Of a DNA stretch of 64,000 nucleotides, positions 1 to 64,000 are shown piece by piece. Where the stretch lies: positions 94,878 to 158,877 of the forward strand of contig DASRJR010000174.1 of assembly GCA_035649395.1 (NCBI GenBank), given 5' to 3'. The notes under the pieces were generated by a model that saw only the letters and a list, made by a program, of their open reading frames with translations, searched no databases and was not told where the DNA came from. The position numbers and the translations under genes were made by a program. This DNA comes from Vicinamibacterales bacterium. GTDB lineage: Bacteria > Acidobacteriota > Vicinamibacteria > Vicinamibacterales > UBA2999. Positions within the stretch are counted from its first letter, which is position 1. The number at the start of each line of letters is the position of its first letter.

Positions 1-248
1 TAAGCCGGCGGCTCGCTGAAAGGAGCGATTTTTTGACGGAGTTCGCGAACAGTGACGAGGGCCGCAAGCGTGCTGGCCACGAGTTGGGCCGCGCGACTCC
101 GCGTGGAATCGTCCGCGGCCTTCGACTCGAGGAGCTCCGCCTGGGCCAGCACGACCCCGAGCTGGTTGTTCAGGCGATGATAGAGCGCCTGCAGCTCGCG
201 GTCTCGCTGGGACTGGTCGGCGTCAGGGCCGACGACGGGAGACGACAC
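1..248 (-). CDS. partial CDS (start in window, runs off left edge): small helical protein with a histidine-kinase DHp/HisKA-like helix
   Basis: Not in the ORF track because there is no stop in the window. My translation from GTG at 248 is VSSPVVGPDADQSQRDRELQALYHRLNNQLGVVLAQAELLESKAADDSTRSRAAQLVASTLAALVTVRELRQKI. The His-containing helix resembles a HisKA phospho-acceptor helix. It starts 2 nt after the stop of the upstream HTH gene. The + ORF 33..404 looks like its antisense shadow. Confidence 0.35.
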   Translation of the reverse strand, partial: MSSPVVGPDADQSQRDRELQALYHRLNNQLGVVLAQAELLESKAADDSTRSRAAQLVASTLAALVTVRELRQKIAPFSEPPA

Positions 249-250
249 GC

Positions 251-469
251 TCAGGCGTGGGTCTCTGGGGCGGTCCCTGACTCGCGCTGGTTCTCAGAGC
301 GAGCCGGCGACGCGCCGTCGCGCCAGAGGGTGTCGGCGAAGATACGAATGGACCCACCGGCGGTCCGAACGTATTCGACCTTCCCGGCGGAAATCCAGTT
401 GTAGATTGTGCGTCGGCTGACTCCGACAGCCTCGCACGCCTTCATGATTGACAGGGTCTGGCGGTCCAT
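251..469 (-). CDS. excisionase-family / MerR-like helix-turn-helix DNA-binding protein
   Basis: 72 aa. The motif ACEAVGVSRRTIYNWISAGKVEYVRTAGGSIRI is typical of the excisionase-family HTH. Confidence 0.6.
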   Translation of the reverse strand: MDRQTLSIMKACEAVGVSRRTIYNWISAGKVEYVRTAGGSIRIFADTLWRDGASPARSENQRESGTAPETHA

Positions 470-615
470 AAGCGCTCAAGTGAGGCCGTGTGTGACGGCC
501 CGAGTAATGTGTCCACGGGTCCCCAACACGGAGACCCTCTCAGTGACCTTCAAAGCCTGTATCGGCTGGAGCCTACTGATCCTTAGGCGCCCTTGTGTCA
601 ATATGTTGGCGCCCC

Positions 616-1989
616 ATGTCCGCCGCGGCTCCACACCTGCTTTTCGTCGATGACGAGGCGACCCTGCGGGGGCTGATGGCGGAACGGCTCGCCGAACGGG
701 GGTTCGAGGTCGTGGAGGCAGAGAGCGGCGAACGCGCCTTGGCTTTTCTGGACCAATTCGCGTTCGACATCATCATCACGGACCTGCGGCTCCCCGGCAT
801 CGACGGGGCCCGCGTCATTCAGGCGGCCCGAGAGCGCTACCCGGGCATTGTCGCAATCGTGATTACCGGTTATGGCACCGTCAAAGACGCGGTTGACGCG
901 ATCAAGCGTGGCGCGTCGGATTTCATCGCCAAGCCCTTTCAGTTCGACGAGCTGATTCACGTGCTGCAGAAGGCGATGGAGCAGCGCCGGCTCACCTCGG
1001 AAAACGCCTATCTCCGCTCACAGCTCGAACAGCGCTATCAGTTCGAGGGCATCCTCGGGCACAGCCGCCCGATGCAAAAACTGTTTCACGTGCTCGAGAC
1101 GGTCGTGCGCTCGAGCAGCACCATCCTGATCACGGGTGAGACTGGAACGGGCAAAGAAGTGGTCGCGCGCGCCATTCATCACAACAGTGCGCGGCGAGCG
1201 TATCGGTTCGTCGCACTGAACTGCAGCGCGATTCCCGAGACATTGCTCGAGGCCGAGCTGTTTGGCCACGTTCGTGGGGCGTTCACGGGTGCGGTTGGTG
1301 CACGACAAGGCCGCTTCGAGCAAGCGCACAAAGGCACGCTGTTCCTCGACGAAGTTGGCACGATGAGCAATGCGCTGCAGATGAAGCTGCTGAGAGCGCT
1401 GCAGGAGCGCGAGTTCGAGCGTGTCGGCGACAGCCAGACGATCAAAGTCGACGTGCGAGTCATTGCCGCGACGAATTCCGACCTGGCGAAGATGGTGGCG
1501 GAGGGAACGTTCCGTGAGGACCTCTACTACCGCCTCCACGTGATCCCGATTCATCTGCCGCCGCTGCGCGATCGGCGCGAAGACATTCCGGTGCTCGTCA
1601 AACACTTTCTCGAAAAGTTCGCGCCGGGATCGCAGATGCAACTATCCCAGGTGGCGATGCGGGCCTTGATGGCGTACCACTGGCCGGGAAACGTCCGTCA
1701 GCTCGAGAACGCGATGGAGCGCGCGGTCGCGCTCAGCGGCGGACGCAGGGAGATCGACAGCGGAGACTTGCCGGCCGAACTGCAGGTGACGCCGCCCGCA
1801 ACCGCCACACCAAGCGTCGAGTTTCCAGAAGACGGGCTCGACTTGCCCGCGTATCTCGCCGCGATCGAACGCGACCTCATTCGACGTTCCCTGGATCGCA
1901 CCGGCGGGAATCGAAACCGCGCCGCCGAGTTACTGCGCATCAAACGCACGACGCTCGTCGAGAAGTTGAAGCGACTCGGAACGGTGTGA
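616..1989 (+). CDS. sigma-54-dependent response regulator, NtrC family (receiver + AAA+ + Fis-type HTH)
   Basis: Receiver motif LLFVDDE...ITDLRLPGIDG, Walker A GETGTGKE, GAFTGA loop, and C-terminal GGNRNRAAELLRIKRTTLVEKLKRLG. The ORF opens at GTG 595. ATG 616 gives a typical short lead-in to the receiver, so the start is uncertain. Confidence 0.9.
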   Translation: MSAAAPHLLFVDDEATLRGLMAERLAERGFEVVEAESGERALAFLDQFAFDIIITDLRLPGIDGARVIQAARERYPGIVAIVITGYGTVKDAVDAIKRGASDFIAKPFQFDELIHVLQKAMEQRRLTSENAYLRSQLEQRYQFEGILGHSRPMQKLFHVLETVVRSSSTILITGETGTGKEVVARAIHHNSARRAYRFVALNCSAIPETLLEAELFGHVRGAFTGAVGARQGRFEQAHKGTLFLDEVGTMSNALQMKLLRALQEREFERVGDSQTIKVDVRVIAATNSDLAKMVAEGTFREDLYYRLHVIPIHLPPLRDRREDIPVLVKHFLEKFAPGSQMQLSQVAMRALMAYHWPGNVRQLENAMERAVALSGGRREIDSGDLPAELQVTPPATATPSVEFPEDGLDLPAYLAAIERDLIRRSLDRTGGNRNRAAELLRIKRTTLVEKLKRLGTV

Positions 1990-1992
1990 TCG

Positions 1993-2442
1993 ATGCCTCC
2001 GCGATTTGCCTACTGGACGATTCTCGCCGGCGGTTTACCAACCGCCTTTCGTGCGGCCGATCGCGAGGATCTCCTGCCTACCTTCCGACGCATCCAGGAG
2101 AAGCACCCTGATGCTGAGATGAAGTGGTTCGCGCGCGGCAAACTCTGGGCCTCTCCCGAAGACGCCCGCGCCGAACGCGACCGCCCACTCGAGCGCCGCC
2201 ATCGCAGCTGGCGCCCTGGCGGCGATCACCGGGATCGACGCGAATCGTTCAAGACCGCGGCGCGCGAACGCAATCAGGCACGTCGTCAGAAACGGTTCGC
2301 GCGCAAACAGCGGGCGCAGGGCGAGCACCAGACTGACAACCGCTCCGACCGCACGAAGCCGCAGATCGAGACGCGATCCGATCGACCGCGAACACCGCGC
2401 AAGACCGCACCCGGGCAAAATCCACGGAAACGACACCGGTGA
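1993..2442 (+). CDS. hypothetical protein with a highly basic Arg/Lys-rich C-terminal tail
   Basis: 149-aa ORF directly after the NtrC-like gene. It overlaps the next gene in a GTGA junction. No family recognised. Confidence 0.45.
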   Translation: MPPRFAYWTILAGGLPTAFRAADREDLLPTFRRIQEKHPDAEMKWFARGKLWASPEDARAERDRPLERRHRSWRPGGDHRDRRESFKTAARERNQARRQKRFARKQRAQGEHQTDNRSDRTKPQIETRSDRPRTPRKTAPGQNPRKRHR

Positions 2443-2798
2443 TCGTTCACGTTATCTTGTTCACGCCGAAGCCGGGTCTCGACACTGGCGAACGGCAACG
2501 GCTGGCGGATGCGTTTACCGCGGCGGTAACGGAGATCCCTTCGGTCCGTCGTGCGAGAGTGGGTCGACGCGTGACGCACGGCCGGCCGTACGAACAGCTG
2601 ATGCGAATCGACTATTCACATGCGGCGGTCATCGAGTTCGACGACATCGCCGGGCTGCAGGCGTACCTGAACGATCCGGTGCACGACGTCCTCGCGTCGC
2701 GATTCTTCGCGGCGTTCGAACACGCGCTGATGTACGACTTCGATCTGGACGACGCGGAGAGAGGTGTCCGCACGCTCCTCGAAGAGGAGCGTGCGTGA
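2439..2798 (+). CDS. Dabb (stress-responsive alpha/beta barrel) family protein
   Basis: MIVHVILFTPKPG...HAAVIEFDDIAGLQAYLNDPVHDVL matches the Dabb-domain pattern. The start overlaps the upstream stop in a GTGA junction. Confidence 0.7.
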   Translation: MIVHVILFTPKPGLDTGERQRLADAFTAAVTEIPSVRRARVGRRVTHGRPYEQLMRIDYSHAAVIEFDDIAGLQAYLNDPVHDVLASRFFAAFEHALMYDFDLDDAERGVRTLLEEERA

Positions 2799-2820
2799 TG
2801 CGAGATGTGATCGGACTAGT

Positions 2821-4017
2821 TCAGCACGCCGGCGTGTACGCGGACGAGGGCCGATCCTGACGACGCATCGAGGCGCGGGCGGTGCGGTACGGACCGACCG
2901 GCAGATTGCAGTTCTGCTGATAGAGAAACGCGTGGAATCGCTTGTAGTCGGTCGGCGGCAAACCGAACACGCCAAGCAGGGCACGATAGCTCCCGCGCGT
3001 GTGCTCGAGTCCACGATGAATCAACGCCGCGAGATCATCGCGCGTCAGCTCGTGAGCCTTGAACGGCTGGTGAACGACCGTCCAGAAGCTCTCACCAGCG
3101 ATCAGGCGCTCCCACAGTCGATCGGCCGTGCCCGAACCCCGATCGATGCGACGCGGCGCGGTCGCGTTCTGGTCCGGTACGAACGACACGTTCGGTACCG
3201 ACACCGTCGGCGCAGTTTCGCGGCCTCCGCGAATCTCAATCGGCAGATCATCAGCTGTGATCGCGCGATCCCATTCGCGGACGACGAGGCGCTCCGCCAG
3301 GTTCTTCAGTTCGCGCACGTTGCCCGGCCAGCCGTAGGCCACCAGCAGCTGTTCAGCGTCCGCCGTCAGCTCGGGGCAATGCAGCCGATGCGTATCGGCG
3401 GCCCGCCGCAGGTAGTGTTGGAGCAGCAGCAGTACGTCCTCGGCTCGCTCGCGGAGTGGCGGCACGTGAATCTGGATGATGTTCAAACGGAAGTAGAGAT
3501 CCTCGCGGAAGACACCCGCGTCGATCCGCTCGCGTAGATTGCGATTCGTCGCCGTGATCAGACGCACGTCCGAACGGCCGGTCACTCCGTCGACGCCGAT
3601 TGTCTGGATCTCTCCGGTCTCGGCGAAGCGAAGCAACACCGCCTGCATGCGCAAACTCATCTCGCCGAGTTCGTCCAGGAACAAGGTGCCGCGATCGGCC
3701 TGTCGAACGAGGCCCGGCTTGTCACGGTACGCTCCGGTGAAACTTCCGCGCGCGTGTCCGAACAGTTCTGACTCGAGCAGCGTCTCCGGAATCCCACTGC
3801 AGTTCACCGCGACGAACGCACGCGCGACACGTGAACTGTGTTCGTGGATGAGGCGCGCGACGACTTCCTTGCCCGCACCGGTTTCCCCCAGCACGAGCAC
3901 TTTGGCGTCGGTTCTGGCAGCCGCTTCGATCTCGCGACGCAACGCAACGATCGCAGGGCTCTCGCCGAGCAGGACGGGAAGGTTCTTATTTATCCGTGGG
4001 ACAGAAAAGCTCGACAT
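2821..4017 (-). CDS. sigma-54-interacting activator (bEBP-1), PspF-like: AAA+ plus HTH, no N-terminal sensory domain
   Basis: Walker A GETGAGKE, GSFTGAYRDK sigma-54 contact loop, GWPGNVREL. The C-terminal RGSYRALLGVFGLPPTDYKRFHAFL is a Fis-HTH-like variant. I prefer ATG 4017 (MSSFSVP) because it has GGAGAAG upstream. The ORF opens at 4116. Confidence 0.85.
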   Translation of the reverse strand: MSSFSVPRINKNLPVLLGESPAIVALRREIEAAARTDAKVLVLGETGAGKEVVARLIHEHSSRVARAFVAVNCSGIPETLLESELFGHARGSFTGAYRDKPGLVRQADRGTLFLDELGEMSLRMQAVLLRFAETGEIQTIGVDGVTGRSDVRLITATNRNLRERIDAGVFREDLYFRLNIIQIHVPPLRERAEDVLLLLQHYLRRAADTHRLHCPELTADAEQLLVAYGWPGNVRELKNLAERLVVREWDRAITADDLPIEIRGGRETAPTVSVPNVSFVPDQNATAPRRIDRGSGTADRLWERLIAGESFWTVVHQPFKAHELTRDDLAALIHRGLEHTRGSYRALLGVFGLPPTDYKRFHAFLYQQNCNLPVGPYRTARASMRRQDRPSSAYTPAC

Positions 4018-4323
4018 CGCGACGTCTTCTCCAATTCTCAGATAATGAGGTCGGGAATAAGTCTGCCTTTTTGGAGAGACTAAGGTCAACGGTAAAGTCG
4101 CAAAAAGTGCCATCAAAGATCACGTTTTTGCGCAGAATTCTCGTAAACCAGGAACTAAAGCCGGCACATTAGATGTGGGCTTGAGCCCTATAGATCTATT
4201 TTTCAGTCACTTACAGTTTGTGATTGGCGAAACGCCGTCTGTCTAACTCCGAAGTACGAAATTTGTTATCGGGAGCGCACGCAGAGGACACGTCCGCGTC
4301 GACTGTCACAGGGCGGGCAAAGA

Positions 4324-4343
4324 TTTCTCGAATTGGCGAGAAA
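4324..4343 (-). terminator. candidate hairpin just after the GGDEF gene stop
   Basis: The minus strand reads TTTCTCG-CCAATT-CGAGAAA followed by TCTTTGCC. This is a 7-bp stem with only a modest U tract. Confidence 0.3.
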
Positions 4344-4351
4344 ACTGAGCG

Positions 4352-5773
4352 CTAGGCCGGCCTGACGGTGCCGTCCGGCCCGGTTGTGCTGACGCGATTC
4401 TTGCCGGCGCGCTTGGCGTGATACAGCGCGCGATCGGCGCGTTCGATCAGATCTCGCGCGGTCACACCGGGCGGCGACACCGCGACTCCAATGCTTGCCG
4501 TCACGTGGAGCGACGCGAGATCGGGCTCACTCCGCTGGTAGGCCTCGACGCGCTGCCGGATGCGTTCGGCGATCGTCCCCGCGCTCTCCGCGTTGCCACC
4601 AGGCATCATCACCGCGAACTCCTCGCCGCCGAAACGCGTGCACACATCGAAGATGCGCACAGAGCGTCGGAGGATTTCAGAGATGTCGCGGATCACCATG
4701 TCGCCAGCGATGTGTCCGAAGCGATCGTTGATGCTCTTGAATCCATCGAGGTCGACCATGAGCAACGCGACTGATGTTGCTTGTCGAATCGCGCGATGAA
4801 GTTCTTCCTCGAGGCGCGCTTGAAAGTATCGTCGGTTGAAGAGACCGCTCACGGGATCGATCACGGCCGCCTGCGCGTACGCTTGCGCCTCGCGCCACAC
4901 GCGCTCGCGACCGAGCGCAATGGCAACAGGCGCGAGCAACGTCCGCACCGCTGCGACGTCATCGTGCGTGTAGGGCCCCTCGGCAATGCGATCGGTCAGC
5001 GAGAGCACACCGAGCGCATCGGTGCCCGCGACGATCGGGACAACGGCAAACGAGTTCGTGCGATAACGCGAGCGTCGTCGCTCACGTCCGGCGGTTGCCG
5101 ACACATCGGCGACCAGAAGTGGAAGCCGCGATTGAAATACAGTGCCGATGACACCAGCGCCCGGCGCGATTCGCAGATGTTCGACGAGCGCGCGTGGGTA
5201 TCCGTACGTCGACACGATCGACAGTTCACCCTCGGGCGTGGCGACGGCGAGCGACGCCATCCGACTCGGCACCGCCTGCACCACGTGCTGGAGCACGACG
5301 TCGGCAACAGATGCGAGTCCGGTCGTATCTGCGAGCGCGCGTGTCAGTCGATGCGTCAACACGTCGACCGAAAGCGTCGCGACCGGTTCCGGCTCGTGTC
5401 CCGCCAGCAGGCTGTGCCCGAGCTCGCGCAACACGGGGGCTGATTGAGTCCAGTTGCCTTCGATCACGAGAAACACCGGCGAGCGCGGCGCCGTGGCAAG
5501 GCTCACGAGTGTCCACTCGACATCCCCCGTGGTCCAGACACCGATCCCGAGATCCGGTTCGGCACTGAGGCGATCGAACGTGTGCGACTCACCATTCATC
5601 GGGACCGCGAGGATCGGATCGGGCCGCGATTCGGCTGCAAGCACCCACACGCCGCCATGCTTGCCCGCCACCGCGGCCTTCGCGTCGATGATGCGATCGA
5701 TCAGGTTGACCAGCTGCTGGAGAAAGGCGCGTGGGCCGGCGTTCTCGGGTACGCGCTGATACACCCGTAGCAA
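4352..5773 (-). CDS. diguanylate cyclase, GAF-GGDEF, with intact active site and I-site
   Basis: A GAF-like segment is followed by DPVSGLFNRRYF...LLMVDLDGFKSINDRFGHIAGD...RIFDVCTRFGGEEFAVMM. RIFD lies 5 residues before GGEEF, which is the RxxD I-site position. Confidence 0.9.
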   Translation of the reverse strand: MLRVYQRVPENAGPRAFLQQLVNLIDRIIDAKAAVAGKHGGVWVLAAESRPDPILAVPMNGESHTFDRLSAEPDLGIGVWTTGDVEWTLVSLATAPRSPVFLVIEGNWTQSAPVLRELGHSLLAGHEPEPVATLSVDVLTHRLTRALADTTGLASVADVVLQHVVQAVPSRMASLAVATPEGELSIVSTYGYPRALVEHLRIAPGAGVIGTVFQSRLPLLVADVSATAGRERRRSRYRTNSFAVVPIVAGTDALGVLSLTDRIAEGPYTHDDVAAVRTLLAPVAIALGRERVWREAQAYAQAAVIDPVSGLFNRRYFQARLEEELHRAIRQATSVALLMVDLDGFKSINDRFGHIAGDMVIRDISEILRRSVRIFDVCTRFGGEEFAVMMPGGNAESAGTIAERIRQRVEAYQRSEPDLASLHVTASIGVAVSPPGVTARDLIERADRALYHAKRAGKNRVSTTGPDGTVRPA

Positions 5774-5965
5774 CGCGAGCCGTTGCTCAGGAGAGAGGGC
5801 GCGAGGACCAGCCGCCGGCAGCCGTGGGTGTGGGTTCGCCAGTTGAAATCCCTTGTCGAGGAGACATTCCCCCGCGTTTGGGAATCCTGCTTCACCGCTC
5901 TGAACCGCGCGATCACCTTTTCAGGCGCAGTCCAGTAGGGTTATTGATCACTGCCAGCTGAGCTG

Positions 5966-5980
5966 GCAACAAGCGTGCCT
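5966..5980 (-). promoter_or_regulatory. sigma-54 promoter-like motif P1 (upstream of the GGDEF gene)
   Basis: The minus strand reads aGGCACG-CTTG-TTGC against the consensus TGGCACG-N4-TTGC, with correct spacing. It lies about 190 nt upstream of start 5773. Confidence 0.5.
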
Positions 5981-6098
5981 TACACAAAACTGCAAAGGCC
6001 TGTAACTGTTGAGTGACGTCTGGGATATGGCGGTCGCCCCCGGCCGAGGCGACTCGCCATGTCGGATGTGGGACCAGTGACCTGCGCTTGGCCTGAGC

Positions 6099-7214
6099 TT
6101 AGCGGTATTCCTTGAACGGGATCTGGCAGTCGTGCTTCCGCAGGAAGTTCAAAAAGCGCTTGTAGTCGCGGGCCTCCATGTTGAACAACCGCGCCACGAT
6201 CTTATAGTTCCCGCGAGCCTCTTCGAGTCCGCGTCGCACCACCTCGCGCACGTTTGCGCGCGTGATTTCGCGATCCATGAACAGCGGATACACCGCGGTC
6301 CAGAACGACTCGTGCTGCTCGATCATTCGTTTGTAGAGATCGTCGGCAACCGTCCGTCGTCGCTCGCGCTTCGGACGAAGCAGCACTGCGTCGTAAGAGC
6401 GGATCTCGGAAGACAGATGCTCGACTTCGATCGTGGGTCCCGAGACGGTGACGACGAGTCGTTCGATGACGTTCTCGAGCTCGCGCACGTTGCCCGGCCA
6501 CGAGTATTCCGAGAGGGCCTTCATCGCTTCGGGCGAAATGGCGGTGATGTGACCGCGGTTCCCCGAGAACTGCGCCAGGAATTCGTTCGCGAGTACCGGG
6601 ATGTCTTCGCGGCGGTCGCGCAACGGTGGCACGACGATGTGAATCACGTTCAGCCGATAGAACAAGTCCTCACGGAAGGTGCCCTGCTTGATCATTTCGC
6701 GGAGATCGCGGTTCGTGGCTGCGATCACGCGAACGTTGACGATGCGGCCACTCCCATCGGCACCGACCTTCTGGATCTCGCCAGTCTCGAGAAAACGAAG
6801 CAGTAGCCCTTGCATTCGCAGCGTCATCTCGCCGACTTCGTCGAGGAAGATCGTGCCCATGTGGGCAGTCTCGAGCTTGCCGGGCTTGTCGCGATACGCT
6901 CCCGTGAAACTCCCCTTGACGTGGCCGAACAACTCAGATTCGAGCAACGTTTCCGGCAGGCCGGCGCAATTGACCGGCGCGAAGACGTGCCCGGCCCGAG
7001 GGCCGCGCGAGTGAATGGCGCGGGCGACGATTTCCTTGCCGACGCCGCTCTCCCCGGTGATCAACACCTTGGCGTCGGAACGCGCGACGCGATCGATCTC
7101 CTGCTCGAGCGCGGCGACCTCGGCACTGCGGCCGGTCAACTGAACATGAGACCGCGGGCGTAGCGCGCCGACCGGGCTTACGCGATGAGAGGTCTCAGCA
7201 ACACCATCAATCAT
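6099..7214 (-). CDS. sigma-54-interacting activator (bEBP-2), PspF-like, no sensory domain
   Basis: GESGVGKE, GSFTGAYRDKPGK, SWPGNVREL, and C-terminal SFWTAVYPLFMDREITR...RGNYKIVARLFNMEARDYKRFLNFLRKH. ATG 7214 overlaps the stop of the upstream PilZ gene. Confidence 0.9.
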   Translation of the reverse strand: MIDGVAETSHRVSPVGALRPRSHVQLTGRSAEVAALEQEIDRVARSDAKVLITGESGVGKEIVARAIHSRGPRAGHVFAPVNCAGLPETLLESELFGHVKGSFTGAYRDKPGKLETAHMGTIFLDEVGEMTLRMQGLLLRFLETGEIQKVGADGSGRIVNVRVIAATNRDLREMIKQGTFREDLFYRLNVIHIVVPPLRDRREDIPVLANEFLAQFSGNRGHITAISPEAMKALSEYSWPGNVRELENVIERLVVTVSGPTIEVEHLSSEIRSYDAVLLRPKRERRRTVADDLYKRMIEQHESFWTAVYPLFMDREITRANVREVVRRGLEEARGNYKIVARLFNMEARDYKRFLNFLRKHDCQIPFKEYR

Positions 7215-7518
7215 TGTTTATGAACCGTTCAATAAGACGCCGATGCTCCGGCGACATCCCCACGAACGTAGCGCCGATGCGATAACCCGAACCGGCTTCG
7301 GACGGCGTCGACACGCGCTGCACCTGAATGTCCGCCGAGAACGGCGCCCCGGCCAGAGTGAACCGGAGGCTTCCTCGCGCACCCGGATTGAGCAGATGCG
7401 CCGACTGCAGCAACACCCCTGCGGAGCTGATGTCGATCACGCGCACACTCATGTTGGCGGGAAGGTTCACGAACTCGCCGCCGACTTCATGCCGTGGGGA
7501 TCGTCGACGCTCTTCCAT
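7207..7518 (-). CDS. PilZ-domain protein (PilZ-A), canonical c-di-GMP-binding motifs
   Basis: RRSPR matches RxxxR and DISSAG matches DxSxxG. I prefer ATG 7518 because it has GGAGGA 9 nt upstream. The ORF opens at GTG 7575, so the alternative start cannot be excluded. Confidence 0.8.
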   Translation of the reverse strand: MEERRRSPRHEVGGEFVNLPANMSVRVIDISSAGVLLQSAHLLNPGARGSLRFTLAGAPFSADIQVQRVSTPSEAGSGYRIGATFVGMSPEHRRLIERFINND

Positions 7519-7601
7519 CCCTCGAGGTCCTCCGAAAGTGCTCGGAAAGGTACGGAGCCCGGCGCTCTCGCACACGATTTGAGCCTTATGGCGTGACGGG
7601 C

Positions 7602-7617
7602 TGCAAGCAAGTCGCCA
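7602..7617 (-). promoter_or_regulatory. sigma-54 promoter-like motif P2 (upstream of the PilZ-A / bEBP-2 pair)
   Basis: The minus strand reads TGGCGAC-TTGC-TTGCA. The GG and TTGCA elements are at consensus spacing. Confidence 0.5.
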
Positions 7618-7782
7618 TTGTTGGGCAGACCTTTTTCTTCCACGGCAACTTATTACAACGTAATGGCTTATGCCTGAAGGTGGTCCTCAAAGCACAACCG
7701 ATCCGATCCTAGAAAGTCTGGCCGAATCTGGGCTAAGTCACCTGACAGGGAAGACTTTCCGCGCCGTGACGAGACCGGAGTC

Positions 7783-8106
7783 CTACGAGGACGGCCAGTC
7801 GGTGGCGGCAGCGAGCGCCGGAGGTATGGACAAGAACTCGACGCCGACGAGGTACCGGATAGGTTCATCGGGTCCGGAAACTCGCCTGACATGACGCACC
7901 CGGGCGTCCACGGTGATGTCGTGACCGTGTAGCTTCAGGTGGAGAGGCTGGATGGAATCGGGGGGCATGGCCACCGGCGACGTAATCAGTGCTCCATCCC
8001 GGCTGATGTTGACGACTCGCGCGGGCTCGGACAATTCGAGCGTGGCCCAGAGGGCGCCAACGACTTCGAGACGAACGCGCGCACGACGGTCTCCCAACGC
8101 CATCAC
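7783..8106 (-). CDS. PilZ-domain protein (PilZ-B), canonical motifs
   Basis: RARVR matches RxxxR and NISRDG matches NxSxxG. The start (GTG 8106 or ATG 8103) overlaps TGA 8105..8103 of the upstream gene. Confidence 0.8.
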   Translation of the reverse strand: MMALGDRRARVRLEVVGALWATLELSEPARVVNISRDGALITSPVAMPPDSIQPLHLKLHGHDITVDARVRHVRRVSGPDEPIRYLVGVEFLSIPPALAAATDWPSS

Positions 8107-9827
8107 GACCGCCTCCCGTTGCTGAGACCAGAATTCGTGCTCGTTCCCGAGTGCTCACCGCCGAGGGCGTCGGCTCGCGCGTCGCGAACGAGACCATCAG
8201 CACGACCGACCCCTGGTGTTCGACTCGCCACACCGATCAGGATCGATCCGGCCCCGGGCACGCCGCCGACGATCGCGCGCAGCCGGTCAGCGATGCCCTT
8301 CGCATGATGGGTGGTCGTGTCGTGCATCAACAGTCCTATTTCGCCTTCTGCGAGCGTTCCGGCGAGATCCAATGGCCGGAGTTGCCCTCGCATGCCAGCG
8401 ACCCATCGTTGCGTCGCGCCAGGGAAGAACACCGCGTCGCGCACCAGCAGCACGACGACGGTGACCGGAGAGCCGCGCTCGAGAGCCTCCTTGGCCGACC
8501 GCTCAATCACTTCATGGAAACCGCGCGGGGCAGCGCGTCGATCCCGTCCCCCGGCCATGGCGCGGAGTGCAATCGGCGCCCATGCGACAAACATGCTCGC
8601 CGCCGCATTCACCACGTCCTGGTCCCGCGGCGTGAACGGCAGGCTCTCGCTTCGCGCCACGGCGATGGTCGTAGTGTAATGCCGTTCCGATCGCGAGACC
8701 ATCACCAAACGTTCGTCGCTCGACGTGTCGTGCACCCCAGCGCCCGGCGCGGTGACGCGTAATCCGTGGCCGCCGTTACTCGATTCAATCGCAAGCGATG
8801 CCGACGTCCCGCCGACTTCGACTCTCAAGTCGTCGAGCGCTCGCGCTGCGCGGGACTCGATCCGTTCATCGCCATCGGCCAGTCGCCGGCTGATCGCGAC
8901 CATCACGCGAGAAGCCGCTTCGGAGGCTGCCAGGGCGAGCGCGCACTCGAGCAACGCGAGATACGCGCCGAGCCGCTGCACGTCTTGCGCCCCGATCTCG
9001 CCGGTAAACACCAGCAGCCAGGAACGTCCCTCACGCCGCTTGAAGCGTTTGACGTAGACGTCTTCACCAACAGCGAGGCCGAATCGATCGAGGTGGCCCT
9101 GCGGCAGCCGGGTGAGATCGCCGATCTCGGGCAATCCAACCGTCGGGATCGTTGTGGGACGCTCGGTGGTTCTCGTGCCGGGCAGTGTGACGTCGCGCAC
9201 GAACGAGTCGTCGTCGACTTCGATGTATCCCGAGACCTCGATGTCGTGCCAGACGGCGACGGCTTCGCCAAACAGACGCACGAGCTCTCGGTCGGATTCA
9301 CGCTCCGCCGCTTGCGATAGAAGGCGCGCCAGCGGCGCGAGCCGACTGATCCCGCTCGCGTGAAAGGCCGGCGGACTCTGTAAGTGGGCTTCAACCGCAG
9401 TCGACAGCCACGAGCCGACGAGCTGCAGCTGTGCTCGGGATGATTCGGCGTCCTGCGACATCGGCAGCGCCCGGGCAAGGACCAGGACGCCCGGTGAACT
9501 GCGCTCCATCGTCACCGGGAGACAGATGATTTGAAGCCCGTGCAACGCGGTTGATTGGGGTTGACGGGATTGGAGCGCGTTCGAAAGGGCGGAGCGGAGA
9601 ACGGCGTCGCCGGGTTCGAGCAACCCCGACACACTGGGCGTCGCGCCCGCAGCGAACGGAAGCAGCGGCGCGTATCGTTTGTCAACCAACTGCAGATCGA
9701 CCTTGAGACGACGGCGCAATTCGAGCAGCCAGTCCCACGACCGCTCGCGCACCGCCGTTTCGAATGCGGAGGGTTCCTGTGTCACAGGTGATGTGCTGTC
9801 GGTGACGACCATCAGCGGGGCGCACAC
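8103..9827 (-). CDS. large sensory-type protein with a C-terminal degenerate GGDEF domain that retains an RxxD I-site
   Basis: The C-terminus VTVVVLLVRDAVFF...RPLDLAGTLAEGEIGLLMHD...ILIGVASR...DARADAL follows the GGDEF fold pattern. The signature is AEGEI instead of GGDEF, and RPLD lies 5 residues upstream. The N-terminal ~400 aa are unassigned and look GAF-like by eye only. I prefer GTG 9827 because GAGGAAG lies upstream; ATG 9812 is possible. The ORF opens at 10124, inside bEBP-3. Confidence 0.7.
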   Translation of the reverse strand: MCAPLMVVTDSTSPVTQEPSAFETAVRERSWDWLLELRRRLKVDLQLVDKRYAPLLPFAAGATPSVSGLLEPGDAVLRSALSNALQSRQPQSTALHGLQIICLPVTMERSSPGVLVLARALPMSQDAESSRAQLQLVGSWLSTAVEAHLQSPPAFHASGISRLAPLARLLSQAAERESDRELVRLFGEAVAVWHDIEVSGYIEVDDDSFVRDVTLPGTRTTERPTTIPTVGLPEIGDLTRLPQGHLDRFGLAVGEDVYVKRFKRREGRSWLLVFTGEIGAQDVQRLGAYLALLECALALAASEAASRVMVAISRRLADGDERIESRAARALDDLRVEVGGTSASLAIESSNGGHGLRVTAPGAGVHDTSSDERLVMVSRSERHYTTTIAVARSESLPFTPRDQDVVNAAASMFVAWAPIALRAMAGGRDRRAAPRGFHEVIERSAKEALERGSPVTVVVLLVRDAVFFPGATQRWVAGMRGQLRPLDLAGTLAEGEIGLLMHDTTTHHAKGIADRLRAIVGGVPGAGSILIGVASRTPGVGRADGLVRDARADALGGEHSGTSTNSGLSNGRRS

Positions 9828-9862
9828 GAGGACTTCCTCGCCGGGCGCAGCTGTATCGTTGT

Positions 9863-9878
9863 TGCAATCGACCCGCCA
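9863..9878 (-). promoter_or_regulatory. sigma-54 promoter-like motif P3 (upstream of the degenerate GGDEF / PilZ-B pair)
   Basis: The minus strand reads TGGCGGG-TCGA-TTGCA at exact consensus spacing. It is about 37 nt upstream of GTG 9827, with the SD GAGGAAG in between. Confidence 0.55.
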
Positions 9879-10000
9879 GACGGTGTGGCGTCGGTCGCCA
9901 TCGACACATCGACAAATTGGGCCAAAAACGTTGATTCTGCCTGCGGAAAGGACACCGGCTGGCAGACAAAAGCACGAGTATCGCGGACATCCCCGCGGCG

Positions 10001-11176
10001 TCAGCCGACGTGCGCCATCGGCTTGCGCAACGCGGCCTTGGCCGGTAATGGCGGCAGTGCTAAGCGCGGCTGTCGCTGCGGCTGAACCGTGCCATGACGG
10101 AATTCCCTGAAGTCGGCCCCGCATTGATGTGCCGCTAGGAAATTGAGGAAGCGCTTGTAGTCCTGACTCGACATGCCGAAGAGCTTCAGTAACGCGCGGT
10201 AGTTCCCTCGCGTCGTCGTCAGCCCGCGCCTCACCAGTTCCCGCATGTCATGTCGAGTGATGTCCCTGGATAGGAACAGCGGATAGATGTGATCCCAGAA
10301 CGAGTAACCCCCGTGAACCAGCGCTGTATACAGCTCGTCGGAAATCTGGGAGCGGCGCTCGCGCATCGGCAATATCGATTGCGCCGGTACACGTACCGTC
10401 TCCGGGAGGTGCGGCACATCGACGACATCGCCGTGAGACAGCCACATCGCCTGCTCGACGACGTTCTGCAGTTCACGGACATTGCCAGGCCAACGATGGC
10501 GACGAAGGCAGATCATCGCCTCCTCAGTGAAGCGAGCGACGCGCCCAGTCCGCTCGATGAAGTGCGCCACGAGCACCGGAATGTCTTCGCGTCGGTCGCG
10601 CAGCGGCGGCACCTCGACATGAATGACCCGCAACCGGTAAAGGAGATCCTCTCGAAACTGACCCGCTGCAATCAGATCGGCCAGATTTCGATTGGTTGCC
10701 GCAATCACCCGCACGTTGACCGTCGTGACGCGCGTATCGGCTCCGACCGCTTGAATCTCTCCGTTCTCGAGAAACCGCAGCAACATCGCCTGCATGCGCA
10801 GGCTCATCTCACCCACCTCGTCGAGGAAGACCGTGCCCCCATGCGCGGCCTGCAGCTTCCCCGCTTTGTCGCGATACGCGCCGGTGAAGCTGCCCTTCAC
10901 GTGCCCGAACAACTCGGACTCGAGTAACGACTCGGTGAGTCCGGCGCAGTTCACCGGAACATAGGGCTGATTCGCGCGGCGCGATCGGAAGTGAATGCGT
11001 CGCGCGATCAGATCCTTGCCGACACCACTCTCCCCAGTAATGAGCACCTTGCCGTCGGAAATGGCAGCGCGATCCGCCGCGGCAACCAGCGCGTGCATCG
11101 ACGCACTCGCGACGATCAGAGATGAACCGGGACCAAGCGCACTTGGCCCCGGTCCAAGGTGAGAATCGGTCGACAT
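10001..11176 (-). CDS. sigma-54-interacting activator (bEBP-3), PspF-like, no sensory domain
   Basis: GESGVGKD, GSFTGAYRDKAGK, RWPGNVREL, and C-terminal SFWDHIYPLFLSRDITR...RGNYRALLKLFGMSSQDYKRFLNFLAAH. I prefer ATG 11176 (MSTDSH) because GGGAG lies 7 nt upstream. Confidence 0.9.
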   Translation of the reverse strand: MSTDSHLGPGPSALGPGSSLIVASASMHALVAAADRAAISDGKVLITGESGVGKDLIARRIHFRSRRANQPYVPVNCAGLTESLLESELFGHVKGSFTGAYRDKAGKLQAAHGGTVFLDEVGEMSLRMQAMLLRFLENGEIQAVGADTRVTTVNVRVIAATNRNLADLIAAGQFREDLLYRLRVIHVEVPPLRDRREDIPVLVAHFIERTGRVARFTEEAMICLRRHRWPGNVRELQNVVEQAMWLSHGDVVDVPHLPETVRVPAQSILPMRERRSQISDELYTALVHGGYSFWDHIYPLFLSRDITRHDMRELVRRGLTTTRGNYRALLKLFGMSSQDYKRFLNFLAAHQCGADFREFRHGTVQPQRQPRLALPPLPAKAALRKPMAHVG

Positions 11177-11247
11177 CAGTGGCTCCCGTCCACGTATGCT
11201 GCGAGTGTGAAATTCTGTTACCTGCTCAAAGCGGCGCACCTTGAGTC

Positions 11248-11263
11248 AGCAAGTTTCACTCCA
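11248..11263 (-). promoter_or_regulatory. weaker sigma-54 promoter-like motif P4 (upstream of bEBP-3)
   Basis: The minus strand reads TGGAGTG-AAAC-TTGCT. The GG and TTGC spacing is correct, but the -24 element is only TGG. Confidence 0.3.
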
Positions 11264-11413
11264 GCCGGCGATTGCGCGTATTCGCGTCGCGGAGCTCAAT
11301 TCGGCGATCTAGTCCTGGCGAAGGCAGACAATTATCGAGTCCGATTTCGGCGACTCTCGTGAAAGTCTCAGCAGAGTTGTTCACGGCTGGTCAAAGTTCG
11401 ACCTCCGCGCCTG

Positions 11414-11722
11414 CTACGCCCGCCACAACGCCGTCCGGAGACTGTGTGTGCCGGGGGGGTTGGTCCAGAGGAATCGCGCGCCGAGGTGGTAGACCGATCC
11501 GGCGCCGGCAATTGGCTGGCATCTGACGATCTGCACGTCATCGACCAGCTCGCGCCCGTCAATCACGACCCGAATCGAGGCGACGGCACCGACATCGAAC
11601 CGGCGTTCGGTCTCGATCAGGCATCCCGAGGCGCTGCAATTGAGCACCCGCATCTGACAGAGTCGTGTGATGATGCCCAGTCGGTCGGCCGCTGGTGCGT
11701 CGCTACTCCCTTCGTCTCTCAT
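11414..11722 (-). CDS. PilZ-like protein (PilZ-C) with NxSxxG but no clear RxxxR
   Basis: NCSASGCLIE matches (D/N)xSxxG, followed by a beta-rich VVIDGRELV...VYHLGARF. ATG 11722 shares one nt with the upstream stop in a TGATG junction. Confidence 0.6.
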   Translation of the reverse strand: MRDEGSSDAPAADRLGIITRLCQMRVLNCSASGCLIETERRFDVGAVASIRVVIDGRELVDDVQIVRCQPIAGAGSVYHLGARFLWTNPPGTHSLRTALWRA

Positions 11723-12027
11723 CAACGTCGTCCCTGATTCAGCAGATCGCCTTCGTGCTCGTCGATCTGCCGTAACCAAAGGCGATGGCGCACGGCTCCG
11801 TCCGTCATGACAGGTCGGCTCTCGACGACCCTGGCCACGTGTGTGGTGCCGTCGTCGAGTGATTCCACGACAACGGTTTCATCGAGCACACCGGCCTCGC
11901 GGCTCATCGCAATCCACTCGCCCTCTGTCCGTTCGGACAAAACCACATCACGCGTCACCCGCATTACGCCTATAGCGCCATCCGCGATCGTCATTCTCGA
12001 ATAGCTACGCCGCCCCAGCATCCACAC
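11722..12027 (-). CDS. hypothetical small protein, first gene of the PilZ-C pair
   Basis: 101-aa ORF (MWMLGRRSYSRMTIADG...). GAGG lies upstream of the alternative ATG at 12021. No family recognised. Confidence 0.45.
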   Translation of the reverse strand: MWMLGRRSYSRMTIADGAIGVMRVTRDVVLSERTEGEWIAMSREAGVLDETVVVESLDDGTTHVARVVESRPVMTDGAVRHRLWLRQIDEHEGDLLNQGRR

Positions 12028-12066
12028 CTCGACTTCGCACGCACGACAGTGTGCGACAACGTCGCT

Positions 12067-12082
12067 GGCAAGGGCGGTGCCG
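12067..12082 (-). promoter_or_regulatory. sigma-54 promoter-like motif P6 (upstream of the hypothetical / PilZ-C pair)
   Basis: The minus strand reads cGGCACC-GCCC-TTGCc with correct spacing. It lies about 40 nt upstream of start 12027/12021. Confidence 0.5.
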
Positions 12083-12231
12083 CACCGTGCATATCTGAAT
12101 TTCGCCGGTTTGTGCCCGATTTGGAGGGGAGACTCGATCGGCCGGCGAGGTCGGTTCGCGTGCCGCGTTGAGCTTTGTCTGCTGGGGATCAGAATGGGTC
12201 TTGACGACCCTCGAAGCGCGCCGTCGGGGCT

Positions 12232-12588
12232 TTACCGCTTGATCGTGGATAACTTCTCGTTGACGAGGGCCACCAGCGCCGAAGGAGAAATTGGTTTGAC
12301 GACGTAGTCGGCGCCCGCTCGACGAGCCTCGGCCTCAAGAACCTGGTCGGGGAAACCGGTCACGATGATCGTCGGAATTGGACGTGGATTGAGCAGGAGC
12401 AGCTGCAGCCCGTTGAAGCCGCCGAGACGCAGATCGGCGATCACCAGGTCCGGGCTCTCGACTTGAACGGCGTGGCGACCCTCCTGATACGTGCTGGTCG
12501 CGATGACCTCGTGGCCTGCGAGGTTCAGCAGCTCACGATAGCCCGCGCGGGTCGCGTCATCATCCTCAACAATAACGATCTTTGCCAT
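12232..12588 (-). CDS. single-domain CheY-like response regulator
   Basis: MAKIVIVEDDD...DLVIADLRLGGFNGLQLL...IVTGF...YVVKP. It has a receiver domain only. Confidence 0.85.
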   Translation of the reverse strand: MAKIVIVEDDDATRAGYRELLNLAGHEVIATSTYQEGRHAVQVESPDLVIADLRLGGFNGLQLLLLNPRPIPTIIVTGFPDQVLEAEARRAGADYVVKPISPSALVALVNEKLSTIKR

Positions 12589-12815
12589 GAGCGCCTCCCC
12601 GCCCCGCTACGCCGATCTGCGTTCGCACTGCATACCGCCCGATGATAGGCCGATTATGTCTTATGCACACGGTGCGCTCGCACATTGAGTTTTCTGGACC
12701 TGTGCGGTTAGTCCGGAAGATCGAGCGAGCGACATTAGGCCGTTGGCTGTGAATTCATGCGTAATCTCGTGCACTATCGCGTACTCTCGGCGCCTATGGT
12801 GAAGCCACGCCGCAT

Positions 12816-12831
12816 GGGCAGTGGCGTTGCA
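12816..12831 (+). promoter_or_regulatory. sigma-54 promoter-like motif P5 (upstream of PilZ-D / pseudo-PilT)
   Basis: The plus strand reads gGGCAGT-GGCG-TTGCA with correct spacing. The GC is only 16 nt before ATG 12846, so either the mRNA is nearly leaderless or the true start is ATG 12882. Confidence 0.4.
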
Positions 12832-12845
12832 CTCAGTATGGTGTC

Positions 12846-13310
12846 ATGAGCGAGCCGCCTGACGACGAATTCTTCGTGTCCATGCCGGACGGCTCCCTCG
12901 ACGACCTGTTCGCGGGCCTCGAAAAGTCGCTCAAGACCGACCCGTCCGAGCCAGCTGCAGCCGCCACGAGGGAACAGGCGCCGCCAACGGCGGACGCCCC
13001 ACCCGCTCGCGCCGAACGTCGACGCGCGCCGCGACGCGAAGCCCACGAGTTCAAAACGGAACTGCGGCTGGCCGTGGCGGGCTTCCCGATGAAGCTCGTC
13101 AACCTATCGTCCACGGGATTATTGGCCGAAACAAGTCAAAGGTTGTGCCCGGGTCGCACGGTCGATGTTTTCCTGCGATACGGCGGCGTTCGCCGCGTGC
13201 TCCGTGCGACCGTGATTCGATCGTCGATGCACGCCGTCGCACCAACGCCGGTGTTCCGGGCGGCACTTCAGTTCGAAGACACGCTTACCTTGCAGGACGC
13301 TGACTTATGA
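12846..13310 (+). CDS. PilZ-domain protein (PilZ-D) with an acidic/Pro-rich N-terminal extension
   Basis: RRAPR matches RxxxR and NLSSTG matches NxSxxG. The stop overlaps the next start in an ATGA junction at 13307-13310. Confidence 0.8.
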   Translation: MSEPPDDEFFVSMPDGSLDDLFAGLEKSLKTDPSEPAAAATREQAPPTADAPPARAERRRAPRREAHEFKTELRLAVAGFPMKLVNLSSTGLLAETSQRLCPGRTVDVFLRYGGVRRVLRATVIRSSMHAVAPTPVFRAALQFEDTLTLQDADL

Positions 13311-15055
13311 GTTTGCTGCCATCGCTGTGCGCGGCCCTCGAGCGGGCGGGTGGACAACGTCTCATCATGCGGGCCGGTGAACGTCCCCACGTGCTTGCGG
13401 GGGACCGTCGCCACGACGTGGCGACGGCGGTCCTGTCGGTCAATGCCGTCGAAGCGCTCGTCGATCAGATCCTTTCGAGCGACAGCCGCCGTGCCCTCGC
13501 CGAGCGCGGTTCGGTCGAAGAGGTGTTGAATACGCCAGCGTTTCCGCAGCCGCTGACCGCGCGCGCCGAGCGCGTCGGCGACGATTTCTGCGTGGAGTTG
13601 CTCGTGACTACGTCGCAGCCAGAGACAGAACCGGTTCCAGTGAGCAAGCCCGATCATGAACCGCAGCCCGTGGCCGCCATCGAGGAGGTCCCCGCAGACC
13701 TCGCATTGGATGAGGCCGGTCCGCTTCCGGTGACGCCCGTCATCGAGACCTTCCAGGGGTCGCACGAGATCGCGCTCAACGTTGCGTCGCCGACGCCGCG
13801 GGAGACGCCTCGCATTGAACCGCATCCGCCTGTGCGCGTCGTCGCTCGCGTCGAAGAACCGGTCCATAAGCCAACCGTCGTCGCCCGCACCGTGAACGCG
13901 CACACTGATCTTCATGGCTGGATCGCGTACGCGTTCGAGCGCGGGTCGACCACGCTGTTCCTGCGCACGGGTGCCCCGCCTGCCGGCCGCATCAACGAGC
14001 GCATTGCACCGATCAGCGACGAGATCGTCGGTCCCTCTGTCTTCGAAGAGATCGCGTCAATCACGACTCGCGGTGGTGACAGCGCGTGGCGCAGTGTGTC
14101 GGATGGCGAGTGGGCGCGCGATCACGCGGACTTTGGGCACGTTACATGCCGCGCGTTCGACGACGATCAAGGCCAGGGCCTGGTCGTTCACCTGGTTCCA
14201 CGCATCACACCAAAGCTGCTGCACAAGCACATACCCCGCCAGGTGCGCACGGCGTGCGAAGGCGACGGCCTCGTCCTCGTCTCGGCTCAAACTGAAGCCG
14301 AGGTCGCGTCGCTCGCCGCCGCGACGGCAGATTGGAGTGGACGCACCCGTGGCGGATATCTGATCGCGTTGCACCGCCGAGGCGCTCGGACCGAGCTCGC
14401 GGGCGCATTCGTCAGCCAGCGCACGGTGAGCGGCGGCGACGCGGATTTCGCCACAGCGATCCGGCGCGCGGCACACGAGGGACCTGACATTCTGCTTGTG
14501 GTCGGCCCACAAACGGAAACGACGCTTCACGAAGCCGTCCTCGCGGCGGCATCAGGCCGGCTGGTGATCGTCGGAGTGGTCGCGCCGACGGCCACGCAGG
14601 CGTTGCAGACGGTGCTCGGTCACAGCGGACTCGATCGCGACGCCCACGTGCGTCGGGCACTTGCCTCGTCCTTCCGCGTCGCGGTCGGCTATCGAACGCT
14701 GCGGCGGCTGGGTGGGGGACGGATTCTTGTTCAGGACATCGTCACGGCGTCGAAGGACGTCCGCGCGCTGGTTGAAGCCGCCGATTTCAAGGGCCTGACC
14801 GCGTTGATTCGCCGCGGCGTGTCGGGGATGCGCTCGGTCGACGAGGCGCTTGCACGCGCGACCAGACGTCGTCAGGTGTCGCTGCGAGAGGCGGCGGCGC
14901 ATGCCGATGATCGCCGTCAGTTCGTCGCGTTGGTCCGCATGCGCGCACGTGCGAGCCATGGCGCGAGAGCCCGAGACATTCACGGACCGATCTCGCTCGA
15001 CGAACGCAGCAGCGGCCGCGCCGCGAGCGGCGGCAAGCGCGCATCACGCGCCTGA
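13307..15055 (+). CDS. PilT/T2SS-E-fold protein with degenerate ATPase motifs (predicted pseudo-ATPase)
   Basis: The C-terminal half is collinear with PilT: GSTTLFLRTGAPPAGRI, GLVLVSAQTEAEVASLAAAT in place of GLVLVTGPTGSGKST, GPDILLVVGPQTETT in place of DPDIILVGEMRDxET, and SGRLVIVGVVAP in place of TGHLVFxTLHT. No GK[ST] Walker A occurs anywhere in the protein. The N-terminus holds a second PilT-N-like segment and a Pro/Glu-rich linker. Confidence 0.8.
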   Translation: MSLLPSLCAALERAGGQRLIMRAGERPHVLAGDRRHDVATAVLSVNAVEALVDQILSSDSRRALAERGSVEEVLNTPAFPQPLTARAERVGDDFCVELLVTTSQPETEPVPVSKPDHEPQPVAAIEEVPADLALDEAGPLPVTPVIETFQGSHEIALNVASPTPRETPRIEPHPPVRVVARVEEPVHKPTVVARTVNAHTDLHGWIAYAFERGSTTLFLRTGAPPAGRINERIAPISDEIVGPSVFEEIASITTRGGDSAWRSVSDGEWARDHADFGHVTCRAFDDDQGQGLVVHLVPRITPKLLHKHIPRQVRTACEGDGLVLVSAQTEAEVASLAAATADWSGRTRGGYLIALHRRGARTELAGAFVSQRTVSGGDADFATAIRRAAHEGPDILLVVGPQTETTLHEAVLAAASGRLVIVGVVAPTATQALQTVLGHSGLDRDAHVRRALASSFRVAVGYRTLRRLGGGRILVQDIVTASKDVRALVEAADFKGLTALIRRGVSGMRSVDEALARATRRRQVSLREAAAHADDRRQFVALVRMRARASHGARARDIHGPISLDERSSGRAASGGKRASRA

Positions 15056-16159
15056 GCGCACCGCCTCCCACTCCGATTCTGGCGCATTCGGCGGCTTCGC
15101 CGGATGCGCCATGAAAAACTCTTCGACGATCTCGTCCAGCTCCGCGATCCGTTCAGCGCTGTTGACGCGCACGCGAACCTGAGATCCCCCCTCAAGCCCC
15201 TTCGAGTACCACGAGCACAGCGCCCGGAGTTTGTTGATCACCCATCGCTCGTGCCCGCGCGCGGCACGGCTCTCGTGCGCTGCAGCCGGCGTCACGCCAG
15301 AAACGGCCGCCGCGGTAGGCGCGTGATGTCGGAAGCCGTCCGCCTCATCAACGCCTTCTCCCAGCAGCAGCTCGATGTAATCGAGTAAGAACTGGCCGCG
15401 CTCGCGCATCGTCACCACGCGCGGCGTGCGACCTGCGGCCAGGTCGGCGGCCTGCGCAAGAATCCACGGGTTCCGCAAAACCCCGCGACCGACCAGCACG
15501 CCGCTCACGCCAGAAGACAATCGTTCAACGACGTGCTCAGGCTCGACGCAGTCGCCGCTGCCGAAGACCGGGATGCTGAGGGTGTCCGCGATGCGCGCAA
15601 CCAGATCCCAATCCGCCAGCCCGCGATAGGACTGCTCGGCGGTACGGCCGTGAATGGTCACGGCAGCCGCTCCCGCGTCCTGCACCATCTTCGCGAGGAC
15701 GGGAGCATTGCGTTCGCGGTCGCTCCACCCGGCGCGCATCTTCACGGTCACCGGAATCTTCACCGCCTGCGTCATCGCGCGAATCACGCTCGCGGCGTGC
15801 TCCGGCTCGCGCATCAGGCTGCATCCGGCGTTGTGCTTCGCGATCTTGGGGACCGGACATCCCATGTTGACGTCGACGATGTCAGCGCCCATGTCCTCAA
15901 CGATGTGCGCCGCCGCGGCCATCTTCACCGGGTCGCCACCGAAGATCTGCACCGACACCGGGCGTTCTTCCTCGGTGTACTCGGCGTATTCCAGCGTCCG
16001 ATCGATCCCCCGGACGAGACCCTCCGACGACACCATCTCCGTGACGACAAGACCGCAGCCGCCGTGGCGCTTGACCAGGCGGCGAAAGGCCGTGTCTGTC
16101 ATGCCGGCCATCGGCGCGACGCCGTACGGTGCGGGCAGTTCAATCGACCCGATTTTCAT
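15044..16159 (-). CDS. dusB: tRNA-dihydrouridine synthase
   Basis: YGVAPMAGMTDTAFRRLVKRHGGCGLVVTEMVSSEGL...VDVNMGCP...VTVKMRAGW...TIHGRT. Confidence 0.9.
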   Translation of the reverse strand: MKIGSIELPAPYGVAPMAGMTDTAFRRLVKRHGGCGLVVTEMVSSEGLVRGIDRTLEYAEYTEEERPVSVQIFGGDPVKMAAAAHIVEDMGADIVDVNMGCPVPKIAKHNAGCSLMREPEHAASVIRAMTQAVKIPVTVKMRAGWSDRERNAPVLAKMVQDAGAAAVTIHGRTAEQSYRGLADWDLVARIADTLSIPVFGSGDCVEPEHVVERLSSGVSGVLVGRGVLRNPWILAQAADLAAGRTPRVVTMRERGQFLLDYIELLLGEGVDEADGFRHHAPTAAAVSGVTPAAAHESRAARGHERWVINKLRALCSWYSKGLEGGSQVRVRVNSAERIAELDEIVEEFFMAHPAKPPNAPESEWEAVRSGA

Positions 16160-16180
16160 GACCGTGGCGCTCCGGCGGCG

Positions 16181-16723
16181 TCAGTAGGGGCGCACATCGG
16201 CCGCATCCACCTCGACGCTCACCGCCTGCCCAATGAGATCGACCGACAACACCAGGCGCGCCTTGTCGTTCTTGCGCATCAAACGTCCAACCACGCCGTT
16301 GAGAGGGCCGTGAACGACCTCGACCATCATCCCCTCGCGAATCAGCGGGCATGGATCGTACGCGAGATCGCTTTCGACGAGACGGCGGATGCCATCGATC
16401 TCGCGCTCGGGAATCGGCGCGGGCTCACCTTCGAAGGAGATGATGTTGACCACACCTGTGCACTTCAGCACCGGCAACCGCTCGCGGGGATTGAACTTCG
16501 CGAAGCAGTAGCCGGGAAACAACGGCCAGTCGATCTTCTTCTTGCGGTCCTTCCAGCGGCTCCAGCGCGTGACGGTCGGAAGGAATGCCTCGATGTGCTT
16601 CTGTTCGAGCTGTTCCCGGACGACTTGCTCATGACGCGAGCGCGTCCACAGCGCGAACCATCGAATCTGTGAGTCGAGATCGGACGAGGGCGTGGGTGTT
16701 CCGCTCGGGCTCTGATCGTGCAT
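16181..16723 (-). CDS. NusG-family paralog (NGN + KOW; UpxY/specialised antiterminator-like)
   Basis: WFALWTRSRHEQVVREQLEQKHIEAFLPT...LFPGYCFAKF (NGN) and GMMVEVVHGPLNGVVGRLMRK (KOW). I prefer ATG 16723 because GGGAGA lies upstream. The longer ORF to 16912 would overlap surA. Confidence 0.8.
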   Translation of the reverse strand: MHDQSPSGTPTPSSDLDSQIRWFALWTRSRHEQVVREQLEQKHIEAFLPTVTRWSRWKDRKKKIDWPLFPGYCFAKFNPRERLPVLKCTGVVNIISFEGEPAPIPEREIDGIRRLVESDLAYDPCPLIREGMMVEVVHGPLNGVVGRLMRKNDKARLVLSVDLIGQAVSVEVDAADVRPY

Positions 16724-16751
16724 CAGGTATCTCCCGCCGCGCCGAGCGTGA

Positions 16752-17813
16752 TCACTTGGCGTCGGCGGTCTGCGTTTGGCTGGCCTCGCGCCGGCGCGCA
16801 AGGGCCGACTCGTAGGCCTTGCGCAGCTCAGGATTACGCCAGTTGATCGTCGCCTGATCGCGCAGGCGATCGAGATACTTCTCGCGCTCGGCCCGGAGCT
16901 TCGTCTCACCAATCTTGTTGGCGATGTCTCCCCGTGCTTCTTCGAACGTGCGAATCTTTGATTCGGTGCGCGACTCGAGTTTGAGAATCTGATACCCGCG
17001 CTGCGTGCGAAGGATACTCGTAATATCGCCGACCTGCATCTTGTCGAGCAGGTCGCGCAGCGACGTCGAGATCTCGTCCGACTTCAACGGCCCGATCAAA
17101 CCACCGTTGGCCTTCGAGGCCGAGACCGAGGACTCGCCAGCGAGGCGTGCGAACGGCTCCCCGGCCAGCAGCCGTTTCCGCAGCTCTTCGGCCCTGGCAC
17201 GCACGGCATCGTCTTGAGCAACGTTGACGCCCTTGTCCGTCGACGGAACCTCGAGAAGAATCTCCCGAAGCGTCACTTCGACAGGGGATGTGAATTCGCC
17301 CTTGTGCGACTCGTAATAGGCGCGCGCCTCCTCGTCGTTGATGCTGATCTTGTCCATGATCTCGCGGCGCTGCACCTCGGAGATGAGCATCATCCTCTCC
17401 ATGTTTCGGCGCAGGTCGTCCATGGTCAGTCCTTCCTGCCGAAGCGCCTCCTTGAACCGGGCTTCGTCGTCGATGTTGTTCGACTTCTTGATGCTATCGA
17501 CCATCTGCGCGAACTGCGAATCGCCCAGCGCCCAGCCGTTTTCGCGCCCGCGCTGCACCAGCAACAGATCGTCGACGAGGCTCAGGATCAAGTCCGGGGT
17601 GATTTCAGCAATCGCCTTCTGCAGTTCGGGACTCGATGGTCCGGCTTTGGCGAGGTCGGCGCGATTACGCAGCTCAGCGACCTGACGGTTTTCGAACTCG
17701 GTCTTCGAGATCATCTCGCCGTTCACCTTTACGAGCACCTGCTCGATGATCTCCGCATTGAGCGTAACGGCGAGAACGAAAGCGAAACCGGCCCCCAGAA
17801 TCAGACGTTTCAT
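16752..17813 (-). CDS. surA: SurA-like periplasmic chaperone / peptidyl-prolyl isomerase
   Basis: Signal peptide MKRLILGAGFAFVLAV, a SurA-N-like region, and a parvulin segment (GGLIGPLKSDEIS...ILRTQRGYQILKLE). Confidence 0.8.
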   Translation of the reverse strand: MKRLILGAGFAFVLAVTLNAEIIEQVLVKVNGEMISKTEFENRQVAELRNRADLAKAGPSSPELQKAIAEITPDLILSLVDDLLLVQRGRENGWALGDSQFAQMVDSIKKSNNIDDEARFKEALRQEGLTMDDLRRNMERMMLISEVQRREIMDKISINDEEARAYYESHKGEFTSPVEVTLREILLEVPSTDKGVNVAQDDAVRARAEELRKRLLAGEPFARLAGESSVSASKANGGLIGPLKSDEISTSLRDLLDKMQVGDITSILRTQRGYQILKLESRTESKIRTFEEARGDIANKIGETKLRAEREKYLDRLRDQATINWRNPELRKAYESALARRREASQTQTADAK

Positions 17814-17878
17814 AATGACAATTCCTTCAACATCAGTATCTTATCCGACCACCTGCAGTCGCGGTAGGGCGCTCACCC

Positions 17879-20800
17879 TCAGGCGCCGAGCTCCCGGAGC
17901 AGACCTTCGAGCCTCGAGAACATCCCGCCTTCGGCCCGTGGGTCGGCCTCGGGCTTGTGAAGAATCTCCGCCTTCGTGAACCCCGCCTTGACCTCGCCGG
18001 CCGTCGCCCGCGCGGTCCACCAACTCGGCCCTGAGTCGCCTCTCTTCATCCTCGCCCCGGTCCGCGGCTGCCCCCGTTCCTCGCGCGCCTTCACGTTGAG
18101 AGGGGCCTCGACGTCGAGCTTGACGGAAACTGGGGGCACGAGCGTCGCCCCCGGCCAGCGCGACACGACGTTGACCAGCCGCACCGGGTCCACGCGAGCC
18201 GTCGGCCTGAACTTAATGACGACGAGACGGCCCTCGCGGTCGATGCTGTCCACGTCGAGCCGGTCGGCGAGGATCCGAACACGCCCGTAGGCCGCCAGAT
18301 TCAGCACGGTTTCCGGCGGAGCCCCATAGCGGTCCCGAATCTCGTCGAGCGTCGCCGCCAGCTCGTTTTCGCTTCGTGACGAGGCCACCTTGCGGTACAC
18401 GGTGAGCCGCTGGTTCATGTCCCGGATGTAACTCTCGTCGATACGTACGTTGATTCGAAGGTTCACCGTCGCACGAGCATCGTCTTCGAGCTCCTCGCCA
18501 CGAAGCTCTCGAATCGTGTCTTCGAGCAGCTTCATGTACATCTCGAACCCGACGGCGTCGATGTGGCCACTCTGTTCGCCGCCCAGCAGATTGCCGGCAC
18601 CCCTGATCTCGAGATCCAGCGCGGCGACGCGGAACCCGCTGCCGAGATCGCTGAACTCTTTGATCGCCGCCAGCCGCTTGCGAGCCACCGGCGAAAGTGA
18701 GGTCTCTGGCGGAATGAGCAGGTACGCGTAGGCCGGGCGATCCGAGCGCCCGACCCGGCCGCGGAGCTGGTACAACTGTGACAAGCCGTATCGGTCAGCC
18801 CGGTTGATCACGATTGTGTTGGCGTTCGGTATGTCGAGACCGTTCTCGACGATGGTCGTGGCAAGCAGCACGTCGTACTTGCGTTCGACGAAACCCATCA
18901 TCGCGCGCTCGAGTTCGTCCTCACCCATCTGGCCGTGTCCGACAACGATGCGCGCCTCCGGCACGAGCCGCTGCAGTAGGTTGCCCATCGAGAAGATCGA
19001 TTCGACGCGATTGTGGACGAAATAGATCTGGCCTCGACGCGCGAGCTCGTTGCGAATCGCGCGCTCGATCACCGGAGCGTCGAACTTGACGACGTTGGTC
19101 TGGATCGAGAGGCGATCTTTCGGTGGTGTCTCGATGATCGACATGTCGCGGATGCCGATCATGGACATGTTCAACGTACGCGGAATCGGGGTCGCCGTCA
19201 TCGTGAGCACGTCGACCTTCTTTCGCAGCTGTTTGATGCGCTCCTTGTGCGCAACACCGAACCGCTGCTCTTCGTCGACGACCAGGAGACCCAGATCCTT
19301 GAACTGCACGTCCTTCGACAGCAGCCGATGCGTTCCGACGATCACATCGACTTTCCCGAGCGCGAGGTGAGCGAGGATCTCCTTGATCTCCTGTTTCGTC
19401 CGAAAACGGCTCACCATCTCGATCATTACCGGGAATCCAGCAAAGCGGTCGCGCAGGGTCTTCTCGTGCTGGAACGCCAGCACCGTCGTCGGTGCAAGCA
19501 CGGCGACTTGCTTGCCGTCCATGACGGCCTTGAACGCCGCCCGCATCGCCACCTCTGTCTTGCCGTATCCGACGTCGCCACAGAGAAGCCGGTCCATCGG
19601 TGTCGGCGCTTCCATATCGCGCTTGATGTCGACGATGGCGGTCGCCTGATCCGGCGTCAACTCGTATGGGAACGCGCTCTCGAATTCCTCCTGCCAGTGC
19701 GTGTCTTGGGGGAAGGCATGCCCGGGCACCGCTTTCCGCTGGGCGTACAGCTTCAGCAGCTCCTCGGCCATGTCGCGCATCGCCTTCTTGACACGCGTCT
19801 TCGCTTTTTCCCACGTCGTTCCGCCCAGCCGATCGAGAGCCGGACGCGATCCCCCCGTGTACTTCTGAATGAGATCGAGTCGCTCGACCGGCACAAACAG
19901 CTTGTCGTCGCCGTGATAGCGCAGCTCGAGGAACTCCTGCGTCACCGCACCGGAGCTCGCCATCGCATGGCCTCCGGTGGCCAGCTGCTTGAGGCCGACA
20001 AACTCACCGATGCCGTGGTCGACGTGAACGACCAGATCGCCCACCTTGAGATCGCGCAAATTCGAAAGGAACGTCTGCGCCACGCTCCGTCGTCGTTCGG
20101 TCGCGTGCCGTTCCTCTTCGAAGACGTCGTTTTCCGCGTAGGTCTGCAGGGCAGCGCCGGCGAGACGGAATCCGCGAGACACGCTGCCGACGGCGATCAG
20201 CACAGCGGCGGACGGCGAGGCGTCGGCATCGTCGATCGGCAGCGCGACGATCTCGTAGTCGCGCAGAATCTCCGCCGTGCGTTCAGCGCGGCCCGCACTT
20301 TCGGCGACGAAGAGAACGGTATCGCCGCGTTCACGCGCCTGACGAACATCGGCCACCCAGTCGCCGACACGGCCGCGGAATTCCATCGCCGGTTGACAGG
20401 ACACCTGATGAACCTCGTCGGTGTCCTCCAGCGAAAGCTCCTCGAGCCGCCTCGACGCCGAGATGCGATCGTCGAGGTCGCCCCATCGGACGAACGCGAC
20501 GTCAGGTGGAACCGCGGCAACATGTCCCCTGGCGGTCGCATCCCGGTAGCTGTTCTCGAGTTGCTCCCGAACCTTCGCGGCCTGCTGTTCGACCTGTTCG
20601 CACTCAGAGACGATCAGCCTCAGTCGTTGCGACGCGCTCAGGAAGTCGAGAACCGATACCAGGCGGTCGTCCTCGAACCGCTCGCGAGCGGGCACGATGT
20701 GAACTTGATCCGTGGCATGCGTCGACCGCTGCGTCGCGGGGTCGTAGCGCCGAAGCGTTTCGACCATGTCGCCGACGAACTCGATCCGGACCGGCTCGGC

Positions 20801-21394
20801 ATCGCTGGCAGGGAAGACGTCCACGATGCCGCCCCGAATCGTGAACGCACCGTGCTCGTCGACGGGATCCTCTCGAGTGAACCCGGCGTCAACGAGGAGA
20901 TCGGCGAGCGCCTGCGGATCGATCTCGGCGCCGGCGCGCAGTTCGATCGACGCCCGCAGCAACCGTTCCGCTGGACTGACGTTCGGCAGGAGGGCGGCTG
21001 CAGAGGCGACGATCAGTCGCGCCGATCCCGTGGCGGCGCCGTGCAGCGCGCGCGCCCGCGCGGCGGCAACGCGAAAGTGCGGGTTCATGCCGCGATACGG
21101 GTCCACTTGCAGCGATGGAAGCGGCAGCACGGCACGTTCGACGGCAGCCTCCGATGCGCCTTCGAGGGCTCCGAAGAAAAACCGCGCGTCGGTGGTCGTC
21201 TGCTCGACATCCCTGTCGGTCGGAACAACCAGCAGCGTGATCCCGGTCCCGACGCGAGCCGTCGCAATCGCGGCAAACGCTTTGGCAACCGGGGTGAGGC
21301 CGGCGATGACTCTCGCATCGCGATCAAGCCCGGCGGATGCCGCTGCTCGACTGAGGAGCGCGCGAAGAGTCAAAGATCGGGCGACGGTAGGCAT
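17879..21394 (-). CDS. mfd: transcription-repair coupling factor
   Basis: 1171 aa. Helicase motifs LLCGDVGYGKTEVAMRAAF, DEEQRFGV and TATPIPRTL, with the CarD-like segment GDLVVHVDHGIGEF. Confidence 0.95.
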   Translation of the reverse strand: MPTVARSLTLRALLSRAAASAGLDRDARVIAGLTPVAKAFAAIATARVGTGITLLVVPTDRDVEQTTTDARFFFGALEGASEAAVERAVLPLPSLQVDPYRGMNPHFRVAAARARALHGAATGSARLIVASAAALLPNVSPAERLLRASIELRAGAEIDPQALADLLVDAGFTREDPVDEHGAFTIRGGIVDVFPASDAEPVRIEFVGDMVETLRRYDPATQRSTHATDQVHIVPARERFEDDRLVSVLDFLSASQRLRLIVSECEQVEQQAAKVREQLENSYRDATARGHVAAVPPDVAFVRWGDLDDRISASRRLEELSLEDTDEVHQVSCQPAMEFRGRVGDWVADVRQARERGDTVLFVAESAGRAERTAEILRDYEIVALPIDDADASPSAAVLIAVGSVSRGFRLAGAALQTYAENDVFEEERHATERRRSVAQTFLSNLRDLKVGDLVVHVDHGIGEFVGLKQLATGGHAMASSGAVTQEFLELRYHGDDKLFVPVERLDLIQKYTGGSRPALDRLGGTTWEKAKTRVKKAMRDMAEELLKLYAQRKAVPGHAFPQDTHWQEEFESAFPYELTPDQATAIVDIKRDMEAPTPMDRLLCGDVGYGKTEVAMRAAFKAVMDGKQVAVLAPTTVLAFQHEKTLRDRFAGFPVMIEMVSRFRTKQEIKEILAHLALGKVDVIVGTHRLLSKDVQFKDLGLLVVDEEQRFGVAHKERIKQLRKKVDVLTMTATPIPRTLNMSMIGIRDMSIIETPPKDRLSIQTNVVKFDAPVIERAIRNELARRGQIYFVHNRVESIFSMGNLLQRLVPEARIVVGHGQMGEDELERAMMGFVERKYDVLLATTIVENGLDIPNANTIVINRADRYGLSQLYQLRGRVGRSDRPAYAYLLIPPETSLSPVARKRLAAIKEFSDLGSGFRVAALDLEIRGAGNLLGGEQSGHIDAVGFEMYMKLLEDTIRELRGEELEDDARATVNLRINVRIDESYIRDMNQRLTVYRKVASSRSENELAATLDEIRDRYGAPPETVLNLAAYGRVRILADRLDVDSIDREGRLVVIKFRPTARVDPVRLVNVVSRWPGATLVPPVSVKLDVEAPLNVKAREERGQPRTGARMKRGDSGPSWWTARATAGEVKAGFTKAEILHKPEADPRAEGGMFSRLEGLLRELGA

Positions 21395-21399
21395 CGAAA

Positions 21400-21879
21400 T
21401 TACGGGGTACGAATGCGCTGGATCAATTGAGACGTCGAAAATCCTTCTGTCAGACTCAGGCGTACCACTCGGCCGCCACGTGCTTCGACGACATCTCGAC
21501 CGACGATCGCGTCGGCAGCCCAGTCCGCGCCTTTGACGAGCACGTCGGGCTGAATGCGCGTGATCACCGCGTGTGGTGTCTCCTCATCGAAGATCGTGAC
21601 GACGTCCACACAAATGAGCGCGCCCAACAGTTCGGCGCGCTCGGCCTGCGGATTGATCGGACGGCCGGGCTTCGTCGCACGAACCGACGCGTCCGAGTTC
21701 ACAGCCACGATCAGCGCGTCGCCCAAGCGGCGCGCCTCCTTCAAGTATCGGACATGTCCGGGGTGAAGGAGATCGAAGACCCCATTGGTCATCACCACGC
21801 GGCCGCCGCGGCGCTGAATCTCTCTCGCCAGACGTGCTGCCTCGTCTTGAGCAACCGCGCGAATGGTCGTGGTTCTCAC
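21400..21879 (-). CDS. rfaE2: D-glycero-beta-D-manno-heptose-1-phosphate adenylyltransferase (stand-alone RfaE domain II)
   Basis: [36 protein letters not shown] is a cytidylyltransferase HxGH motif. GTG 21879 overlaps the wzt stop in a GTGA junction. Confidence 0.8.
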
Positions 21880-23144
21880 AATCCCGAAATTCGGATGCCG
21901 CTCGAGAAGGTCCAATGGTGCGGCGGCCGGAAGATGCCAGTGTCCTTGAGCGTCGATGTCACGCGAATGGTGTAGAGCTGCCGATGATAGTCGTAGGGGG
22001 CGCCGTTCCGTCGATGAATGGCCACATCGATGCGATAGCTGCCGGAGACCAGGCCGAGACTCTCGAAGTGAAAGCCGACCTCGGCGTCGCCGACGAATTC
22101 GCCTGGCTCGGCTCCCTCGATGGCAGTGTTCGTACCATAACAGCACACCCCCTCGGCGCTGAAGATCCCCACGCCGAAGACGAAATCGCTGAGCGGTTGA
22201 TGGGCGCGGACGTGCATCCGAATGTCCACGGGTTCGCCCGACTCGAACACATGAGCGGCAGTACCGTCGCGACGAAGGAAGCTGACGTCGATGATCTCGG
22301 CTTCCCGCGATCCCCACCGGCCCTCGGCGGCTGTGCTCATGTCCACCGTCGCGGACTCGGTCGCCGTCGCGCGAGTCGGCGTCAGGCTCCGATCTTCCTG
22401 CGCGGCTACGTCGAGCAGGTACGCGTCGACCACCCGCTTCGGATCGCCATGCTGGCGAATGCGGCCGTCGTCGAGCCAGAGCGCCTCGTCACAGAAACGC
22501 GTGACGAGGTCGAGCATGTGCGTCACGAGTAAGACGGTCTTCCCGCGGCGTTTGAACTCAGCGAACTTGTCGAGGCACTTGTGCGTGAACGACTCGTCGC
22601 CGACCGCGAGCACTTCGTCGACCAGCAGGATCTCCGGATCGACGTTGATCGCGACCGAAAACCCCAACCGCATGTACATGCCGGACGAATAGGTCTTCAC
22701 CGGCGCATCGATGAAATCCTGCAGCCCGGCGAACGCGACGATCTGATCGAAGCGTTGCGCGATCTCACGCTTCGACAGTCCGAGCATCATGCCGTTGATG
22801 AAGACGTTGTCGCGGCCGGAGATCTCAGGGTGGAATCCGGCGCCGAGCTCGATCAGCGCGGAGAGCCGACCCACGACGCGCACGTCGCCCGCTGTGGGTT
22901 TCCCGATCCCGGCGATCAGCTTCAGCATCGTGCTCTTGCCAGACCCGTTGCGACCGACGATGCCACACGTCTTTCCTGCTGCAACGTCGAACGACACGCC
23001 TCGCAGCGCTTCGAACGTCGCATCCCCCTTCAACTCACGGGCGAGGCCTCCGGAGAGCAGTGCGCTCTTCAATGTGCCAAAGCTCTTTCGACGCCCGTAG
23101 CGCCGATAGACTTTGTGGACGTTGCGTACCTCGATGGCGTTCAC
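21876..23144 (-). CDS. polysaccharide/O-antigen ABC exporter ATP-binding protein (Wzt-like, with a C-terminal glycan-binding-type domain)
   Basis: Walker [10 protein letters not shown], signature [11 protein letters not shown], Walker [12 protein letters not shown], plus a ~170-aa C-terminal beta-rich domain. GTG 23144 overlaps the permease stop in a GTGA junction. Confidence 0.85.
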
Positions 23145-23932
23145 ACTTCCTCCGCGAAAGTGTCGCGCAGTCGATCGAACACGAAGTACCCGATCGCGAA
23201 CACGGCAAGAGAGACGCCGGCCATCACGGCCACGCGCATCCAATCCGTAAATGGTCGCTCGTCGAACAACACCTCCTGATACGACACGGCCAGATGCGTG
23301 AACGGGTTCAGGACGAGCAGCCGCCGGGACCACTCCGGCGCCTGCGACAGCGGGTAAACGATGGGGGTCGCAAAAAACGCGAGGGTCAACACGTTGCCGA
23401 GCAAATCGCGCAAGTCGCGAAAGTGCACGGTGAGTGACGACACGAGCAGCGCCAGACCAAGCGTCAGCAGCAGCTGCTCGGCCACGATCAGAGGCAGCCA
23501 GAAGATGTCGGTGGTAATCGCAACCCGGTAGTACAGGATGAACGCCAGGAGAATCGGCAGCCCCAGACAGAAGTGCACGAGCCCAGCGAGCACGGTGACG
23601 ATCGGCAACACTTCCGCCGGAAACAGCACCTTGCGCAGGAGTCCACCGCTGGCAATCAACACGCTGGCCGACTCGAGCAGCGAAGACGAAAACCAGGCCC
23701 ATGGCAGGATGCCGCAGAACATGAACAGCGGAAAATGCTCGATCTGCCCGCTCCGTGATGCCGGGAGTACCACCGAGAACACGAACGTGTAAATGAGCAG
23801 GAGCAGGAGCGGGTTCAGGAACGACCACACGATTCCGAGCACGGAACCGCGGTAGCGCGCCTTCAGTTCGCGCGCGACGAGGCTCTGAATGAGCGCGCGA
23901 TGCCGGAGCAGTTGCCGGAGACTATGCAGCAC
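23141..23932 (-). CDS. ABC-2 type polysaccharide exporter permease (Wzm-like)
   Basis: ELKARYRGSVLGIVWSFLNPLLLLLIYTFVF and multiple TM segments. Confidence 0.85.
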   Translation of the reverse strand: MLHSLRQLLRHRALIQSLVARELKARYRGSVLGIVWSFLNPLLLLLIYTFVFSVVLPASRSGQIEHFPLFMFCGILPWAWFSSSLLESASVLIASGGLLRKVLFPAEVLPIVTVLAGLVHFCLGLPILLAFILYYRVAITTDIFWLPLIVAEQLLLTLGLALLVSSLTVHFRDLRDLLGNVLTLAFFATPIVYPLSQAPEWSRRLLVLNPFTHLAVSYQEVLFDERPFTDWMRVAVMAGVSLAVFAIGYFVFDRLRDTFAEEV

Positions 23933-23985
23933 TCGAAACGGGAACGGTCAGCGACGGCCGGCCCCGCGACGACATTTATACTCGC

Positions 23986-24408
23986 TTACACCCTGGTGCG
24001 CGCGCGTGACGCGACCTGAAGGCGAGTCAGCGCCTTGAGCAGCGCCACCCGGGCTCGTTCGAAATCCATGTCCGCCTGCGGCCGCGTTACCCGTTGTTCG
24101 GCGCGCTGTTTTGCCGTTTCCGCTCGCGACACGTCGATGTCCTCGGCCCGCTCCGCAATCTGCGCGAGGACGGTGACACGGTCCGGCAGCACTTCGGCAA
24201 ATCCAAATGCGATCGCCAGGTAGTGTTTCTGTTGTCCGACGCGGTACCACATCTCTCCCACCTGGAGACTGGCCAGGAGCGGTGTGTGTCCGGGCAACAC
24301 GCCGAAATAGCCGTCGCTGCCCGGCAGCTCGACTTCGTCAACCTGCTGACTGACGATCGCGCGGTCGGGCGTGACGATCTCGAGCGCGAGACTGGTTGGA
24401 AGCGCCAT
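23986..24408 (-). CDS. atpC: F-type ATP synthase epsilon subunit
   Basis: LEIVTPDRAIVSQQVDEVELPGSDGYFGVLPGHTPLL, located downstream of atpD. Confidence 0.9.
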   Translation of the reverse strand: MALPTSLALEIVTPDRAIVSQQVDEVELPGSDGYFGVLPGHTPLLASLQVGEMWYRVGQQKHYLAIAFGFAEVLPDRVTVLAQIAERAEDIDVSRAETAKQRAEQRVTRPQADMDFERARVALLKALTRLQVASRARTRV

Positions 24409-24412
24409 GAGC

Positions 24413-25891
<1,479 letters not shown>

Positions 25892-25912
25892 TCAAGCCGG
25901 ACGCTACGCCTG

Positions 25913-26779
25913 TTACGTCGCCGCGGCTCCCGACACGACCTCGATGATCTCGCGCGTGATCGCGGCCTGCCGTACTTTGTTCATGTAGAGCAGCAGGCCG
26001 TCGAGCATCTCCGCGGAGTTGCGCGTTGCCGCATCCATCGCGGTCATCTGTGCCGCAAAGAACGCCGCATTCGATTCGAGCAGCGCGCGATACACCTGTA
26101 CCTGCACGTGACGAGGCAGCAGGTCTTTGAAGATCTGCTCGGGAGCCGGCTCGTACAGGTAATCGATCGTCGGACCAGCCGTGGTCGTATTCTCGAGTCT
26201 TGGGATCGGCAACAGCTGCTCGACGACGATGCGCTGCGACATGACCGATTTGAACTCGTTGTAGACCAGATGCACGCTGCCGACACGTCCCGACGTGAAC
26301 TCCTCGATGGCCGCGTCGGCGAGTGCCGCGGCGTCCGTGAACGACAACCGCTGAAAGATCCCGGCGGCTTCGTAACGAACGTCGAACCCCCGGCGACGGA
26401 AGAAATCACGCCCCTTCCGCCCGACCAGCCCGAGCGCCACTTCCCGTCCCTGCCGACGGCCCACGATGAATTGCCCCGCCGCTTTGATCACGTTCGAGTT
26501 GAAGCTGCCGCAGAGACCGCGGTCTGCAGTGATCACGATCAGCAGCGTCGGCGCATGCGGGTCGATCGTCGCCTTGAGCAGCGGATGCGCGTCCTGATCG
26601 ACGCGTCCGACGAGCCCATTGAGCACGGCCAGCATACGCTGGGCAAACGGCCGCGCGGCGACGACGCGTTCCTGCGCTCTCCGTAGCCGCGAGGCCGCAA
26701 TCATCTTCATCGCCTTGGTGATCTGCTGCGTCGACTTGACGGCGCGGATCCGGCGACGGAGATCGATCAGTGACGGCAT
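25913..26779 (-). CDS. atpG: F-type ATP synthase gamma subunit
   Basis: MPSLIDLRRRIRAVKSTQQITKAMKMIAASRLRRAQ...ITREIIEVVSGA. Confidence 0.95.
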   Translation of the reverse strand: MPSLIDLRRRIRAVKSTQQITKAMKMIAASRLRRAQERVVAARPFAQRMLAVLNGLVGRVDQDAHPLLKATIDPHAPTLLIVITADRGLCGSFNSNVIKAAGQFIVGRRQGREVALGLVGRKGRDFFRRRGFDVRYEAAGIFQRLSFTDAAALADAAIEEFTSGRVGSVHLVYNEFKSVMSQRIVVEQLLPIPRLENTTTAGPTIDYLYEPAPEQIFKDLLPRHVQVQVYRALLESNAAFFAAQMTAMDAATRNSAEMLDGLLLYMNKVRQAAITREIIEVVSGAAAT

Positions 26780-26792
26780 AAACCTCGCGCCG

Positions 26793-28325
<1,533 letters not shown>

Positions 28326-28362
28326 ATCGATTCAATCTCGTTGCGGAGGCGTCGAGGCCTCT

Positions 28363-28905
28363 TTACCGCTCGGCGAGCTGGCCCTTGACCTTCGCCAATT
28401 GGGCGGCGACGCTGCCGTCGTATACCGTGCTGCCAATCCGCGTAATCACGCCACCGATAATCGAAGGATCCACCTTGGTTGTCATCGTCACGGCGCGCCC
28501 GGTGACCGAGGCGAGTCGTTCCTGCAGTTCGGCGACGCGTTGTGGCGGGAGCGGCGCGGCCGTCGTGACCTCCGCGCGAACGATGCGCCGATGCTCCAGG
28601 AGCCGCTCGCGGTAGACGTCGAGCAGATCGGGTAACAGCGGCAGTCGACCTCGCGCCGCCAGCAGTAACAACACTCGTGCCGCCGGCGTGTTCAGCGCAA
28701 GGCGTTCGACGACGCGTTGGACGACCGCCCGTTTGTCAGCTGCCGACACGACGGGGTTCGCCAGCACACGCTGCAAATCCGGATGACCCGCCACGACATC
28801 GACGAACGTCGCGAGCTCCTGTTCGGCGCGTTCGGGATCAGACTCCGTGATGGCTACGTCGAGCAGCGCTCTCGCGTATCGCGCTGCCGAGGCCCGCATG
28901 CTCAT
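28363..28905 (-). CDS. atpH: F-type ATP synthase delta (OSCP) subunit
   Basis: ARYARALLDVA...IIGGVITRIGSTVYDGSVAAQLAKVK, located upstream of atpA. Confidence 0.9.
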   Translation of the reverse strand: MSMRASAARYARALLDVAITESDPERAEQELATFVDVVAGHPDLQRVLANPVVSAADKRAVVQRVVERLALNTPAARVLLLLAARGRLPLLPDLLDVYRERLLEHRRIVRAEVTTAAPLPPQRVAELQERLASVTGRAVTMTTKVDPSIIGGVITRIGSTVYDGSVAAQLAKVKGQLAER

Positions 28906-29019
28906 GGTGTGTTCGGTCTGAAAGCGAGCTTGTACCTGAAAGGCACAAGCGTCTATTTATACCACGCGACGGGCCGGCACCGACAGTCGCGAATCGGGTC
29001 CGGTCGAGCCTCGTGCGGT

Positions 29020-29889
29020 TCAGCGGCGATCGACGATGAAGTCGAAGAGCCGATTGAGCTCGTCTTCGGACCCGAAGTCGATTTCGATCCGACCCCCTTT
29101 TCCGCGCCGTGATATCCGGACTTTCGCGCCGAGAGCGAAACGCATCCGGTCCTCCGCTGCACGGGTGTGCACATCCTTGGCTGGTTCCGTCGCCGGACGA
29201 GGCGATGTCGCGCCGGGGGCCGCGGCCATGCGTTTGACGAGCGCCTCGGTCTCCCGTACGGAGAGGCCACGTGCGATGACTTCGCGGGCGCCCTGCCGCT
29301 GCGCCGCGGGATCGTTGAGCGCGAGCAACGCACGCGCGTGTCCGGTCGAGAGCGCACCGGAGGCGAGGTCGCCACGCACCTCGTCGGGCAGTTTCAGGAG
29401 ACGGATGAAGTTTGCGACCGAACTGCGATCTTTGCCCACGGCCGCCGCGATCTGGTCCTGGGTCAACGAGAACTCGGACGCGAGGCGCTGATACGCGAGT
29501 GCCTCATCGACCGGGTTCAGTCCTTCGCGCTGGAGATTCTCAATCAGCGCCAGTTCGAGCACCTGTTTGTCGCCCGCTGACACTTCTCGCACGACCACTG
29601 GCACCGTTCGCAGGCCCGCGCGTTGCGCCGCTCGCCAGCGCCGCTCACCCGCGATGATTTGATAACGCTCCCCCGAACGTCGCACCAGAATCGGTTGAAT
29701 GACGCCGTTGGCTTTGATCGATGCCGCGAGTTCATCGAGTTTGGCGTCGTCCATCTGCAGTCGCGGCTGATGATCGTTCGGGGACAAGCGATCGACATCC
29801 ACTTCCAGCACGCCTGGCCGAACAGGCTCCGGGACGTCCGGGATGAGGGCGCTCAAACCTTTACCGAGTGCCGGACGACGTTCGAGCAT
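29020..29889 (-). CDS. parB: chromosome partitioning protein ParB
   Basis: LGKGLSALIP, NDHQPRLQMD, IQPILVRR...YQIIAGERRWRAA, and the HTH SVANFIRLLKLP. I prefer ATG 29889. Confidence 0.9.
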   Translation of the reverse strand: MLERRPALGKGLSALIPDVPEPVRPGVLEVDVDRLSPNDHQPRLQMDDAKLDELAASIKANGVIQPILVRRSGERYQIIAGERRWRAAQRAGLRTVPVVVREVSAGDKQVLELALIENLQREGLNPVDEALAYQRLASEFSLTQDQIAAAVGKDRSSVANFIRLLKLPDEVRGDLASGALSTGHARALLALNDPAAQRQGAREVIARGLSVRETEALVKRMAAAPGATSPRPATEPAKDVHTRAAEDRMRFALGAKVRISRRGKGGRIEIDFGSEDELNRLFDFIVDRR

Positions 29890-29906
29890 GACGTTGTCTC
29901 CTTCCC

Positions 29907-30695
29907 TCAGGCAGCGTGGCGCGCGAGCATCTCTTTCGCGAGCGCGACATACGCGGCGGCGCCCCTTGATTTCGCGTCGTAGAGCACGCATGGAATCCCG
30001 TGGCTCGGCGCTTCTCCCAGACGCACATTCCGCGGAATGATCGTGTTGAAGACCTTCTCCTTGAAGAACTCACGCACGTCACGTGCGACGAGTTGCCCCA
30101 GGTTCGTGCGATCGTCGTACATCGTTAGCAGCACGCCTTCGATGTCGAGACCGGGATTAAGACCACCACGTACGCGTCGCATCGTTCCGACGAGATCGGC
30201 CAAGCCTTCGAGAGCAAAATACTCGCAGTGCAGCGGGATGAGAACTGCGTCGGCCGCTACCAGCGCGTTGAGCGTCAAGAGACCCAGTGAAGGCGGGCAA
30301 TCGACGAAGATGTGGTCGAAGTTCGCGCGAAGCGGATCGAGGACGCGTTTCAGTCGATGCTCCCGCTCTGGCAAGCCGACCAACTCAATTTCCGCCCCAG
30401 TCAGGCTGCGGTCGGCGGGCATGATCGACAGGTTCGTCACGCTTGTGGGGACGATGAACGCCTCCGGAGCGGTATCCGTCAGCAGGGCCTCGTAGGTCGT
30501 TCCGGCTTCAGAGCGCTTGCCTTTCGTCCCGATTCCGCTGGTCAAGTTGCCTTGCGGATCGATGTCCACGAGGAGAACTCGTCGTCCTGCCAGGGCAATC
30601 GACGTCGCGAGGTTGATCGCGGTCGTCGTCTTTCCGACGCCGCCCTTCTGATTGGCAACCGCCACGATGCGGCCGTGGGGAGCTGAATCGGTCAT
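29907..30695 (-). CDS. parA: chromosome partitioning ATPase ParA/Soj
   Basis: The deviant Walker A is VANQKGGVGKTTTAINL. I prefer ATG 30695. The longer ORF (TTG 30845) would read through both parS sites. Confidence 0.9.
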   Translation of the reverse strand: MTDSAPHGRIVAVANQKGGVGKTTTAINLATSIALAGRRVLLVDIDPQGNLTSGIGTKGKRSEAGTTYEALLTDTAPEAFIVPTSVTNLSIMPADRSLTGAEIELVGLPEREHRLKRVLDPLRANFDHIFVDCPPSLGLLTLNALVAADAVLIPLHCEYFALEGLADLVGTMRRVRGGLNPGLDIEGVLLTMYDDRTNLGQLVARDVREFFKEKVFNTIIPRNVRLGEAPSHGIPCVLYDAKSRGAAAYVALAKEMLARHAA

Positions 30696-30761
30696 TAGGC
30701 CAAATGTGGTTGTGTGCTGGAAAGTTCTTATCTTGCAGGGTTGCGGCGATGACGTCAAGGC

Positions 30762-30777
30762 AGTTTCACGTGAAACG
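30762..30777. other. parS site 1
   Basis: AGTTTCACGTGAAACG has a perfect 14-bp palindromic core GTTTCACGTGAAAC and matches the consensus TGTTTCACGTGAAACA at 14/16. Confidence 0.75.
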
Positions 30778-30807
30778 AGCCCCCGAAAGTCTGGCGAATC
30801 GTTCCGG

Positions 30808-30823
30808 TGTTTCACGTGGAACA
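30808..30823. other. parS site 2
   Basis: TGTTTCACGTGGAACA matches the parS consensus at 15/16. It lies 46 bp from site 1, between the rsmG stop and the parA start. Confidence 0.8.
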
Positions 30824-30828
30824 CTTCC

Positions 30829-31488
30829 CTAGTGTGCGGCCCCAACGCGCCGTTTTCTCAAAACGGCAAGGGTGCTTGTGTGTGAGTCGAGCAGAGGATG
30901 AGAAGCTGACAAGAACAGCGGCGGGGTGATCACCATTGAACCGCTCTGGCCGGACCGGAACAGGAAGAGCTCGCCGTCCGGTTTCACGAACGCCTGGAGG
31001 CTCATCAGCACACGCTGCTCGACTCGAACGGCTCGAATCGTCAGCAGATCATGCGCCTCGTGCAAGTCAGGGCGCGCCAGGAGTTCCTCATAACGAGCTG
31101 TCGCGACCTCGGCATTCGAAACGTCGAGCGCTCGGATGGCCTCTTTTAGAAACACGGCCTTCCGAGTCTTTGCTTCGACGAGGAGTACGCGCATTTGTGG
31201 GTGTGACAACAACAGCGGAATCCCGGGTGAGCCTCCCCCGCTCCCAATATCGATGGCACGGGCTGCCCTTGGCGCGATGTGCTTGCCCGCTTGGAGAGGC
31301 TCAATAAACAGCCTGTCGATGGCGGCGGGGGTTGGATCCGACAAATCGAAGCCGGTCAGGTTCATCTTGCCGTTCCAAGTCGCGAGCAGTTCGAAGTACG
31401 TCGCAAGTCTGGACTTGAGCTCCGAGTCTATCGTGAGGCCCGCGCGACGAATCCGACGGCTCAGGCGATCCTGAAACTCGCGACTCAA
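30829..31488 (-). CDS. rsmG: 16S rRNA (guanine527-N7)-methyltransferase
   Basis: NLTGF...IDIGSGGGSPGIPL is a SAM-binding motif. The TTG start overlaps the mnmG stop in a TTGA junction. Confidence 0.9.
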   Translation of the reverse strand: MSREFQDRLSRRIRRAGLTIDSELKSRLATYFELLATWNGKMNLTGFDLSDPTPAAIDRLFIEPLQAGKHIAPRAARAIDIGSGGGSPGIPLLLSHPQMRVLLVEAKTRKAVFLKEAIRALDVSNAEVATARYEELLARPDLHEAHDLLTIRAVRVEQRVLMSLQAFVKPDGELFLFRSGQSGSMVITPPLFLSASHPLLDSHTSTLAVLRKRRVGAAH

Positions 31489-33341
31489 TTCGCCGCCTGA
31501 GTGTGAGTATCAGAGGAGAGCCTGGTCAAGAACACCGCGAGCACCGCAACGGCAGCGGGCGTGACGCCGGGAACCCTCGACGCCTGCCCCAGAGTCGTGG
31601 GGCGTACCTGGGACAGTCGTTGTACGACTTCCCTCGACAGTCCTGGGACCTTGGAGAACGGGAAAGAAGCCGGGATGACACGTCGTTCCTCGCGCTTCAA
31701 CCGCTCCGCCCGAGCGAGTTCCTGCTTCAGATAACCGGCGTACTTGACGGCTGTTTCAACGCTCGCAGCATCCAGCTCAGAATCGACGTCCAGCGGTAGC
31801 CCTTTTTCAATCAACGACTGCAGGCGGACCTGCGGTTGTCGCAGCAACTCGCGCGCGGGGATCCGAGTCCCGTTCGTGTTTTCCACAGAAGCTCGATCGA
31901 TGACGGCGAGGTTTCGTTCGTACCGCTCGCGACGATCCGAAAACCTCGCCCATCGCTCGTCATCCACCAGGCCAACCTGACGTCCCCTATTCGTGAGACG
32001 GAGATCCGCGTTGTCGATGCGAAGCAAGAGGCGATGCTCAGCGCGAGACGTGAACATGCGGTAAGGCTCCAGACATCCTCGCGTCACTAGATCATCAATG
32101 AGCACGCCGATGTAAGCCTCATCACGCGAGAGGACGAATGGCGGCCGTTTCGAGACGGCAGATGCGGCGTTGATGCCCGCGATCAGCCCCTGCGCCGCGG
32201 CTTCCTCGTAGCCGGACGTTCCATTGAGTTGTCCCGCCAAGAACAATCGGCCCACTCGATGGGTCTCCAGCGTCGCGCGGAGCTCCGTTGGCTGGACGAA
32301 GTCATATTCGACTGCGTAGCCCGGTCGAAGCAACCGGGCGGACTCCAGCCCGGAGAGCGAGTGGATCAGATCCTCTTGGACCTCTCGAGGCAGAGACATC
32401 GAGAACCCGTTGACGTAGACATCGTCGACGTCCAGTCCTTCAGGCTCGAGATAGATCTGGTGCCGCTCGCGGTCGGGAAAGCGCATCACTTTATCTTCGA
32501 GAGAAGGACAGTAGCGAGGGCCGATCCCTTTGATTTGTCCGTTGAATAACGGGCTCTCGTCGATGTGACGTCGCACGAGCGTCTTCACGCGCTCGTTGGT
32601 GTGAAGAAGCCAGCAGGAGGCGCGATTTCGAAGAACACCCCGAGTCTGATATGAGAACGGGACCGGGTGATCATCGCCACGCTCCTCGGCGAAGAGGCCG
32701 GCACGAACGCACGCATCGAAATCGATCGTCCGGCGGTCGAGCCGCGGCGGCGTTCCTGTCTTCAGACGACCCATCTGAAATCCGAGCGCCCGAATCGAGT
32801 CAGCGAGTTCACGAGAAGGCGGCTCGCCGTGACGTCCGGCGGCCCGCTGCTCTCGCCCGACGTGAATCAGCCCGTTGAGAAACGTGCCCGTCGTGATGAC
32901 GAGCGCTTCACACCGATGGATGTCGCCGTCTTCCATCGCGAGACCGACTGCGCGCCCACTCTCAACGAGAACTTGCCCTGCGGCACCGATCAGCCATTCA
33001 ATGTTGGGTTGTTGCCCAATTTCACCGCACACCCACTCGCTGTAGCGACGCTTGTCCGCTTGGGCGCGAGGAGACCACACCGCCGGACCTCGGCTCCGAT
33101 TCAGCAGCTTGAATTGAATGCCTGTCGCGTCAGCGGCGAGTCCCATCAGCCCACCGAGCGCGTCGATCTCCCTGACGAGATGCCCCTTTGCAGTCCCACC
33201 GATCGCGGGGTTGCACGGCATCTGCGCTACGGTGTCCCGCGACAGCGTGCAGAGACCGACATGACACCCCCTGCGTGCCGCCGCAAACGCGGCTTCGACG
33301 CCGGCATGGCCCGCGCCGACGACGATGACGTCGAAATGCAT
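31485..33341 (-). CDS. mnmG: tRNA uridine 5-carboxymethylaminomethyl modification enzyme
   Basis: FDVIVVGAGHAGVEAA, NPAIGGTAKGHLVREIDALGG and RPGYAVEYD. I prefer ATG 33341. Confidence 0.95.
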   Translation of the reverse strand: MHFDVIVVGAGHAGVEAAFAAARRGCHVGLCTLSRDTVAQMPCNPAIGGTAKGHLVREIDALGGLMGLAADATGIQFKLLNRSRGPAVWSPRAQADKRRYSEWVCGEIGQQPNIEWLIGAAGQVLVESGRAVGLAMEDGDIHRCEALVITTGTFLNGLIHVGREQRAAGRHGEPPSRELADSIRALGFQMGRLKTGTPPRLDRRTIDFDACVRAGLFAEERGDDHPVPFSYQTRGVLRNRASCWLLHTNERVKTLVRRHIDESPLFNGQIKGIGPRYCPSLEDKVMRFPDRERHQIYLEPEGLDVDDVYVNGFSMSLPREVQEDLIHSLSGLESARLLRPGYAVEYDFVQPTELRATLETHRVGRLFLAGQLNGTSGYEEAAAQGLIAGINAASAVSKRPPFVLSRDEAYIGVLIDDLVTRGCLEPYRMFTSRAEHRLLLRIDNADLRLTNRGRQVGLVDDERWARFSDRRERYERNLAVIDRASVENTNGTRIPARELLRQPQVRLQSLIEKGLPLDVDSELDAASVETAVKYAGYLKQELARAERLKREERRVIPASFPFSKVPGLSREVVQRLSQVRPTTLGQASRVPGVTPAAVAVLAVFLTRLSSDTHTQAAN

Positions 33342-33357
33342 CGGGAAGATCTTTACT

Positions 33358-34704
33358 TCATTTTCCGATGCAGAACCTGTCGAAGATGTGGCGCAGCACT
33401 TCATCGCTCGCGCGAATGCCGAACACTTCGTCGAAGCTCGATCGGGCAGCGTGGAGATCCGAGAGCACGAACTCTTCCGGAACATCACCATCGATCAACG
33501 CGCCGTGCGCACGAGTGAGATGCTCGCGCGCCCGTTCCAGCAACTGCGCGTGCCGAACATTGCTGACGATCGCGCTATCGTGAAGAGCCTCGTCTCCGGT
33601 CAACTCCCGCACCAGCGCAGCTCGGAGCTCCTGCAGACCAACGTCAGCAGTCGCCGACACTCGAAACATCTCGCTCGTGTCGAACGCCGCACCACGGTCG
33701 CACTTGTTCGCGACGATGACACGACGCCGCGATTCTGTGTCATCGAGTAGTTGTCGATCGTCTGGCGTCAACGGTTCGCTCTGATCGAGCACGACGATCA
33801 AGACGTCGGCGACGGCACGCGCGCCCACGCTGCGAGCCACGCCTTCGCGTTCGACGATGTCGACCGTCGTTCTGACTCCCGCAGTATCGACGAGCCTCAC
33901 GGCGAGCCCATTCATGTCGACCGTCTCACTCACGAGGTCTCGCGTCGTTCCAGGCACGTCCGTCACGATCGCGCGTGGCTGACCAGCGAGCGCGTTGAAC
34001 AGGCTTGACTTGCCGACGTTCGGACGGCCAACGATCACGACGGTCGCGCCTTCGCGAATGATGCGACCGCGGCGCGCACCTGTCAGCACACGGTCGATCT
34101 GTGCGATCACGGTGGCGATCTGTGCGCCCGCGTCGCCAGGCTCGACAAAGTGATAGCCCTCTTCTGGAAAATCGAGCGAGGCCTCGAGCCGTGCGATGAC
34201 GTCGAGCAACTGCGCGTCGAGGCGACCAATGCAGCTGGTGAGCGAGCCCTCGAGTTGATCGAACGCGACCCGTGCCTGAAGTGGCGTCGCCGCGTCAATG
34301 AGGTCTGCGACCGCCTCGGCTTGCGCCAGATCGATTCTGCCGTTCAGGAACGCGCGAAACGTGAATTCACCGGGACGGGCGAGTCTTGCACCGGCATCGA
34401 TGGCACCGCGCACAATCGCATCGAGCACAACCGGACTTCCGTGTGCGCTCAGCTCAATCACGTCTTCGCCGGTGTACGACCGTGGTCCGGGAAAGAACGT
34501 CGCGACGATCTCGTCGCGGACACATGACCGGTCGTCTCGGGCTCGCAGAGTTGCGAAGGTGGCGCGACGTGCGATCAGTACTCGGCAGTCGAGAATCTGG
34601 CCGGCGATGTCAGCGGCCAACCGGCCACTGATGCGGACCACACCGAGTCCGCCGCGTCCGGGCGGCGTTGCGATCGCAACGATGGTGTCGTCGGGCGAGA
34701 ACAT
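33358..34704 (-). CDS. mnmE: tRNA modification GTPase
   Basis: DTIVAIATPPGRGGLGVVRISG, G1 motif GRPNVGKSSLFNAL, and the C-terminal CIGK. Confidence 0.95.
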   Translation of the reverse strand: MFSPDDTIVAIATPPGRGGLGVVRISGRLAADIAGQILDCRVLIARRATFATLRARDDRSCVRDEIVATFFPGPRSYTGEDVIELSAHGSPVVLDAIVRGAIDAGARLARPGEFTFRAFLNGRIDLAQAEAVADLIDAATPLQARVAFDQLEGSLTSCIGRLDAQLLDVIARLEASLDFPEEGYHFVEPGDAGAQIATVIAQIDRVLTGARRGRIIREGATVVIVGRPNVGKSSLFNALAGQPRAIVTDVPGTTRDLVSETVDMNGLAVRLVDTAGVRTTVDIVEREGVARSVGARAVADVLIVVLDQSEPLTPDDRQLLDDTESRRRVIVANKCDRGAAFDTSEMFRVSATADVGLQELRAALVRELTGDEALHDSAIVSNVRHAQLLERAREHLTRAHGALIDGDVPEEFVLSDLHAARSSFDEVFGIRASDEVLRHIFDRFCIGK

Positions 34705-34757
34705 GGTGCGTCCTGGTGCGCCCGCGCGAGCCGAGCATGATGCGTCGTGATGAGACG

Positions 34758-35240
34758 CTATCGCCGGGCGGAAATGATCACGGTCTTCATGAACGCATCG
34801 CCGATGCTCTCCGAGCTGACCGTTGGATCTTCGGCAATCGCCATGTGCACGATCCGCCGCTCGTATGGATTGAGCGGACCCATCTCCTGCGGGACGCCGC
34901 TCGAGCGCGCCTTGTCGGCGACGAAGCGAGCCATCTGGCGGATCTCTGCGTCCTTGTCTCTTCGAAAGCCGTTGCAGTCGACGACGATGCGATTGTCGTC
35001 GCCGAGCTGCTTGCGAAAGGCGGTCGCGACGATGTGCTGCAACGCCTGCAAACCCTGCCCGCCGCCGCGAATCAACAGGCCGCCGTCCTCACCCTCGAGA
35101 TTGATCCGGGCCGCTTCTGGCGTCTCCTCCACGTGAGCGCGCAGCGACATGCCCATCGCGTCCACCACATTCTGCAGGAACGACACGATCTGTCCGGAGA
35201 GCGCCTCGTTAATCCCGCGATGATCCTGGTTCGTGTTCAC
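34758..35240 (-). CDS. Jag/KhpB-like RNA-binding protein (KH + R3H, no Jag_N)
   Basis: LLIRGGGQGLQALQHIV is KH-like and LNPYERRIVHMAI is R3H. I infer the start at GTG 35240, just after the yidC stop; this is uncertain. Confidence 0.7.
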   Translation of the reverse strand: MNTNQDHRGINEALSGQIVSFLQNVVDAMGMSLRAHVEETPEAARINLEGEDGGLLIRGGGQGLQALQHIVATAFRKQLGDDNRIVVDCNGFRRDKDAEIRQMARFVADKARSSGVPQEMGPLNPYERRIVHMAIAEDPTVSSESIGDAFMKTVIISARR

Positions 35241-35262
35241 GTCTGGCTCGCTGTCGAAAGAA

Positions 35263-37038
35263 TTAGTTCTTGTTCTCCGCACCGGCGGTTCGCCCCGCAC
35301 CGGCACTCTTGATCCGGCGCGGATCTGGTGCTGGCGCGGCGACGACCGGCTGCGGCCGACCAATCCACCAATTCGTAAAGTACTGCTGACCGATCGCGAA
35401 GAGATTACCAACGAACCAATACAACACCAGCCCGCTGGGAGCGGCGAGGAACATGACGCCGAACATCAGCGGCATGATCATCATGATTCGCTGCTGCGCA
35501 GGGTCCGCCGTCGATGGCGTAATCCGCTGCTGCCAGAACATCGTCAGCGCCATGAGAATCGGCGTGATGTAGTACGGATCGCGCTCAGAGAGATCGGTAA
35601 TCCAGAAGCCGAACCGGGCGCCGCGAAGCTCGATCGCTTGCGACAGCAGCGAGTAGAACGCAAACAAGACCGGCAGCGTGAGCAGCATGGGGACGCAGCC
35701 ACCCGCCGGGTTGACGCCCTTCTCCCGATACAGACTCATGATCTCCGAGTTCATCTTCTGCCGTTCGGGGTCGGTCACTTTCAAGCCCGCGTAGCGGTCT
35801 TGAATGGCCTTCAGCTGCGGCTGCAGTACCTGCATCTTCCGCATCGAGACGACACTCTTGTGGCGTAGCGGGAAGATCGCGAGGTTGATCAGAATCGTCA
35901 GGACGATGATGGCCCAACCCCAATTGCCGATATAGCCGTGAACCCATTTCAGCGCGTCCAGCAGCGGCTTGGCCAGGAATCCGAACATGCCGAAGTTGAT
36001 GGCTCGGACGAACACCGCGCCTTGTCCGATGCTGCGGTCCACGGCCTGAAGCTGATCGAACTGCTTCGGACCGACGAAGAACTGCAGTTGCTGCGGCGGC
36101 TGAGGCAACCGGATGGATGTTGAGACAAGCTGCCGCTGTGTCTGATTAAGCCCTGGCAGCGTCACGGCTTGGTACTCGACGCGTGCCTGGCCGGGCATCA
36201 CCGCCACAGTCAAGAAGTAATGGTCGTCGATGCCGGCAAACTGAAACGCCGCCTCGTGAACAGGTTGCCCCGCAATACTGCCGATCGGAATGCGCGTGGC
36301 GGATCCGTCGCGGAAGTAGATCGCCTGCGGCGGTTGGGTGTAATTGCCGGTGAAGTAACTTCCTCCACCGGAGACCGCACCGATATCTCCCAGTCCAGGG
36401 CCCCACGCGATCGTCGGATTCAGTGGCTGACCACCGCTCGTGACGATGGGCGACACGCCGATGAGGTATTGCTTGGGATCGAACCGAAACTCTTTGCGGA
36501 CCTGCAGGCCAGCAGCATCCTGAAATTCGAAGACGAGAGAGCCTGCCTGGGTCCTCGCGTTGAGACGCCCCGAGGTGTCACCGCTCACTCGATAGATTGC
36601 GTTGTTCAACCGCTCGGTCAGTTCGGCGTCGTCGACCACCAGTGAAAACGGCTTCGGTAGATTTGGCGGGACGTTCGAGGGGACCAGGTCGACAGGGTTA
36701 CCGCTGCGGTCACGATAATCGTGCAACTGCCAGTGCAGCAGCCGCCCACCCCGATTCGTGAATACCGCCTTGACGGTTTCGGTATCGACGACGATTTCAC
36801 GTTCGGAGCCCTCGGAGACTACCGGTTCGTGGATTGATTGCTCCGGCAATGGTGCAACGTCCGGAGCGGCCACGGCTCGTGGCGCTTCCGGTACCTGTGC
36901 GGGAGCGGGTGGTGGTTGAGTCGTTGCACTTTGCTTCTGCGCAGTGCCGTTCGTAGGGGGCCGTGGGACGAAGAGCGCCTGATAGCCGTACAGAACGACG
37001 ATCGACAGAAGAATGGCGATGAAGAACCTGCGTTCCAT
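35263..37038 (-). CDS. yidC: membrane protein insertase YidC
   Basis: 591 aa with an N-terminal TM segment, a large periplasmic domain, and the conserved C-terminal core (GWAIIVLTILINLAIFPL, KVNPAGGCVPMLLTLPVLFAFY). Confidence 0.95.
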   Translation of the reverse strand: MERRFFIAILLSIVVLYGYQALFVPRPPTNGTAQKQSATTQPPPAPAQVPEAPRAVAAPDVAPLPEQSIHEPVVSEGSEREIVVDTETVKAVFTNRGGRLLHWQLHDYRDRSGNPVDLVPSNVPPNLPKPFSLVVDDAELTERLNNAIYRVSGDTSGRLNARTQAGSLVFEFQDAAGLQVRKEFRFDPKQYLIGVSPIVTSGGQPLNPTIAWGPGLGDIGAVSGGGSYFTGNYTQPPQAIYFRDGSATRIPIGSIAGQPVHEAAFQFAGIDDHYFLTVAVMPGQARVEYQAVTLPGLNQTQRQLVSTSIRLPQPPQQLQFFVGPKQFDQLQAVDRSIGQGAVFVRAINFGMFGFLAKPLLDALKWVHGYIGNWGWAIIVLTILINLAIFPLRHKSVVSMRKMQVLQPQLKAIQDRYAGLKVTDPERQKMNSEIMSLYREKGVNPAGGCVPMLLTLPVLFAFYSLLSQAIELRGARFGFWITDLSERDPYYITPILMALTMFWQQRITPSTADPAQQRIMMIMPLMFGVMFLAAPSGLVLYWFVGNLFAIGQQYFTNWWIGRPQPVVAAPAPDPRRIKSAGAGRTAGAENKN

Positions 37039-37047
37039 GAGGAGTGT

Positions 37048-37269
37048 CTATGTGCCCGGCGGCACGGGATCGAAGCCGTGTCCGCCAAGAGGCCGACAGC
37101 GCATCAGACGACGGAGGCCCAACCAGGTTCCACGCACAGCTCCGAAGCGGCGCACGGCCTCCGCCATGTAATCCGAACATGACGGCTCGAAGCGACAGGA
37201 ACCCGTAAATAACGGAGAAACAAGCAGTTTATACGCTCGTAACAGTACGAGGACGACCGTGACGGCCAC
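37048..37269 (-). CDS. yidD: membrane protein insertion efficiency factor YidD
   Basis: LLRAYKLLVSPLFTGSCRFEPSCSDYMAEAVRRFGAVRG...GGHGFDPVP. I infer the start at GTG 37269, which overlaps the rnpA 3' end. The ORF opens at 37356. Confidence 0.75.
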   Translation of the reverse strand: MAVTVVLVLLRAYKLLVSPLFTGSCRFEPSCSDYMAEAVRRFGAVRGTWLGLRRLMRCRPLGGHGFDPVPPGT

Positions 37270-37636
37270 CGGGACGCCGGTTTGGCGATGATTGCCCCCG
37301 ATCGCGCCGTTCGAGAGCGGCGATGTAGTCGGCTTCAAGGGTAACGAACGGAGCATCGAGCATTTCCCGGCGTGGCACGATGACGATGTCTAGGCCAGCG
37401 CGGATCTTGTGTCGCCTGAAGACCTCGCGCGCCAGCCGTTTTGCGCGATTTCGTTCGACCGCCGATCCGAGTTTTCTCGTGGCCGCTACACCCAGACGAG
37501 AGGACGGACCGCCGTTGCCCACGACGAAGAGCGTCATGAAGCGCGCGTGGATCCGGACCCCGGTAGAGTAGGCGCGTTCGAAGTCGGGCCGGCGGCGGAC
37601 CCGCTCGGCGGGCGCCAATCCGTGGCCCTGCCCCAT
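37229..37636 (-). CDS. rnpA: ribonuclease P protein component
   Basis: RLGVAATRKLGSAVERNRAKRLAREVFR matches the RnpA pattern. The start is 3 nt after the rpmH stop. Confidence 0.85.
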   Translation of the reverse strand: MGQGHGLAPAERVRRRPDFERAYSTGVRIHARFMTLFVVGNGGPSSRLGVAATRKLGSAVERNRAKRLAREVFRRHKIRAGLDIVIVPRREMLDAPFVTLEADYIAALERRDRGQSSPNRRPGGRHGRPRTVTSV

Positions 37637-37639
37637 CGA

Positions 37640-37792
37640 TCAGCGCTCGTCGGCGACCGTCAGACGCTTGCGGCCCTTGGCTCGGCGGCGCTTCAACACG
37701 ATGCGGCCGTTCTTCGTTGCCATACGTACGCGGAAGCCGTGGGTCTTCTTCCGGCGGCGGACATTAGGCTGAAAAGTGCGCTTTCCCTTCAT
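37640..37792 (-). CDS. rpmH: 50S ribosomal protein L34
   Basis: Below the ORF-track size cut-off. My translation is [50 protein letters not shown]. Confidence 0.9.
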
Positions 37793-37847
37793 CTCGTTTG
37801 GGGTCCTATGTGTCCCAAGACCCTCCGGGGCGCCGGAGGAAATTTCA

Positions 37848-37877
37848 ATAGTAGTCGGCGCTTACCGGGACTGTCAA
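37848..37877 (-). promoter_or_regulatory. sigma-70-type promoter candidate for rpmH
   Basis: The minus strand reads TTGACA (37877..37872), an 18-nt spacer, then TACTAT (37853..37848). A 7-bp hairpin (37822..37839) lies in the predicted leader. Confidence 0.45.
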
Positions 37878-37964
37878 AGGATCTGAGTCGGACCCGCCGC
37901 TCTGTGCTACAGTCGCGGGCGCTCTTGAGAGGGTAGCGAAAGCGGCTTCGGTTTCTTCCCCAAG

Positions 37965-37996
37965 ATTTCCACAGGTGTGGAAAACATTGTGGAAAA
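37965..37996. other. cluster of three DnaA-box-like 9-mers (oriC element and/or dnaA autoregulation)
   Basis: ATTTCCACA (37965-73) matches TTATCCACA at 7/9. TGTGGAAAA at 37976-84 and at 37988-96 is the reverse complement of TTTTCCACA and matches at 8/9 each. Confidence 0.6.
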
Positions 37997-38172
37997 CGCA
38001 CCGTCGAGTTAGTTTGCCCAGAAAAGAGCCTGTTTTCCGCTAGTACGGCGCGCCCGTCGGTCTGAATTCCGGGGTTTTTCGGGCCTTCTGCCCTCGAGAA
38101 GCTTCGCTTCATGCGCCACCGGCCGCTCTTGCAGGCGAAAGTCACATTTCCCGAAGGTTGACACCCGTGATC

Positions 38173-39507
38173 ATGACGGACGCGAGCATTTGGGACCAGA
38201 TCCTCGCCAGGATCGAGACCAAGGTGAACCGGCACAGCTTCTACACCTGGTTTCGACCGACCACCCTTGTTGCCGATGGCGGCAATCAACTGACGATTCG
38301 CGTTCCAAACCCCCTGTTCAAGGATTGGCTCACGAAGCATTACGCCGTGGTGCTGGCCGAAGCCCTGGCCGAGGTGCACCGTGGCGGAGCGACCGTCGTC
38401 TTCGTCTCCGAGGGCTCTGCGACGGCGGCGTTCACGGCCGAGGAACCAACCCCTACGGCTCTGGAGCCAGCGGCCATTCCCGCCGCAGCATCGGGTGGAT
38501 TGAATCCGCGCTACAGCTTCGACACGTTCATCGTCGGTTCGTCGAACCAGTTTGCGCACGCTGCGTGCCGCGCGGTCGCAGAAGCCCCGTCGCGCTCGTA
38601 CAACCCGCTCTTCATTTACGGTGGTGTCGGTCTCGGCAAAACACACCTGATGCACGCGATCGGTCACTACGTGCTGAACCACGATTCGTCGCTGAAGCTC
38701 ACCTACATCTCGTCCGAGCGGTTCATGAACGAGATGATCAACGCCGTCCGGTACGATCGGATTCTGGATTTTCGAGAGCGCTATCGAAGCGTCGATCTGC
38801 TGCTCGTCGACGACATTCAGTTCGTTTCCGGCAAGGAAGGTACACAGACCGAGTTCTTCCACACGTTCAATGCTCTGTACGACGCGCAGAAACAGATCGT
38901 GCTGAGCAGCGATCGTCCGCCGCATGAAATCACGGCGCTCGAAGAGCGTCTCCGCTCACGGTTCGAATGGGGTCTCATTGCCGACATTCAGCCGCCCGAT
39001 CTCGAAACGAAGGTCGCCATTCTGAAAAGAAAGGCCGAAGCCGAGGCGGTACCGCTTCCCGACACCGTTGCGATATACATCGCCGGCAGGATCAAGTCGA
39101 ACATCCGCGAGCTTGAAGGTTCATTGATTCGCCTCATTGCCTATGCGTCGCTGACGGGCCGCGAGATCTCGCTCGAGCTCGCACAGGAAGTTCTGAAGAA
39201 CATCCTCGATCAGGACGAGAAGGCGATCACGATCGAAAGCATCCAGAAGTTCGTCGCCGACTACTATCAACTGAAGATCGCGGACCTGAAGTCACGAAAC
39301 AACTCGAAGTCGGTCGCGATGCCCCGTCAAGTGGCGATGTATTTGTGTAAGTCGCTGACGAATGCGTCGCTGCCTGAGATCGGCCGCAGCTTTGGGGGAA
39401 AGCACCACTCGACCGTGATTCACTCGATCAAGAAGGTCGAAGATCTGCGCAAGCACGAAGGAGATTTCAACAGCTTGATCAAGAGCTTTCTGGAATCATT
39501 CCGATAG
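38173..39507 (+). CDS. dnaA: chromosomal replication initiator protein DnaA
   Basis: Walker A GGVGLGKTHLMHAIG, LLVDDIQF, and the C-terminal box-binding helix GRSFGGKHHSTVIHSIKKV. The start is ambiguous among TTG 38158, GTG 38167 and ATG 38173. Confidence 0.95.
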   Translation: MTDASIWDQILARIETKVNRHSFYTWFRPTTLVADGGNQLTIRVPNPLFKDWLTKHYAVVLAEALAEVHRGGATVVFVSEGSATAAFTAEEPTPTALEPAAIPAAASGGLNPRYSFDTFIVGSSNQFAHAACRAVAEAPSRSYNPLFIYGGVGLGKTHLMHAIGHYVLNHDSSLKLTYISSERFMNEMINAVRYDRILDFRERYRSVDLLLVDDIQFVSGKEGTQTEFFHTFNALYDAQKQIVLSSDRPPHEITALEERLRSRFEWGLIADIQPPDLETKVAILKRKAEAEAVPLPDTVAIYIAGRIKSNIRELEGSLIRLIAYASLTGREISLELAQEVLKNILDQDEKAITIESIQKFVADYYQLKIADLKSRNNSKSVAMPRQVAMYLCKSLTNASLPEIGRSFGGKHHSTVIHSIKKVEDLRKHEGDFNSLIKSFLESFR

Positions 39508-39795
39508 GATCCGCCGACATCCACAGCGCACTGTCAACAGCCGGTGTGCAGCACCAGCTCGACCGCAACTATGCACAGGGAACGCACGATTGTCACGACC
39601 ATAAATTCACAGAATCGTCCACACTGTAAGCTATTGAGAGTCAAGCTTTAATCGTCCCTTGTTGAGTTTTGCACGGCACCCTTTCTTCGGTATAATTTTG
39701 TATCTCTTCTGATCACTACGGTGGAGTGAGATCTTTCCGCCGAACGTCCACTTAACGCGGGCCACGCCGCTCTGCTCGAAGGACAGTACACGCCA
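39508..39795. other. AT-rich dnaA-dnaN spacer: candidate DNA-unwinding part of oriC, also carrying a dnaN promoter
   Basis: I count 48 G+C in the 120 nt of 39601-39720, which is 40%. Weak DnaA boxes are ACATCCACA (39517-25) and TCGTCCACA (39615-23). TTGCAC-N16-TATAAT lies at 39669-39696. Confidence 0.45.
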
Positions 39796-40899
39796 ATGGA
39801 ACTGGTCGTTCGGAAGAATGAGCTTCTGCGAGAACTGCAGCTCTTCCAAGGCATCGTCGAGCGGAAGAACACGATCCCGATTCTCGCGAACGTGTTGCTC
39901 GAAGCGAAGGGCGACGAGGTCCGCATGCTCGCCACGGATCTCGAAGTTGCACTGCGAAGTCGCTGTCAGGCGGCTGTTGCAAAGGGTGGTTCGCTCACGC
40001 TTCCTGCGAAGAAGCTGTACGAAATCATCAAGGCGCTGCCAGAAACGGACGTTCGAATCGAAGAGGATCGGAAGGGCGTGAAGGTTGCCGCCGATCGGTT
40101 CGACTCGCGGATGCAGACGCTGCCACGAGAGGACTTTCCGACGCTGCCCGATGCCAGCGGCAAGGCTCGCGCGGTGTTGCCGCGCAGCGCCGTGAAGGAG
40201 ATGGTGGCCAAGACGCAGTATGCGATTACCGGCGAGGACACGCGCTTCTTCCTGAATGGCGCGAAGCTCGTACTCAAGCCGCAAAGCCTGACGCTCGTCG
40301 CCACTGACGGTCACCGGTTGGCGCTCGTCGACGTGCAGCACGACACCGGCATCACGCAAGAGGTGGGCGTCATTCTGCCGAAGAAGACGCTGCTAGAGTT
40401 GGGCAAGCTGCTCGCCGAAGGTGAAGGCGATGTGCAATTCGAGAGTGGGGAGAACCATCTGTTCTTCGAGGTCGCCGGACGCGTCCTGATCTCCCGCATG
40501 ATTGACGGACAGTTCCCGACCTACGAGCGCGTCATCCCCAAGGGCAACGACAAAACTATCGAGTTCGATCGAGAACGGCTGACCAACGCGGTCAAGCGCG
40601 TGGCTCTCCTCTCGAACGAACGTTCTCGCGCCGTGAAGTTCGAGATCGATCAAGGCAAGGTCGAGGTGACATCCAGCAGTTCCGAATTCGGCGAAGCGCA
40701 CGAACAACTGCCGGTCGAATACCCAGGCCCTGCTCTGACGATCTCGTTCAACGCGCAGTATGTGCTCGACTTCCTCAATGTGGTCGAGACCGACGTGGTC
40801 TCGTTGTCGTTGAAGGACGAAGTCAGCCAGGCCGTGATGAAGCCTGTCGGCGCGAAAGGCTACGACTATACCTACGTGATCATGCCCATGCGCATCTGA
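39796..40899 (+). CDS. dnaN: DNA polymerase III beta sliding clamp
   Basis: 367 aa: MELVVRKNELLRELQLFQGIVERKNTIPILANVLLEA...ATDGHRLA...YVIMPMRI. Confidence 0.95.
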   Translation: MELVVRKNELLRELQLFQGIVERKNTIPILANVLLEAKGDEVRMLATDLEVALRSRCQAAVAKGGSLTLPAKKLYEIIKALPETDVRIEEDRKGVKVAADRFDSRMQTLPREDFPTLPDASGKARAVLPRSAVKEMVAKTQYAITGEDTRFFLNGAKLVLKPQSLTLVATDGHRLALVDVQHDTGITQEVGVILPKKTLLELGKLLAEGEGDVQFESGENHLFFEVAGRVLISRMIDGQFPTYERVIPKGNDKTIEFDRERLTNAVKRVALLSNERSRAVKFEIDQGKVEVTSSSSEFGEAHEQLPVEYPGPALTISFNAQYVLDFLNVVETDVVSLSLKDEVSQAVMKPVGAKGYDYTYVIMPMRI

Positions 40900-40919
40900 T
40901 GGGCGAGGTGTGGGAGTAG

Positions 40920-43511
<2,592 letters not shown>

Positions 43512-43593
43512 CCCGTAGCGTCCCGGTTAGCCTGGGCTTGCGTCGTGTCCGGCGTCAGCCGGACCAGATCGCTGGTCCATCCCGCAAAGATTC

Positions 43594-46053
43594 ATGACAA
43601 CACCGATCAGCAACCGCATCCCGGTCAACATCGAAGACGAGATGAAGCGCTCGTACATGGATTACGCCATGAGCGTAATCATCGGGCGAGCGCTGCCCGA
43701 CGTACGAGACGGTCTGAAGCCGGCGCACCGCCGTGTGCTCTACGGCATGAAGACCATGGGATTGTCGTCCGGGCGTGGCTATCGCAAGTGCGCGAAGATC
43801 GTCGGCGAGGTGATGGGCAACTTTCACCCGCACGGCGACGCGTCGATCTACGACACGCTCGTCCGGCTGGCGCAGGACTTCAACATGCGCGAGCCGCTCG
43901 TCGACGGCCAAGGGAACTTCGGTTCGATAGACGGCGACCCGCCCGCGGCGATGCGGTATACCGAGGCGCGTCTCGATGCGCTCGGCGACGAGATGATGAC
44001 GGACCTCGACAAAGAGACCGTCGACTTCGTGCCGAACTACGACGAGACGACCGAGGAGCCGACTGTTCTTCCGTCGCCGTTCCCGAATCTGCTGGTCAAC
44101 GGATCCGCAGGTATCGCCGTCGGCATGGCCACGAACATCCCGCCGCACAACATGCGCGAGGTGATCGACGCCGTGACGTGGACGATCGAGAGCGCCCAGT
44201 CCGATGCTCCGCCATCGCTTCCGGAAAAGCAGCGCAAGCTGCTCGAGTTGGTTCCGGGCCCTGATTTTCCGACCGGCGGCTACATCGTCGGCCGCCACGG
44301 GATTCAGCAGGCGTATCTGACCGGGCGCGGCTCCGTCATCATGCGGGCCAAAGCAGAGACCGAGGTTGCCAAGAAAGGCGACCGCACGTCGATCGTGGTT
44401 TCTGCGATTCCGTATCAGGTCAACAAGAAGCGCCTCATCGAGCAGATCGCGGATCTGGTTCGGGACAAGACGATCGAAGGTATCGCCGACATTCGCGACG
44501 AGTCTGACCGCGACGGCATGCGCATCGTCATCGACCTCAAACGTGGTGAGGTCAGCGACGTGATCCTGAACAACCTCTACAAGCACACGCAGCTGCAGAG
44601 TAGTTTCGGCATCATCATGCTGGCGATCGTCGGCGGACGGCCGAAGGTGCTGTCGCTGCTCGAGCTGATCGAGAGCTTCGTCGATTTCCGGCGAGAGGTC
44701 GTGCGGCGCCGGACCGAGTTCGAGCTGCGGAAGGCGGAGGCCCGTCGGCACATCCTCGAAGGCCTGAAGATCGCGCTCGATCATCTGGATGCGGTGATCG
44801 CGCTCATTCGCGGCTCGCGCAATCCCGCCGAGGCACGCGACGGGCTCGTCACCCAGTTCGGGCTGACGGCGATCCAGGCGCAAGCGATTCTCGACATGCA
44901 GCTGCAGCGGCTGACCGGTCTCGAGCGGCAGAAGATCCTGGCCGAGCTCGCCGAGCTCCTGAAAACGATCGAGCGTCTGCTGGCGATTCTCGGGAGCGAG
45001 CGACTGTTGATGCAGATCGTCCTCGATGAACTGAAAGCCGTGAAAGAGAAGTACGGCGACGACCGGCGCACAGAAATCCTGGCCGAAGAAGGCGAGTTCC
45101 GTGTCGAAGACCTGATCGCTGAGGAGGACATGGCGATCACCGTCAGCAACACGGGCTACATCAAGCGGACGGCGATCACCAACTATCGCAACCAGCGCCG
45201 CGGCGGCAAAGGGCGCATCGGCATGCGCACGCGCGAGGAGGACTTCGTCAGCCACCTCTTCGTCGCGTCGACGCACGCCTACATCATGATCTTCTCCGAC
45301 CGCGGGCGGGCCTACTGGTTGAAGGTGCACGAGATTCCCGACGTTGGTCCTGACGGCCGCGGCAAGGCGATTGCCAACCTGGTCTCGATGCAGGAAGGCG
45401 AGCGCATCGCCGCACTGCTGGCGGTGAAGGAGTTCGAGCCCAATCGCTTCATCGTGATGGGGACCAAGCGCGGCGAGGTCAAGAAGACCGAGTTGACGGC
45501 ATTCAGCAATCCGCGCGCCGGCGGCATCATCGCGATGGACGTCGAAGAAGGCGACGCCGTGATTGCGGTCGCGGTGTCCGACGGCAGCGCAGAAATCTTT
45601 ATTGGTACGCGCAACGGCATGTCGATTCGATTCAAGGAAACCGACGTGCGCTCGATGGGTCGGACCGCCGGCGGTGTCCGCGGGATCGAACTGCGCGAAG
45701 ACGACGAAGTGGTGGCGATGGAGGTGCTCGTACCAGGCGGCACCATTCTCACCGTGACCGAGCAAGGGTACGGCAAGCGCACCGAGCTCGACGAGTATCG
45801 CGTGCAGTCCCGTGGCGGAATCGGCATCATCAACATCCAGACCAGCGAGCGCAATGGCAAGGTCGTCGGAGTGACGCAGGTCAGCAACGAAGACGAGCTG
45901 ATGCTCATCACGCAGCAGGGCAAGATCCTGAGGATGGCATCGAACGCCATCCGCAGCATCGGACGAGCCACGCAGGGCGTCCGTCTGATCGACATCGAAG
46001 GCGAAGACCGCGCTGTGTCCATCGCGCGCCTCGCTGAGAAGGACGAAGAGTGA
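43594..46053 (+). CDS. gyrA: DNA gyrase subunit A
   Basis: [19 protein letters not shown], the active-site region [10 protein letters not shown], and C-terminal beta-pinwheel repeats. Confidence 0.97.
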
Positions 46054-46565
46054 GGCATCGCCTGCGTGCGCTGAGCGCCGCAGGCGTCCTCTGCCTCGTT
46101 TCAGCGTGTGCGCCGGCCCCCGACGAGCAGGTGCTGACGCGGTTTTTCGAGGCGTCGCGTACCCTCGACAGTATCCGTCTGGATCGCTTCGCCACCGTCG
46201 TCTTCAATCCGCGGACGGATGGAAGTATTCAGCGCTTCTCGGTGACCGATCGCGGTGCCGATCGGCGTCGCTCGATCGATGCCTCGAACCGGGAAGCGGC
46301 CGTCAGGAGCCTCGCCGCGACGCAGCGTCAAGACATCGATCTCTCTGACGCCTCTGTCGGAATCATCGAGCGAGACATCACGGTCGAGGCCGAGGTACGT
46401 GCCCCCAGCGGTGCGGTCGGGCGTGGTGTGCTGATCGTCACTCTAGAGCGGGCAGTCGGCACAAGAGCGGGCGTGTCGATTGCGGGTCAATGGATCGTTA
46501 CGCGCCTGCAGCGAGCTCCAGCCGAGCGAACTTCGCGCGCAGTGTCTTCTGGCCCACCGAGTTGA
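46050..46565 (+). CDS. hypothetical lipoprotein
   Basis: Signal peptide plus lipobox LCLVSAC. The start overlaps the gyrA stop. The 3' end overlaps the convergent uvrD by 68 nt. Confidence 0.5.
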   Translation: MRHRLRALSAAGVLCLVSACAPAPDEQVLTRFFEASRTLDSIRLDRFATVVFNPRTDGSIQRFSVTDRGADRRRSIDASNREAAVRSLAATQRQDIDLSDASVGIIERDITVEAEVRAPSGAVGRGVLIVTLERAVGTRAGVSIAGQWIVTRLQRAPAERTSRAVSSGPPS

Positions 46566-48759
46566 AACGCACGACCAGCTTGAGGTCGTCATCGAGCGGT
46601 TCGACGGTCATGACTGTGCCGATGCCGAACTGCGCGTGCCTGACGCGCAGTCCTGGTCTCAGGCCCGCCCACTGTGACTGATCGTCGTTCTCGTAGGCGT
46701 AGACGGGCTCTTCCCGCACGCGACCGCGATAACCGCCGCCGCGAGGATAGCCGTCGTATTGCGAGAACGAACGCTGCGACGGCGCGTACGCCGAGGGCAC
46801 TTCTTCGAGCAGCGCGGCCGGGATCTCTTCGATGAAGCGGGAGGGTTGCGTTGACTGATAATCGCCGAAGACGCGCCGTCGCGCCGCCGATGTCAGCACC
46901 AGCCGCTTCTGCGCACGCGTAATGCCCACGTAACACAGCCGTCGCTCTTCCTCGAGTTCGGCCTCGTCGTCACTCGATCGTGAGTGCGGGAAGAGGCCCT
47001 CTTCGAGACCGCTCATCACCACGATCGGGAACTCAAGTCCCTTCGCACTGTGCAGCGTCATCATGAGGACGCGCGCGCCCCGTGATCCGGCCTCTTCGTC
47101 GGCATCGGACAACAGCGAAAGCTGATCGACGAAACCGGCCAACGTCGGTTCGGGTGTGCGCGCCTCGAACTCACGCGCGGCCGACACGAGCTCAGCGAGG
47201 TTTTCGACTCGGCCTTCTGCTTCCTCGCTGCGTTCCTCTCGCAGGTCCTGCAGATAGCCGCTCCTGTCGAGCACTTTGGCGAGCGCGACGGCGACGGTCT
47301 CCTGCTCGATCATCCCCCGCAGTCCGGTGATCAGCTGCTGAAACGCGGCAAGTGATGCAACGGCGCGCGGGGCGAGCGCACGAGTGGCGACGACGTGGTT
47401 GATACGGGCCCACAGGGAACGGCTTACCGCGGCGTCGTTGAGGCCGGCGAAGAGAGGCGGTGCCGTATCGGTTGGCACCTCGATCCCCTCGAGCGACTCC
47501 ATCACGCCCTTGCCGATGCCGCGCGCTGGAACGTTGATGATTCGCCGCACGCTGACGTCGTCCGCCGGGTTGAGGATCACTTTCAAATACGCGAGCGCGT
47601 CTTTGATCTCTTTGCGTTCGTAAAACCGGACGCCACCGATGATTCGGTAGGAGGTACCTGCCCGCCGCAGCGCATCTTCCAGCGTTCGCGACTGCGAGTT
47701 GGTTCGATAGAGAATGGCGACGCTCGCGTCGGGCTCTCGGATGGCGGCGCTGGCATTCCGGGCGATGAACTCGGCTTCATCCAGGTCGTCGCCGGCGCGG
47801 TAGTACAGGATGTGTGCGCCTCCCGCCGTGTCGGTATACAGCCGCTTCTCTTTCCGGCTGCGATTCTGCGCGATCACCGCGGACGCGGCGTCGAGAATGA
47901 CCTGCGTCGACCGGTAGTTTCGTTCCAGCTTGACGGTCGTGGCTTCGGGGAAGTCCTGCTCGAAATCGAGGATGTTCCGCAGGTCGGCGCCACGCCAGCG
48001 ATAGATCGACTGGTCGGGGTCGCCGACCACGCAGAGATTGCGATGCTTGGCCGCCAGTCGCCGCACCAGCAGATACTGCGGACGATTGGTGTCCTGATAC
48101 TCGTCCACCATCACGTAGCGAAACTTGTGGCTGTACCGCTCGCGAACCTGCTCGGATGTCTCGAACAACTCGACGGTCTTCAGCAGCAAATCGTCGAAGT
48201 CGAGCGCATTGGCCTCTTTCAGGGCACGCGTGTAGAGCGCGTAGAGCTGCTGCATCTGCTGCGCTCGGAAGTCCCACGCCGCGTTTGCGGCAAACGCCTC
48301 GGGACCCTCCATTCGATTCTTCGCGTGGCTGATGCGTGACAACACCACGCGGGGCTGAACCGTCGAGTCGTCCACGCCGAGCTCTTTGAGCGCCTGCTTC
48401 ATCGCGCTCAACTGGTCGGCCGAGTCGTAGATCACGAAATCGCGAGACAGTCCCACATGCGGAGCTTCGCGACGCAGCAGTCGAGCGCACAGCGCGTGGA
48501 ACGTGGAGATCCACATCTGCCGGCAGTCGACGCCGAGCAGGGCCTCGACGCGCGCCCGCATCTCTTCCGCGGCTTTGTTGGTGAACGTGACTGCGAGGAC
48601 GCGGTCCGGTGCCGCGAATCCATGGCTGACCAGGTACGCGATCCGATGGGCGATGACGCGCGTCTTCCCTGAGCCGGCCCCTGCGAGGATCAGAACGGGG
48701 CCATCGGTCTGCAGGACGGCCGACCGCTGCTCGGAGTTCAGCGAGGAGAGGAGGTCCAC
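46498..48759 (-). CDS. uvrD: ATP-dependent DNA helicase, UvrD/PcrA family
   Basis: LNSEQRSAVLQTDGPVLILAGAGSGKTRVIAHRIAYL, VMVDEYQDTN and VTFTNKAA. Confidence 0.9.
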   Translation of the reverse strand: MDLLSSLNSEQRSAVLQTDGPVLILAGAGSGKTRVIAHRIAYLVSHGFAAPDRVLAVTFTNKAAEEMRARVEALLGVDCRQMWISTFHALCARLLRREAPHVGLSRDFVIYDSADQLSAMKQALKELGVDDSTVQPRVVLSRISHAKNRMEGPEAFAANAAWDFRAQQMQQLYALYTRALKEANALDFDDLLLKTVELFETSEQVRERYSHKFRYVMVDEYQDTNRPQYLLVRRLAAKHRNLCVVGDPDQSIYRWRGADLRNILDFEQDFPEATTVKLERNYRSTQVILDAASAVIAQNRSRKEKRLYTDTAGGAHILYYRAGDDLDEAEFIARNASAAIREPDASVAILYRTNSQSRTLEDALRRAGTSYRIIGGVRFYERKEIKDALAYLKVILNPADDVSVRRIINVPARGIGKGVMESLEGIEVPTDTAPPLFAGLNDAAVSRSLWARINHVVATRALAPRAVASLAAFQQLITGLRGMIEQETVAVALAKVLDRSGYLQDLREERSEEAEGRVENLAELVSAAREFEARTPEPTLAGFVDQLSLLSDADEEAGSRGARVLMMTLHSAKGLEFPIVVMSGLEEGLFPHSRSSDDEAELEEERRLCYVGITRAQKRLVLTSAARRRVFGDYQSTQPSRFIEEIPAALLEEVPSAYAPSQRSFSQYDGYPRGGGYRGRVREEPVYAYENDDQSQWAGLRPGLRVRHAQFGIGTVMTVEPLDDDLKLVVRFNSVGQKTLRAKFARLELAAGA

Positions 48760-48765
48760 TTCCTC

Positions 48766-50610
48766 CTATTCTACCGTTACGCTCTTCGCGAGATTCCTCG
48801 GCTGATCGACGTCGCAGCCGCGCCGCACCGCGATGTAATACGCGAGCAGTTGAAGTGGAATTGTCATCACGATCGGCGTCAGCAACTGTGACGTGCGCGG
48901 CATCGACAGCATCACGTCCTGCGCGGCGTCCAACACGGACGACATGCGGTCGTCACCCGCGGTCGTGATCGCGATGACCGATCCCCCGCGCGCCTTCGCC
49001 TCCTGTACGTTGCCGATCATCTTCTCGAACACGGCATCGTCGGGTGCGATCGCGACGATGGGCATCCGCTCGTCGATCAGCGCGATCGGGCCGTGCTTCA
49101 TCTCCCCGGCCGGGTAGCCCTCGGCGTGGATGTATGAGATCTCCTTCAACTTGAGCGCTCCCTCGAGCGCAATCGGGTAGTTGATCCCGCGACCGAGGAA
49201 CAGGAAATCGGTTCTGGCATGGAATCGCTCAGCGACACGCTCCATTGCAGTGGACGCTTTGACGGCCTGTTCGATGATCTGGGGTATGTGCAGCAGGTCC
49301 TCGATGTGCCCACGCATCGCGGCCGGGCTCAGCGTGTCTCGCACTTGCGCGAGGTACAGTCCGAGCAGGTGCAGCGCCACCAGTTGTGACGTGAACGCTT
49401 TCGTCGACGCCACGCCGATCTCGGGTCCGGCGTGGGTGTAGACCGTGCCGTCGGCTTCGCGCGTGGCCATGCTGCCCACGACGTTGCAGATGGCAATGCT
49501 GCTGGCTCCCTTTCGCTTGGCCTCGCGCAGCGCCGCCAGAGTATCTGCCGTCTCGCCAGATTGCGAGATGACGATGGCCAGCTCGTTGGGCCCGATGATC
49601 GGGTTGCGATAGCGGTACTCGGAGCCGTAGTCGACCTCGACGGGCAGCTGGGCGAGTGACTCGATCAGATACTTCCCCACGAGCGCGGCGTGCCACGAGG
49701 TGCCGCACGCGATGATGGTCACCTTCTGCAGGGCCCGCAATGCCGCGTCCTCGACGTTCAGGTTCTCGAGAAAGATCCGGCCGCTGTCAAGCGAGACCCG
49801 CCCCAGGATGGTGTCGCGTGCGGCCGTCGGCTGCTCGAAGATTTCCTTGAGCATGAAGTGCTTGTGCCCGCCCTTTTCCGCCGCGATTGGATCCCAGAGC
49901 ACGCGCTGCGTCGTCTTCGAGACGGCGCGGCCGAAAAAATCGGTGAACTGAACGCCGGAGCGCGTGATGACGGCCATCTCCTCGTCGCCGAGGAAGACGA
50001 CGTCGCGCGTGTGACTGAGGATTGCCGGGATATCCGAGGCCACGAAGAACTCGTCCTGACCGAGGCCGACGACGATGGGTGGGCCGTTGCGAACGGCAAC
50101 GATCTTTTCGGGATCCTCCACCGACACGATGACGATGGCGAACATGCCGCGCAGATAGGTCAGTGCCCGTCGAACGGCGTTCTCGAGGCCGTCATCGCGC
50201 ATCTCGCGCTCGACGAGGTGAGCGACGATTTCAGTGTCCGTCTCCGTGGTGAAGACGTGACCCTGCTCGCGCAGCTCGTGTTTCAACTCGAGATAGTTCT
50301 CGATGATCCCGTTGTGAACGACGACAATGCGTCCGGTGCAATCGCGATGCGGATGGGCGTTTTCCTCAGTGGGCCGACCGTGCGTGGCCCATCGCGTGTG
50401 GCCGATGCCGTAAATGCCATCGACCGGCTCGGTGCGGAGTGCATGTTCGAGATTCGCGAGCTTGCCGGCCGATCGCCGCAGCGCGATGCCCTCGGGGCTC
50501 AGGAGCGCGACACCGGCGGAGTCGTACCCGCGATACTCCATCCGCCGGAGTCCCTCGAGCAGCACAGGGAGCACCGGTTTTGAACCCACATAACCAATGA
50601 TTCCGCACAT
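48766..50610 (-). CDS. glmS: glutamine--fructose-6-phosphate aminotransferase
   Basis: MCGIIGYVG is the N-terminal nucleophile. Tandem SIS domains follow, and the C-terminus is NLAKSVTVE. Confidence 0.97.
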
Positions 50611-50614
50611 GACG

Positions 50615-52018
50615 TCAGACCCCGTCCTTCTCTTTCTTCCGGTCTACCCAACCAGGCACATTGCGCTGCCGTCCACGAGCGATCCCCAGCGCACCTGCCG
50701 GCACATCTTCCGTGATCGATGAACCCGCTGCGACGTAGGCGCCCTCGCCGACCCGCACCGGAGCAATCAGCTGTGAATCGCTGCCGATAAACGCTCCGTC
50801 CCCGATCACCGTCTGGTGTTTGGCGCGGCCGTCGTAGTTGCACGTAATCGTGCCAGCGCCGACGTTGACGTTCGCGCCCACTTTGGCGTCCCCGAGGTAC
50901 GCAAGATGGCTCGCCTTCGATTTGGGCCCAAGCGTGGTCTTCTTCAGTTCGACGAAGTTCCCGATCTTCGCGCCCTCGCCGACGACGTTTCCGGGCCGAA
51001 GGTGCGCGAACGGTCCTACGGTGGCTCCATCTGCAACTTTTGAACCAGTGATCACGCAGAAGTTGTTTATCGTGACCCGGTCGCCAATCTCCGAGTCGAC
51101 GATTCGCACGTAGCCCTGGATTTCACAGCCTGCACCAATGCGGCTGCGTCCTTCGATGATGGCACCCGGGTGAATCACGGTATCGGGCATGACCTCGGCG
51201 TCCATGTCGATGTAGGTCGTTGCGGGATCGATCAGCGTCACGCCGGCAGCCATCAATTCTTCATTCTTCTTTTGGTTCACAATCTTGCTCACTTCCGCCA
51301 GTTCTGTGCGGCTGTTGATTCCACGGATCTCCCGTGAGTCGTCGATCACCAGCGTATCCACGACGAGCTTGCGTCGGCGATAGAGGGCAATCAGATCGGT
51401 CAAGTAGTACTCGCCTTGAGCGTTCTTCGACGAAATCCCGCGGAGGGCGTCGAAAAGCGGAGCCACGTCGAACGCATAGATTCCGCTGTTGATCTCCTTG
51501 ATGTGCCGCTGCTCTGGGGAGGCATCTCGCTCTTCGACGATACGGGCGATAGCCCCCCGGCTTCGGACGATCCGCCCGTAGCCAAAGGGCCGATCGACGA
51601 TTGCCGTAACCACGGTGGCTGCGGCTCCGGCACCACAGTGACGTTGCACGAGCGCCTGCAGTGTGGCGGTGCTGAGCAGCGGCACGTCCCCTGACAGAAG
51701 CACGAGCGTCCCGCTGCGTCCGGCCAGGAGCGGTTCAACCTGTTGGAGCGCGTGCGCCGTGCCGAGCTGCGGCTCCTGAATGGCGAAGCTCAGTCCCTGC
51801 CAGGTACCTAGGAGGTCTCTTACTAGTTCGGCCTTATGACCAACTACGATAGAAGTGGTTGAAGCGGCAAGAGGCGCAGCGGACCGAAGTACGTGTTCGA
51901 TAAGGGAATGTCCGGCGATTCGGTGCAAGACCTTCGGCAACTGAGACTTCATCCTGGTGCCCTGTCCGGCCGCCAAGACGACCACGTGAATCTCGGTCAA
52001 AGCAGGAGGAGTCGTCAT
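50615..52018 (-). CDS. glmU: bifunctional UDP-N-acetylglucosamine pyrophosphorylase / GlcN-1-P acetyltransferase
   Basis: [13 protein letters not shown] is followed by left-handed beta-helix hexapeptide repeats in the C-terminal half. Confidence 0.95.
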
Positions 52019-52026
52019 TGACTTGG

Positions 52027-52872
52027 TCAGTCACCAGATCGCTTTGATTTTTCGATGATGGCATAGACCTGCTTCGAAGGTATGTCGAACTTCTTCGCCA
52101 GCGTCGAAATCGCTTGGCGTCGTCCGGCGACCCCTTCTATGGTCATAGACCAGAATTCTGTGGCCACGCGCCGCTCGTCAACCTCCCCAGAACCAGCCAC
52201 GGCCTTGATAATTGGGCTAATGACCACGGTAATTTCACCCTTGGTGATGGCGAGTCGCTCGGCAAGCTCAGCACACGTGCCGCGCAGAAACTCCTGATGG
52301 ACTTTGGTGAGTTCACGCGCCACCATTATCTGGCGAGTGCCCATAATTAAGGATGCTTCTCTGAGTGTGTTACCGATGCGGCGGGGCGACTCAAAGAACG
52401 TCACAGTGTTAGAAACTCCAGAAATAGCTGATATCCATGACGTTCTGTCTTTAGGCCTACGAGGGGGGAAGCCAAGAACGGTCAGTGGCAGAACTGCGAA
52501 TCCGGAGACGACGACCGCCGCAATCGCCGCCGAGACGCCTGGAACCGGTTCCACAGGGATTCCCTCTAACACACACGCGCGCACGAGCTCTTCTCCCGGG
52601 TCTGAGATACCTGGCGTGCCAGCGTCAGAGACGATGGCAATTGAGCATTCAGATCGTAGTTGTGCGAGCAGCTCCGGCAGACGCCGTTTCGTGTTGTGGG
52701 CGTGGAAACTGACGGTCCGGGTGGAAATCCCGTGATGAGTCAGCAGTTTCGCAGTACGCCGCGTATCTTCGGCAGCGATGAGGTCGACCTCGCGCAGGAC
52801 TCGCAGCGCCCGCAGCGTGATGTCCTCGAGGTTGCCGATGGGCGTGGCGACCACAAACAGCGTACCGGACAT
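52027..52872 (-). CDS. rsmI: 16S rRNA (cytidine1402-2'-O)-methyltransferase
   Basis: GTLFVVATPIGNLEDITLRALRVLREVDLIAAEDTR. I prefer ATG 52872. Confidence 0.9.
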   Translation of the reverse strand: MSGTLFVVATPIGNLEDITLRALRVLREVDLIAAEDTRRTAKLLTHHGISTRTVSFHAHNTKRRLPELLAQLRSECSIAIVSDAGTPGISDPGEELVRACVLEGIPVEPVPGVSAAIAAVVVSGFAVLPLTVLGFPPRRPKDRTSWISAISGVSNTVTFFESPRRIGNTLREASLIMGTRQIMVARELTKVHQEFLRGTCAELAERLAITKGEITVVISPIIKAVAGSGEVDERRVATEFWSMTIEGVAGRRQAISTLAKKFDIPSKQVYAIIEKSKRSGD

Positions 52873-52954
52873 CGCGATGACGGAGCGGTTATTGTACCAT
52901 TGGCGGGATGAGCGCTCCCCAAGTCGCGGCACAGAGCGCCACCCACGACAGGGC

Positions 52955-54613
52955 ATGTACCCATCGGAGCCATTTCCGCACTTCGTCGACGATTACCTCG
53001 CGTACCTGCACGAGACCCTGCCAAGCCACGCGGGCCTCGACGGGGTCCACGTTCATGATGATCTGCTCGAGGATCTGAGCCGGCCGTCCATCGACGTGCA
53101 TGTCCGGGCCCTCGCTGGCTTCGGACGCCGCCTGCACCAGATCACGCCGGAACTCCTCTCGCCGGTCGAGCGGATCGAGCATCCGATTGTTGCGGCCAAC
53201 ATCGAGGCCCGGATGTTCGAGCATGAGGTCATCCGGTCGTGGGATCGAAGCCCGCAGGTCTATTCGGACCTGATTGGCAGCAGTCTCGCCGGACAGGCGC
53301 TGTTCGCCTATGCGCCGGAACCCGAGCGAGCGCGGCGCGTCGTGTCCAAGCTGCGGCAGGTGCCCAGACTGGTGCAGGCGGCCCGCGACAACATCAAGGA
53401 GTGCCCCGGGATCTTCGTGAAGGTCGGTCTCGAAACGTGGCGCGGGGTGCTGAAATTTATCGAGACCGACCTTCCGCGTGCGTTTTCTGGGCTCGACGAC
53501 CTGCATATTCTCGGCGACCTGGCAGACACGTCGGCCGAAGCCGCACTGGCCATCAAGTCCTACGTCGACTATCTCGAAACCGATCTGGCGCCGCGGGCCA
53601 AGGCCTCGTTCCGCCTCGGTCGCGAGAGGTTCGAGCAGAAGCTCAAACTCGACGAGGGAGTCACACTCAGCGCGGATCGACTGCTCGCCATCGCGATGCG
53701 CGAACTCGGAGCCGTGCAGGACGAATTCCGCGCCGTTGCGAGCCGCATCAACGGCGGCGATCCGCTAGAGGTCTGGCGAGTCGCCAAAGAGGAGCATCCG
53801 CAACCCGGGAGCCTGTTGGCGGTCGCGCAAGCGCAGGTCCAGGAGCTCGAAGAATTCTTACGCTCGGAAGATATCGTGTCGCTGCCGGACTCCGAGCCGG
53901 TTGTCGTCGCGCCTTCGCCCGAGTTCTACCGATGGGCGTTCGCCAGCATGTGGACGCCGGGTCCGTTCGAGTCGAAGCCAAGCCGCGCGTATTACTACCT
54001 GACCGAAGCGGATCGATCGTGGCCCTCGGAACGCCAGAAGGAGCACATGCGGGATTTCAATATCCCGACGCTCTGGAACATCTCGATTCACGAGGTCTAC
54101 CCCGGACACTTCCTCCACTTCCGCCATTTGAGGAAGGTCGAATCGAAGGTGCGGAAGTCGACGCTCTTCGCATCAGTATCGTTCGTCGAAGGATGGGCGC
54201 ATTATTGCGAGCAGATGATGATCGAGGCGGGGTTCCGCCGGCGCGATCCCACGATCAGACTCGGACAGCTGGCCGAGTCGCTCGTGCGCCTGGCCCGCGT
54301 GATCGTGTCGGTCCGCCTCCACTGCGAGGATCTGTCGGTTGAACAGGGCATGCGGTTTTTCAGAGACGAGGCGTTTCTCGAGGAAGCGACGGCGAGACGC
54401 GAAGCCGAACGCGGTACCTTCGATCCGGGTTACCTGCTGTACTCGGTTGGTAAACTGATGATGTTGAAGATGCGGCGCGACTTCAAGGAACAGCAAGGCG
54501 GCAAGTACTCGCTACGGGCGTTCCACGACACTGTGCTGGCGCAAGGCAATGCGCCGTTCCGAGCGCATCGACAACTGCTCCTCGGCGAGACGACGGACGC
54601 GTCCCTGGATTGA
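52955..54613 (+). CDS. DUF885 family protein
   Basis: IHEVYPGHFLHF and FVEGWAHYCEQMM are hallmark motifs. I prefer ATG 52955. The ORF opens at 52778, antisense to rsmI. Confidence 0.8.
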   Translation: MYPSEPFPHFVDDYLAYLHETLPSHAGLDGVHVHDDLLEDLSRPSIDVHVRALAGFGRRLHQITPELLSPVERIEHPIVAANIEARMFEHEVIRSWDRSPQVYSDLIGSSLAGQALFAYAPEPERARRVVSKLRQVPRLVQAARDNIKECPGIFVKVGLETWRGVLKFIETDLPRAFSGLDDLHILGDLADTSAEAALAIKSYVDYLETDLAPRAKASFRLGRERFEQKLKLDEGVTLSADRLLAIAMRELGAVQDEFRAVASRINGGDPLEVWRVAKEEHPQPGSLLAVAQAQVQELEEFLRSEDIVSLPDSEPVVVAPSPEFYRWAFASMWTPGPFESKPSRAYYYLTEADRSWPSERQKEHMRDFNIPTLWNISIHEVYPGHFLHFRHLRKVESKVRKSTLFASVSFVEGWAHYCEQMMIEAGFRRRDPTIRLGQLAESLVRLARVIVSVRLHCEDLSVEQGMRFFRDEAFLEEATARREAERGTFDPGYLLYSVGKLMMLKMRRDFKEQQGGKYSLRAFHDTVLAQGNAPFRAHRQLLLGETTDASLD

Positions 54614-54619
54614 AACGCG

Positions 54620-54955
54620 ATGCCGCTGTACGAATACGAGTGTGACGCCTGCGGCCAACGATTCGAGGTGATTCGGAAATTCTCCGACCCGCCGCTCGAC
54701 GCCTGTACGCTCTGCCAAAAAGGCCCGGTGCGTCGCCTGTTGTCGTCTCCCGCGATTCAGTTCAAGGGCACTGGTTGGTACATCACTGATTACGCGCAGA
54801 AGGGCAAGACCGACAAGGGCGATTCGAAGGATGCCGCGAAGCCCGGGGCAAAATCGGACGACACGAAGAGCGGCGACACGAAGGCGAGCGACGGTACTTC
54901 GAGTGCGACGACGACTGCGCCGTCCACGCCGACGAAAGCCACGTCGAGTGAATAG
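54620..54955 (+). CDS. FmdB-family zinc-ribbon protein
   Basis: MPLYEYECDACGQRFEV...CTLCQKGPVRRLLS is followed by a low-complexity tail. Confidence 0.75.
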   Translation: MPLYEYECDACGQRFEVIRKFSDPPLDACTLCQKGPVRRLLSSPAIQFKGTGWYITDYAQKGKTDKGDSKDAAKPGAKSDDTKSGDTKASDGTSSATTTAPSTPTKATSSE

Positions 54956-54980
54956 GTCTGTGTGAGCGCACCACGACCCG

Positions 54981-55883
54981 TTAGCGGCCCGACTGCGCTC
55001 CAACCTTCAAATCGAGCGTTTCGAGATATCGCCTGAATGGCTCGGCCAGCTCTGGCCGCTGCAGCGCGAAGTAGACGACCGCCTTCAGAAACCCCAGCTT
55101 GTTCCCGGTATCGTGGCGGACGCCGGCGATTTCACACGCGTAGATCGGCCGTTCTCGCAGCAGCCGGCGAAGTCCATTGGTCAATTGAATCTCTCCAGTA
55201 CGGTCGCTCGCGGTGGCCTCGAGAGCGGGGAAGATGTCTGGAGTCAGAATGTAACGTCCGATGATCGCCAGGTTCGAGGGCGCCTCGTCACGCGGCGGCT
55301 TCTCGACCATGTCCGTGATGCGATGCACACCCGGGCCGAGGTCGGCGCGCTCATCGATCGCCACAATCCCGTAACTCGATACGTCGCTGTGCGGCACGCG
55401 TTCGACGGCTATCACCGGGCCGTCGAGGCGCTCGAAAACGTCGATCATCTGTCGCAATGCCGGCGGCGTCGCGTCGATCACGTCATCGCCAAGCACCACG
55501 GCGAAGGGTTCGTCACCGACCAGATTCCGTGTGACGAGCACCGCATGTCCGAGGCCGAGCGGCTCGCCCTGACGCACATATGAGACGTTGATCAACTTGG
55601 TGATCTTCCGAATCTCCTCGAGCTGCTCCTGTTTGCCGCGCTGCTCGAGAAACGTTTCGAGCTCGACCGCCACGTCGAAGTGATCTTCGATGGCGTTCTT
55701 GCCACGGCCGGTCACGATCACGATGTTCGTGACTCCGGATTGAACCGCCTCCTCGACGCCGTACTGGATCACCGGCTTGTCGACGACCACCAACATTTCC
55801 TTCGGTTGGGCTTTTGTCGCCGGCAGGAAACGGGTGCCCAGTCCCGCTGCCGGGAACACCGCTTTTCGAACGCTACGTTTCAT
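54981..55883 (-). CDS. galU: UTP--glucose-1-phosphate uridylyltransferase
   Basis: [35 protein letters not shown] and VEKP. I prefer ATG 55883. The 693-aa ORF extension is antisense to serS. Confidence 0.9.
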
Positions 55884-55916
55884 GTGCGCAATCGTATCGC
55901 AGGTACAATCGGCGGC

Positions 55917-57203
55917 ATGCTCGATCCGGCATTGTTCCGTGACAACCTCGACGCCGTGCGCACGGGACTGGGCACACGCGGCATCGACTTGACGACGGAA
56001 CTCGAAGAGCTCGCGACACTCGAGACGCGTCGTCGTCGCCTGCTGCAGGAACTCGAGGGCCTCAAGCGAGAACAGAACACGGCGGCCGACGAAGTCGCGC
56101 GTGCGAAGCGCCAAGGTCTCGACGCGTCGAAGATTCAGGACGCCAGCCGCCTGCGCGCGCAGCAGATCAAGCAGCTCAGTATCGAATTCGATTCCATCGA
56201 GCAGCGCCGGAATCGCGGCTTGCAGGTGCTTCCGAATTTGCCGAACCAGACGGTGCCGATCGGGAAGAGCAGTGCCGACAACGTCGAGGTGCGTCGGCAC
56301 GGCACGCCGCGAGCGTTCGGCTTTACAGCACAGCCGCACTGGGACCTTGGCCCCGCCCTCGGGATTATCGACTTCGAGCGCGGCACCAAGATCGCCGGCG
56401 CACGCTTTTCGGTGCTGGTCGGCGCTGGCGCTCGGCTCGCCCGTGCGCTGATCAACTTCATGCTCCATTTGCACACCACTGAGCATGGCTATACGGAAGT
56501 GGAGCCGCCGTTCATGGTCAACTCGGCGTCGCTCACCGGGACTGGCAATCTGCCGAAGTTCGAGGCCGACCTGTTCAAGATTGCGGGAGACTGGGACCTG
56601 TATATGGTGCCGACGGCAGAAGTGCCGCTCACGAACATGCACCGCGGTGAGATTCTCGACGGCAACACTCTGCCAATCCGATACACCGCATACACGCCCT
56701 GCTTTCGCAGTGAGGCGGGCTCCTACGGCGCTGACGTCCGCGGGCTGATACGCCAACATCAGTTCGACAAAGTGGAGCTGATGGCGTTCACCGAGCCGGC
56801 TCGGTCCTACGACGAGCTCGAGCGACTGACGTCGAACGCGGAGGAGGTGCTGAAACGGCTGGAGCTGCCGTACCGCACGGTCTTGCTGTGCACCGGGGAC
56901 ATAGGATTTGCGTCCGCGAAGACGTACGATCTCGAGGTATGGCTGCCGGGGCAGAACACGTATCGAGAGATCTCGTCGTGCAGTAACACCGAAGCGTTCC
57001 AGGCGCGGCGTGCCAACGTGAAGTACCGGCCGCAGGGAACCGGCAAAGCGGAGTTCGTCCACACGTTGAATGGCTCTGGGCTCGCGGTTGGCCGGACGCT
57101 GATTGCGATCCTGGAAAACTTTCAGCAGGAAGACGGATCGGTCGCGATTCCGGAGGCGTTGCGGCCGTTCATGAACGGGGAATCGGTGATTAGATCTAAG
57201 TAG
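55917..57203 (+). CDS. serS: serine--tRNA ligase
   Basis: [15 protein letters not shown] begins an N-terminal coiled coil. Class II motifs include [18 protein letters not shown] and [20 protein letters not shown]. Confidence 0.95.
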
Positions 57204-57232
57204 GTTCAGGGTTCAGAGGTTCATCGGTTCGC
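57203..57232 (+). repeat. four tandem GGTTC(A) units with 7-8 nt period
   Basis: GGTTCAG GGTTCAGA GGTTCATC GGTTCGC, lying between the serS stop and tRNA-Ser. Confidence 0.6.
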
Positions 57233-57252
57233 ACGACGCATCGCGCGTGTAC

Positions 57253-57342
57253 GGAGGGATGGCCGAGTGGTTTAAGGCGGCGGTCTTGAAAACCGTTGGC
57301 TCGGAAACGGGCCCGGGGGTTCGAATCCCTCTCCCTCCGCCA
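57253..57342 (+). tRNA. tRNA-Ser (anticodon UGA), long variable arm, CCA encoded
   Basis: The acceptor stem is GGAGGGA/TCCCTCC. The anticodon loop is CTTGAAA on stem GCGGT/ACCGT. There is a 17-nt variable arm, a GGTTCGAAT T-loop, discriminator G and CCA. Confidence 0.9.
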
Positions 57343-57375
57343 GCCTCCGCTCGCCTTCGGCGAGCTACGGCTAGA

Positions 57376-57404
57376 CCAAGCCTTCGGCTTGGCCAAGTTT
57401 TCTG
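57376..57404 (+). terminator. intrinsic terminator candidate after tRNA-Ser
   Basis: CCAAGCC-TTC-GGCTTGG is a 7-bp stem followed by CCAAGTTTTCT. Additional hairpins lie at 57350-64 and 57422-41. Confidence 0.45.
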
Positions 57405-57447
57405 CGACGGTCTGTTCGTAAGGGCCGCCTTCAGGCGGCCCGCGACT

Positions 57448-57966
57448 CTACGCTTTCACAAACGTCGTGATCTTCCGGCGCGTGCGCTCGCGCAGCGAGC
57501 ACTCACGCAACTGATCGGCGAGGGCCTCGAGATTGGGGATGCCGTGGATGATCACGGTCGACAGGTCAGGATCCGACGATCGCAGGTGGAGCAGCGAGTA
57601 GCCGAGGACGCGCATCCCGAACGGCCGATGGATGTCGAAGTCGTCGATTCGAAACAACTCGACGCTCGACTTGATCGTCGACAGCAGGCCGCGCTCGATC
57701 TGAATGCGCTGCGTCGTCAGCGTGTACGTGATCGAGCGGCTCTTCGCCCAGTACACAATCGCGGCGATGCCGATCGTGATGACGATGATCACCCACTGGG
57801 TGAGGGAGTAGATGACCGCCGGGTGGCCGACGAACAGATCCCGCTCGACCTCGGCCTCCTTTGCGCTCTCACGCGCGGCTAAGTCGGTGTTGCAGAACCG
57901 ACACTTGATGGCGGCCGTCTTGATCATTTCGCCGCACACCGGGCACGCTTTGGTGTCGTCGCTCAC
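57448..57966 (-). CDS. zinc-ribbon plus membrane-anchored bacterial PH-domain (YdbS/bPH_2-like) protein
   Basis: CPVCGEMIKTAAIKCRFCN is followed by a TM region and then ITYTLTTQRIQIERGLLSTIKSSVELFRIDD. Confidence 0.65.
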   Translation of the reverse strand: MSDDTKACPVCGEMIKTAAIKCRFCNTDLAARESAKEAEVERDLFVGHPAVIYSLTQWVIIVITIGIAAIVYWAKSRSITYTLTTQRIQIERGLLSTIKSSVELFRIDDFDIHRPFGMRVLGYSLLHLRSSDPDLSTVIIHGIPNLEALADQLRECSLRERTRRKITTFVKA

Positions 57967-58037
57967 GTGGCCTCCCTTTCCAGCCCTCTTGGAATTGTCG
58001 CCGATCTGCCCGCGTCAGGGCGCTACGATAGACGCCC

Positions 58038-58688
58038 ATGTTGATGAGACGAACCGCCCTTGCCGTTCTGTTCAGCGCTGTGCAGGTGGCGACGATGGTC
58101 GATGTGGCCGGCCAGACCGCCGCCAGGCTGAAGGATCCTGCCGCGCTTAGCGAACAGGCGCCTGCGACCTATCGTGCGCGGTTCGAGACGAGTCAGGGTG
58201 TGTTCGTCATCGAGGCCCATCGAGACTGGGCGCCGAACGCCGCCGACCGCTTCTACAACCTGGTGAAGAACGGCTTCTACGACAATGCCCGCTTCTTTCG
58301 CGTGCTGAGCGGCTTCATGGTGCAGTTCGGTCTCAACGGCGATCCCGAGGTTCAGCGACCATGGTCCTCCGCAGGCCTCCCCGACGAGCCGGCCAAACAG
58401 AGCAACACGCGCGGTATCGTGTCGTTCGCGCGTGAGTCCAGTCCAAACTCCCGCTACACGATGGTGTTCATCAACTACAAGGACAACAGCTACCTGGATA
58501 GCGAGGGCTTTCCCCCGTTTGGACAGGTGATCGCCGGCATGGACGTGGTCGAGAAGCTGTATAGCGGATACGGCAGGGCGAACGTGCCCGACCAGCGACG
58601 GATTCTCAGCGAGGGCAACGCCTATCTCGCCGCCGAGTACCCGAAGCTCGATTTCATCAAGCGCGCCCGAGTCGACTCGACGCGATAG
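58038..58688 (+). CDS. cyclophilin-type peptidyl-prolyl cis-trans isomerase, secreted
   Basis: A signal peptide is followed by FETSQGVFVIEAHRDWAPNAADRFYNLVKNGFYDNARFFRVLSGFMVQFG. Confidence 0.9.
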   Translation: MLMRRTALAVLFSAVQVATMVDVAGQTAARLKDPAALSEQAPATYRARFETSQGVFVIEAHRDWAPNAADRFYNLVKNGFYDNARFFRVLSGFMVQFGLNGDPEVQRPWSSAGLPDEPAKQSNTRGIVSFARESSPNSRYTMVFINYKDNSYLDSEGFPPFGQVIAGMDVVEKLYSGYGRANVPDQRRILSEGNAYLAAEYPKLDFIKRARVDSTR

Positions 58689-58712
58689 GCGACACACATC
58701 ACGGTTGTCGCC
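58688..58712. terminator. hairpin between convergent genes
   Basis: GGCGACA-N11-TGTCGCC, with no clear U tract. Confidence 0.3.
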
Positions 58713-58728
58713 CAGACGGCCGCATCGT

Positions 58729-59403
58729 TCATTCGGCCGACGTGTCGGCGCCGCGCGCTGGTGCCCCGACGATGGTTCGTACGAACTGATCCTCAGGAAG
58801 GGCGCCCAGGATCTCGACCGTGTCGTTCACGACCGTCTTGGGCACGCCAGTGACATTGAACCTGCGCGACAGATCCATGAACTCTGTGGCCTCCACGCAC
58901 GTCGCGTGGATGTTCGGGTTTTCTGCGGCCAGCCGGTGTGCGAGCGTTACCGCCCGAGGGCAGTGCGGGCACGTGGGCGTCACGAACACCTTGATATCGA
59001 GCGGACTCGTGACATGCTCCGCGACCAGCGCTCGCGTGTTCGCTGACAGCCCAGAGTCGTCGGACCCGGCCAGGATCACCGCCTCGACGAGCGAGACGAA
59101 CTCGTAGCCCGCGGGCGCGCCGAGAAAGCGGATGCGTGTGTCCGCTCCGTCTTTGAGCAGCACGATCGCCGGAATGTGCTCGATGCCGTATTGCGCGGCT
59201 CGCTCTCGGTCGAGGACCAGGTTCACCTCTTCGAGCGTCAGGCGGTCGCTCAGACCGACCACCTCCTCGAGCACGCGTTTCGTCAGATACACCGTCTCCG
59301 GCGCGCCGATGGTCTGCGTGAAGAACAGAATCGTGACGGGCCGCTGCAGGGTTGCGAGGCGCGCGCGGACAGTCTCGCGGTCCTGCTCGGAGAGCAACGT
59401 CAT
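58729..59403 (-). CDS. glutaredoxin/thioredoxin-like protein disulfide oxidoreductase (two thioredoxin folds, one CPHC)
   Basis: VFVTPTCPHCPRAV...VTGVPKTVVND. The first fold lacks CxxC. Confidence 0.75.
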   Translation of the reverse strand: MTLLSEQDRETVRARLATLQRPVTILFFTQTIGAPETVYLTKRVLEEVVGLSDRLTLEEVNLVLDRERAAQYGIEHIPAIVLLKDGADTRIRFLGAPAGYEFVSLVEAVILAGSDDSGLSANTRALVAEHVTSPLDIKVFVTPTCPHCPRAVTLAHRLAAENPNIHATCVEATEFMDLSRRFNVTGVPKTVVNDTVEILGALPEDQFVRTIVGAPARGADTSAE

Positions 59404-59426
59404 TCGTGGATCGTATCAACGCTCCA

Positions 59427-59870
59427 CTAAAACTTGAACAGATCGTCGAAGGCCTTTCGCGCGCTGTCCGTCCGGGGCGTGGTCGTCTGACGCTCGACCG
59501 TAGTCCGTGGCGAGAAGGATGTGCAGCTGTTCCGTGTGTTCTTCGGCGTGATGCGGGCGGGAATCGGCAGCATGCACTCGAACCGACTTCCTGGATCGAA
59601 GGACACGCATTGAGCACACGCGTGGAGATCGGTTCCGCACCGGTTGCACCGCGTCTCGAGGCCGATATCTGCCGAGACGACATTTCCACACTGGGCGCAA
59701 CGGACCACCTCGTGGTAGCCCGGCATGTTGATGTTCTTCGGAGCGTCCTGCGAGATGCGTCGGGCCCCTGCGGGTGCGCCCGGTTCGGGCGCGGGACGCT
59801 GCGCGGGCTTGGGCTGGCGGTCGCGGTCATCGTCCTGATAACCGCGTTGACGGTACTTCCTCTCGCTCAT
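59427..59870 (-). CDS. hypothetical Cys-rich (zinc-ribbon-like) protein
   Basis: VVRCAQCGNVV...RCNRCGTDLHACAQCVSFD, with a basic/acidic disordered N-terminus. Confidence 0.5.
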   Translation of the reverse strand: MSERKYRQRGYQDDDRDRQPKPAQRPAPEPGAPAGARRISQDAPKNINMPGYHEVVRCAQCGNVVSADIGLETRCNRCGTDLHACAQCVSFDPGSRFECMLPIPARITPKNTRNSCTSFSPRTTVERQTTTPRTDSARKAFDDLFKF

Positions 59871-60096
59871 GTGGTTGCGCTGGCGAGCGCGATTGTATAC
59901 CGACGCGCGCTGCGAGCGACCGATGATGCGGGCGATGCGCCCGCATTGACGTAGATGCGCGCCCGGGTTTGGGCGTAGTATTTCGCGGGTTGTCGCAAGG
60001 TTAGGGGCGTTCTGGGCCGCTTGATCCTTTTTTCACAATTGTGGTACAAGTCGGAACAGGTCGGCAGGCGCGCCGGTTCTCTGCTTTTAAGCCCTG

Positions 60097-60747
60097 ATGT
60101 CGCAGATCTTCCATCCCAGTGCCAATACTCTGTCGAAGCTCAGCCTCGCAGCCATTGTCGGCCTGGTCGGAGGTCTGATCGGGCTGGCGATGCTCCTCGG
60201 GCGCTCGTCGTATGTGACCCGCGCCAATGAGTACGTCGAGCAACCGGTCCAGTTCAGTCACCTCCACCACGTGCTCGACGACGGCATCGATTGCCGGTAC
60301 TGCCATACCTCGGTTGAGACGTCCTCGTTCGCCGGCATTCCTCCAACCAAGACCTGCATGAACTGTCACTCGCAGATCTGGCAGTCGGCCCCGATTCTCG
60401 AACCGGTGCGCGCCAGTTTCCGCGAGGATCGGCCGTTGAGTTGGACGCGCGTACACGACCTGCCCGACTTCGTGTACTTCAATCACAGCATTCACGTGAA
60501 AAAGGGGATGGGGTGCGAAACGTGTCACGGGCGCGTCGATCAGATGCCGCTCATGCGTCAGGTGCAGTCGCTTCAGATGGAATGGTGCCTCAACTGCCAC
60601 CGCAATCCAGAGAACTACGTCCGGCCACGGAATGAAGTCTTCACCATGGGGTACACGCCGCCGGTGCCGCAGTCGGTTCTAGGTCCGCAGCTCGTCAAGG
60701 AGTACGACATTCGAGGCAACACCAATTGCTCGACGTGTCATCGGTAA
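60097..60747 (+). CDS. actA: Alternative Complex III subunit ActA (pentahaem cytochrome c)
   Basis: An N-terminal TM segment and five CxxCH motifs: CRYCH, CMNCH, CETCH, CLNCH and CSTCH. Confidence 0.85.
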   Translation: MSQIFHPSANTLSKLSLAAIVGLVGGLIGLAMLLGRSSYVTRANEYVEQPVQFSHLHHVLDDGIDCRYCHTSVETSSFAGIPPTKTCMNCHSQIWQSAPILEPVRASFREDRPLSWTRVHDLPDFVYFNHSIHVKKGMGCETCHGRVDQMPLMRQVQSLQMEWCLNCHRNPENYVRPRNEVFTMGYTPPVPQSVLGPQLVKEYDIRGNTNCSTCHR

Positions 60748-60754
60748 GGCGCAC

Positions 60755-63700
60755 ATGACCGTACCCCACGACCTCCAGACGCTTCGGGCGAAGCTCGATC
60801 ACAGCCGCGGTCGCGACTACTGGCGCAGCCTCGAGGCAGTTTCCGAGACCCCGGAGTTCAAAGAGTTCGTGCATCGCGAGTTTCCGCAGAACGCGGCGGA
60901 ATGGCTCGACCCGGTCGGCCGCCGCGGTTTCTTGAAGCTGATGAGCGCATCGCTGGCGCTGGCCGGCGTCAGCGCGTGCACGCGGCAGCCGGACGAGGCC
61001 ATCGTTCCCTATGTCAGGCAGCCCGAAGAGCTCGTACCCGGCAAGCCGCTGTTCTTCGCGACGGCGATGCCATTTGCCGGGGCGGGTGTCGGACTGCTCG
61101 TCGAGAGCCATGAGGGCCGTCCGACCAAAATCGAAGGCAACCCCGATCACCCGGCCAGCCTGGGGTCCACCGATCTCTACGCGCAGGCGGCCATCCTCGG
61201 GCTTTACGATCCCGATCGCTCGCAGACGCTCACGCACCTCGGAGAGATTCGATCGTTCGACGCGTTTGCCGCGGCGATGCGCGACGTCCTCAAGGCGCAG
61301 GAGGCCTCCCAGGGTGCGGGCGTTCGAATTCTCACGGAAACGGTCGCGTCACCAACCCTGGCCTCTCAGCTGAACGATCTCCTGACGCGGTTCCCGCGCG
61401 CCAAGTGGGTGCAGTGGGAGCCCTTCGGTCGACACAATGCTCGCGAAGGCAGCCGGCTCGCGTTCGGCGAGTACCTGGATTCGCACTATGCCGTCGATAA
61501 AGCCGACGTCATTCTCTCGCTCGATGCCGACTTCCTCTGCGCAGGCAACGGGGGATTGAAGCACGCGCGCGCCTTCGCGTCGCGCCGCCGCGTCGAAGGA
61601 ACCGGGTCGCGACGCAACCGGCTGTACGCCGTCGAGAGCACACCGACGAACACCGGCACGAAGGCCGATCATCGGCTGCCGCTGCGTGCGTCGGAAGTCG
61701 AGGCCTTCGCCCGGGCCATCGCCGCACAGCTCGGCGTCGCGGGCGCCGGTGCAGCCGCGATGCCTGAGGCCGCGCAGAAGTGGTTGGCTCCGCTCGCGAA
61801 GGACCTGCAGGCAGCAAAGGGGCGAAGCCTCGTCGTTGTCGGTGAGAGCCAGACCCCCGCGGTTCATGCCCTGGCCCACGCGATGAATGCCGCGCTGGGC
61901 AATGTCGGCATGACGGTGTGGTACAGCGAGACCGCCGAGGCGCGGCCGATCGATCAGCGCGCGGCTCTCACCGAGCTCGTTGGCGAGATGAATGCCGGCA
62001 CGGTCAGCCTCCTCGTGATTCTGGGCGGCAATCCGGTCTACACCGCGCCGTCGGACCTGAAGTTCGCCAGTGCCCTCAACAAAGTCGCGCTGCGCGCGCA
62101 CCTCGCGCTGTATCACGACGAGACCGGCGCGCTGTGTCACTGGCACGTTCCCGAGGCGCACTTCCTTGAATCGTGGAGCGACGTGCGCAGCGACGACGGG
62201 ACGGCGACGATCGTGCAGCCGTTGATCGCGCCGCTGTACAACGGCCGCACGGCGCATGAGGTCATGTCGGCGCTGAACGACGCCGGGCCGCGTTCGAGCT
62301 ACGACATCGTGCGATCGTTTTGGAGCGAGCGGGCGAATGTCGCGCCGGCCCCGAACCCCGTTGCCTCGCTGCGATCGAATACCGAACTGCCGCCGCTCCG
62401 CCCGGTTGAGGAAGGAACGGCGTCGACGAGGATCACACAGGCTCCTCCGTCTGCCTCGTCCGGGACCGTTCGCGGCGCCGCGGCGCTCTCGCCGTTCGAC
62501 TACGAATGGAGACGGTGGCTCCACGCGGGTGTGATCCCGAACACGGCGTTTGCGCCCAAGGCCGTCGCGCTCACGGGGACGATTCCGGCGCCGACCGCGG
62601 TTTCTCCTCTGGCCGCTGGAACCGTTGATGTCGTGTTCCGGCCGGATCCCACCGTGTACGACGGACGCTTCGCCAACAACGCGTGGCTGCAGGAGCTGCC
62701 GAAGTCGCTGACGAAGCTCACCTGGGATAACGCGGCGCTCATGTCGCCCGTCACGGCTGATCGCTTCAATTTGGTGAGCGGTGACGTCGTGGAGCTGAAG
62801 CAAGGCAACACGACGCTGCGGATTCCGGTGTGGCTCGCGCCCGGACACACGCTCGATACCGTCACGCTGCACGCGGGCTACGGGCGCGCTCGCGCCGGCC
62901 GCACCGGCAACGCGATCGGCTTCGACGTCAACGCCCTTCGTGTCTCTGCGTCGCCCGACGCGCTGCCGGGTGTTCCGCTGTCGAAAACCGGTGACAGCTA
63001 TCAGCTCGCGTGCACGCAGGACCACTGGTCGTACGAAGGACGCAACATCATCCGGTCGGCGACTCAGGAGCAGTTCGAACGGGATCCGGCCTTTGCGGGC
63101 AAGCTCGAACATCAGCCTCTGACCGGCCTGACGATGTACACGAACGTCAAGTGGGAGGGCTACCAATGGGGCATGACGATCGACCAGAACGTCTGCACTG
63201 GTTGCAACTCCTGCGTGGTGGCATGCCAGGCGGAGAACAACGTTCCGGTCGTCGGGAAGTCTCAGGTCCTCAACGGTCGTGAGATGCATTGGCTTCGTCT
63301 GGACCGCTACTACTCCGGCCCGCTCGACAACCCTGACACCTACCACCAGCCCATGCTGTGTCAGCAGTGCGAGACGGCGCCGTGCGAAGTCGTGTGTCCG
63401 GTGGCGGCGACCGTACACAGCGACGAAGGCCTGAACGATATGGTCTACAACCGCTGCGTCGGCACACGCTACTGCTCGAACAACTGCCCGTACAAAGTGC
63501 GCCGATTCAACTTCCTCCTCTACGGTGATTTCGACACGCCGAGTCTGAAGCTGATGCGCAACCCGGACGTCACGGTGCGAAGCCGCGGCATCATGGAGAA
63601 GTGCACGTACTGCGTGCAACGCATCAATCAGGCACGTGTGGCGTCCAAGCTCGAGGATCGCCAGATTCGCGACGGCGACATCGTGACCGCGTGTCAGGCG

Positions 63701-63901
63701 GCGTGTCCGACCGAGGCGATTGTCTTCGGCAACATCAACGATCCCAACAGCCGCGTGTCGAAGCAGAAGGCGAACTCATTGAACTATCCCTTGCTGGCCG
63801 AGCTGAACACCCGGCCGCGCACGACCTACATGGCGGTCGTGTGGAATCCCAACACTGAGCTCGATCCACGCGCGGAAACCGCCTCCGGGGAGAAACAGTA
63901 G
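60755..63901 (+). CDS. actB: Alternative Complex III subunit ActB (molybdopterin-like plus FeS fusion, Tat signal)
   Basis: The Tat motif is [10 protein letters not shown] MopB-like N-terminal part is followed by ferredoxin-type clusters ([48 protein letters not shown]). Confidence 0.9.
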
Positions 63902-64000
63902 TGGCGCCGGACCAACCGGATCGGAGCAGCGCGTCCGCGGAGGCTGCACTCCTCGCGCGAACGCCTGCCGTCATCGCGCCGGGGCATACCTTCACCTCGG
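63901..64000 (+). CDS. actC: partial CDS, probable ActC (NrfD-like membrane subunit) 5' end
   Basis: GTG 63901 overlaps the actB TAG by 1 nt. The translation is [33 protein letters not shown]. The call rests on position in the ACIII operon. Confidence 0.5.
   Translation, partial: MAPDQPDRSSASAEAALLARTPAVIAPGHTFTS

What the first reader, a model, noticed from the sequence alone, without database searches (positions are those of the whole stretch)
5966..12831. Six correctly spaced sigma-54 promoter motifs precede almost every transcription unit of the island, including activator genes themselves
All six motifs, read on the coding strand, place GG and TTGC at the exact consensus spacing of TGGCACG-N4-TTGCW. 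P1 at 5980..5966 is aGGCACGcttgTTGCc. P2 at 7617..7602 is TGGCGACttgcTTGCa. P3 at 9878..9863 is TGGCGGGtcgaTTGCa. P4 at 11263..11248 is TGGAGTGaaacTTGCt. P5 at 12816..12831 is gGGCAGTggcgTTGCa. P6 at 12082..12067 is cGGCACCgcccTTGCc. Five of the six also have GGC. Each lies in an intergenic gap in the orientation of the downstream gene. P2 and P4 precede operons that encode bEBPs, implying positive autoregulation or a cascade. bEBP-1 and the CheY-like gene have no such motif. Finding six 8-10 nt matches in roughly 1.5 kb of spacer DNA is unlikely by chance.
Basis: partly seen in the sequence, partly recalled or inferred. Interest (0 to 1): 0.7.

Follow-up and report, generated by a model that had tools for sequence, protein, structure and literature searches.

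The report
Conserved sigma-54 promoters in c-di-GMP island
Six short DNA motifs in a soil acidobacterium's gene cluster are very likely real sigma-54 promoters, conserved across dozens of related species, that wire several activator genes and cyclic-di-GMP signalling genes into one circuit; this is a solid but unsurprising kind of regulation in a lineage nobody has studied.

Summary
All six motifs are in the sequence as quoted; P1's coordinates are one base short. Each lies in a spacer and faces the downstream gene. GG-N8-TTGC occurs six times, correctly oriented, in 1.88 kb of island spacers, against 0.60 expected (0 of 20,000 shuffles reach six). Its density there is about 7 times that of coding DNA. 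The other 4.35 kb of intergenic DNA in the window has one hit, and it faces no gene.

The window comes from an uncultured Vicinamibacterales bacterium (Acidobacteriota). In species-level relatives, all six sites recur at syntenic positions. In full-spacer alignments the -24 and -12 blocks stay fixed while flanks drift; the N4 spacer varies clearly in P2, P3 and P5.

All four island bEBPs keep the sigma-54-contact loop (GAFTGA or GSFTGA). The bEBP-1 and CheY genes indeed lack a credible motif.

New here:
- A shared upstream box (TTGTCTGCC / GGCAGACAA) sits at fixed distances from P2, P3, P4 and P6. It is probably an enhancer.
- Three bEBPs are sensor-less, like PspF.
- bEBP-2 is translationally coupled to an intact PilZ c-di-GMP receptor.
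- P5 sits 13-26 nt (mostly 16) before its start codon, implying a near-leaderless transcript.

Not tested: rpoN itself, transcription start sites, and any autoregulation or cascade.

Verdict: observation confirmed, interpretation supported; a new member of a known kind.

The parts
5965..5980 (-). P1, sigma-54-type promoter AGGCACG-CTTG-TTGCC before the GAF-GGDEF diguanylate cyclase gene
   Evidence: 10/12 match to consensus. [ACG]GG[CT]A[CT][GA]-N4-TTGCC found at the syntenic position in at least 17 species-level loci. Absent in L011, where the spacer is only 90 nt.
7602..7617 (-). P2, sigma-54-type promoter TGGCGAC-TTGC-TTGCA before the PilZ-bEBP-2 operon
   Evidence: 9/12 match. In 27 distinct species-level sites TGGC and TTGCA are invariant, N4 varies and the downstream flank carries about 0 bits. 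The -12 C is 85 nt before the ATG at 7518, which has a GGAGG Shine-Dalgarno.
9863..9878 (-). P3, sigma-54-type promoter TGGCGGG-TCGA-TTGCA before the 569-aa protein / PilZ operon
   Evidence: 10/12 match. TGGC-N7-TTGCA in 28 distinct sites; N4 0.56 bits and flanks 0.25 bits. The -12 C is 52 nt before the ATG at 9812.
11248..11263 (-). P4, sigma-54-type promoter TGGAGTG-AAAC-TTGCT before bEBP-3 (non-canonical A at the GGC position)
   Evidence: 9/12 match. TGGA[GT]TGA[TA]A[AC]TTGCT in all 9 loci that keep bEBP-3. The -12 C is 73 nt before the ATG at 11176.
12067..12082 (-). P6, sigma-54-type promoter CGGCACC-GCCC-TTGCC before the 80/99-aa protein / PilZ-like operon
   Evidence: 9/12 match. CGG[CT]ACC-N4-TTGC[CG] in 7 distinct sites.
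12816..12831 (+). P5, sigma-54-type promoter GGGCAGT-GGCG-TTGCA before the PilZ / PilT-like operon; the -12 C is only 16 nt before the ATG
   Evidence: 9/12 match. CGGCA[GA]-N5-GTTGC[AT] in 13 distinct sites. The distance from the -12 C to the conserved ATG is 13-26 nt, mode 16, in 15 loci, with no Shine-Dalgarno except in L008.
9961..9971 (-). Upstream box TTTTGTCTGCC, about 115 nt upstream of the P3 start point (candidate enhancer / UAS)
   Evidence: TTTGTCT[GC]C[CA] at a fixed -89 to -95 from the motif start in most of 26 loci. GCAGACAA occurs only in island spacers within the window.
11323..11331 (-). Upstream box TTGTCTGCC at about -92 from P4 (candidate UAS)
   Evidence: At exactly -68 from the motif start in 8 of 9 loci, with variable surroundings.
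12174..12182 (-). Upstream box GCAGACAAA (reverse orientation) at about -127 from P6 (candidate UAS)
   Evidence: CAGACAA at -99 to -101 from the motif start in 7 of 7 loci.
7624..7641 (-). Promoter-proximal element GGAAGAAAAAGGTCTGCC next to P2 (-50 to -32); in relatives it is a palindrome GG[CT]AGAC-AAAC-GTCT[GA]CC
   Evidence: Unanchored alignment and 27-site profile. The core AGACAAACGTCT is conserved in the closer relatives.
7712..7759 (-). Distal inverted pair GAAAGTCT (7759-7752) ... AGACTTTC (7719-7712), 128-168 nt upstream of P2; AGACTTTC also occurs at 11368-11361 upstream of P4
   Evidence: The pair is present in all 8 loci aligned.
6099..7214 (-). bEBP-2: sensor-less sigma-54 activator (AAA+ core, GSFTGA loop, C-terminal helical HTH-like domain)
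   Evidence: Pfam Sigma54_activat 4e-65. Aligns to the PspF model end to end but below its cutoff. AF2 model and Foldseek hits to FleQ, ZraR and NtrC1. Loop intact in 37 of 39 orthologs.
7207..7518 (-). PilZ protein (103 aa) with RxxxR and DxSxxG, overlapping the bEBP-2 start by 8 nt
   Evidence: Pfam PilZ 8e-11; motifs. An intact PilZ ORF abuts or overlaps bEBP-2 in 27 of 39 species-level loci.
10001..11176 (-). bEBP-3: paralog of bEBP-2 (57% identical) with the same architecture
2821..4017 (-). bEBP-1: third sensor-less paralog with no sigma-54 motif upstream; the conserved upstream block contains TTGACC and GGCAGAC (4067-4061)
4352..5764 (-). GAF-GGDEF diguanylate cyclase (intact GGEEF); the start codon is uncertain because the frame is open to 5920
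   Evidence: Pfam GGDEF 4e-45.
8103..9812 (-). 569-aa protein of unknown family with a degenerate GGDEF-like C-terminus, followed by a translationally coupled PilZ gene (7783-8103)
   Evidence: hhalign against the island's GGDEF domain: 72% probability, E = 3.5e-5, GGEEF replaced by AEGEI. PilZ motifs.
12846..15055 (+). P5 operon: PilZ (154 aa, intact motifs) plus a 582-aa divergent PilT/PilU-like protein that has lost Walker A
595..1989 (+). NtrC-type response-regulator bEBP (REC-AAA+-HTH_8, GAFTGA), the fourth activator of the cluster

Best explanation
Core claim. The six motifs are genuine sigma-54 (RpoN) -24/-12 promoters. They belong to a chromosomal gene cluster conserved in soil Vicinamibacterales (Acidobacteriota). 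The cluster lies about 25 kb from dnaA and is not a mobile island.

What the promoters drive. The five minus-strand promoters and P5 drive short, translationally coupled operons: a GAF-GGDEF cyclase (P1); PilZ plus bEBP-2 (P2); a degenerate-GGDEF protein plus PilZ (P3); bEBP-3 (P4); PilZ plus a PilT-like pseudo-ATPase (P5); and a small protein plus a PilZ-like protein (P6).

Expected mechanism (established knowledge of the promoter class). RNA polymerase carrying sigma-54 would bind these sites as a closed complex. It would fire only when a hexameric AAA+ activator, bound upstream, hydrolyses ATP and contacts sigma-54 through its G[A/S]FTGA loop.

Inferred steps, not shown:
- The shared upstream box TTGTCTGCC / GGCAGACAA, at fixed distances from P3, P4 and P6 and as a palindrome abutting P2, is the enhancer bound by the C-terminal helical domain of the three sensor-less bEBPs. 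Their last helices are nearly identical (DYKRFLNFL in bEBP-2 and bEBP-3; DYKRFHAFL in bEBP-1).
- bEBP-1, which has no sigma-54 promoter, and the phosphorylatable NtrC-type bEBP supply the entry points.
- bEBP-2 and bEBP-3 are then produced from sigma-54 promoters, giving a cascade or feedback loop.
- c-di-GMP made by the P1 cyclase is read by the PilZ proteins.
For: Shown directly:
- The sequences are present, spaced as in the consensus, oriented and intergenic.
- Six sites are observed against 0.60 expected, with none of 20,000 shuffles reaching six.
- The motif is about 7 times denser in island spacers than in coding DNA, and there is no oriented hit in the rest of the window's intergenic DNA.
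- Alignments of whole spacers, not anchored on the motif, show the -24 and -12 blocks as the conserved columns.
- P2 is conserved in 27 distinct species-level sites with a variable N4 and uninformative flanks.
- P3 has 28 distinct sites, P1 18, P5 13, P4 9 and P6 7.
- Where another gene follows bEBP-2, a -24/-12 motif is still present. EPS-export and Flp-pilin genes in relatives also carry such motifs.
- The four bEBPs have intact Walker A and G[A/S]FTGA. The loop is kept in 37 of 39 orthologs, and all 77 bEBP loops that matched the search pattern read G[A/S]FTGA.
- No sigma-70 consensus promoter lies in any island spacer.

Support for the inferred parts:
- The upstream boxes sit at fixed positions.
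- GCAGACAA occurs in three island spacers and nowhere else in the 64 kb.
- The bEBP-2 C-terminal domain is a confident helical module. Foldseek alignments to ZraR and NtrX run through their DNA-binding domains, and the protein aligns end to end with the PspF, NorR and NifA models.
- The PilZ proteins have intact c-di-GMP motifs.
- PilZ is translationally coupled to bEBP-2 in 27 of 39 species.
Against: - rpoN was not found in the window or in 0.98 Mb of relatives' DNA, so its presence in this genome is only inferred.
- There are no transcription start data.
- The enrichment criterion was defined after seeing the sites.
- P4 has A instead of the usually conserved C after GG. In P4, P6 and P1 the N4 spacer is also conserved, so conservation there is less specific to the -24/-12 blocks.
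- P1 is missing in one relative (L011).
- P5 leaves almost no leader, which is unusual for a sigma-54 promoter.
- The 9-mer box is not clearly present upstream of the putative output promoters (EPS clusters) in relatives.
- In P2 the box lies too close to the promoter (-50 to -32) to be a classic looping enhancer.
Confidence: 0.85

Rival explanations
1. Only some of the six are working sigma-54 promoters. The best matches (P1, P2, P3 and probably P5) are functional. P4 (TGGA) and P6 are weak, or are sites conserved for another reason, such as an overlapping regulator site.
For: P4 lacks the C of GGC. In P4 and P6 the N4 spacer is nearly as conserved as the core (1.68 and 1.46 bits), and both are known from only 7-9 loci. 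The conservation could therefore reflect a different or additional constraint.
Against: Both keep GG-N8-TTGC exactly in every locus that retains the downstream gene. Both have the shared upstream box at a fixed, enhancer-like distance. Neither spacer has an alternative sigma-70 consensus promoter.
Confidence: 0.12
2. The conserved TGGC...TTGC elements are bound by some other DNA-binding protein rather than by sigma-54. For example, a regulator could recognise direct repeats one helical turn apart (T[GT]GC-N7-TTGC).
For: The two blocks resemble each other and are 11 bp apart, a geometry used by winged-helix response regulators. rpoN has not been seen.
Against: The spacing and sequence fit the sigma-54 consensus at 9-10 of 12 positions. 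The sites always lie 13-200 nt upstream of a start codon and face it. The cluster encodes four sigma-54 activators with conserved sigma-54-contact loops. Pfam assigned no OmpR/PhoB-type domain to any island protein.
Confidence: 0.03
3. The motifs are chance matches in GC-rich spacers that were picked out by eye.
For: The criterion (GG plus TTGC) is loose and was chosen post hoc. 26 such matches occur in coding DNA of the same window.
Against: None of 20,000 composition-matched shuffles gives six oriented hits. All six recur at syntenic positions in distinct species while the flanking bases drift.
Confidence: 0.01

Closest known systems
Canonical sigma-54 (-24/-12) promoters, consensus TGGCACG-N4-TTGCW (Barrios et al. 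1999, from my own knowledge); comparative sigma-54 regulons linked to the 'bacterial exterior' (Francke et al. 2011, PMC3162934)
   Same: GG and GC exactly 10 bp apart, 9-10 of 12 consensus positions matched, co-located bEBP genes, and conserved upstream boxes at enhancer-like distances. In relatives the same kind of motif precedes exopolysaccharide-export and Flp-pilin genes, which fits the 'exterior' theme.
   Different: The lineage (Vicinamibacterales) has no experimental sigma-54 work that I could find. Several sites deviate at -26 or -23 (A/C/G instead of T; TGGA in P4). P5 leaves almost no leader.
Myxococcus xanthus enhancer-binding-protein cascades, in which bEBP genes are themselves transcribed from sigma-54 promoters (Giglio et al. 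2011, from my own knowledge; theme present in papers listed)
   Same: bEBP genes (bEBP-2, bEBP-3) sit behind sigma-54 promoters in a cluster with several paralogous bEBPs. This is the architecture needed for activator cascades or autoregulation.
   Different: Here the bEBPs are sensor-less and are embedded among c-di-GMP genes. No expression data exist, so the order and sign of regulation are unknown.
PspF-PspA and HrpR/S-HrpV: sensor-less bEBPs controlled in trans by a partner protein (from my own knowledge)
   Same: bEBP-1, -2 and -3 have only about 20-40 residues before the AAA+ core and a C-terminal HTH-like domain. bEBP-2 aligns to the PspF model over its full length. A small protein is co-transcribed with it.
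   Different: bEBP-2 is not a PspF ortholog (251.5 bits against a cutoff of 443.55). The candidate partner is a PilZ c-di-GMP receptor, not PspA or HrpV. No interaction has been shown.
c-di-GMP-responsive bEBPs FleQ, FlrA, FlrC and VpsR (PMC8125075, PMC6158489, PMC12799141)
   Same: Second-messenger control of sigma-54-type activators linked to biofilm and exopolysaccharide genes. FleQ is the best structural match of the bEBP-2 AAA+ domain.
   Different: In those systems c-di-GMP binds the activator itself. Here the obvious receptors are separate PilZ proteins, and the FleQ N-terminal domain is absent. Direct c-di-GMP binding by these bEBPs was not tested.

Membership tests
Sigma-54-dependent (-24/-12) promoter | GG and GC dinucleotides exactly 10 bp apart (GG-N10-GC), with the extended consensus TGGCACG-N4-TTGCW | tested here: met
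   All six sites have the exact spacing and match 9-10 of 12 specified positions.
Sigma-54-dependent (-24/-12) promoter | Located upstream of a gene, in its orientation, and outside coding DNA | tested here: met
   Gene calls, Pfam and distances from the -12 C to start codons of 16-202 nt.
Sigma-54-dependent (-24/-12) promoter | More frequent than chance and than in coding DNA | tested here: met
   Six observed against 0.60 expected, with 0 of 20,000 shuffles reaching six. Density 1.6 against 0.225 per kb of strand.
Sigma-54-dependent (-24/-12) promoter | Selective conservation of the -24 and -12 elements in orthologous spacers | tested here: met
   The case is strongest for P2 and P3 (27-28 distinct sites, variable N4 and flanks) and weaker for P4 and P6 (7-9 sites, N4 also conserved).
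Sigma-54-dependent (-24/-12) promoter | The genome encodes sigma-54 (rpoN) | not testable with these tools
   No RpoN box in the window or in 0.98 Mb of relatives' loci. Indirect support comes from 77 pattern-matched bEBP loops, all G[A/S]FTGA.
Sigma-54-dependent (-24/-12) promoter | Cognate AAA+ activator(s) with a GAFTGA-type loop | tested here: met
   Four bEBPs in the window, with GAFTGA or GSFTGA.
Sigma-54-dependent (-24/-12) promoter | Transcription starts about 12 nt downstream of the GC and depends on rpoN and a bEBP | not testable with these tools
   Needs 5'-end mapping and genetics.
Sigma-54-dependent (-24/-12) promoter | Upstream activator sites (enhancer) about 70-150 bp upstream | tested here: inconclusive
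   Conserved box TTGTCTGCC / GGCAGACAA at fixed distance for P3, P4 and P6 and a proximal palindrome for P2. No box was identified for P1 or P5, and binding is untested.
PspF (TIGR02974) / trans-regulated sensor-less bEBP | Score above the equivalog cutoff of the PspF model | tested here: not met
   251.5 bits against a cutoff of 443.55. The resemblance is in architecture only.
PspF (TIGR02974) / trans-regulated sensor-less bEBP | No N-terminal sensory domain; AAA+ core followed by a C-terminal HTH | tested here: met
   Alignment of the paralogs, the AF2 model and full-length alignment to the PspF model.
PspF (TIGR02974) / trans-regulated sensor-less bEBP | Activity gated by a separate partner protein | not testable with these tools
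   The only evidence is genomic: an intact PilZ ORF is coupled to bEBP-2 in 27 of 39 species.
FleQ-type c-di-GMP-binding bEBP | FleQ N-terminal domain and direct c-di-GMP binding by the AAA+ domain | tested here: not met
   There is no N-terminal domain. The AAA+ fold matches FleQ, but direct binding was not assessed.
PilZ c-di-GMP receptor | RxxxR and [D/N]xSxxG motifs in a PilZ-domain protein | tested here: met
   Met for 7207-7518, 7783-8103 and 12846-13310. The protein at 11414-11722 lacks RxxxR.

The most novel reading that the evidence does not exclude
The three PspF-like, sensor-less bEBPs are gated in trans by stand-alone PilZ proteins. The clearest candidate is the PilZ translationally coupled to bEBP-2. 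In this reading c-di-GMP reaches sigma-54 transcription through a separate receptor acting as a partner switch, not by binding the activator as in FleQ, FlrA or VpsR. Because the cyclase, the PilZ proteins and two of the bEBPs are themselves behind sigma-54 promoters that share one enhancer box, the cluster would form a self-reinforcing c-di-GMP / sigma-54 switch. One of its promoters (P5) would produce a leaderless mRNA.
Probability: 0.3. Interest if true: 0.7.

Novelty: new member of a known kind. Interest (0 to 1): 0.42.

Why it matters
Vicinamibacterales are abundant soil bacteria, the genomes compared here are all uncultured MAGs, and I found no published work on sigma-54 regulation in them. 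This cluster offers a conserved, testable regulatory circuit: six predicted sigma-54 promoters, a candidate enhancer sequence, four activators, one cyclase and several c-di-GMP receptors. In relatives it sits beside exopolysaccharide-export genes. It therefore gives concrete targets for reporter, footprinting and binding experiments on how these bacteria might switch surface or biofilm traits. If the PilZ-bEBP partnership is real, it would add a new route by which c-di-GMP controls sigma-54 transcription.

Tried and rejected
- rpoN: I searched six-frame translations of the window and of 0.98 Mb of fetched loci for the RpoN box and found nothing. The only genome-contig scan had gone to bEBP-2, so the MAGs themselves could not be searched.
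- Rfam at gathering thresholds over the whole window, looking for a riboswitch in the long P1 leader: only a tRNA at 57253-57339.
- Sigma-70 consensus scan of the island: one hit, inside the bEBP-2 coding region on the wrong strand; terminator-like hits were no more frequent than in shuffles.
- A weak hairpin plus T-run at 9985-9973 overlaps the P3 box. I rejected a terminator reading because the stem is not conserved, and the same box occurs without a T-run at P4 and inverted at P6.
- The 9-mer box upstream of putative output promoters (EPS, Flp, glycosyltransferase, sigma-70-family gene) in relatives: no consistent match.
- PilZ-bEBP adjacency in 20 non-acidobacterial loci: none convincing.
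- 569-aa versus 582-aa proteins as paralogs: no similarity.
- The hit at 51047 (TGGTTCAAAAGTTGCA) looked intergenic by composition but lies inside glmU.
- Literature searches for PilZ-controlled bEBPs and for sigma-54 in Acidobacteria found nothing relevant. The Francke et al. survey does not mention Acidobacteria in its main text.
- I did not build a literature PWM, because no frequency table was available offline. Consensus-match counting was used instead.

Full report
**Observation.** All six strings are in the window on the stated strands. The only slip is that P1 spans 5980..5965, not 5980..5966. Each site has GG and TTGC at the spacing of TGGCACG-N4-TTGCW and matches 9-10 of the 12 specified positions. 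Five of six have GGC; P4 has GGA.

**Gene map.** The map comes from gene calls on near-identical metagenome contigs and from Pfam.
- NtrC-type bEBP, 595-1989 (+).
- bEBP-1, 2821-4017 (-).
- GAF-GGDEF cyclase, 4352-5764 (-).
- bEBP-2, 6099-7214 (-), overlapped by 8 nt by a PilZ gene, 7207-7518 (-).
- PilZ, 7783-8103 (-), coupled to a 569-aa protein, 8103-9812 (-).
- bEBP-3, 10001-11176 (-).
- PilZ-like protein, 11414-11722 (-), coupled to an 80/99-aa protein, 11722-11964 or 12021 (-).
- CheY, 12232-12588 (-).
- PilZ, 12846-13310 (+), coupled to a 582-aa protein, 13307-15055 (+).

Every motif lies in a spacer and faces the next gene.

**Is it more than chance?**
- GG-N8-TTGC occurs 33 times in the 128 kb of strand.
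- In the 1,880 nt of island spacers there are six correctly oriented hits. The mean in 20,000 dinucleotide-preserving shuffles is 0.60. No shuffle reached six, and the Poisson P is about 4e-5.
- Density per kb of strand is 1.6 in island spacers and 0.225 in coding DNA.
- The window's remaining 4.35 kb of intergenic DNA has a single hit, in a convergent gap facing no gene. That DNA surrounds dnaA, gyrB, yidC, ATP synthase, glmS and glmU.
- The strict pattern TGGC-N7-TTGCW occurs twice in 64 kb, and those two are P2 and P3.
- The loose criterion was set after seeing the sites, so I treat this P-value as optimistic and rely on conservation as the independent test.

**Origin and relatives.** The exact bEBP-2 protein is on many soil metagenome contigs. 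The closest genomes are uncultured Vicinamibacterales / Acidobacteriota MAGs. I fetched seven loci with 82-96% bEBP-2 identity and about 40 acidobacterial species representatives with 58-96% identity.

**Conservation.** MAFFT alignments of the whole orthologous spacers, not anchored on the motif, show the -24 and -12 blocks as the invariant columns.

| Promoter | Conserved form | Distinct sites | Notes |
|---|---|---|---|
| P2 | TGGC…TTGCA | 27 | N4 takes many forms (TTGC, TCGC, TCAC, TTGA, CTGA, GGGT, ATGC and more); the 30 nt downstream carry about 0 bits |
| P3 | TGGC-N7-TTGCA | 28 | N4 0.56 bits, flanks 0.25 bits |
| P1 | [ACG]GG[CT]A[CT][GA]-N4-TTGCC | 18 | Absent in L011, whose spacer is only 90 nt |
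| P5 | CGGCA[GA]-N5-GTTGC[AT] | 13 | |
| P4 | TGGA[GT]TGA[TA]A[AC]TTGCT | 9 | Every locus that keeps bEBP-3 |
| P6 | CGG[CT]ACC-N4-TTGC[CG] | 7 | |

The anchored sites were selected for GG and TTGC, so the roughly 2-bit core is partly by construction. The informative points are that such a motif is found at the syntenic place in nearly every locus that retains the gene, and that the flanks are not conserved. For P1, P4 and P6 the N4 spacer is also largely conserved (1.70, 1.68 and 1.46 bits), so the case there is somewhat weaker.

Where a different gene follows bEBP-2 (L027, L030, L031, L072), a TGGT-N7-GTTGCA motif still precedes it. In L009 and L012, motifs precede exopolysaccharide-export, glycosyltransferase and Flp-pilin genes.

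**The partner machinery.**
- All four bEBPs have Walker A and the sigma-54-contact loop: GAFTGA in the NtrC type and GSFTGA in the three short ones.
- The loop is intact in 37 of 39 bEBP-2 orthologs; the other two gave no match to the search pattern. All 77 bEBP loops that matched the pattern in those loci read G[A/S]FTGA.
- By contrast, VpsR works with sigma-70 and lacks the residues needed to contact sigma-54 (PMC6158489).
- rpoN itself is not in the window or in the 0.98 Mb fetched. I could not search the MAGs, so this refutation test remains open.
- No sigma-70 consensus promoter lies in any island spacer.

**The negative claim.** There is no GG-N10-GC at all upstream of bEBP-1. Upstream of CheY there is only a 6/12 match that overlaps its ribosome-binding site. 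The bEBP-1 upstream region is strongly conserved but different: it has a TTGACC hexamer and a GGCAGAC element.

- The 8-mer GCAGACAA occurs in three island spacers and nowhere else in the 64 kb.
- P4 has [A/T]TGTCTGCC exactly 68 nt before the motif in 8 of 9 loci.
- P6 has CAGACAA at -99 to -101 in 7 of 7 loci.
- P3 has TTTGTCT[GC]C[CA] at -89 to -95 in most of 26 loci.
- P2 is abutted, at about -50 to -32, by a palindrome GG[CT]AGAC-AAAC-GTCT[GA]CC. It also has a distal inverted pair GAAAGTCT…AGACTTTC at -168 and -128.
- The surrounding bases drift, so these are constrained sites. For P3, P4 and P6 the positions are those expected of bEBP enhancers.

**The three short bEBPs.**
- They have no N-terminal sensory domain and share a roughly 90-residue C-terminal domain.
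- AlphaFold2 predicts that domain with confidence (pLDDT 86-94) as a helical module ending in an HTH-like helix trio.
- Foldseek alignments to ZraR and NtrX extend through their DNA-binding domains.
- bEBP-2 aligns end to end with the PspF, NorR and NifA models, all below their cutoffs.
- The last helix is DYKRFLNFL in bEBP-2 and bEBP-3 and DYKRFHAFL in bEBP-1. The paralogs could therefore share DNA targets.
- That these proteins bind the boxes is inference.

**The c-di-GMP context.**
- The cyclase has an intact GGEEF.
- Three PilZ proteins have both RxxxR and [D/N]xSxxG.
- An intact PilZ ORF overlaps or abuts the bEBP-2 start in 27 of 39 species, and in none of 20 non-acidobacterial bEBP loci.
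- The 569-aa protein has a degenerate GGDEF-like C-terminus: hhalign 72% probability, E = 3.5e-5, AEGEI in place of GGEEF.
- The 582-aa protein is a divergent PilT/PilU relative that has lost Walker A.
- I found no report of a stand-alone PilZ protein controlling a bEBP. The known cases bind c-di-GMP directly.

**Mechanism.** Most likely, sigma-54 holoenzyme occupies P1-P6 and is activated by the island's bEBPs bound at the shared boxes. bEBP-1, which has no sigma-54 promoter, and the phosphorylatable NtrC-type bEBP would be the entry points. bEBP-2 and bEBP-3 would then be produced from sigma-54 promoters, giving a cascade or feedback loop. c-di-GMP from the P1 cyclase would be read by the PilZ proteins. 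The promoter assignment is well supported; the direction and sign of regulation, and the role of PilZ, are inferred.

**P5.** The -12 C lies 13-26 nt (mode 16) before a conserved ATG (N-terminus MSD…) in 15 species, and only L008 (+26) has a Shine-Dalgarno. With initiation about 12 nt after the -12 C, the leader would mostly be about 1-9 nt. That would be an unusual, near-leaderless sigma-54 transcript.

**Comparison and novelty.** This is a standard promoter class (consensus from Barrios et al. 1999, recalled from memory). Its gene associations fit the 'bacterial exterior' theme of Francke et al. (PMC3162934). The placement of bEBP genes behind sigma-54 promoters resembles the Myxococcus bEBP cascades. 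The short bEBPs work like PspF or HrpR/S but are not members of the PspF equivalog. I rate it a new member of a known kind, in an unstudied lineage, with one potentially new variant: PilZ-gated bEBPs.

**Scores.** Confidence that the motifs are sigma-54 promoters is 0.85. Interest is 0.42.

Noticed in passing
window 12816-12848 (+); L013, L007, L010, L011, L016, L018, L021-L023, L025, L028, L029, L046: The -12 C of P5 is 13-26 nt (mode 16) before the conserved ATG of the PilZ gene, with no Shine-Dalgarno in between except in L008. This implies a leaderless or near-leaderless sigma-54-dependent mRNA.
   Followed up: partly
window 9961-9971, 11323-11331, 12174-12182, 7624-7641, 4061-4067: A shared box TTGTCTGCC / GGCAGACAA lies at fixed distances upstream of P3, P4 and P6, as a palindrome next to P2, and as GGCAGAC about 45 nt before the bEBP-1 start. 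GCAGACAA occurs nowhere else in the 64 kb.
   Followed up: yes
window 13307-15055 (+): The 582-aa protein is a divergent PilT/PilU-family relative. Walker A is replaced (GLVLV-SAQTEAEVAS) and there is an extra ~200-residue N-terminal region. It is translationally coupled to a PilZ protein and is probably a pseudo-ATPase.
   Followed up: partly
window 8103-9812 (-): The 569-aa protein has no Pfam family apart from a weak GAF hit. Its C-terminus aligns to the island's GGDEF domain with the active site degenerate (AEGEI in place of GGEEF).
   Followed up: partly
window 5765-5920 (-); L013, L010, L014, L016, L017, L021, L022, L025, L028: The GAF-GGDEF reading frame stays open and is alignable at the protein level for about 40-60 codons upstream of the called start, but this window has no ATG, GTG or TTG there. 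The true start, and therefore the P1 leader length (about 35-190 nt), is uncertain.
   Followed up: partly
L001 17468-17483, just outside the window start; also L013 17626, L010 17460, L011 17481, L007 18155: A conserved sigma-54-type motif TGGTAC-N5-GTTGC[CT] precedes a sigma-70-family sigma factor gene next to the cluster. This suggests a sigma-54 to alternative-sigma link.
   Followed up: no
window 4019-4351 (-): The bEBP-1 upstream region has a strongly conserved ~110-nt block (GCGCAAAAGCGTGATCTTT…GTTGACCTTAGTCTC…AAAGGCAGACTTATTCCC) with a -35-like TTGACC but no recognisable -10. The promoter type is unknown.
   Followed up: partly
L009 11374-21104; L012 2171-2427 and 12318-16805: In more distant relatives the PilZ-bEBP-2 pair lies next to exopolysaccharide export and biosynthesis clusters (Poly_export, Wzz/GNVR, glycosyltransferases) and a Flp pilin gene, each preceded by its own TGGC-N7/8-TTGC motif.
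   Followed up: partly
L026 (= L008; CAZDLW010000002.1) and L043 (VFZH01000016.1): These records are titled 'uncultured Bifidobacteriaceae bacterium' and 'Acidimicrobiia bacterium'. L026/L008 carries the Vicinamibacterales-type cluster (85% bEBP-2 identity, with P1, P2 and P5). L043 has a 68% bEBP-2 match and TGGC-type motifs upstream. The MAG labels are probably wrong or the contigs mis-binned.
   Followed up: no
window 21400-64000: The rest of the window is origin-proximal housekeeping DNA: Wzt-type ABC transporter, ATP synthase, mnmG, yidC, dnaA at 38158-39507, dnaN, gyrB, uvrD, glmS, glmU and a tRNA at 57253-57339. The 'island' is therefore a conserved chromosomal neighbourhood, not a mobile element.
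   Followed up: partly
window 7203-7214, 8103, 11722, 13307-13310: Every two-gene unit in the cluster is translationally coupled. The overlaps are 8, 1, 1 and 4 nt; the 4-nt one reads ATGA.
   Followed up: no

What the first reader, a model, noticed from the sequence alone, without database searches (positions are those of the whole stretch)
6099..7518. PilZ gene translationally coupled to a sensor-less sigma-54 activator (ATGATTGA overlap)
The PilZ-A stop (TGA 7209..7207) lies inside the first codons of bEBP-2 (ATG 7214), an 8-nt overlap implying co-translation and fixed stoichiometry. bEBP-2 has only about 40 residues before its AAA+ core, so it has no cis regulatory domain. The established precedent for that architecture is PspF, which is controlled in trans by PspA. 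PilZ-A carries canonical c-di-GMP-binding motifs (RRSPR, DISSAG). The inference is that a PilZ adaptor confers c-di-GMP control on a bEBP in trans. This differs from FleQ-type activators, which bind c-di-GMP directly.
Basis: partly seen in the sequence, partly recalled or inferred. Interest (0 to 1): 0.8.

Follow-up and report, generated by a model that had tools for sequence, protein, structure and literature searches.

The report
PilZ gene coupled to sensor-less sigma-54 activator
A small c-di-GMP-binding (PilZ) protein and a sigma-54 transcription activator with no sensor domain are made from one overlapping, sigma-54-driven two-gene operon that is conserved across a soil Acidobacteria order, which suggests but does not prove that the PilZ protein is the activator's missing signal input.

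Summary
PilZ-A (7207-7518, minus strand, 103 aa) ends in a TGA that lies inside the first codons of bEBP-2 (6099-7214, 371 aa), an 8-nt ATGATTGA overlap.

- **Conservation.** PilZ-A lies directly upstream of bEBP-2 in about 50 independent Vicinamibacterales genome and soil-metagenome loci. About 30 of them keep a gene overlap: 8 nt in about 25, 4 nt in the rest.
- **Coupling.** None of the 16 overlapping loci examined has a Shine-Dalgarno motif before bEBP-2. Seven of eight non-overlapping loci do. That argues for real translational coupling.
- **PilZ-A.** It keeps RxxxR and DxSxxG in nearly all of 92 ortholog clusters and models as a PilZ barrel.
- **bEBP-2.** It has only about 26 disordered residues before its AAA+ core. 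It keeps Walker A/B and a GSFTGA loop and carries an unusual helical C-terminal domain.
- **New here.** The pair has its own conserved sigma-54 promoter and upstream inverted repeat. It sits in a c-di-GMP and sigma-54 gene cluster with more PilZ genes, an active-looking GAF-GGDEF cyclase behind another sigma-54 promoter, and two paralogous sensor-less activators.

That PilZ-A controls bEBP-2 in trans remains an inference. No interaction test could be run. Precedents exist: a fused PilZ-EBP (MXAN_2902) and the PilZ adaptor TssZ acting on the regulator HinK. I found no described PilZ-to-bEBP pair acting in trans. I call it a new variant of a known kind.

The parts
7207..7518 (-). PilZ-A: stand-alone PilZ protein, 103 aa, with RxxxR (RRSPR) at residues 5-9 and DxSxxG (DISSAG) at residues 29-34
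   Evidence: Pfam PF07238, 42.6 bits against a 22.5-bit cut-off. 92 ortholog clusters, all single-domain proteins of 80-151 aa (mostly 103) with no fusion partner; both motifs are kept in nearly all of them, and R4, R5, R9, D29 and G34 are invariant (S31 in at least 90%) in the 47-sequence alignment. AlphaFold2 gives a beta-barrel plus C-terminal helix. Best Foldseek matches are c-di-GMP-bound Alg44 PilZ, MrkH and PP4397.
6099..7214 (-). bEBP-2: sigma-54 activator, 371 aa. Disordered tail 1-24; AAA+ core plus lid about 27-273 (Walker A GESGVGKE, GSFTGA loop, Walker B FLDEVGE); linker 275-286; helical C-terminal domain 289-371.
   Evidence: Pfam Sigma54_activat 27-193 (E=4e-65) and AAA_lid_14 199-273; no HTH_8 and no N-terminal domain. 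AlphaFold2 model. More than 120 ortholog clusters of about 367-377 aa.
7207..7214 (-). 8-nt overlap ATGATTGA: the bEBP-2 start codon and the PilZ-A stop codon
   Evidence: conserved, with no Shine-Dalgarno motif before bEBP-2 in overlapping loci.
7528..7533 (-). Shine-Dalgarno GGAGGA for PilZ-A, 9 nt before ATG 7518
   Evidence: a GGAGG/GAGGAG-type motif is conserved before PilZ-A in the relatives.
7602..7617 (-). Candidate sigma-54 promoter (-24/-12) TGGCGACTTGCTTGCA of the pilZ-A/bEBP-2 operon
   Evidence: TGGC-N7-TTGCA sits at the same place in about 30 loci, as a conserved block in an otherwise variable spacer.
7624..7641 (-). Promoter-proximal element GGAAGAAAAAGGTCTGCC. In relatives it is a perfect palindrome, GGTAGACAAACGTCTACC.
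   Evidence: alignment of 17 loci.
7712..7759 (-). Candidate enhancer (UAS): inverted repeat GAAAGTCT-N32-AGACTTTC, about 95-140 nt upstream of the -24 element
   Evidence: 8-nt arms, 100% complementary; conserved in all 17 aligned loci, including the divergent group; retained in L013, which lacks PilZ-A.
7783..8106 (-). PilZ-B: second stand-alone PilZ (RRARVR, NISRDG). Its start overlaps the stop of the upstream 569-aa gene by 4 nt.
   Evidence: conserved directly upstream of PilZ-A in nearly all loci.
8103..9812 (-). 569-aa protein with weak GAF-like similarity and a C-terminus resembling a degenerate GGDEF domain (AEGEI in place of GGEEF) that keeps an RxxD I-site (RPLD)
   Evidence: weak GAF_3 match; phmmer to diguanylate cyclase 8wcn, E=0.005; start at ATG 9812 inferred from the alignment.
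9863..9878 (-). Candidate sigma-54 promoter TGGCGGGTCGATTGCA of the 569-aa/PilZ-B operon
5965..5980 (-). Candidate sigma-54 promoter AGGCACGCTTGTTGCC, downstream of bEBP-2 and upstream of the GAF-GGDEF gene
   Evidence: the block RGGYAYNNTTGTTGCCA is conserved in 12 loci.
4352..5773 (-). GAF-GGDEF diguanylate cyclase with an intact GGEEF motif and RxxD I-site (start codon uncertain)
   Evidence: GGDEF E=3e-45, GAF_2 E=2e-13. Motifs read from the translation.
2821..4017 (-). bEBP-1: paralogous sensor-less activator, 50% identical to bEBP-2, same C-terminal domain
10001..11179 (-). bEBP-3: paralogous sensor-less activator, 57% identical to bEBP-2. PilZ-C (11414-11779) and a degenerate PilZ-like ORF (11722-12027) lie upstream. 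Present only in a subclade.

Best explanation
pilZ-A and bEBP-2 form a two-gene operon in Vicinamibacterales (Acidobacteriota).

**Shown or strongly supported.**
- The operon has its own sigma-54 promoter and an upstream enhancer-like inverted repeat.
- bEBP-2 has no ribosome-binding site of its own. It is most likely translated by ribosomes that have just finished PilZ-A.
- bEBP-2 has no sensor domain.
- PilZ-A looks like a competent single-domain c-di-GMP receptor.

**Inferred mechanism.**
- PilZ-A is the detachable input module of bEBP-2. It binds the activator and c-di-GMP changes that grip, so bEBP-2 ATPase or oligomerisation, and hence sigma-54 open-complex formation, follows the c-di-GMP level.
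- I lean towards an inhibitory role of the anti-activator kind (PspA, FleN, HrpV). PilZ-A is made first and in at least equal amount, and bEBP-2 survives the evolutionary loss of PilZ-A.
- Likely targets are the conserved sigma-54 promoters of the same cluster: its own operon, the 569-aa/PilZ-B operon and the GAF-GGDEF cyclase gene. That would close a c-di-GMP feedback loop.
- The sign of the loop, homeostatic or bistable, is unknown.
For: - **Overlap and start codons:**
- **Coupling:** no Shine-Dalgarno motif before bEBP-2 in 16 of 16 overlapping loci, against 7 of 8 separated loci that have one.
- **Conserved adjacency:** 31 of 35 genome loci and 19 of 20 informative metagenome loci, while PilZ-A identity falls to 37-40% and bEBP-2 identity stays at or above about 71%.
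- **PilZ-A competence:** motifs kept in nearly all of 92 clusters and a PilZ fold.
- **No cis sensor:**. The same holds for 8 of the 9 complete representatives scanned that share the C-terminal domain; the ninth has a partial GAF domain.
- **Sigma-54 competence of bEBP-2:** GSFTGA, Walker A and Walker B are invariant.
- **Promoters and enhancer:** conserved sigma-54 promoters and UAS.
- **A recurring pattern in the cluster:** the 569-aa gene overlaps PilZ-B by ATGA, and PilZ-E overlaps a PilT-like pseudo-ATPase gene by ATGA.
- **FleQ site not conserved:** FleQ R138, R144 and R151 align to L18, V24 and A31 (residues taken from PMC10723142).
- **Precedents:** the PilZ-EBP fusion MXAN_2902 (PMC8316039), the PilZ adaptor TssZ binding the regulator HinK (PMC10912698), and Kazakov et al.'s remark that EBPs without N-terminal domains may depend on a partner protein (PMC4641369).
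Against:
- PilZ-A and PilZ-B were lost together in two independent lineages that keep bEBP-2, its promoter and its UAS. bEBP-2 therefore works without PilZ-A.
- No PilZ fusions appeared among the 10 representatives scanned of the bEBP subfamily defined by the C-terminal domain, nor among 92 PilZ-A relatives.
- Paralogues of bEBP-2 (bEBP-1 and the L024/L026/L028-L030/L060 group) have no PilZ gene upstream. PilZ is therefore not the general partner of this activator family.
- The bEBP-2 N-terminal tail is variable, so it offers no obvious conserved docking motif.
- Gene adjacency and coupling are also compatible with simple co-expression.
Confidence: 0.45

Rival explanations
1. Cascade only. bEBP-2 is constitutively active once made and is controlled by its synthesis from the sigma-54 promoter. 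Another activator would drive that promoter: bEBP-1, bEBP-3, the REC-type NtrC at 595-1989, or bEBP-2 itself. PilZ-A is just a co-expressed c-di-GMP effector whose target lies elsewhere, for example polysaccharide, pili or the cyclase.
For: - Each unit of the cluster has its own conserved sigma-54 promoter.
- bEBP-2 persists without PilZ-A in L013 and L020.
- Sensor-less paralogues lack an upstream PilZ gene.
- The cascade alternative is stated explicitly for EBPs without N-terminal domains in PMC4641369.
Against: - It does not explain why bEBP-2 translation is made dependent on PilZ-A translation: the overlap is conserved and the Shine-Dalgarno motif is absent.
- It does not explain why exactly this PilZ stays glued to exactly this activator over deep divergence.
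Confidence: 0.3
2. bEBP-2 senses c-di-GMP directly through its AAA+ domain, as FleQ, FlrA or FlrC do. PilZ-A would be an independent effector or a c-di-GMP buffer.
For: - Several bEBPs bind c-di-GMP directly (PMC10333796, PMC10723142).
- R65, the equivalent of FleQ R185, is conserved, and the pre-AAA+ tail is arginine-rich (RPRSHVQLTGRS).
Against: - FleQ contact residues R138, R144 and R151 align to L18, V24 and A31.
- R185 is a general ATPase residue of bEBPs and so is not diagnostic (PMC10723142).
- bEBP-2 has no FleQ-type N-terminal domain.
Confidence: 0.1
3. PilZ-A works with PilZ-B and the 569-aa degenerate-GGDEF protein as one c-di-GMP-sensing complex. bEBP-2 only regulates their expression and is not itself regulated by them.
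For: - PilZ-B and PilZ-A are always adjacent and were lost together twice.
- In the deeper group (L022-L027) no separate sigma-54 promoter was detected upstream of PilZ-A and the PilZ-B to PilZ-A gap is only about 100 nt, so all four genes may be transcribed from the promoter of the 569-aa gene.
- The 569-aa protein keeps an RxxD I-site.
Against: PilZ-A is translationally coupled to bEBP-2, not to PilZ-B. In most lineages a promoter and a UAS separate PilZ-B from PilZ-A.
Confidence: 0.1
4. Artefact: one PilZ-bEBP fusion gene split by an assembly frameshift, or joined back by programmed frameshifting.
For: A fused PilZ-EBP architecture exists elsewhere (MXAN_2902, PMC8316039).
Against: - The same two-ORF arrangement, with stop codons in both frames, occurs in about 50 independent assemblies.
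- More distant relatives have the genes separated by up to 80 nt by my start assignments, and in 7 of 8 such loci the second gene has its own Shine-Dalgarno motif.
- A stop lies in the bEBP-2 frame two codons upstream of its ATG.
Confidence: 0.01

Closest known systems
PspF/PspA of E. coli (sensor-less bEBP held in check in trans by an anti-activator)
   Same: bEBP-2 consists of an AAA+ core plus a C-terminal DNA-binding region with no N-terminal regulatory domain. It aligns end to end with the NCBIfam PspF model. The proposed logic, a separate small protein gating the activator, is the same.
   Different: bEBP-2 is not a PspF orthologue: 251.5 bits against a 443.55-bit cut-off. There is no PspA-like gene nearby. 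The candidate partner is a PilZ c-di-GMP receptor encoded upstream in the same operon and translationally coupled, whereas pspF is transcribed apart from pspA (my own knowledge). The C-terminal domain is a longer helical domain that HTH_8 does not recognise.
FleQ/FleN, FlrA, FlrC, VpsR and Nla24/EpsI (bEBPs that respond to c-di-GMP)
   Same: c-di-GMP control of sigma-54-type activators. FleN is a trans-acting anti-activator of FleQ (PMC8528422, PMC10723142).
   Different: Those activators bind c-di-GMP themselves. FleQ contact arginines R138, R144 and R151 are not conserved in bEBP-2, and bEBP-2 lacks their N-terminal domains. Here the nucleotide-binding module would be a separate PilZ protein.
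Stand-alone PilZ adaptors: TssZ-HinK, MapZ-CheR1, HapZ-SagS (P. aeruginosa)
   Same: PilZ-A is a single-domain PilZ protein of about 100 aa with intact RxxxR and DxSxxG. TssZ acts on a transcription factor in trans, and c-di-GMP modulates that interaction (PMC10912698).
   Different: The known partners are a LasR-type regulator, a methyltransferase and a histidine kinase, not an AAA+ sigma-54 activator. In the examples I read, the partners were found by interaction screening rather than through a coupled operon. No interaction has been shown for PilZ-A.
MXAN_2902 of Myxococcus xanthus (enhancer-binding protein with a fused PilZ domain)
   Same: PilZ and a sigma-54 EBP are joined in one regulatory unit. 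This is a cis (Rosetta-stone-type) precedent (PMC8316039).
   Different: It is fused rather than split. Its PilZ domain is predicted not to bind c-di-GMP and its function is uncharacterised. I could not retrieve its sequence, so homology to PilZ-A or bEBP-2 was not tested.
HrpR/HrpS with HrpV (Pseudomonas syringae) and NifA/NifL
   Same: bEBPs whose activity is set by a separate inhibitory protein. HrpR and HrpS also lack an N-terminal regulatory domain (my own knowledge).
   Different: The partner proteins are unrelated, no second messenger acts through a PilZ domain, and the gene arrangement differs.

Membership tests
PilZ domain c-di-GMP receptor (PF07238) | Profile match above the curated threshold | tested here: met
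   42.6 bits against a 22.5-bit cut-off, E=8e-11, covering model positions 1-101 of 102.
PilZ domain c-di-GMP receptor (PF07238) | RxxxR and (D/N)xSxxG c-di-GMP-binding motifs | tested here: met
   RRSPR and DISSAG are present. R4, R5, R9, D29 and G34 are invariant and S31 is kept in at least 90% of the 47 aligned orthologues. The motifs are kept in nearly all of 92 clusters.
PilZ domain c-di-GMP receptor (PF07238) | Beta-barrel PilZ fold | tested here: met
   AlphaFold2 model with mean pLDDT 79: five strands plus a C-terminal helix. Top Foldseek matches are Alg44 PilZ with c-di-GMP, MrkH and PP4397 (probability 1.0, TM 0.5-0.7).
PilZ domain c-di-GMP receptor (PF07238) | Actually binds c-di-GMP | not testable with these tools
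   This needs DRaCALA, ITC or MST. M. xanthus PlpA has the motifs but was reported not to bind (PMC8316039), so motifs alone are not proof.
Stand-alone PilZ adaptor (MapZ/HapZ/TssZ kind) | Single PilZ domain with no other domain | tested here: met
   103 aa, and all 92 relatives are single-domain proteins of 80-151 aa, mostly 103.
Stand-alone PilZ adaptor (MapZ/HapZ/TssZ kind) | Binds a partner protein in a c-di-GMP-modulated way | not testable with these tools
Only genomic linkage is available.
Sigma-54 bacterial enhancer-binding protein | AAA+ sigma-54 interaction domain with Walker A and Walker B | tested here: met
   PF00158 E=4e-65 and AAA_lid_14. GESGVGKE and FLDEVGE are invariant.
Sigma-54 bacterial enhancer-binding protein | GAFTGA sigma-54 contact loop | tested here: met
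   The variant GSFTGA (G101-A106) is invariant in 40 sequences and in all three sensor-less paralogues. That the Ser variant is functional is assumed, not tested.
Sigma-54 bacterial enhancer-binding protein | C-terminal DNA-binding HTH | tested here: inconclusive
   There is no HTH_8 match and no PDB sequence relative. AlphaFold2 gives a confident helical domain at 289-371, whose last three helices look Fis-like. DNA binding is not shown.
Sigma-54 bacterial enhancer-binding protein | Sigma-54 (-24/-12) promoters with upstream enhancer at target genes | tested here: met
   Conserved TGGC-N7-TTGCA elements lie at 7602-7617, 9863-9878 and 5965-5980, and an inverted-repeat UAS lies at 7712-7759. 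Which activator uses which promoter is unknown. rpoN is not in the window.
PspF-type system | PspF orthology (NCBIfam equivalog threshold) | tested here: not met
   TIGR02974 scores 251.5 bits against a 443.55-bit cut-off.
PspF-type system | PspA-family partner encoded nearby | tested here: not met
   The neighbours are PilZ, GGDEF, bEBP, receiver and PilT-like genes. No PspA-family hit appeared.
PspF-type system | No N-terminal regulatory domain | tested here: met
   The AAA+ domain starts at residue 27, and residues 1-24 are disordered and variable.
FleQ-type direct c-di-GMP-binding bEBP | Conserved c-di-GMP contact arginines (FleQ R138, R144, R185, R334; R151 in trans) | tested here: not met
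   In the alignment to 5exp/5exx, R138 aligns to L18, R144 to V24, R151 to A31 and R185 to R65. The R334 equivalent was not examined (residue list from PMC10723142).
PilZ-EBP fusion (MXAN_2902 type) | PilZ and AAA+ domains in one polypeptide | tested here: not met
   There are two ORFs in different frames with a conserved stop. More distant relatives have an intergenic gap, and in 7 of 8 such loci the second gene has a Shine-Dalgarno motif.

The most novel reading that the evidence does not exclude
PilZ-A is a c-di-GMP-gated anti-activator of a sensor-less sigma-54 activator. This would be the first case of a PilZ adaptor controlling an AAA+ enhancer-binding protein in trans. Together with the sigma-54-driven GAF-GGDEF cyclase next door, it would form a self-contained c-di-GMP/sigma-54 feedback switch. 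The switch would be conserved in Vicinamibacterales, an abundant but largely uncultured group of soil Acidobacteria.
Probability: 0.4. Interest if true: 0.75.

Novelty: new variant of a known kind. Interest (0 to 1): 0.6.

Why it matters
c-di-GMP is known to reach sigma-54 transcription only through activators that bind the nucleotide themselves: FleQ, FlrA, FlrC, VpsR and Nla24.

A detachable PilZ input module would be a second, modular route. It would also explain how at least one clade of sensor-less activators receives signals. That clade belongs to a family defined by an undescribed C-terminal domain, with about 1,090 cluster representatives.

Most stand-alone PilZ proteins have no known partner. 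A conserved, translationally coupled neighbour gives a concrete, testable partner.

The system is compact: two small genes, one promoter and one enhancer repeat. It could be rebuilt in E. coli, which makes c-di-GMP signalling in hard-to-culture soil Acidobacteria experimentally accessible.

Tried and rejected
1. **Complex prediction.** I submitted PilZ-A, a Gly/Ser linker and bEBP-2 as one chain.
2. **Fusion (Rosetta-stone) search.**
   - The 92 PilZ-A relatives are all single-domain.
   - I Pfam-scanned 10 of the longest representatives sharing the bEBP-2 C-terminal domain (347-454 aa, one of them N-terminally truncated). All are plain AAA+ proteins; one also has a partial GAF domain. None carries PilZ.
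   - The non-acidobacterial bEBP hits have REC, PAS or kinase N-termini.
   - The only fusion precedent came from the literature (MXAN_2902).
3. **Metagenome scan.** A scan with a profile of the C-terminal domain was meant to sample distant family members. It returned only the 80 closest loci (82-100% identity). That gave more orthologues but no broader census.
4. **Riboswitch check.** The conserved block in the GGDEF 5' leader has no Rfam match.
5. **Shared enhancer motif.** I looked for one motif common to all promoters. GAAAGTCT/AGACTTTC is specific to the pilZ-A promoter. A GTCTGCC core recurs upstream of three promoters at variable distances. I left this unresolved.
6. **Paralogy test.** I asked whether the 582-aa and 569-aa neighbours are paralogues. 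They are not.
7. **Frameshift artefact.** Rejected on comparative grounds.
8. **N-terminal tail as docking peptide.** Disfavoured, because the tail varies in length and sequence and is nearly absent in the deeper group.
9. **Literature.** Searches for a described PilZ-to-bEBP pair acting in trans found none.
Full report
**1. The observation**

On the minus strand the sequence reads ...TTC ATA AAC AAT GAT TGA in the PilZ-A frame, with the stop at 7209..7207. In the bEBP-2 frame it reads ATG ATT GAT GGT GTT starting at 7214. The two ORFs therefore share 8 nt, ATGATTGA.

The longest ORF for the upstream gene starts at GTG 7575. The ATG at 7518 is the better start:
- It has GGAGGA 9 nt upstream.
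- It gives a 103-aa product, the length of most orthologues.
- It is exactly the protein called in public records, for example HZM59880.1, 'PilZ domain-containing protein', Vicinamibacterales.

For bEBP-2 an in-frame stop lies two codons upstream of the ATG, and many relatives have no other start codon within 90 nt. The 371-aa product is also the one called in public data. The coordinates and the overlap are correct.

**2. What the two proteins are**

*PilZ-A*
- It matches Pfam PilZ over the whole model at 42.6 bits against a 22.5-bit cut-off.
- The RxxxR switch (RRSPR) sits three residues after the initiator Met, and DISSAG follows 20 residues later.
- In 92 ortholog clusters both motifs are almost always kept. 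In a 47-sequence alignment R4, R5, R9, D29 and G34 are invariant and S31 is kept in at least 90% of sequences. A C-terminal helix motif, IERF, is kept too: R98 and F99 are invariant, I96 and E97 nearly so.
- The AlphaFold2 model is a small beta-barrel with a C-terminal helix. Its best structural matches are c-di-GMP-bound PilZ domains: Alg44, MrkH and PP4397.

*bEBP-2*
- It has a Sigma54_activat domain from residue 27 and the AAA+ lid to residue 273. Walker A, Walker B and a GSFTGA loop are invariant.
- The 26 residues before the core are predicted disordered. They vary in length and sequence among orthologues, and the deeper group has barely ten residues.
- The last 85 residues are not recognised by HTH_8 or by any PDB sequence. 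They fold confidently as a helical domain.
- A full HMMER scan with this C-terminal domain finds 1,088 cluster representatives. The 9 complete ones I scanned are 347-454 aa. In 8 of them the AAA+ domain starts within about 25 residues of the N-terminus; one carries a partial GAF domain; none carries PilZ.

**3. Organism and conservation**

The closest genomes are Vicinamibacterales MAGs (Acidobacteriota) from soil. One metagenome contig is identical to the window.

- In 35 genome loci that carry a bEBP-2-type gene and have upstream sequence, PilZ-A lies directly upstream in 31 (30 by tblastn; L023 by reading its upstream ORF).
- The junction takes three forms. It is an 8-nt overlap in the closest group (15 loci). 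It is a 4-nt ATGA/GTGA overlap in the next group (5 loci, 82-83% bEBP-2 identity). Deeper groups have a gap of up to 80 nt by my start assignments.
- In a separate metagenome sample, 19 of 20 informative loci have PilZ-A upstream.
- PilZ-A diverges much faster than bEBP-2, down to 37-40% identity against about 71%, yet it stays in place.
- In all 16 overlapping loci examined there is no Shine-Dalgarno-like motif in the 18 nt before the bEBP-2 start. In 7 of 8 loci where the genes are separated, a GAGG or GGAG motif appears there. PilZ-A itself has a strong Shine-Dalgarno motif in the 11 closely related loci checked.

This pattern is what true termination-reinitiation coupling predicts. It argues against a meaningless overlap.

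**4. Surroundings**

Transcription runs leftwards through the following genes.

| Element | Coordinates | Notes |
|---|---|---|
| Receiver-domain gene | 12232-12588 | |
| Degenerate PilZ-like ORF and PilZ-C | 11722-12027; 11414-11779 | subclade only |
| bEBP-3 | 10001-11179 | subclade only |
| 569-aa protein | 8103-9812 | ATGA overlap with PilZ-B |
| PilZ-B | 7783-8106 | |
| PilZ-A, bEBP-2 | 7207-7518; 6099-7214 | the finding |
| GAF-GGDEF cyclase | 4352-5773 | GGEEF and RxxD intact |
| bEBP-1 | 2821-4017 | |

These assignments rest.

- The core 569-aa/PilZ-B/PilZ-A/bEBP-2/GGDEF/bEBP-1 is conserved across the order. The PilZ-C/bEBP-3 unit occurs only in a subclade.
- Four conserved elements of the form TGGC-N7-TTGCA lie in the intergenic gaps, all on the coding strand:
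  - 7602-7617, about 85 nt before PilZ-A;
  - 9863-9878, about 50 nt before the 569-aa gene;
  - 5965-5980, between bEBP-2 and the cyclase gene;
  - 11248-11263, before bEBP-3.
- In alignments of 12-18 loci these blocks are islands of conservation in otherwise variable spacers.
- Upstream of the pilZ-A promoter lies a perfectly conserved inverted repeat, GAAAGTCT-N32-AGACTTTC, at 7712-7759. A promoter-proximal palindrome, GGTAGACAAACGTCTACC in relatives, lies closer in.
- pilZ-A/bEBP-2 is therefore itself a sigma-54-dependent, enhancer-controlled operon. The neighbouring c-di-GMP genes appear to be sigma-54-dependent as well.
- The rest of the window is housekeeping: ATP synthase, parAB, mnmG, mnmE, yidC and mfd. 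This is core chromosome, not a mobile island.

**5. How it most likely works**

*Shown or strongly supported:* a sigma-54-driven bicistron, translational coupling, a PilZ protein that looks competent for c-di-GMP binding, and a sigma-54-competent activator with no cis sensor.

*Inferred:* PilZ-A binds bEBP-2 and makes its activity depend on c-di-GMP. Three considerations favour a regulatory link over mere co-expression:
- The coupling makes activator synthesis dependent on PilZ-A translation. The order, modulator first and target second, is the usual one for gene pairs whose products must be balanced.
- The same pattern recurs for the other PilZ genes in the cluster. The 569-aa gene overlaps PilZ-B. 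On the opposite strand, PilZ-E (12846-13310) overlaps a 582-aa PilT/PilU-like protein with a degenerate Walker A. In this organism, stand-alone PilZ genes are characteristically welded to a partner gene.
- FleQ's c-di-GMP-contacting arginines R138, R144 and R151 (PMC10723142) align to L18, V24 and A31 in bEBP-2. A FleQ-like direct site is therefore not evident.

*Sign of the effect:*
- PilZ-A and PilZ-B were lost together in two independent lineages (L013, L020). Both keep bEBP-2. L013 also keeps the promoter and the enhancer repeat, and L020 keeps at least the promoter.
- PilZ-A is therefore not needed for bEBP-2 to function. It is a modulator, most simply an anti-activator.
- If bEBP-2 drives the cyclase promoter, the circuit is a c-di-GMP feedback loop. 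Its sign cannot be told from sequence.

**6. Rivals**

- *Cascade only.* This is the main alternative. A sensor-less activator expressed from a sigma-54 promoter needs no post-translational input. Kazakov et al. list a partner protein and a cascade as the two explanations for EBPs without N-terminal domains (PMC4641369). The promoters found here give this rival real weight, as does the fact that bEBP-1 and several other paralogues have no PilZ gene upstream. It does not explain the conserved coupling.
- *Direct c-di-GMP binding by bEBP-2.*
- *A PilZ-A/PilZ-B/569-aa sensing complex separate from bEBP-2.*
- *A frameshift artefact.* About 50 independent assemblies exclude this, as do distant relatives whose genes are separated and mostly have their own Shine-Dalgarno motif.

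**7. Comparison with what is known**

- By architecture bEBP-2 resembles PspF, with an end-to-end alignment to the PspF model. It is not a PspF orthologue and has no PspA gene nearby.
- Trans-acting protein regulators of bEBPs are well known: PspA, FleN (PMC8528422), and HrpV and NifL (the last two from my own knowledge).
- Stand-alone PilZ adaptors that act on other proteins are known. One, TssZ, acts on a transcription factor, HinK, and c-di-GMP weakens that interaction (PMC10912698).
- A PilZ domain fused to an enhancer-binding protein exists in M. xanthus (MXAN_2902). It is predicted not to bind c-di-GMP and is functionally uncharacterised (PMC8316039).
- Full-text searches found no described case of a separate PilZ protein regulating a sigma-54 activator.

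The finding combines known parts in an arrangement that has not been described.

**8. Verdict**

I put it at about 0.45, against about 0.3 for the cascade-only reading.
- Novelty: a new variant of a known kind.
- Interest: 0.6. A c-di-GMP or sigma-54 specialist would find it worth an experiment, and the system is small enough to rebuild in E. coli. It would extend existing principles rather than overturn them.

Noticed in passing
window 9863-9878, 5965-5980, 11248-11263 (minus strand): Three further conserved sigma-54-type -24/-12 elements lie in front of the 569-aa/PilZ-B operon, the GAF-GGDEF gene and bEBP-3. With the pilZ-A promoter they suggest a multi-tier sigma-54 cascade or autoregulatory network. 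A GTCTGCC core recurs upstream of three of them.
   Followed up: partly
window 8103-9812 (minus strand): The 569-aa protein has only weak GAF-like similarity. Its C-terminus aligns to a diguanylate cyclase GGDEF domain (8wcn, E=0.005), with AEGEI in place of GGEEF. The RxxD I-site (RPLD) is intact five residues upstream. It may be a PelD/PopA-style c-di-GMP receptor. Its stop overlaps the PilZ-B start (ATGA, 8103-8106).
   Followed up: partly
window 12846-13310 and 13307-15055 (plus strand): A fifth PilZ gene (PilZ-E, 154 aa) overlaps by 4 nt the start of a 582-aa PilT/PilU-like protein (E=2e-21 to PilU). That protein has an N-terminal extension of about 200 aa, and the residues aligned to the Walker A region of PilU are not conserved. 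The pair is conserved and divergently transcribed from the cluster in most relatives.
   Followed up: partly
window about 5843-5888 (minus strand), 5' leader of the GAF-GGDEF gene: A block (GATTCCC..GGGGAAT..TCTCC....GGATTTCA) with hairpin potential lies 80-130 nt downstream of the sigma-54 promoter and is conserved in 12 loci. It has no Rfam match. It could be an RNA element or an operator.
   Followed up: partly
window 6102-6395 (bEBP-2 residues 274-371); also the C-termini of 2821-4017 and 10001-11179: [quoted passage not shown] It defines a family of about 1,090 cluster representatives. Complete members are nearly all sensor-less.
   Followed up: partly
loci L013 and L020 (relatives): PilZ-A and PilZ-B are both missing in two independent lineages. 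The 569-aa gene, the sigma-54 promoter and bEBP-2 remain in both, and L013 also keeps the enhancer repeat. The joint loss hints that the two PilZ proteins work together. L013 is labelled Bifidobacteriaceae in its record, which looks like a binning or labelling error.
   Followed up: partly
window 595-1989 (plus strand): A fourth sigma-54 activator, of the classical kind (receiver domain, canonical GAFTGA, HTH_8), flanks the cluster. It is conserved there in relatives and is a candidate top-level input to the cascade.
   Followed up: no
window 24413-37038 and 57253-57339: The rest of the window is housekeeping: ATP synthase subunits, parA/parB, mnmG, mnmE, yidC and one tRNA gene. Gene content of this kind is typical of the replication-origin region (my own knowledge). 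The regulatory cluster therefore sits in the core chromosome.
   Followed up: no

What the first reader, a model, noticed from the sequence alone, without database searches (positions are those of the whole stretch)
8103..9878. Degenerate GGDEF protein that keeps the I-site: candidate c-di-GMP receptor co-transcribed with a PilZ
The C-terminal ~170 aa follow the GGDEF fold (VVVLLVRDAVFF ... RPLDLAGTLAEGEIGLLMHD ... ILIGVASR ... DARADAL). The catalytic GG(D/E)EF is replaced by AEGEI. An RxxD (RPLD) sits exactly five residues upstream, which is the allosteric I-site position. Established examples such as PelD and PopA show that degenerate GGDEF domains can act as c-di-GMP receptors through the I-site. 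The gene has its own strong sigma-54 motif (P3) and SD, and it overlaps the start of PilZ-B. That would place two different c-di-GMP-binding folds in one operon. The ~400-aa N-terminal region is unassigned.
Basis: partly seen in the sequence, partly recalled or inferred. Interest (0 to 1): 0.65.

Follow-up and report, generated by a model that had tools for sequence, protein, structure and literature searches.

The report
Dead GGDEF protein, likely c-di-GMP sensor
This soil-bacterium gene encodes an unannotated protein whose tail is a cut-down, catalytically dead copy of the enzyme domain that makes the signal molecule c-di-GMP but still keeps that domain's c-di-GMP-binding pocket, so it most likely acts as a sensor of the signal within a conserved gene-switch cluster.

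Summary
The gene is on the minus strand, with its stop at 8103 and its start at GTG 9827 or ATG 9812. Position 9878 is the 5' end of a sigma-54 promoter, not a start codon.

The last ~130 aa are a shortened GGDEF domain:
- Pfam misses it in this protein. A family profile hits solved diguanylate cyclases at E = 3e-8, and hhalign against the neighbouring GGDEF gives 95.8%.
- The AlphaFold model of the domain (pLDDT 83) matches only GGDEF domains in its top 50 PDB hits.

The catalytic site is gone in all 85 diverse relatives. None has GG[DE]EF, and a ~12-residue deletion removes the GTP-binding helices. The inhibitory-site triad R501/D504/R532 (PleD R359/D362/R390) is kept in 85/85 members, and the two arginines are two of only three invariant columns in the whole protein.

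The N-terminus is predicted as three GAF/PAS-like domains.

TGGC-N7-TTGCA lies 45-74 nt upstream of the gene in all 19 loci examined. The gene sits within two genes of a PspF-like sigma-54 activator in 20 of 21 distinct loci. In Vicinamibacteria a canonical PilZ follows it directly.

Most likely it is an output-less c-di-GMP receptor that modulates that activator. Ligand binding and the partner are untested.

The parts
8103..9827 (-). CDS of protein X. It is 574 aa from GTG 9827, or 569 aa from the conserved ATG 9812. Stop is TGA 8105..8103.
   Evidence: ORF list and sequence. The identical 574-aa database protein is P0001. A conserved Met at MVVTD appears in homologs.
9863..9878 (-). Sigma-54 (-24/-12) promoter TGGCGGGTCGATTGCA, 66 nt upstream of ATG 9812.
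   Evidence: TGGC-N7-yTTGCA lies 45-74 nt upstream of the start in 17/17 loci and in the distant L020 and L021. TGGC and TTGCA are the only invariant columns in the upstream alignment A4.
9961..9978 (-). Conserved upstream block CTCGTGCTTTTGTCTGCC, a candidate activator-binding site (UAS) about 85 nt upstream of the -24 element.
   Evidence: TTGT is >=90% conserved in A4 and the block is visible. It also scores as a weak terminator-like hairpin. Its function is inferred only.
9833..9839 (-). Shine-Dalgarno-like GAGGAAG, 5 nt before GTG 9827.
   Evidence: Read from the sequence.
8553..9767 (-). Three predicted alpha/beta sensor-type (GAF/PAS-like) domains: residues 38-167, 180-334 and 340-442 of the 591-aa translation of 8103..9878.
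   Evidence: AlphaFold model, pLDDT 74. Foldseek top hits are PAS-GAF-PHY-GGDEF phytochrome cyclases and DosP, E about 3e-12. There is a weak Pfam GAF_3 hit in domain 1. No significant profile match to a GAF sequence.
8154..8543 (-). Shortened, degenerate GGDEF domain (residues 446-575 of the 591-aa translation).
8367..8378 (-). RPLD, the I-site RxxD (R501, D504).
   Evidence: R is 85/85 and D/E is 85/85 in A3. It aligns to PleD R359/D362.
8337..8351 (-). AEGEI in place of GG(D/E)EF.
   Evidence: Aligned to GGEEF of PleD, WspR and the neighbouring cyclase. There are 72 different pentapeptides among the 85 members and none is GG[DE]EF.
8283..8285 (-). R532, the third I-site residue (PleD R390 equivalent).
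   Evidence: Invariant 85/85. It aligns to the first R of PleD AERIR. The role of PleD R390 is taken from PMC7288161.
7783..8106 (-). PilZ-B, a canonical PilZ (RRARVR, NISRDG). Its start overlaps the stop of X.
   Evidence: Pfam PilZ E=1.6e-8. It lies directly after X in 18 loci, with both motifs conserved.
7602..7617 (-). Second sigma-54 motif TGGCGACTTGCTTGCA, upstream of PilZ-A and the activator.
   Evidence: A similar motif lies upstream of the activator gene in L020.
7207..7575 (-). PilZ-A (RRRSPR, DISSAG). Its stop overlaps the activator start by 8 nt. The likely true start is MEERRR at 7518.
   Evidence: Pfam E=8e-11.
6099..7214 (-). PspF-like sigma-54 activator (AAA+ with GSFTGA, plus a C-terminal HTH and no sensor domain). 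It is the most constant neighbour of X.
   Evidence: Pfam. It aligns to NCBIfam PspF profile positions 2-336 of 336. It is 92-96% identical across genomes and 76-85% identical where X is only 32-40%.
4352..5773 (-). GAF-GGDEF diguanylate cyclase with intact GGEEF and RIFD, the likely local c-di-GMP source.
   Evidence: Pfam GGDEF E=2.8e-45. Syntenic in all Vicinamibacteria loci and in L024.
10001..11239 (-). Second PspF-like activator upstream of X, present only in a sub-clade.

Best explanation
Protein X is a soluble signalling protein of about 570 aa with no output domain. It has three GAF/PAS-like sensor domains followed by a pared-down GGDEF domain. That domain has lost the diguanylate-cyclase active site but keeps the allosteric inhibitory site.

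Proposed mechanism:
1. c-di-GMP, made for instance by the neighbouring GAF-GGDEF cyclase, binds the I-site triad R501/D504/R532. It probably binds as an intercalated dimer, as in PleD, WspR and PelD.
2. Binding changes the conformation or oligomeric state of X.
3. X then acts in trans on the adjacent PspF-like sigma-54 activator, which has no sensor domain of its own. It may act directly or through the co-translated PilZ proteins.
4. X itself is transcribed from a sigma-54 promoter, so this would close a feedback loop.

Shown here:
- GGDEF homology and fold.
- Loss of all catalytic determinants.
- Near-absolute conservation of the I-site.
- The conserved sigma-54 promoter.
- Conserved linkage to the activator, PilZ and the cyclase.

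Inferred only:
- c-di-GMP binding.
- The activator as the target.
- The direction of regulation.
For: GGDEF origin:
- The A3 profile hits solved cyclases (3ign E=3.1e-8, WspR 1.7e-7), and 26 of 30 hits are GGDEF proteins.
- hhalign gives 95.8%, E=7e-9, with negative controls <0.5%.
- 22 of 85 relatives hit Pfam GGDEF.
- The domain model has pLDDT 83 and its top 50 Foldseek hits are all GGDEF domains.

Dead A-site:
- No GG[DE]EF in 85 of 85 members, and the deletion between beta1 and RxxD is present in 84 of 85.
- hhalign places a 12-residue gap over the 'GHIAGDMVIRDI' segment of the neighbouring cyclase.
- The equivalents of the metal-binding Asp, N335 and K442/R446 are not conserved.

I-site:
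- R501 is 85/85, D504 is 79 D plus 6 E, and R532 is 85/85. The 5-residue spacer is invariant.
- Only three columns are invariant in the whole 569-aa alignment, and two of them are these arginines.
- This triad is required for c-di-GMP binding in PleD and PelD (PMC7288161; PMC7112168) and in SgmT (PMC3509222).

Context:
- A sigma-54 promoter is present in 19 of 19 loci examined.
- The order X, PilZ-B, PilZ-A, activator, GAF-GGDEF is fixed in 16 genomes.
- The activator ortholog is adjacent in distant loci L020, L022 and L023, and a 50%-identical activator is adjacent in L021.
- The activator has PspF architecture, that is, no regulatory domain.
Against: - No binding or activity data exist for any family member.
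- Pfam and NCBIfam do not recognise the domain in this protein.
- RxxD and the R390-equivalent are among the commoner conserved residues of GGDEF domains in general.
- The secondary arginine that completes the site in PleD (R313, or R148/R178) has no clear conserved equivalent. R497 (83/85) and the RR447-448 pair are only candidates.
- The X-to-activator link rests on gene neighbourhood alone.
- In L024, X is followed by the cyclase rather than an activator, on a short contig.
- The N-terminal GAF/PAS assignment rests on a model of moderate confidence.
Confidence: 0.65

Rival explanations
1. X is a pseudo-enzyme partner of the neighbouring GAF-GGDEF cyclase. Its dead GGDEF domain pairs with the active one. 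c-di-GMP bound at the I-sites cross-links the pair into a non-productive arrangement, so X tunes c-di-GMP synthesis rather than transcription.
For: - The cyclase is syntenic in all 16 Vicinamibacteria genomes.
- In the very distant locus L024 it is the gene directly after X.
- Cyclases work as GGDEF dimers, and I-site ligand cross-links GGDEF domains (PMC7288161).
Against: - L020, L021, L022 and L023 have an activator but no cyclase next to X within the fetched DNA.
- X and the cyclase are in separate transcription units.
- The N-terminal domains of X show no profile similarity to the cyclase GAF domain.
Confidence: 0.15
2. The GGDEF remnant is only a structural or dimerisation module. R501/D504/R532 are kept for folding or for another ligand such as (p)ppGpp, GTP or another cyclic dinucleotide. 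The real signal would be sensed by the three N-terminal domains.
For: - The N-terminal domains are at least as conserved as the C-terminus. W210 is invariant and long motifs are invariant within Vicinamibacteria.
- PleD structures with ppGpp or pppGpp bound exist among the hits (9g85, 9g86).
- In SgmT the I-site mutants had no phenotype (PMC3509222).
Against: - The three conserved residues are exactly the experimentally defined c-di-GMP triad, in the exact register, while everything else in the domain drifts. There are 72 different pentapeptides at the active-site position.
- The island is full of c-di-GMP parts: four to five PilZ proteins and an active cyclase.
Confidence: 0.15
3. X is still an active, unorthodox diguanylate cyclase, like the AGDEF enzyme VCA0965.
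For: - A degenerate first position can be tolerated (title and abstract of PMC3974145).
- The fourth-position acidic residue is kept: E in 66 members and D in 14.
Against: - The third-position acidic residue is G or R in most members.
- The metal-binding Asp and the phosphate-binding Lys/Arg are not conserved.
- The helix pair carrying the guanine-binding Asn/Asp is deleted.
Confidence: 0.03

Closest known systems
PelD (Pseudomonas aeruginosa, Bacillus cereus), a GAF plus degenerate-GGDEF c-di-GMP receptor
   Same: - A GAF-type domain is followed by a catalytically dead GGDEF domain.
- That domain binds c-di-GMP through RxxD plus a downstream Arg: PelD-Pa R367/D370 plus a third Arg, and PelD-Bc R363/D366/R395, KD about 100 nM (PMC7112168).
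- X keeps the same triad in the same register.
   Different: - PelD is membrane-anchored, sits in a pel polysaccharide operon and acts post-translationally on a synthase.
- X is soluble (no TM segment) and has three N-terminal domains.
- X has a shorter GGDEF core and sits with sigma-54 activators and PilZ proteins.
- No PelD chain appeared among the listed hits of the PDB sequence searches.
PopA (Caulobacter) and SgmT (Myxococcus), degenerate A-site with intact I-site receptors
   Same: The I-site of a dead GGDEF domain is used as the receptor. Binding controls localisation or partner interaction rather than catalysis (PMC3509222).
   Different: - PopA and SgmT carry receiver or kinase modules and full-length GGDEF domains.
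- X has neither, and its A-site region is physically deleted.
PleD / WspR-type active cyclases with product inhibition
   Same: They are the best sequence and structure matches. The I-site residues R359/D362/R390 correspond to R501/D504/R532.
   Different: They are active enzymes with GG(D/E)EF, metal-binding and GTP-binding residues. X lacks all of these.
FimX-PilZ-PilB (Xanthomonas), and trans-regulated activators such as PspA-PspF and NifL-NifA
   Same: This is an analogy only.
- A degenerate-domain c-di-GMP receptor works with a small PilZ protein on a hexameric AAA+ ATPase (the FimX entry is in PMC7288161).
- An activator lacking a sensor domain is controlled by a separate protein (my own knowledge of PspA-PspF and NifL-NifA).
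   Different: - FimX senses c-di-GMP through its EAL domain and targets a pilus motor, not a transcription activator.
- No homology between X and PspA or NifL was found.
- No interaction was tested here.

Membership tests
GGDEF domain superfamily (PF00990 fold) | Significant sequence-profile similarity to GGDEF domains | tested here: met
   - The family profile against PDB gives E=3.1e-8 (3ign), and 26 of 30 hits are GGDEF proteins.
- hhalign gives 95.8%, E=7e-9.
- 22 of 85 relatives hit PF00990.
- The window protein alone is below the Pfam threshold.
GGDEF domain superfamily (PF00990 fold) | Palm-like beta-alpha-beta-beta-alpha-beta fold with a hairpin carrying the signature motif | tested here: met
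   - The domain model has pLDDT 83.4.
- The top 50 Foldseek PDB hits are all GGDEF domains, TMq 0.59-0.73.
- One of the two helices between beta1 and beta2 is shortened or missing.
Active diguanylate cyclases | GG(D/E)EF signature with two acidic residues | tested here: not met
   The window protein has AEGEI. None of 85 family members has GG[DE]EF.
Active diguanylate cyclases | Metal-binding Asp in beta1, guanine-binding Asn/Asp in alpha1/alpha2, and phosphate-binding Lys/Arg (PleD D327, N335, D344, K442, R446) | tested here: not met
   - The corresponding columns are unconserved, or deleted by a 12-residue gap.
- The residue roles come from PMC7288161 and PMC3509222. The role of D327 is from my own knowledge.
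Degenerate-GGDEF I-site c-di-GMP receptors (PelD, PopA, SgmT type) | Intact RxxD exactly five residues before the degenerate signature | tested here: met
   RPLD plus 5 residues plus AEGEI. R is 85/85, D/E is 85/85 and the spacer length is 5 in 85/85.
Degenerate-GGDEF I-site c-di-GMP receptors (PelD, PopA, SgmT type) | Third I-site arginine in helix alpha3 (PleD R390, PelD-Bc R395, SgmT R794) | tested here: met
   R532 is invariant in 85/85 and aligns to PleD R390.
Degenerate-GGDEF I-site c-di-GMP receptors (PelD, PopA, SgmT type) | Measured c-di-GMP binding that depends on the I-site | not testable with these tools
   This needs ITC, DRaCALA or a capture-compound assay with wild type and R501A/D504A/R532A.
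GAF / PAS sensor domains (N-terminal region) | Sequence-profile match to GAF or PAS families | tested here: inconclusive
   - Only weak GAF_3 hits were found: E=0.006 here, and 3 of 85 members with best E=1.6e-5.
- hhalign against the neighbouring GAF gives <2%.
- The fold-level match to PAS-GAF-PHY modules has E about 1e-7 to 1e-12 but low TM.
Sigma-54-dependent genes | Conserved -24 GG / -12 GC promoter (TGGC-N7-TTGCA) at the right distance upstream | tested here: met
   Present in 19 of 19 loci, 45-74 nt from the start. These are the only invariant columns upstream. Transcription itself was not tested.
PilZ c-di-GMP receptors (downstream gene PilZ-B) | RxxxR and (D/N)xSxxG motifs | tested here: met
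   RRARVR and NISRDG are conserved in 18 orthologs. Pfam PilZ E=1.6e-8.

The most novel reading that the evidence does not exclude
X, the two PilZ proteins and the sensor-less PspF-like activator form a previously undescribed c-di-GMP-to-sigma-54 switch that is widespread in soil Acidobacteriota. In it the activator is controlled entirely in trans by dedicated c-di-GMP receptors: a stripped-down GGDEF I-site receptor plus PilZ adaptors made in fixed stoichiometry by translational coupling. The switch drives its own genes and the local cyclase from sigma-54 promoters. In at least one lineage (L023) it also sits directly upstream of polysaccharide-export genes.
Probability: 0.3. Interest if true: 0.7.

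Novelty: new variant of a known kind. Interest (0 to 1): 0.5.

Why it matters
Degenerate GGDEF domains that sense c-di-GMP through the I-site are an established class. This one defines a large family with no annotation: at least 478 clusters at 50% identity, no Pfam or NCBIfam model, and every named entry is 'hypothetical'. It occurs in Vicinamibacteria and related Acidobacteriota, abundant soil bacteria whose signalling is almost unstudied.

It is a natural minimal I-site module. The catalytic half of the domain has been deleted while the binding triad is frozen. That makes it useful for asking what a GGDEF domain needs in order to bind c-di-GMP.

Its fixed association with a sensor-less sigma-54 activator and paired PilZ proteins points to a testable route from c-di-GMP to sigma-54 transcription. 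This route would differ from the known cases, such as FleQ and VpsR, where the activator itself binds the nucleotide.

Tried and rejected
- Pfam and NCBIfam on the single protein gave no GGDEF call. The relationship only emerged with family profiles and structure.
- The A3 alignment was too diverse for a genome scan. The A1-based scan found only Vicinamibacteria/Acidobacteriota MAGs and no cultured strain.
- A plain count of sigma-54-like motifs in the window is not above chance: 48 found against 58 expected. The promoter claim therefore rests on position and cross-genome conservation, not on enrichment.
- Sigma-70 promoter and terminator scans of 5700..12700 were at chance level.
- Profile comparison of the three N-terminal domains with each other and with the neighbouring GAF domain gave nothing. 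Their GAF/PAS label is structural only.
- I considered that X is a recent duplicate of the neighbouring GAF-GGDEF gene and rejected it. Identity in the GGDEF part is only 27% and there is no N-terminal similarity.
- I considered a membrane protein like PelD and rejected it. The maximum 19-residue hydropathy is 1.59, inside a predicted beta-strand.
- Literature searches found no paper on this family or on a PilZ / PspF-like activator / degenerate GGDEF module.
Full report
**1. What is at the coordinates**

The minus strand carries an ORF ending at TGA 8105..8103. It is the first base of the motif TGGCGGGTCGATTGCA (9878..9863).

The real start is one of two positions:
- GTG 9827, preceded by GAGGAAG at a 5-nt spacing. 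This gives 574 aa, identical to database protein P0001.
- ATG 9812 (MVVTD...). This is the first conserved residue in homologs and the annotated start in many of them.

Residue numbers below refer to the 591-aa translation of 8103..9878. Subtract 22 for the 569-aa protein.

**2. Is the C-terminus a GGDEF domain?**

Pfam does not say so for this sequence; it gives only a weak GAF_3 hit. All deeper tests agree that it is.

- Sequence searches against PDB:
  - phmmer and a close-family profile gave only weak hits, but nearly all were diguanylate cyclases in the same register.
  - An exhaustive HMMER search found 478 clusters at 50% identity.
  - A profile of 85 full-length members with 23-54% identity (A3) hits solved cyclases significantly: 3ign E=3.1e-8 and WspR 1.7e-7. 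Of the 30 hits, 26 are GGDEF proteins.
- Profile comparison: hhalign of the C-terminal profile against the GGDEF domain of the neighbouring gene gives 95.8% probability, E=7e-9. The three N-terminal domains score <0.5% as controls (the smaller profile is).
- Pfam on relatives: 22 of the 85 relatives reach Pfam GGDEF at E<=0.01.
- Structure:
  - An AlphaFold model of residues 446-580 has pLDDT 83.4. Its top 50 Foldseek PDB matches are all GGDEF domains, TM about 0.7.
  - The full-length model (pLDDT 74) best matches PAS-GAF-PHY-GGDEF phytochrome cyclases and DosP.

**3. Catalytic site**

AEGEI (8351..8337) aligns with GGEEF.

Among the 85 relatives there are 72 different pentapeptides at this position, and none is GG[DE]EF. 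Only the fourth position (E/D in 80 of 85) and the fifth (I/V in 80 of 85) are kept.

The other catalytic determinants are also missing:
- A deletion between strand beta1 and RxxD is present in 84 of 85 members. hhalign places a 12-residue gap over 'GHIAGDMVIRDI' of the neighbouring cyclase. This is the helix region that carries the guanine-binding residues (D344 role from PMC7288161).
- The columns matching the beta1 metal-binding Asp, N335 and K442/R446 are not conserved (K442/R446 roles from PMC3509222).

Cyclase activity is therefore very unlikely.

**4. Inhibitory site**

RPLD (8378..8367) lies exactly five residues before AEGEI. In A3 the Arg is 85/85, the Asp is 79 D plus 6 E, and the spacer length is 5 in 85/85.

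R532 (8285..8283) is also 85/85. In the HMMER alignment it pairs with the first Arg of PleD 'AERIR', which is R390. The review PMC7288161 states that the I-site is formed by R359, D362 and R390 of PleD plus R313 of a neighbouring domain.

The same triad is required for binding in other proteins:
- B. cereus PelD: R363, D366 and R395, KD about 100 nM (PMC7112168).
- SgmT: mutating the RxxD Arg R763 abolished capture of c-di-GMP in vitro (PMC3509222).

Only three columns are invariant in the whole 569-aa alignment: W210, R501 and R532. The strongest selection in the protein therefore falls on the c-di-GMP-binding arginines, while the catalytic motif drifts freely. This is the main argument that the domain is a receptor.

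R497 (83/85) and the RR447-448 pair (77-78/85) are candidates for the extra arginine that completes the site. That is speculation.

**5. The N-terminal 420 residues**

The model shows three alpha/beta domains joined by long helices: residues 38-167, 180-334 and 340-442.

Fold matches are to tandem PAS/GAF/PHY modules. Sequence support is limited to weak GAF_3 hits in the first domain, and profile comparisons are negative.

The protein has no predicted membrane segment and no recognisable output domain.

**6. Promoter and operon**

TGGC-N7-yTTGCA lies 45-74 nt upstream of the start in the window and in all 16 other loci checked. It is also present in L020 (about 40% identity) and L021 (about 26%).

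In a 13-locus alignment of the upstream 187 nt, mean identity is 46%. The only invariant columns are TGGC and TTGCA. Motif counts in the window alone are not above chance, so the evidence here is positional conservation.

A second conserved block, CTCGTGCTTTTGTCTGCC (9978..9961), may be an activator-binding site.

PilZ-B starts at GTG 8106 or ATG 8103 and so overlaps the stop of X. It carries both PilZ binding motifs, RRARVR and NISRDG, which are conserved in 18 orthologs.

**7. Genomic context**

All related genomes found are Vicinamibacterales/Vicinamibacteria or Acidobacteriota MAGs.

In the 16 distinct genome loci, the genes after X run in this order: PilZ-B, PilZ-A, activator, GAF-GGDEF, second activator. 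In two loci the held DNA ends before the last genes.

- PilZ-A's stop overlaps the activator's start.
- PilZ-A has its own sigma-54 motif at 7617..7602.
- The activator is AAA+ with GSFTGA plus a C-terminal HTH. It aligns end to end with the PspF profile, so it has no sensor domain.

The activator is far more conserved than X:
- It is 92-96% identical where X is 57-77%.
- It is 76-85% identical where X is 32-40%.

In distant loci the constant neighbour is this activator:

| Locus | Gene arrangement |
|---|---|
| L020 | X, then the activator; no PilZ |
| L021 | X and an activator, divergently transcribed |
| L022 | X, then the activator |
| L023 | X, PilZ, a second PilZ-like gene, the activator, then Wza/Wzz-type polysaccharide export genes |
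| L024 | X, then the GAF-GGDEF cyclase; short contig |

**8. Interpretation**

Well supported:
- A dead, truncated GGDEF domain.
- An intact I-site under strong selection.
- Transcription from a conserved sigma-54 promoter.
- Co-transcription with a canonical PilZ.

Inferred:
- c-di-GMP binds the I-site.
- X, which is all sensor and no output, acts on the neighbouring activator, which is all output and no sensor. It may act through the PilZ proteins.

The analogies are FimX-PilZ-PilB and PspA-PspF or NifL-NifA. They are analogies only.

Rivals, in order of weight, are a pseudo-enzyme partner of the adjacent cyclase, a purely structural or other-ligand domain, and a residual cyclase (unlikely).

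**9. Novelty**

The receptor principle is known from PelD, PopA and SgmT. The family has no Pfam or NCBIfam model. Every source name in the listing is 'hypothetical protein'.

What is new:
- The physically deleted A-site.
- The triple sensor-domain architecture.
- The fixed association with a sensor-less sigma-54 activator and PilZ pairs.

I found no paper on this in four literature searches. I rate it a new variant of a known kind, of moderate interest. It would be of higher interest if the trans-acting c-di-GMP-to-sigma-54 switch is real.

Noticed in passing
window 12846..13310 (+) and 13307..15055 (+): A 154-aa PilZ protein (RRxxxR, NLSSTG) overlaps, by ATGA, the start of a 582-aa protein. 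Residues ~198-548 of that protein are PilT/PilU-like (PDB 9n32, E=2e-21). The segment I judged by eye to correspond to the Walker A loop reads SAQTEAEV, so it may be a pseudo-ATPase. This is the third translationally coupled 'PilZ + partner' pair in the island.
   Followed up: partly
window 7207..7575 (-) / 6099..7214 (-); motif 7617..7602 (-): The PilZ-A stop overlaps the start of the PspF-like activator by 8 nt, and the same order and spacing recur in all related loci with both genes. The pair has its own sigma-54 motif TGGCGACTTGCTTGCA, so the activator may be autoregulated and PilZ-A may be its c-di-GMP-sensing partner.
   Followed up: partly
window 6099..7214 (-) and orthologs in L001-L023: The sensor-less activator is unusually conserved. 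It is 92-96% identical across genomes where X is 57-77%, and 76-85% identical where X is only 32-40%.
   Followed up: partly
window 9978..9961 (-); also window ~7760..7710 (-) and L020 9660..9760: A conserved TTTTGTCT(G/T)CC block lies about 85 nt upstream of the X promoter. AAAGTCT...AGACTTT inverted half-sites lie upstream of the activator-operon promoter in the window and in distant L020. These are candidate activator-binding sites.
   Followed up: partly
window 11722..12027 (-) and 11414..11779 (-): Two more small genes lie upstream of the second activator. PilZ-C matches Pfam PilZ at E=1e-4 and has RRARRR and NCSASG. The overlapping 101-aa ORF has an RRxxxR motif but no Pfam hit. Both are present only in the sub-clade that has the upstream activator.
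   Followed up: partly
window 595..15055: A dense regulatory island of about 15 kb holds four sigma-54 activators (three PspF-like, plus one REC-AAA-HTH_8 at 595..1989 +), four to five PilZ proteins, one GAF-GGDEF cyclase, one stand-alone receiver (12232..12588 -, 83-98% conserved) and X. It lies next to the Dus/NusG-like/SurA/Mfd housekeeping genes.
   Followed up: partly
L023 9696..13217: In a distant relative's locus, the order X, PilZ, second PilZ-like gene, activator is followed directly by Poly_export (Wza-like) and Wzz/GNVR genes. This hints that exopolysaccharide export is a target of the switch.
   Followed up: no
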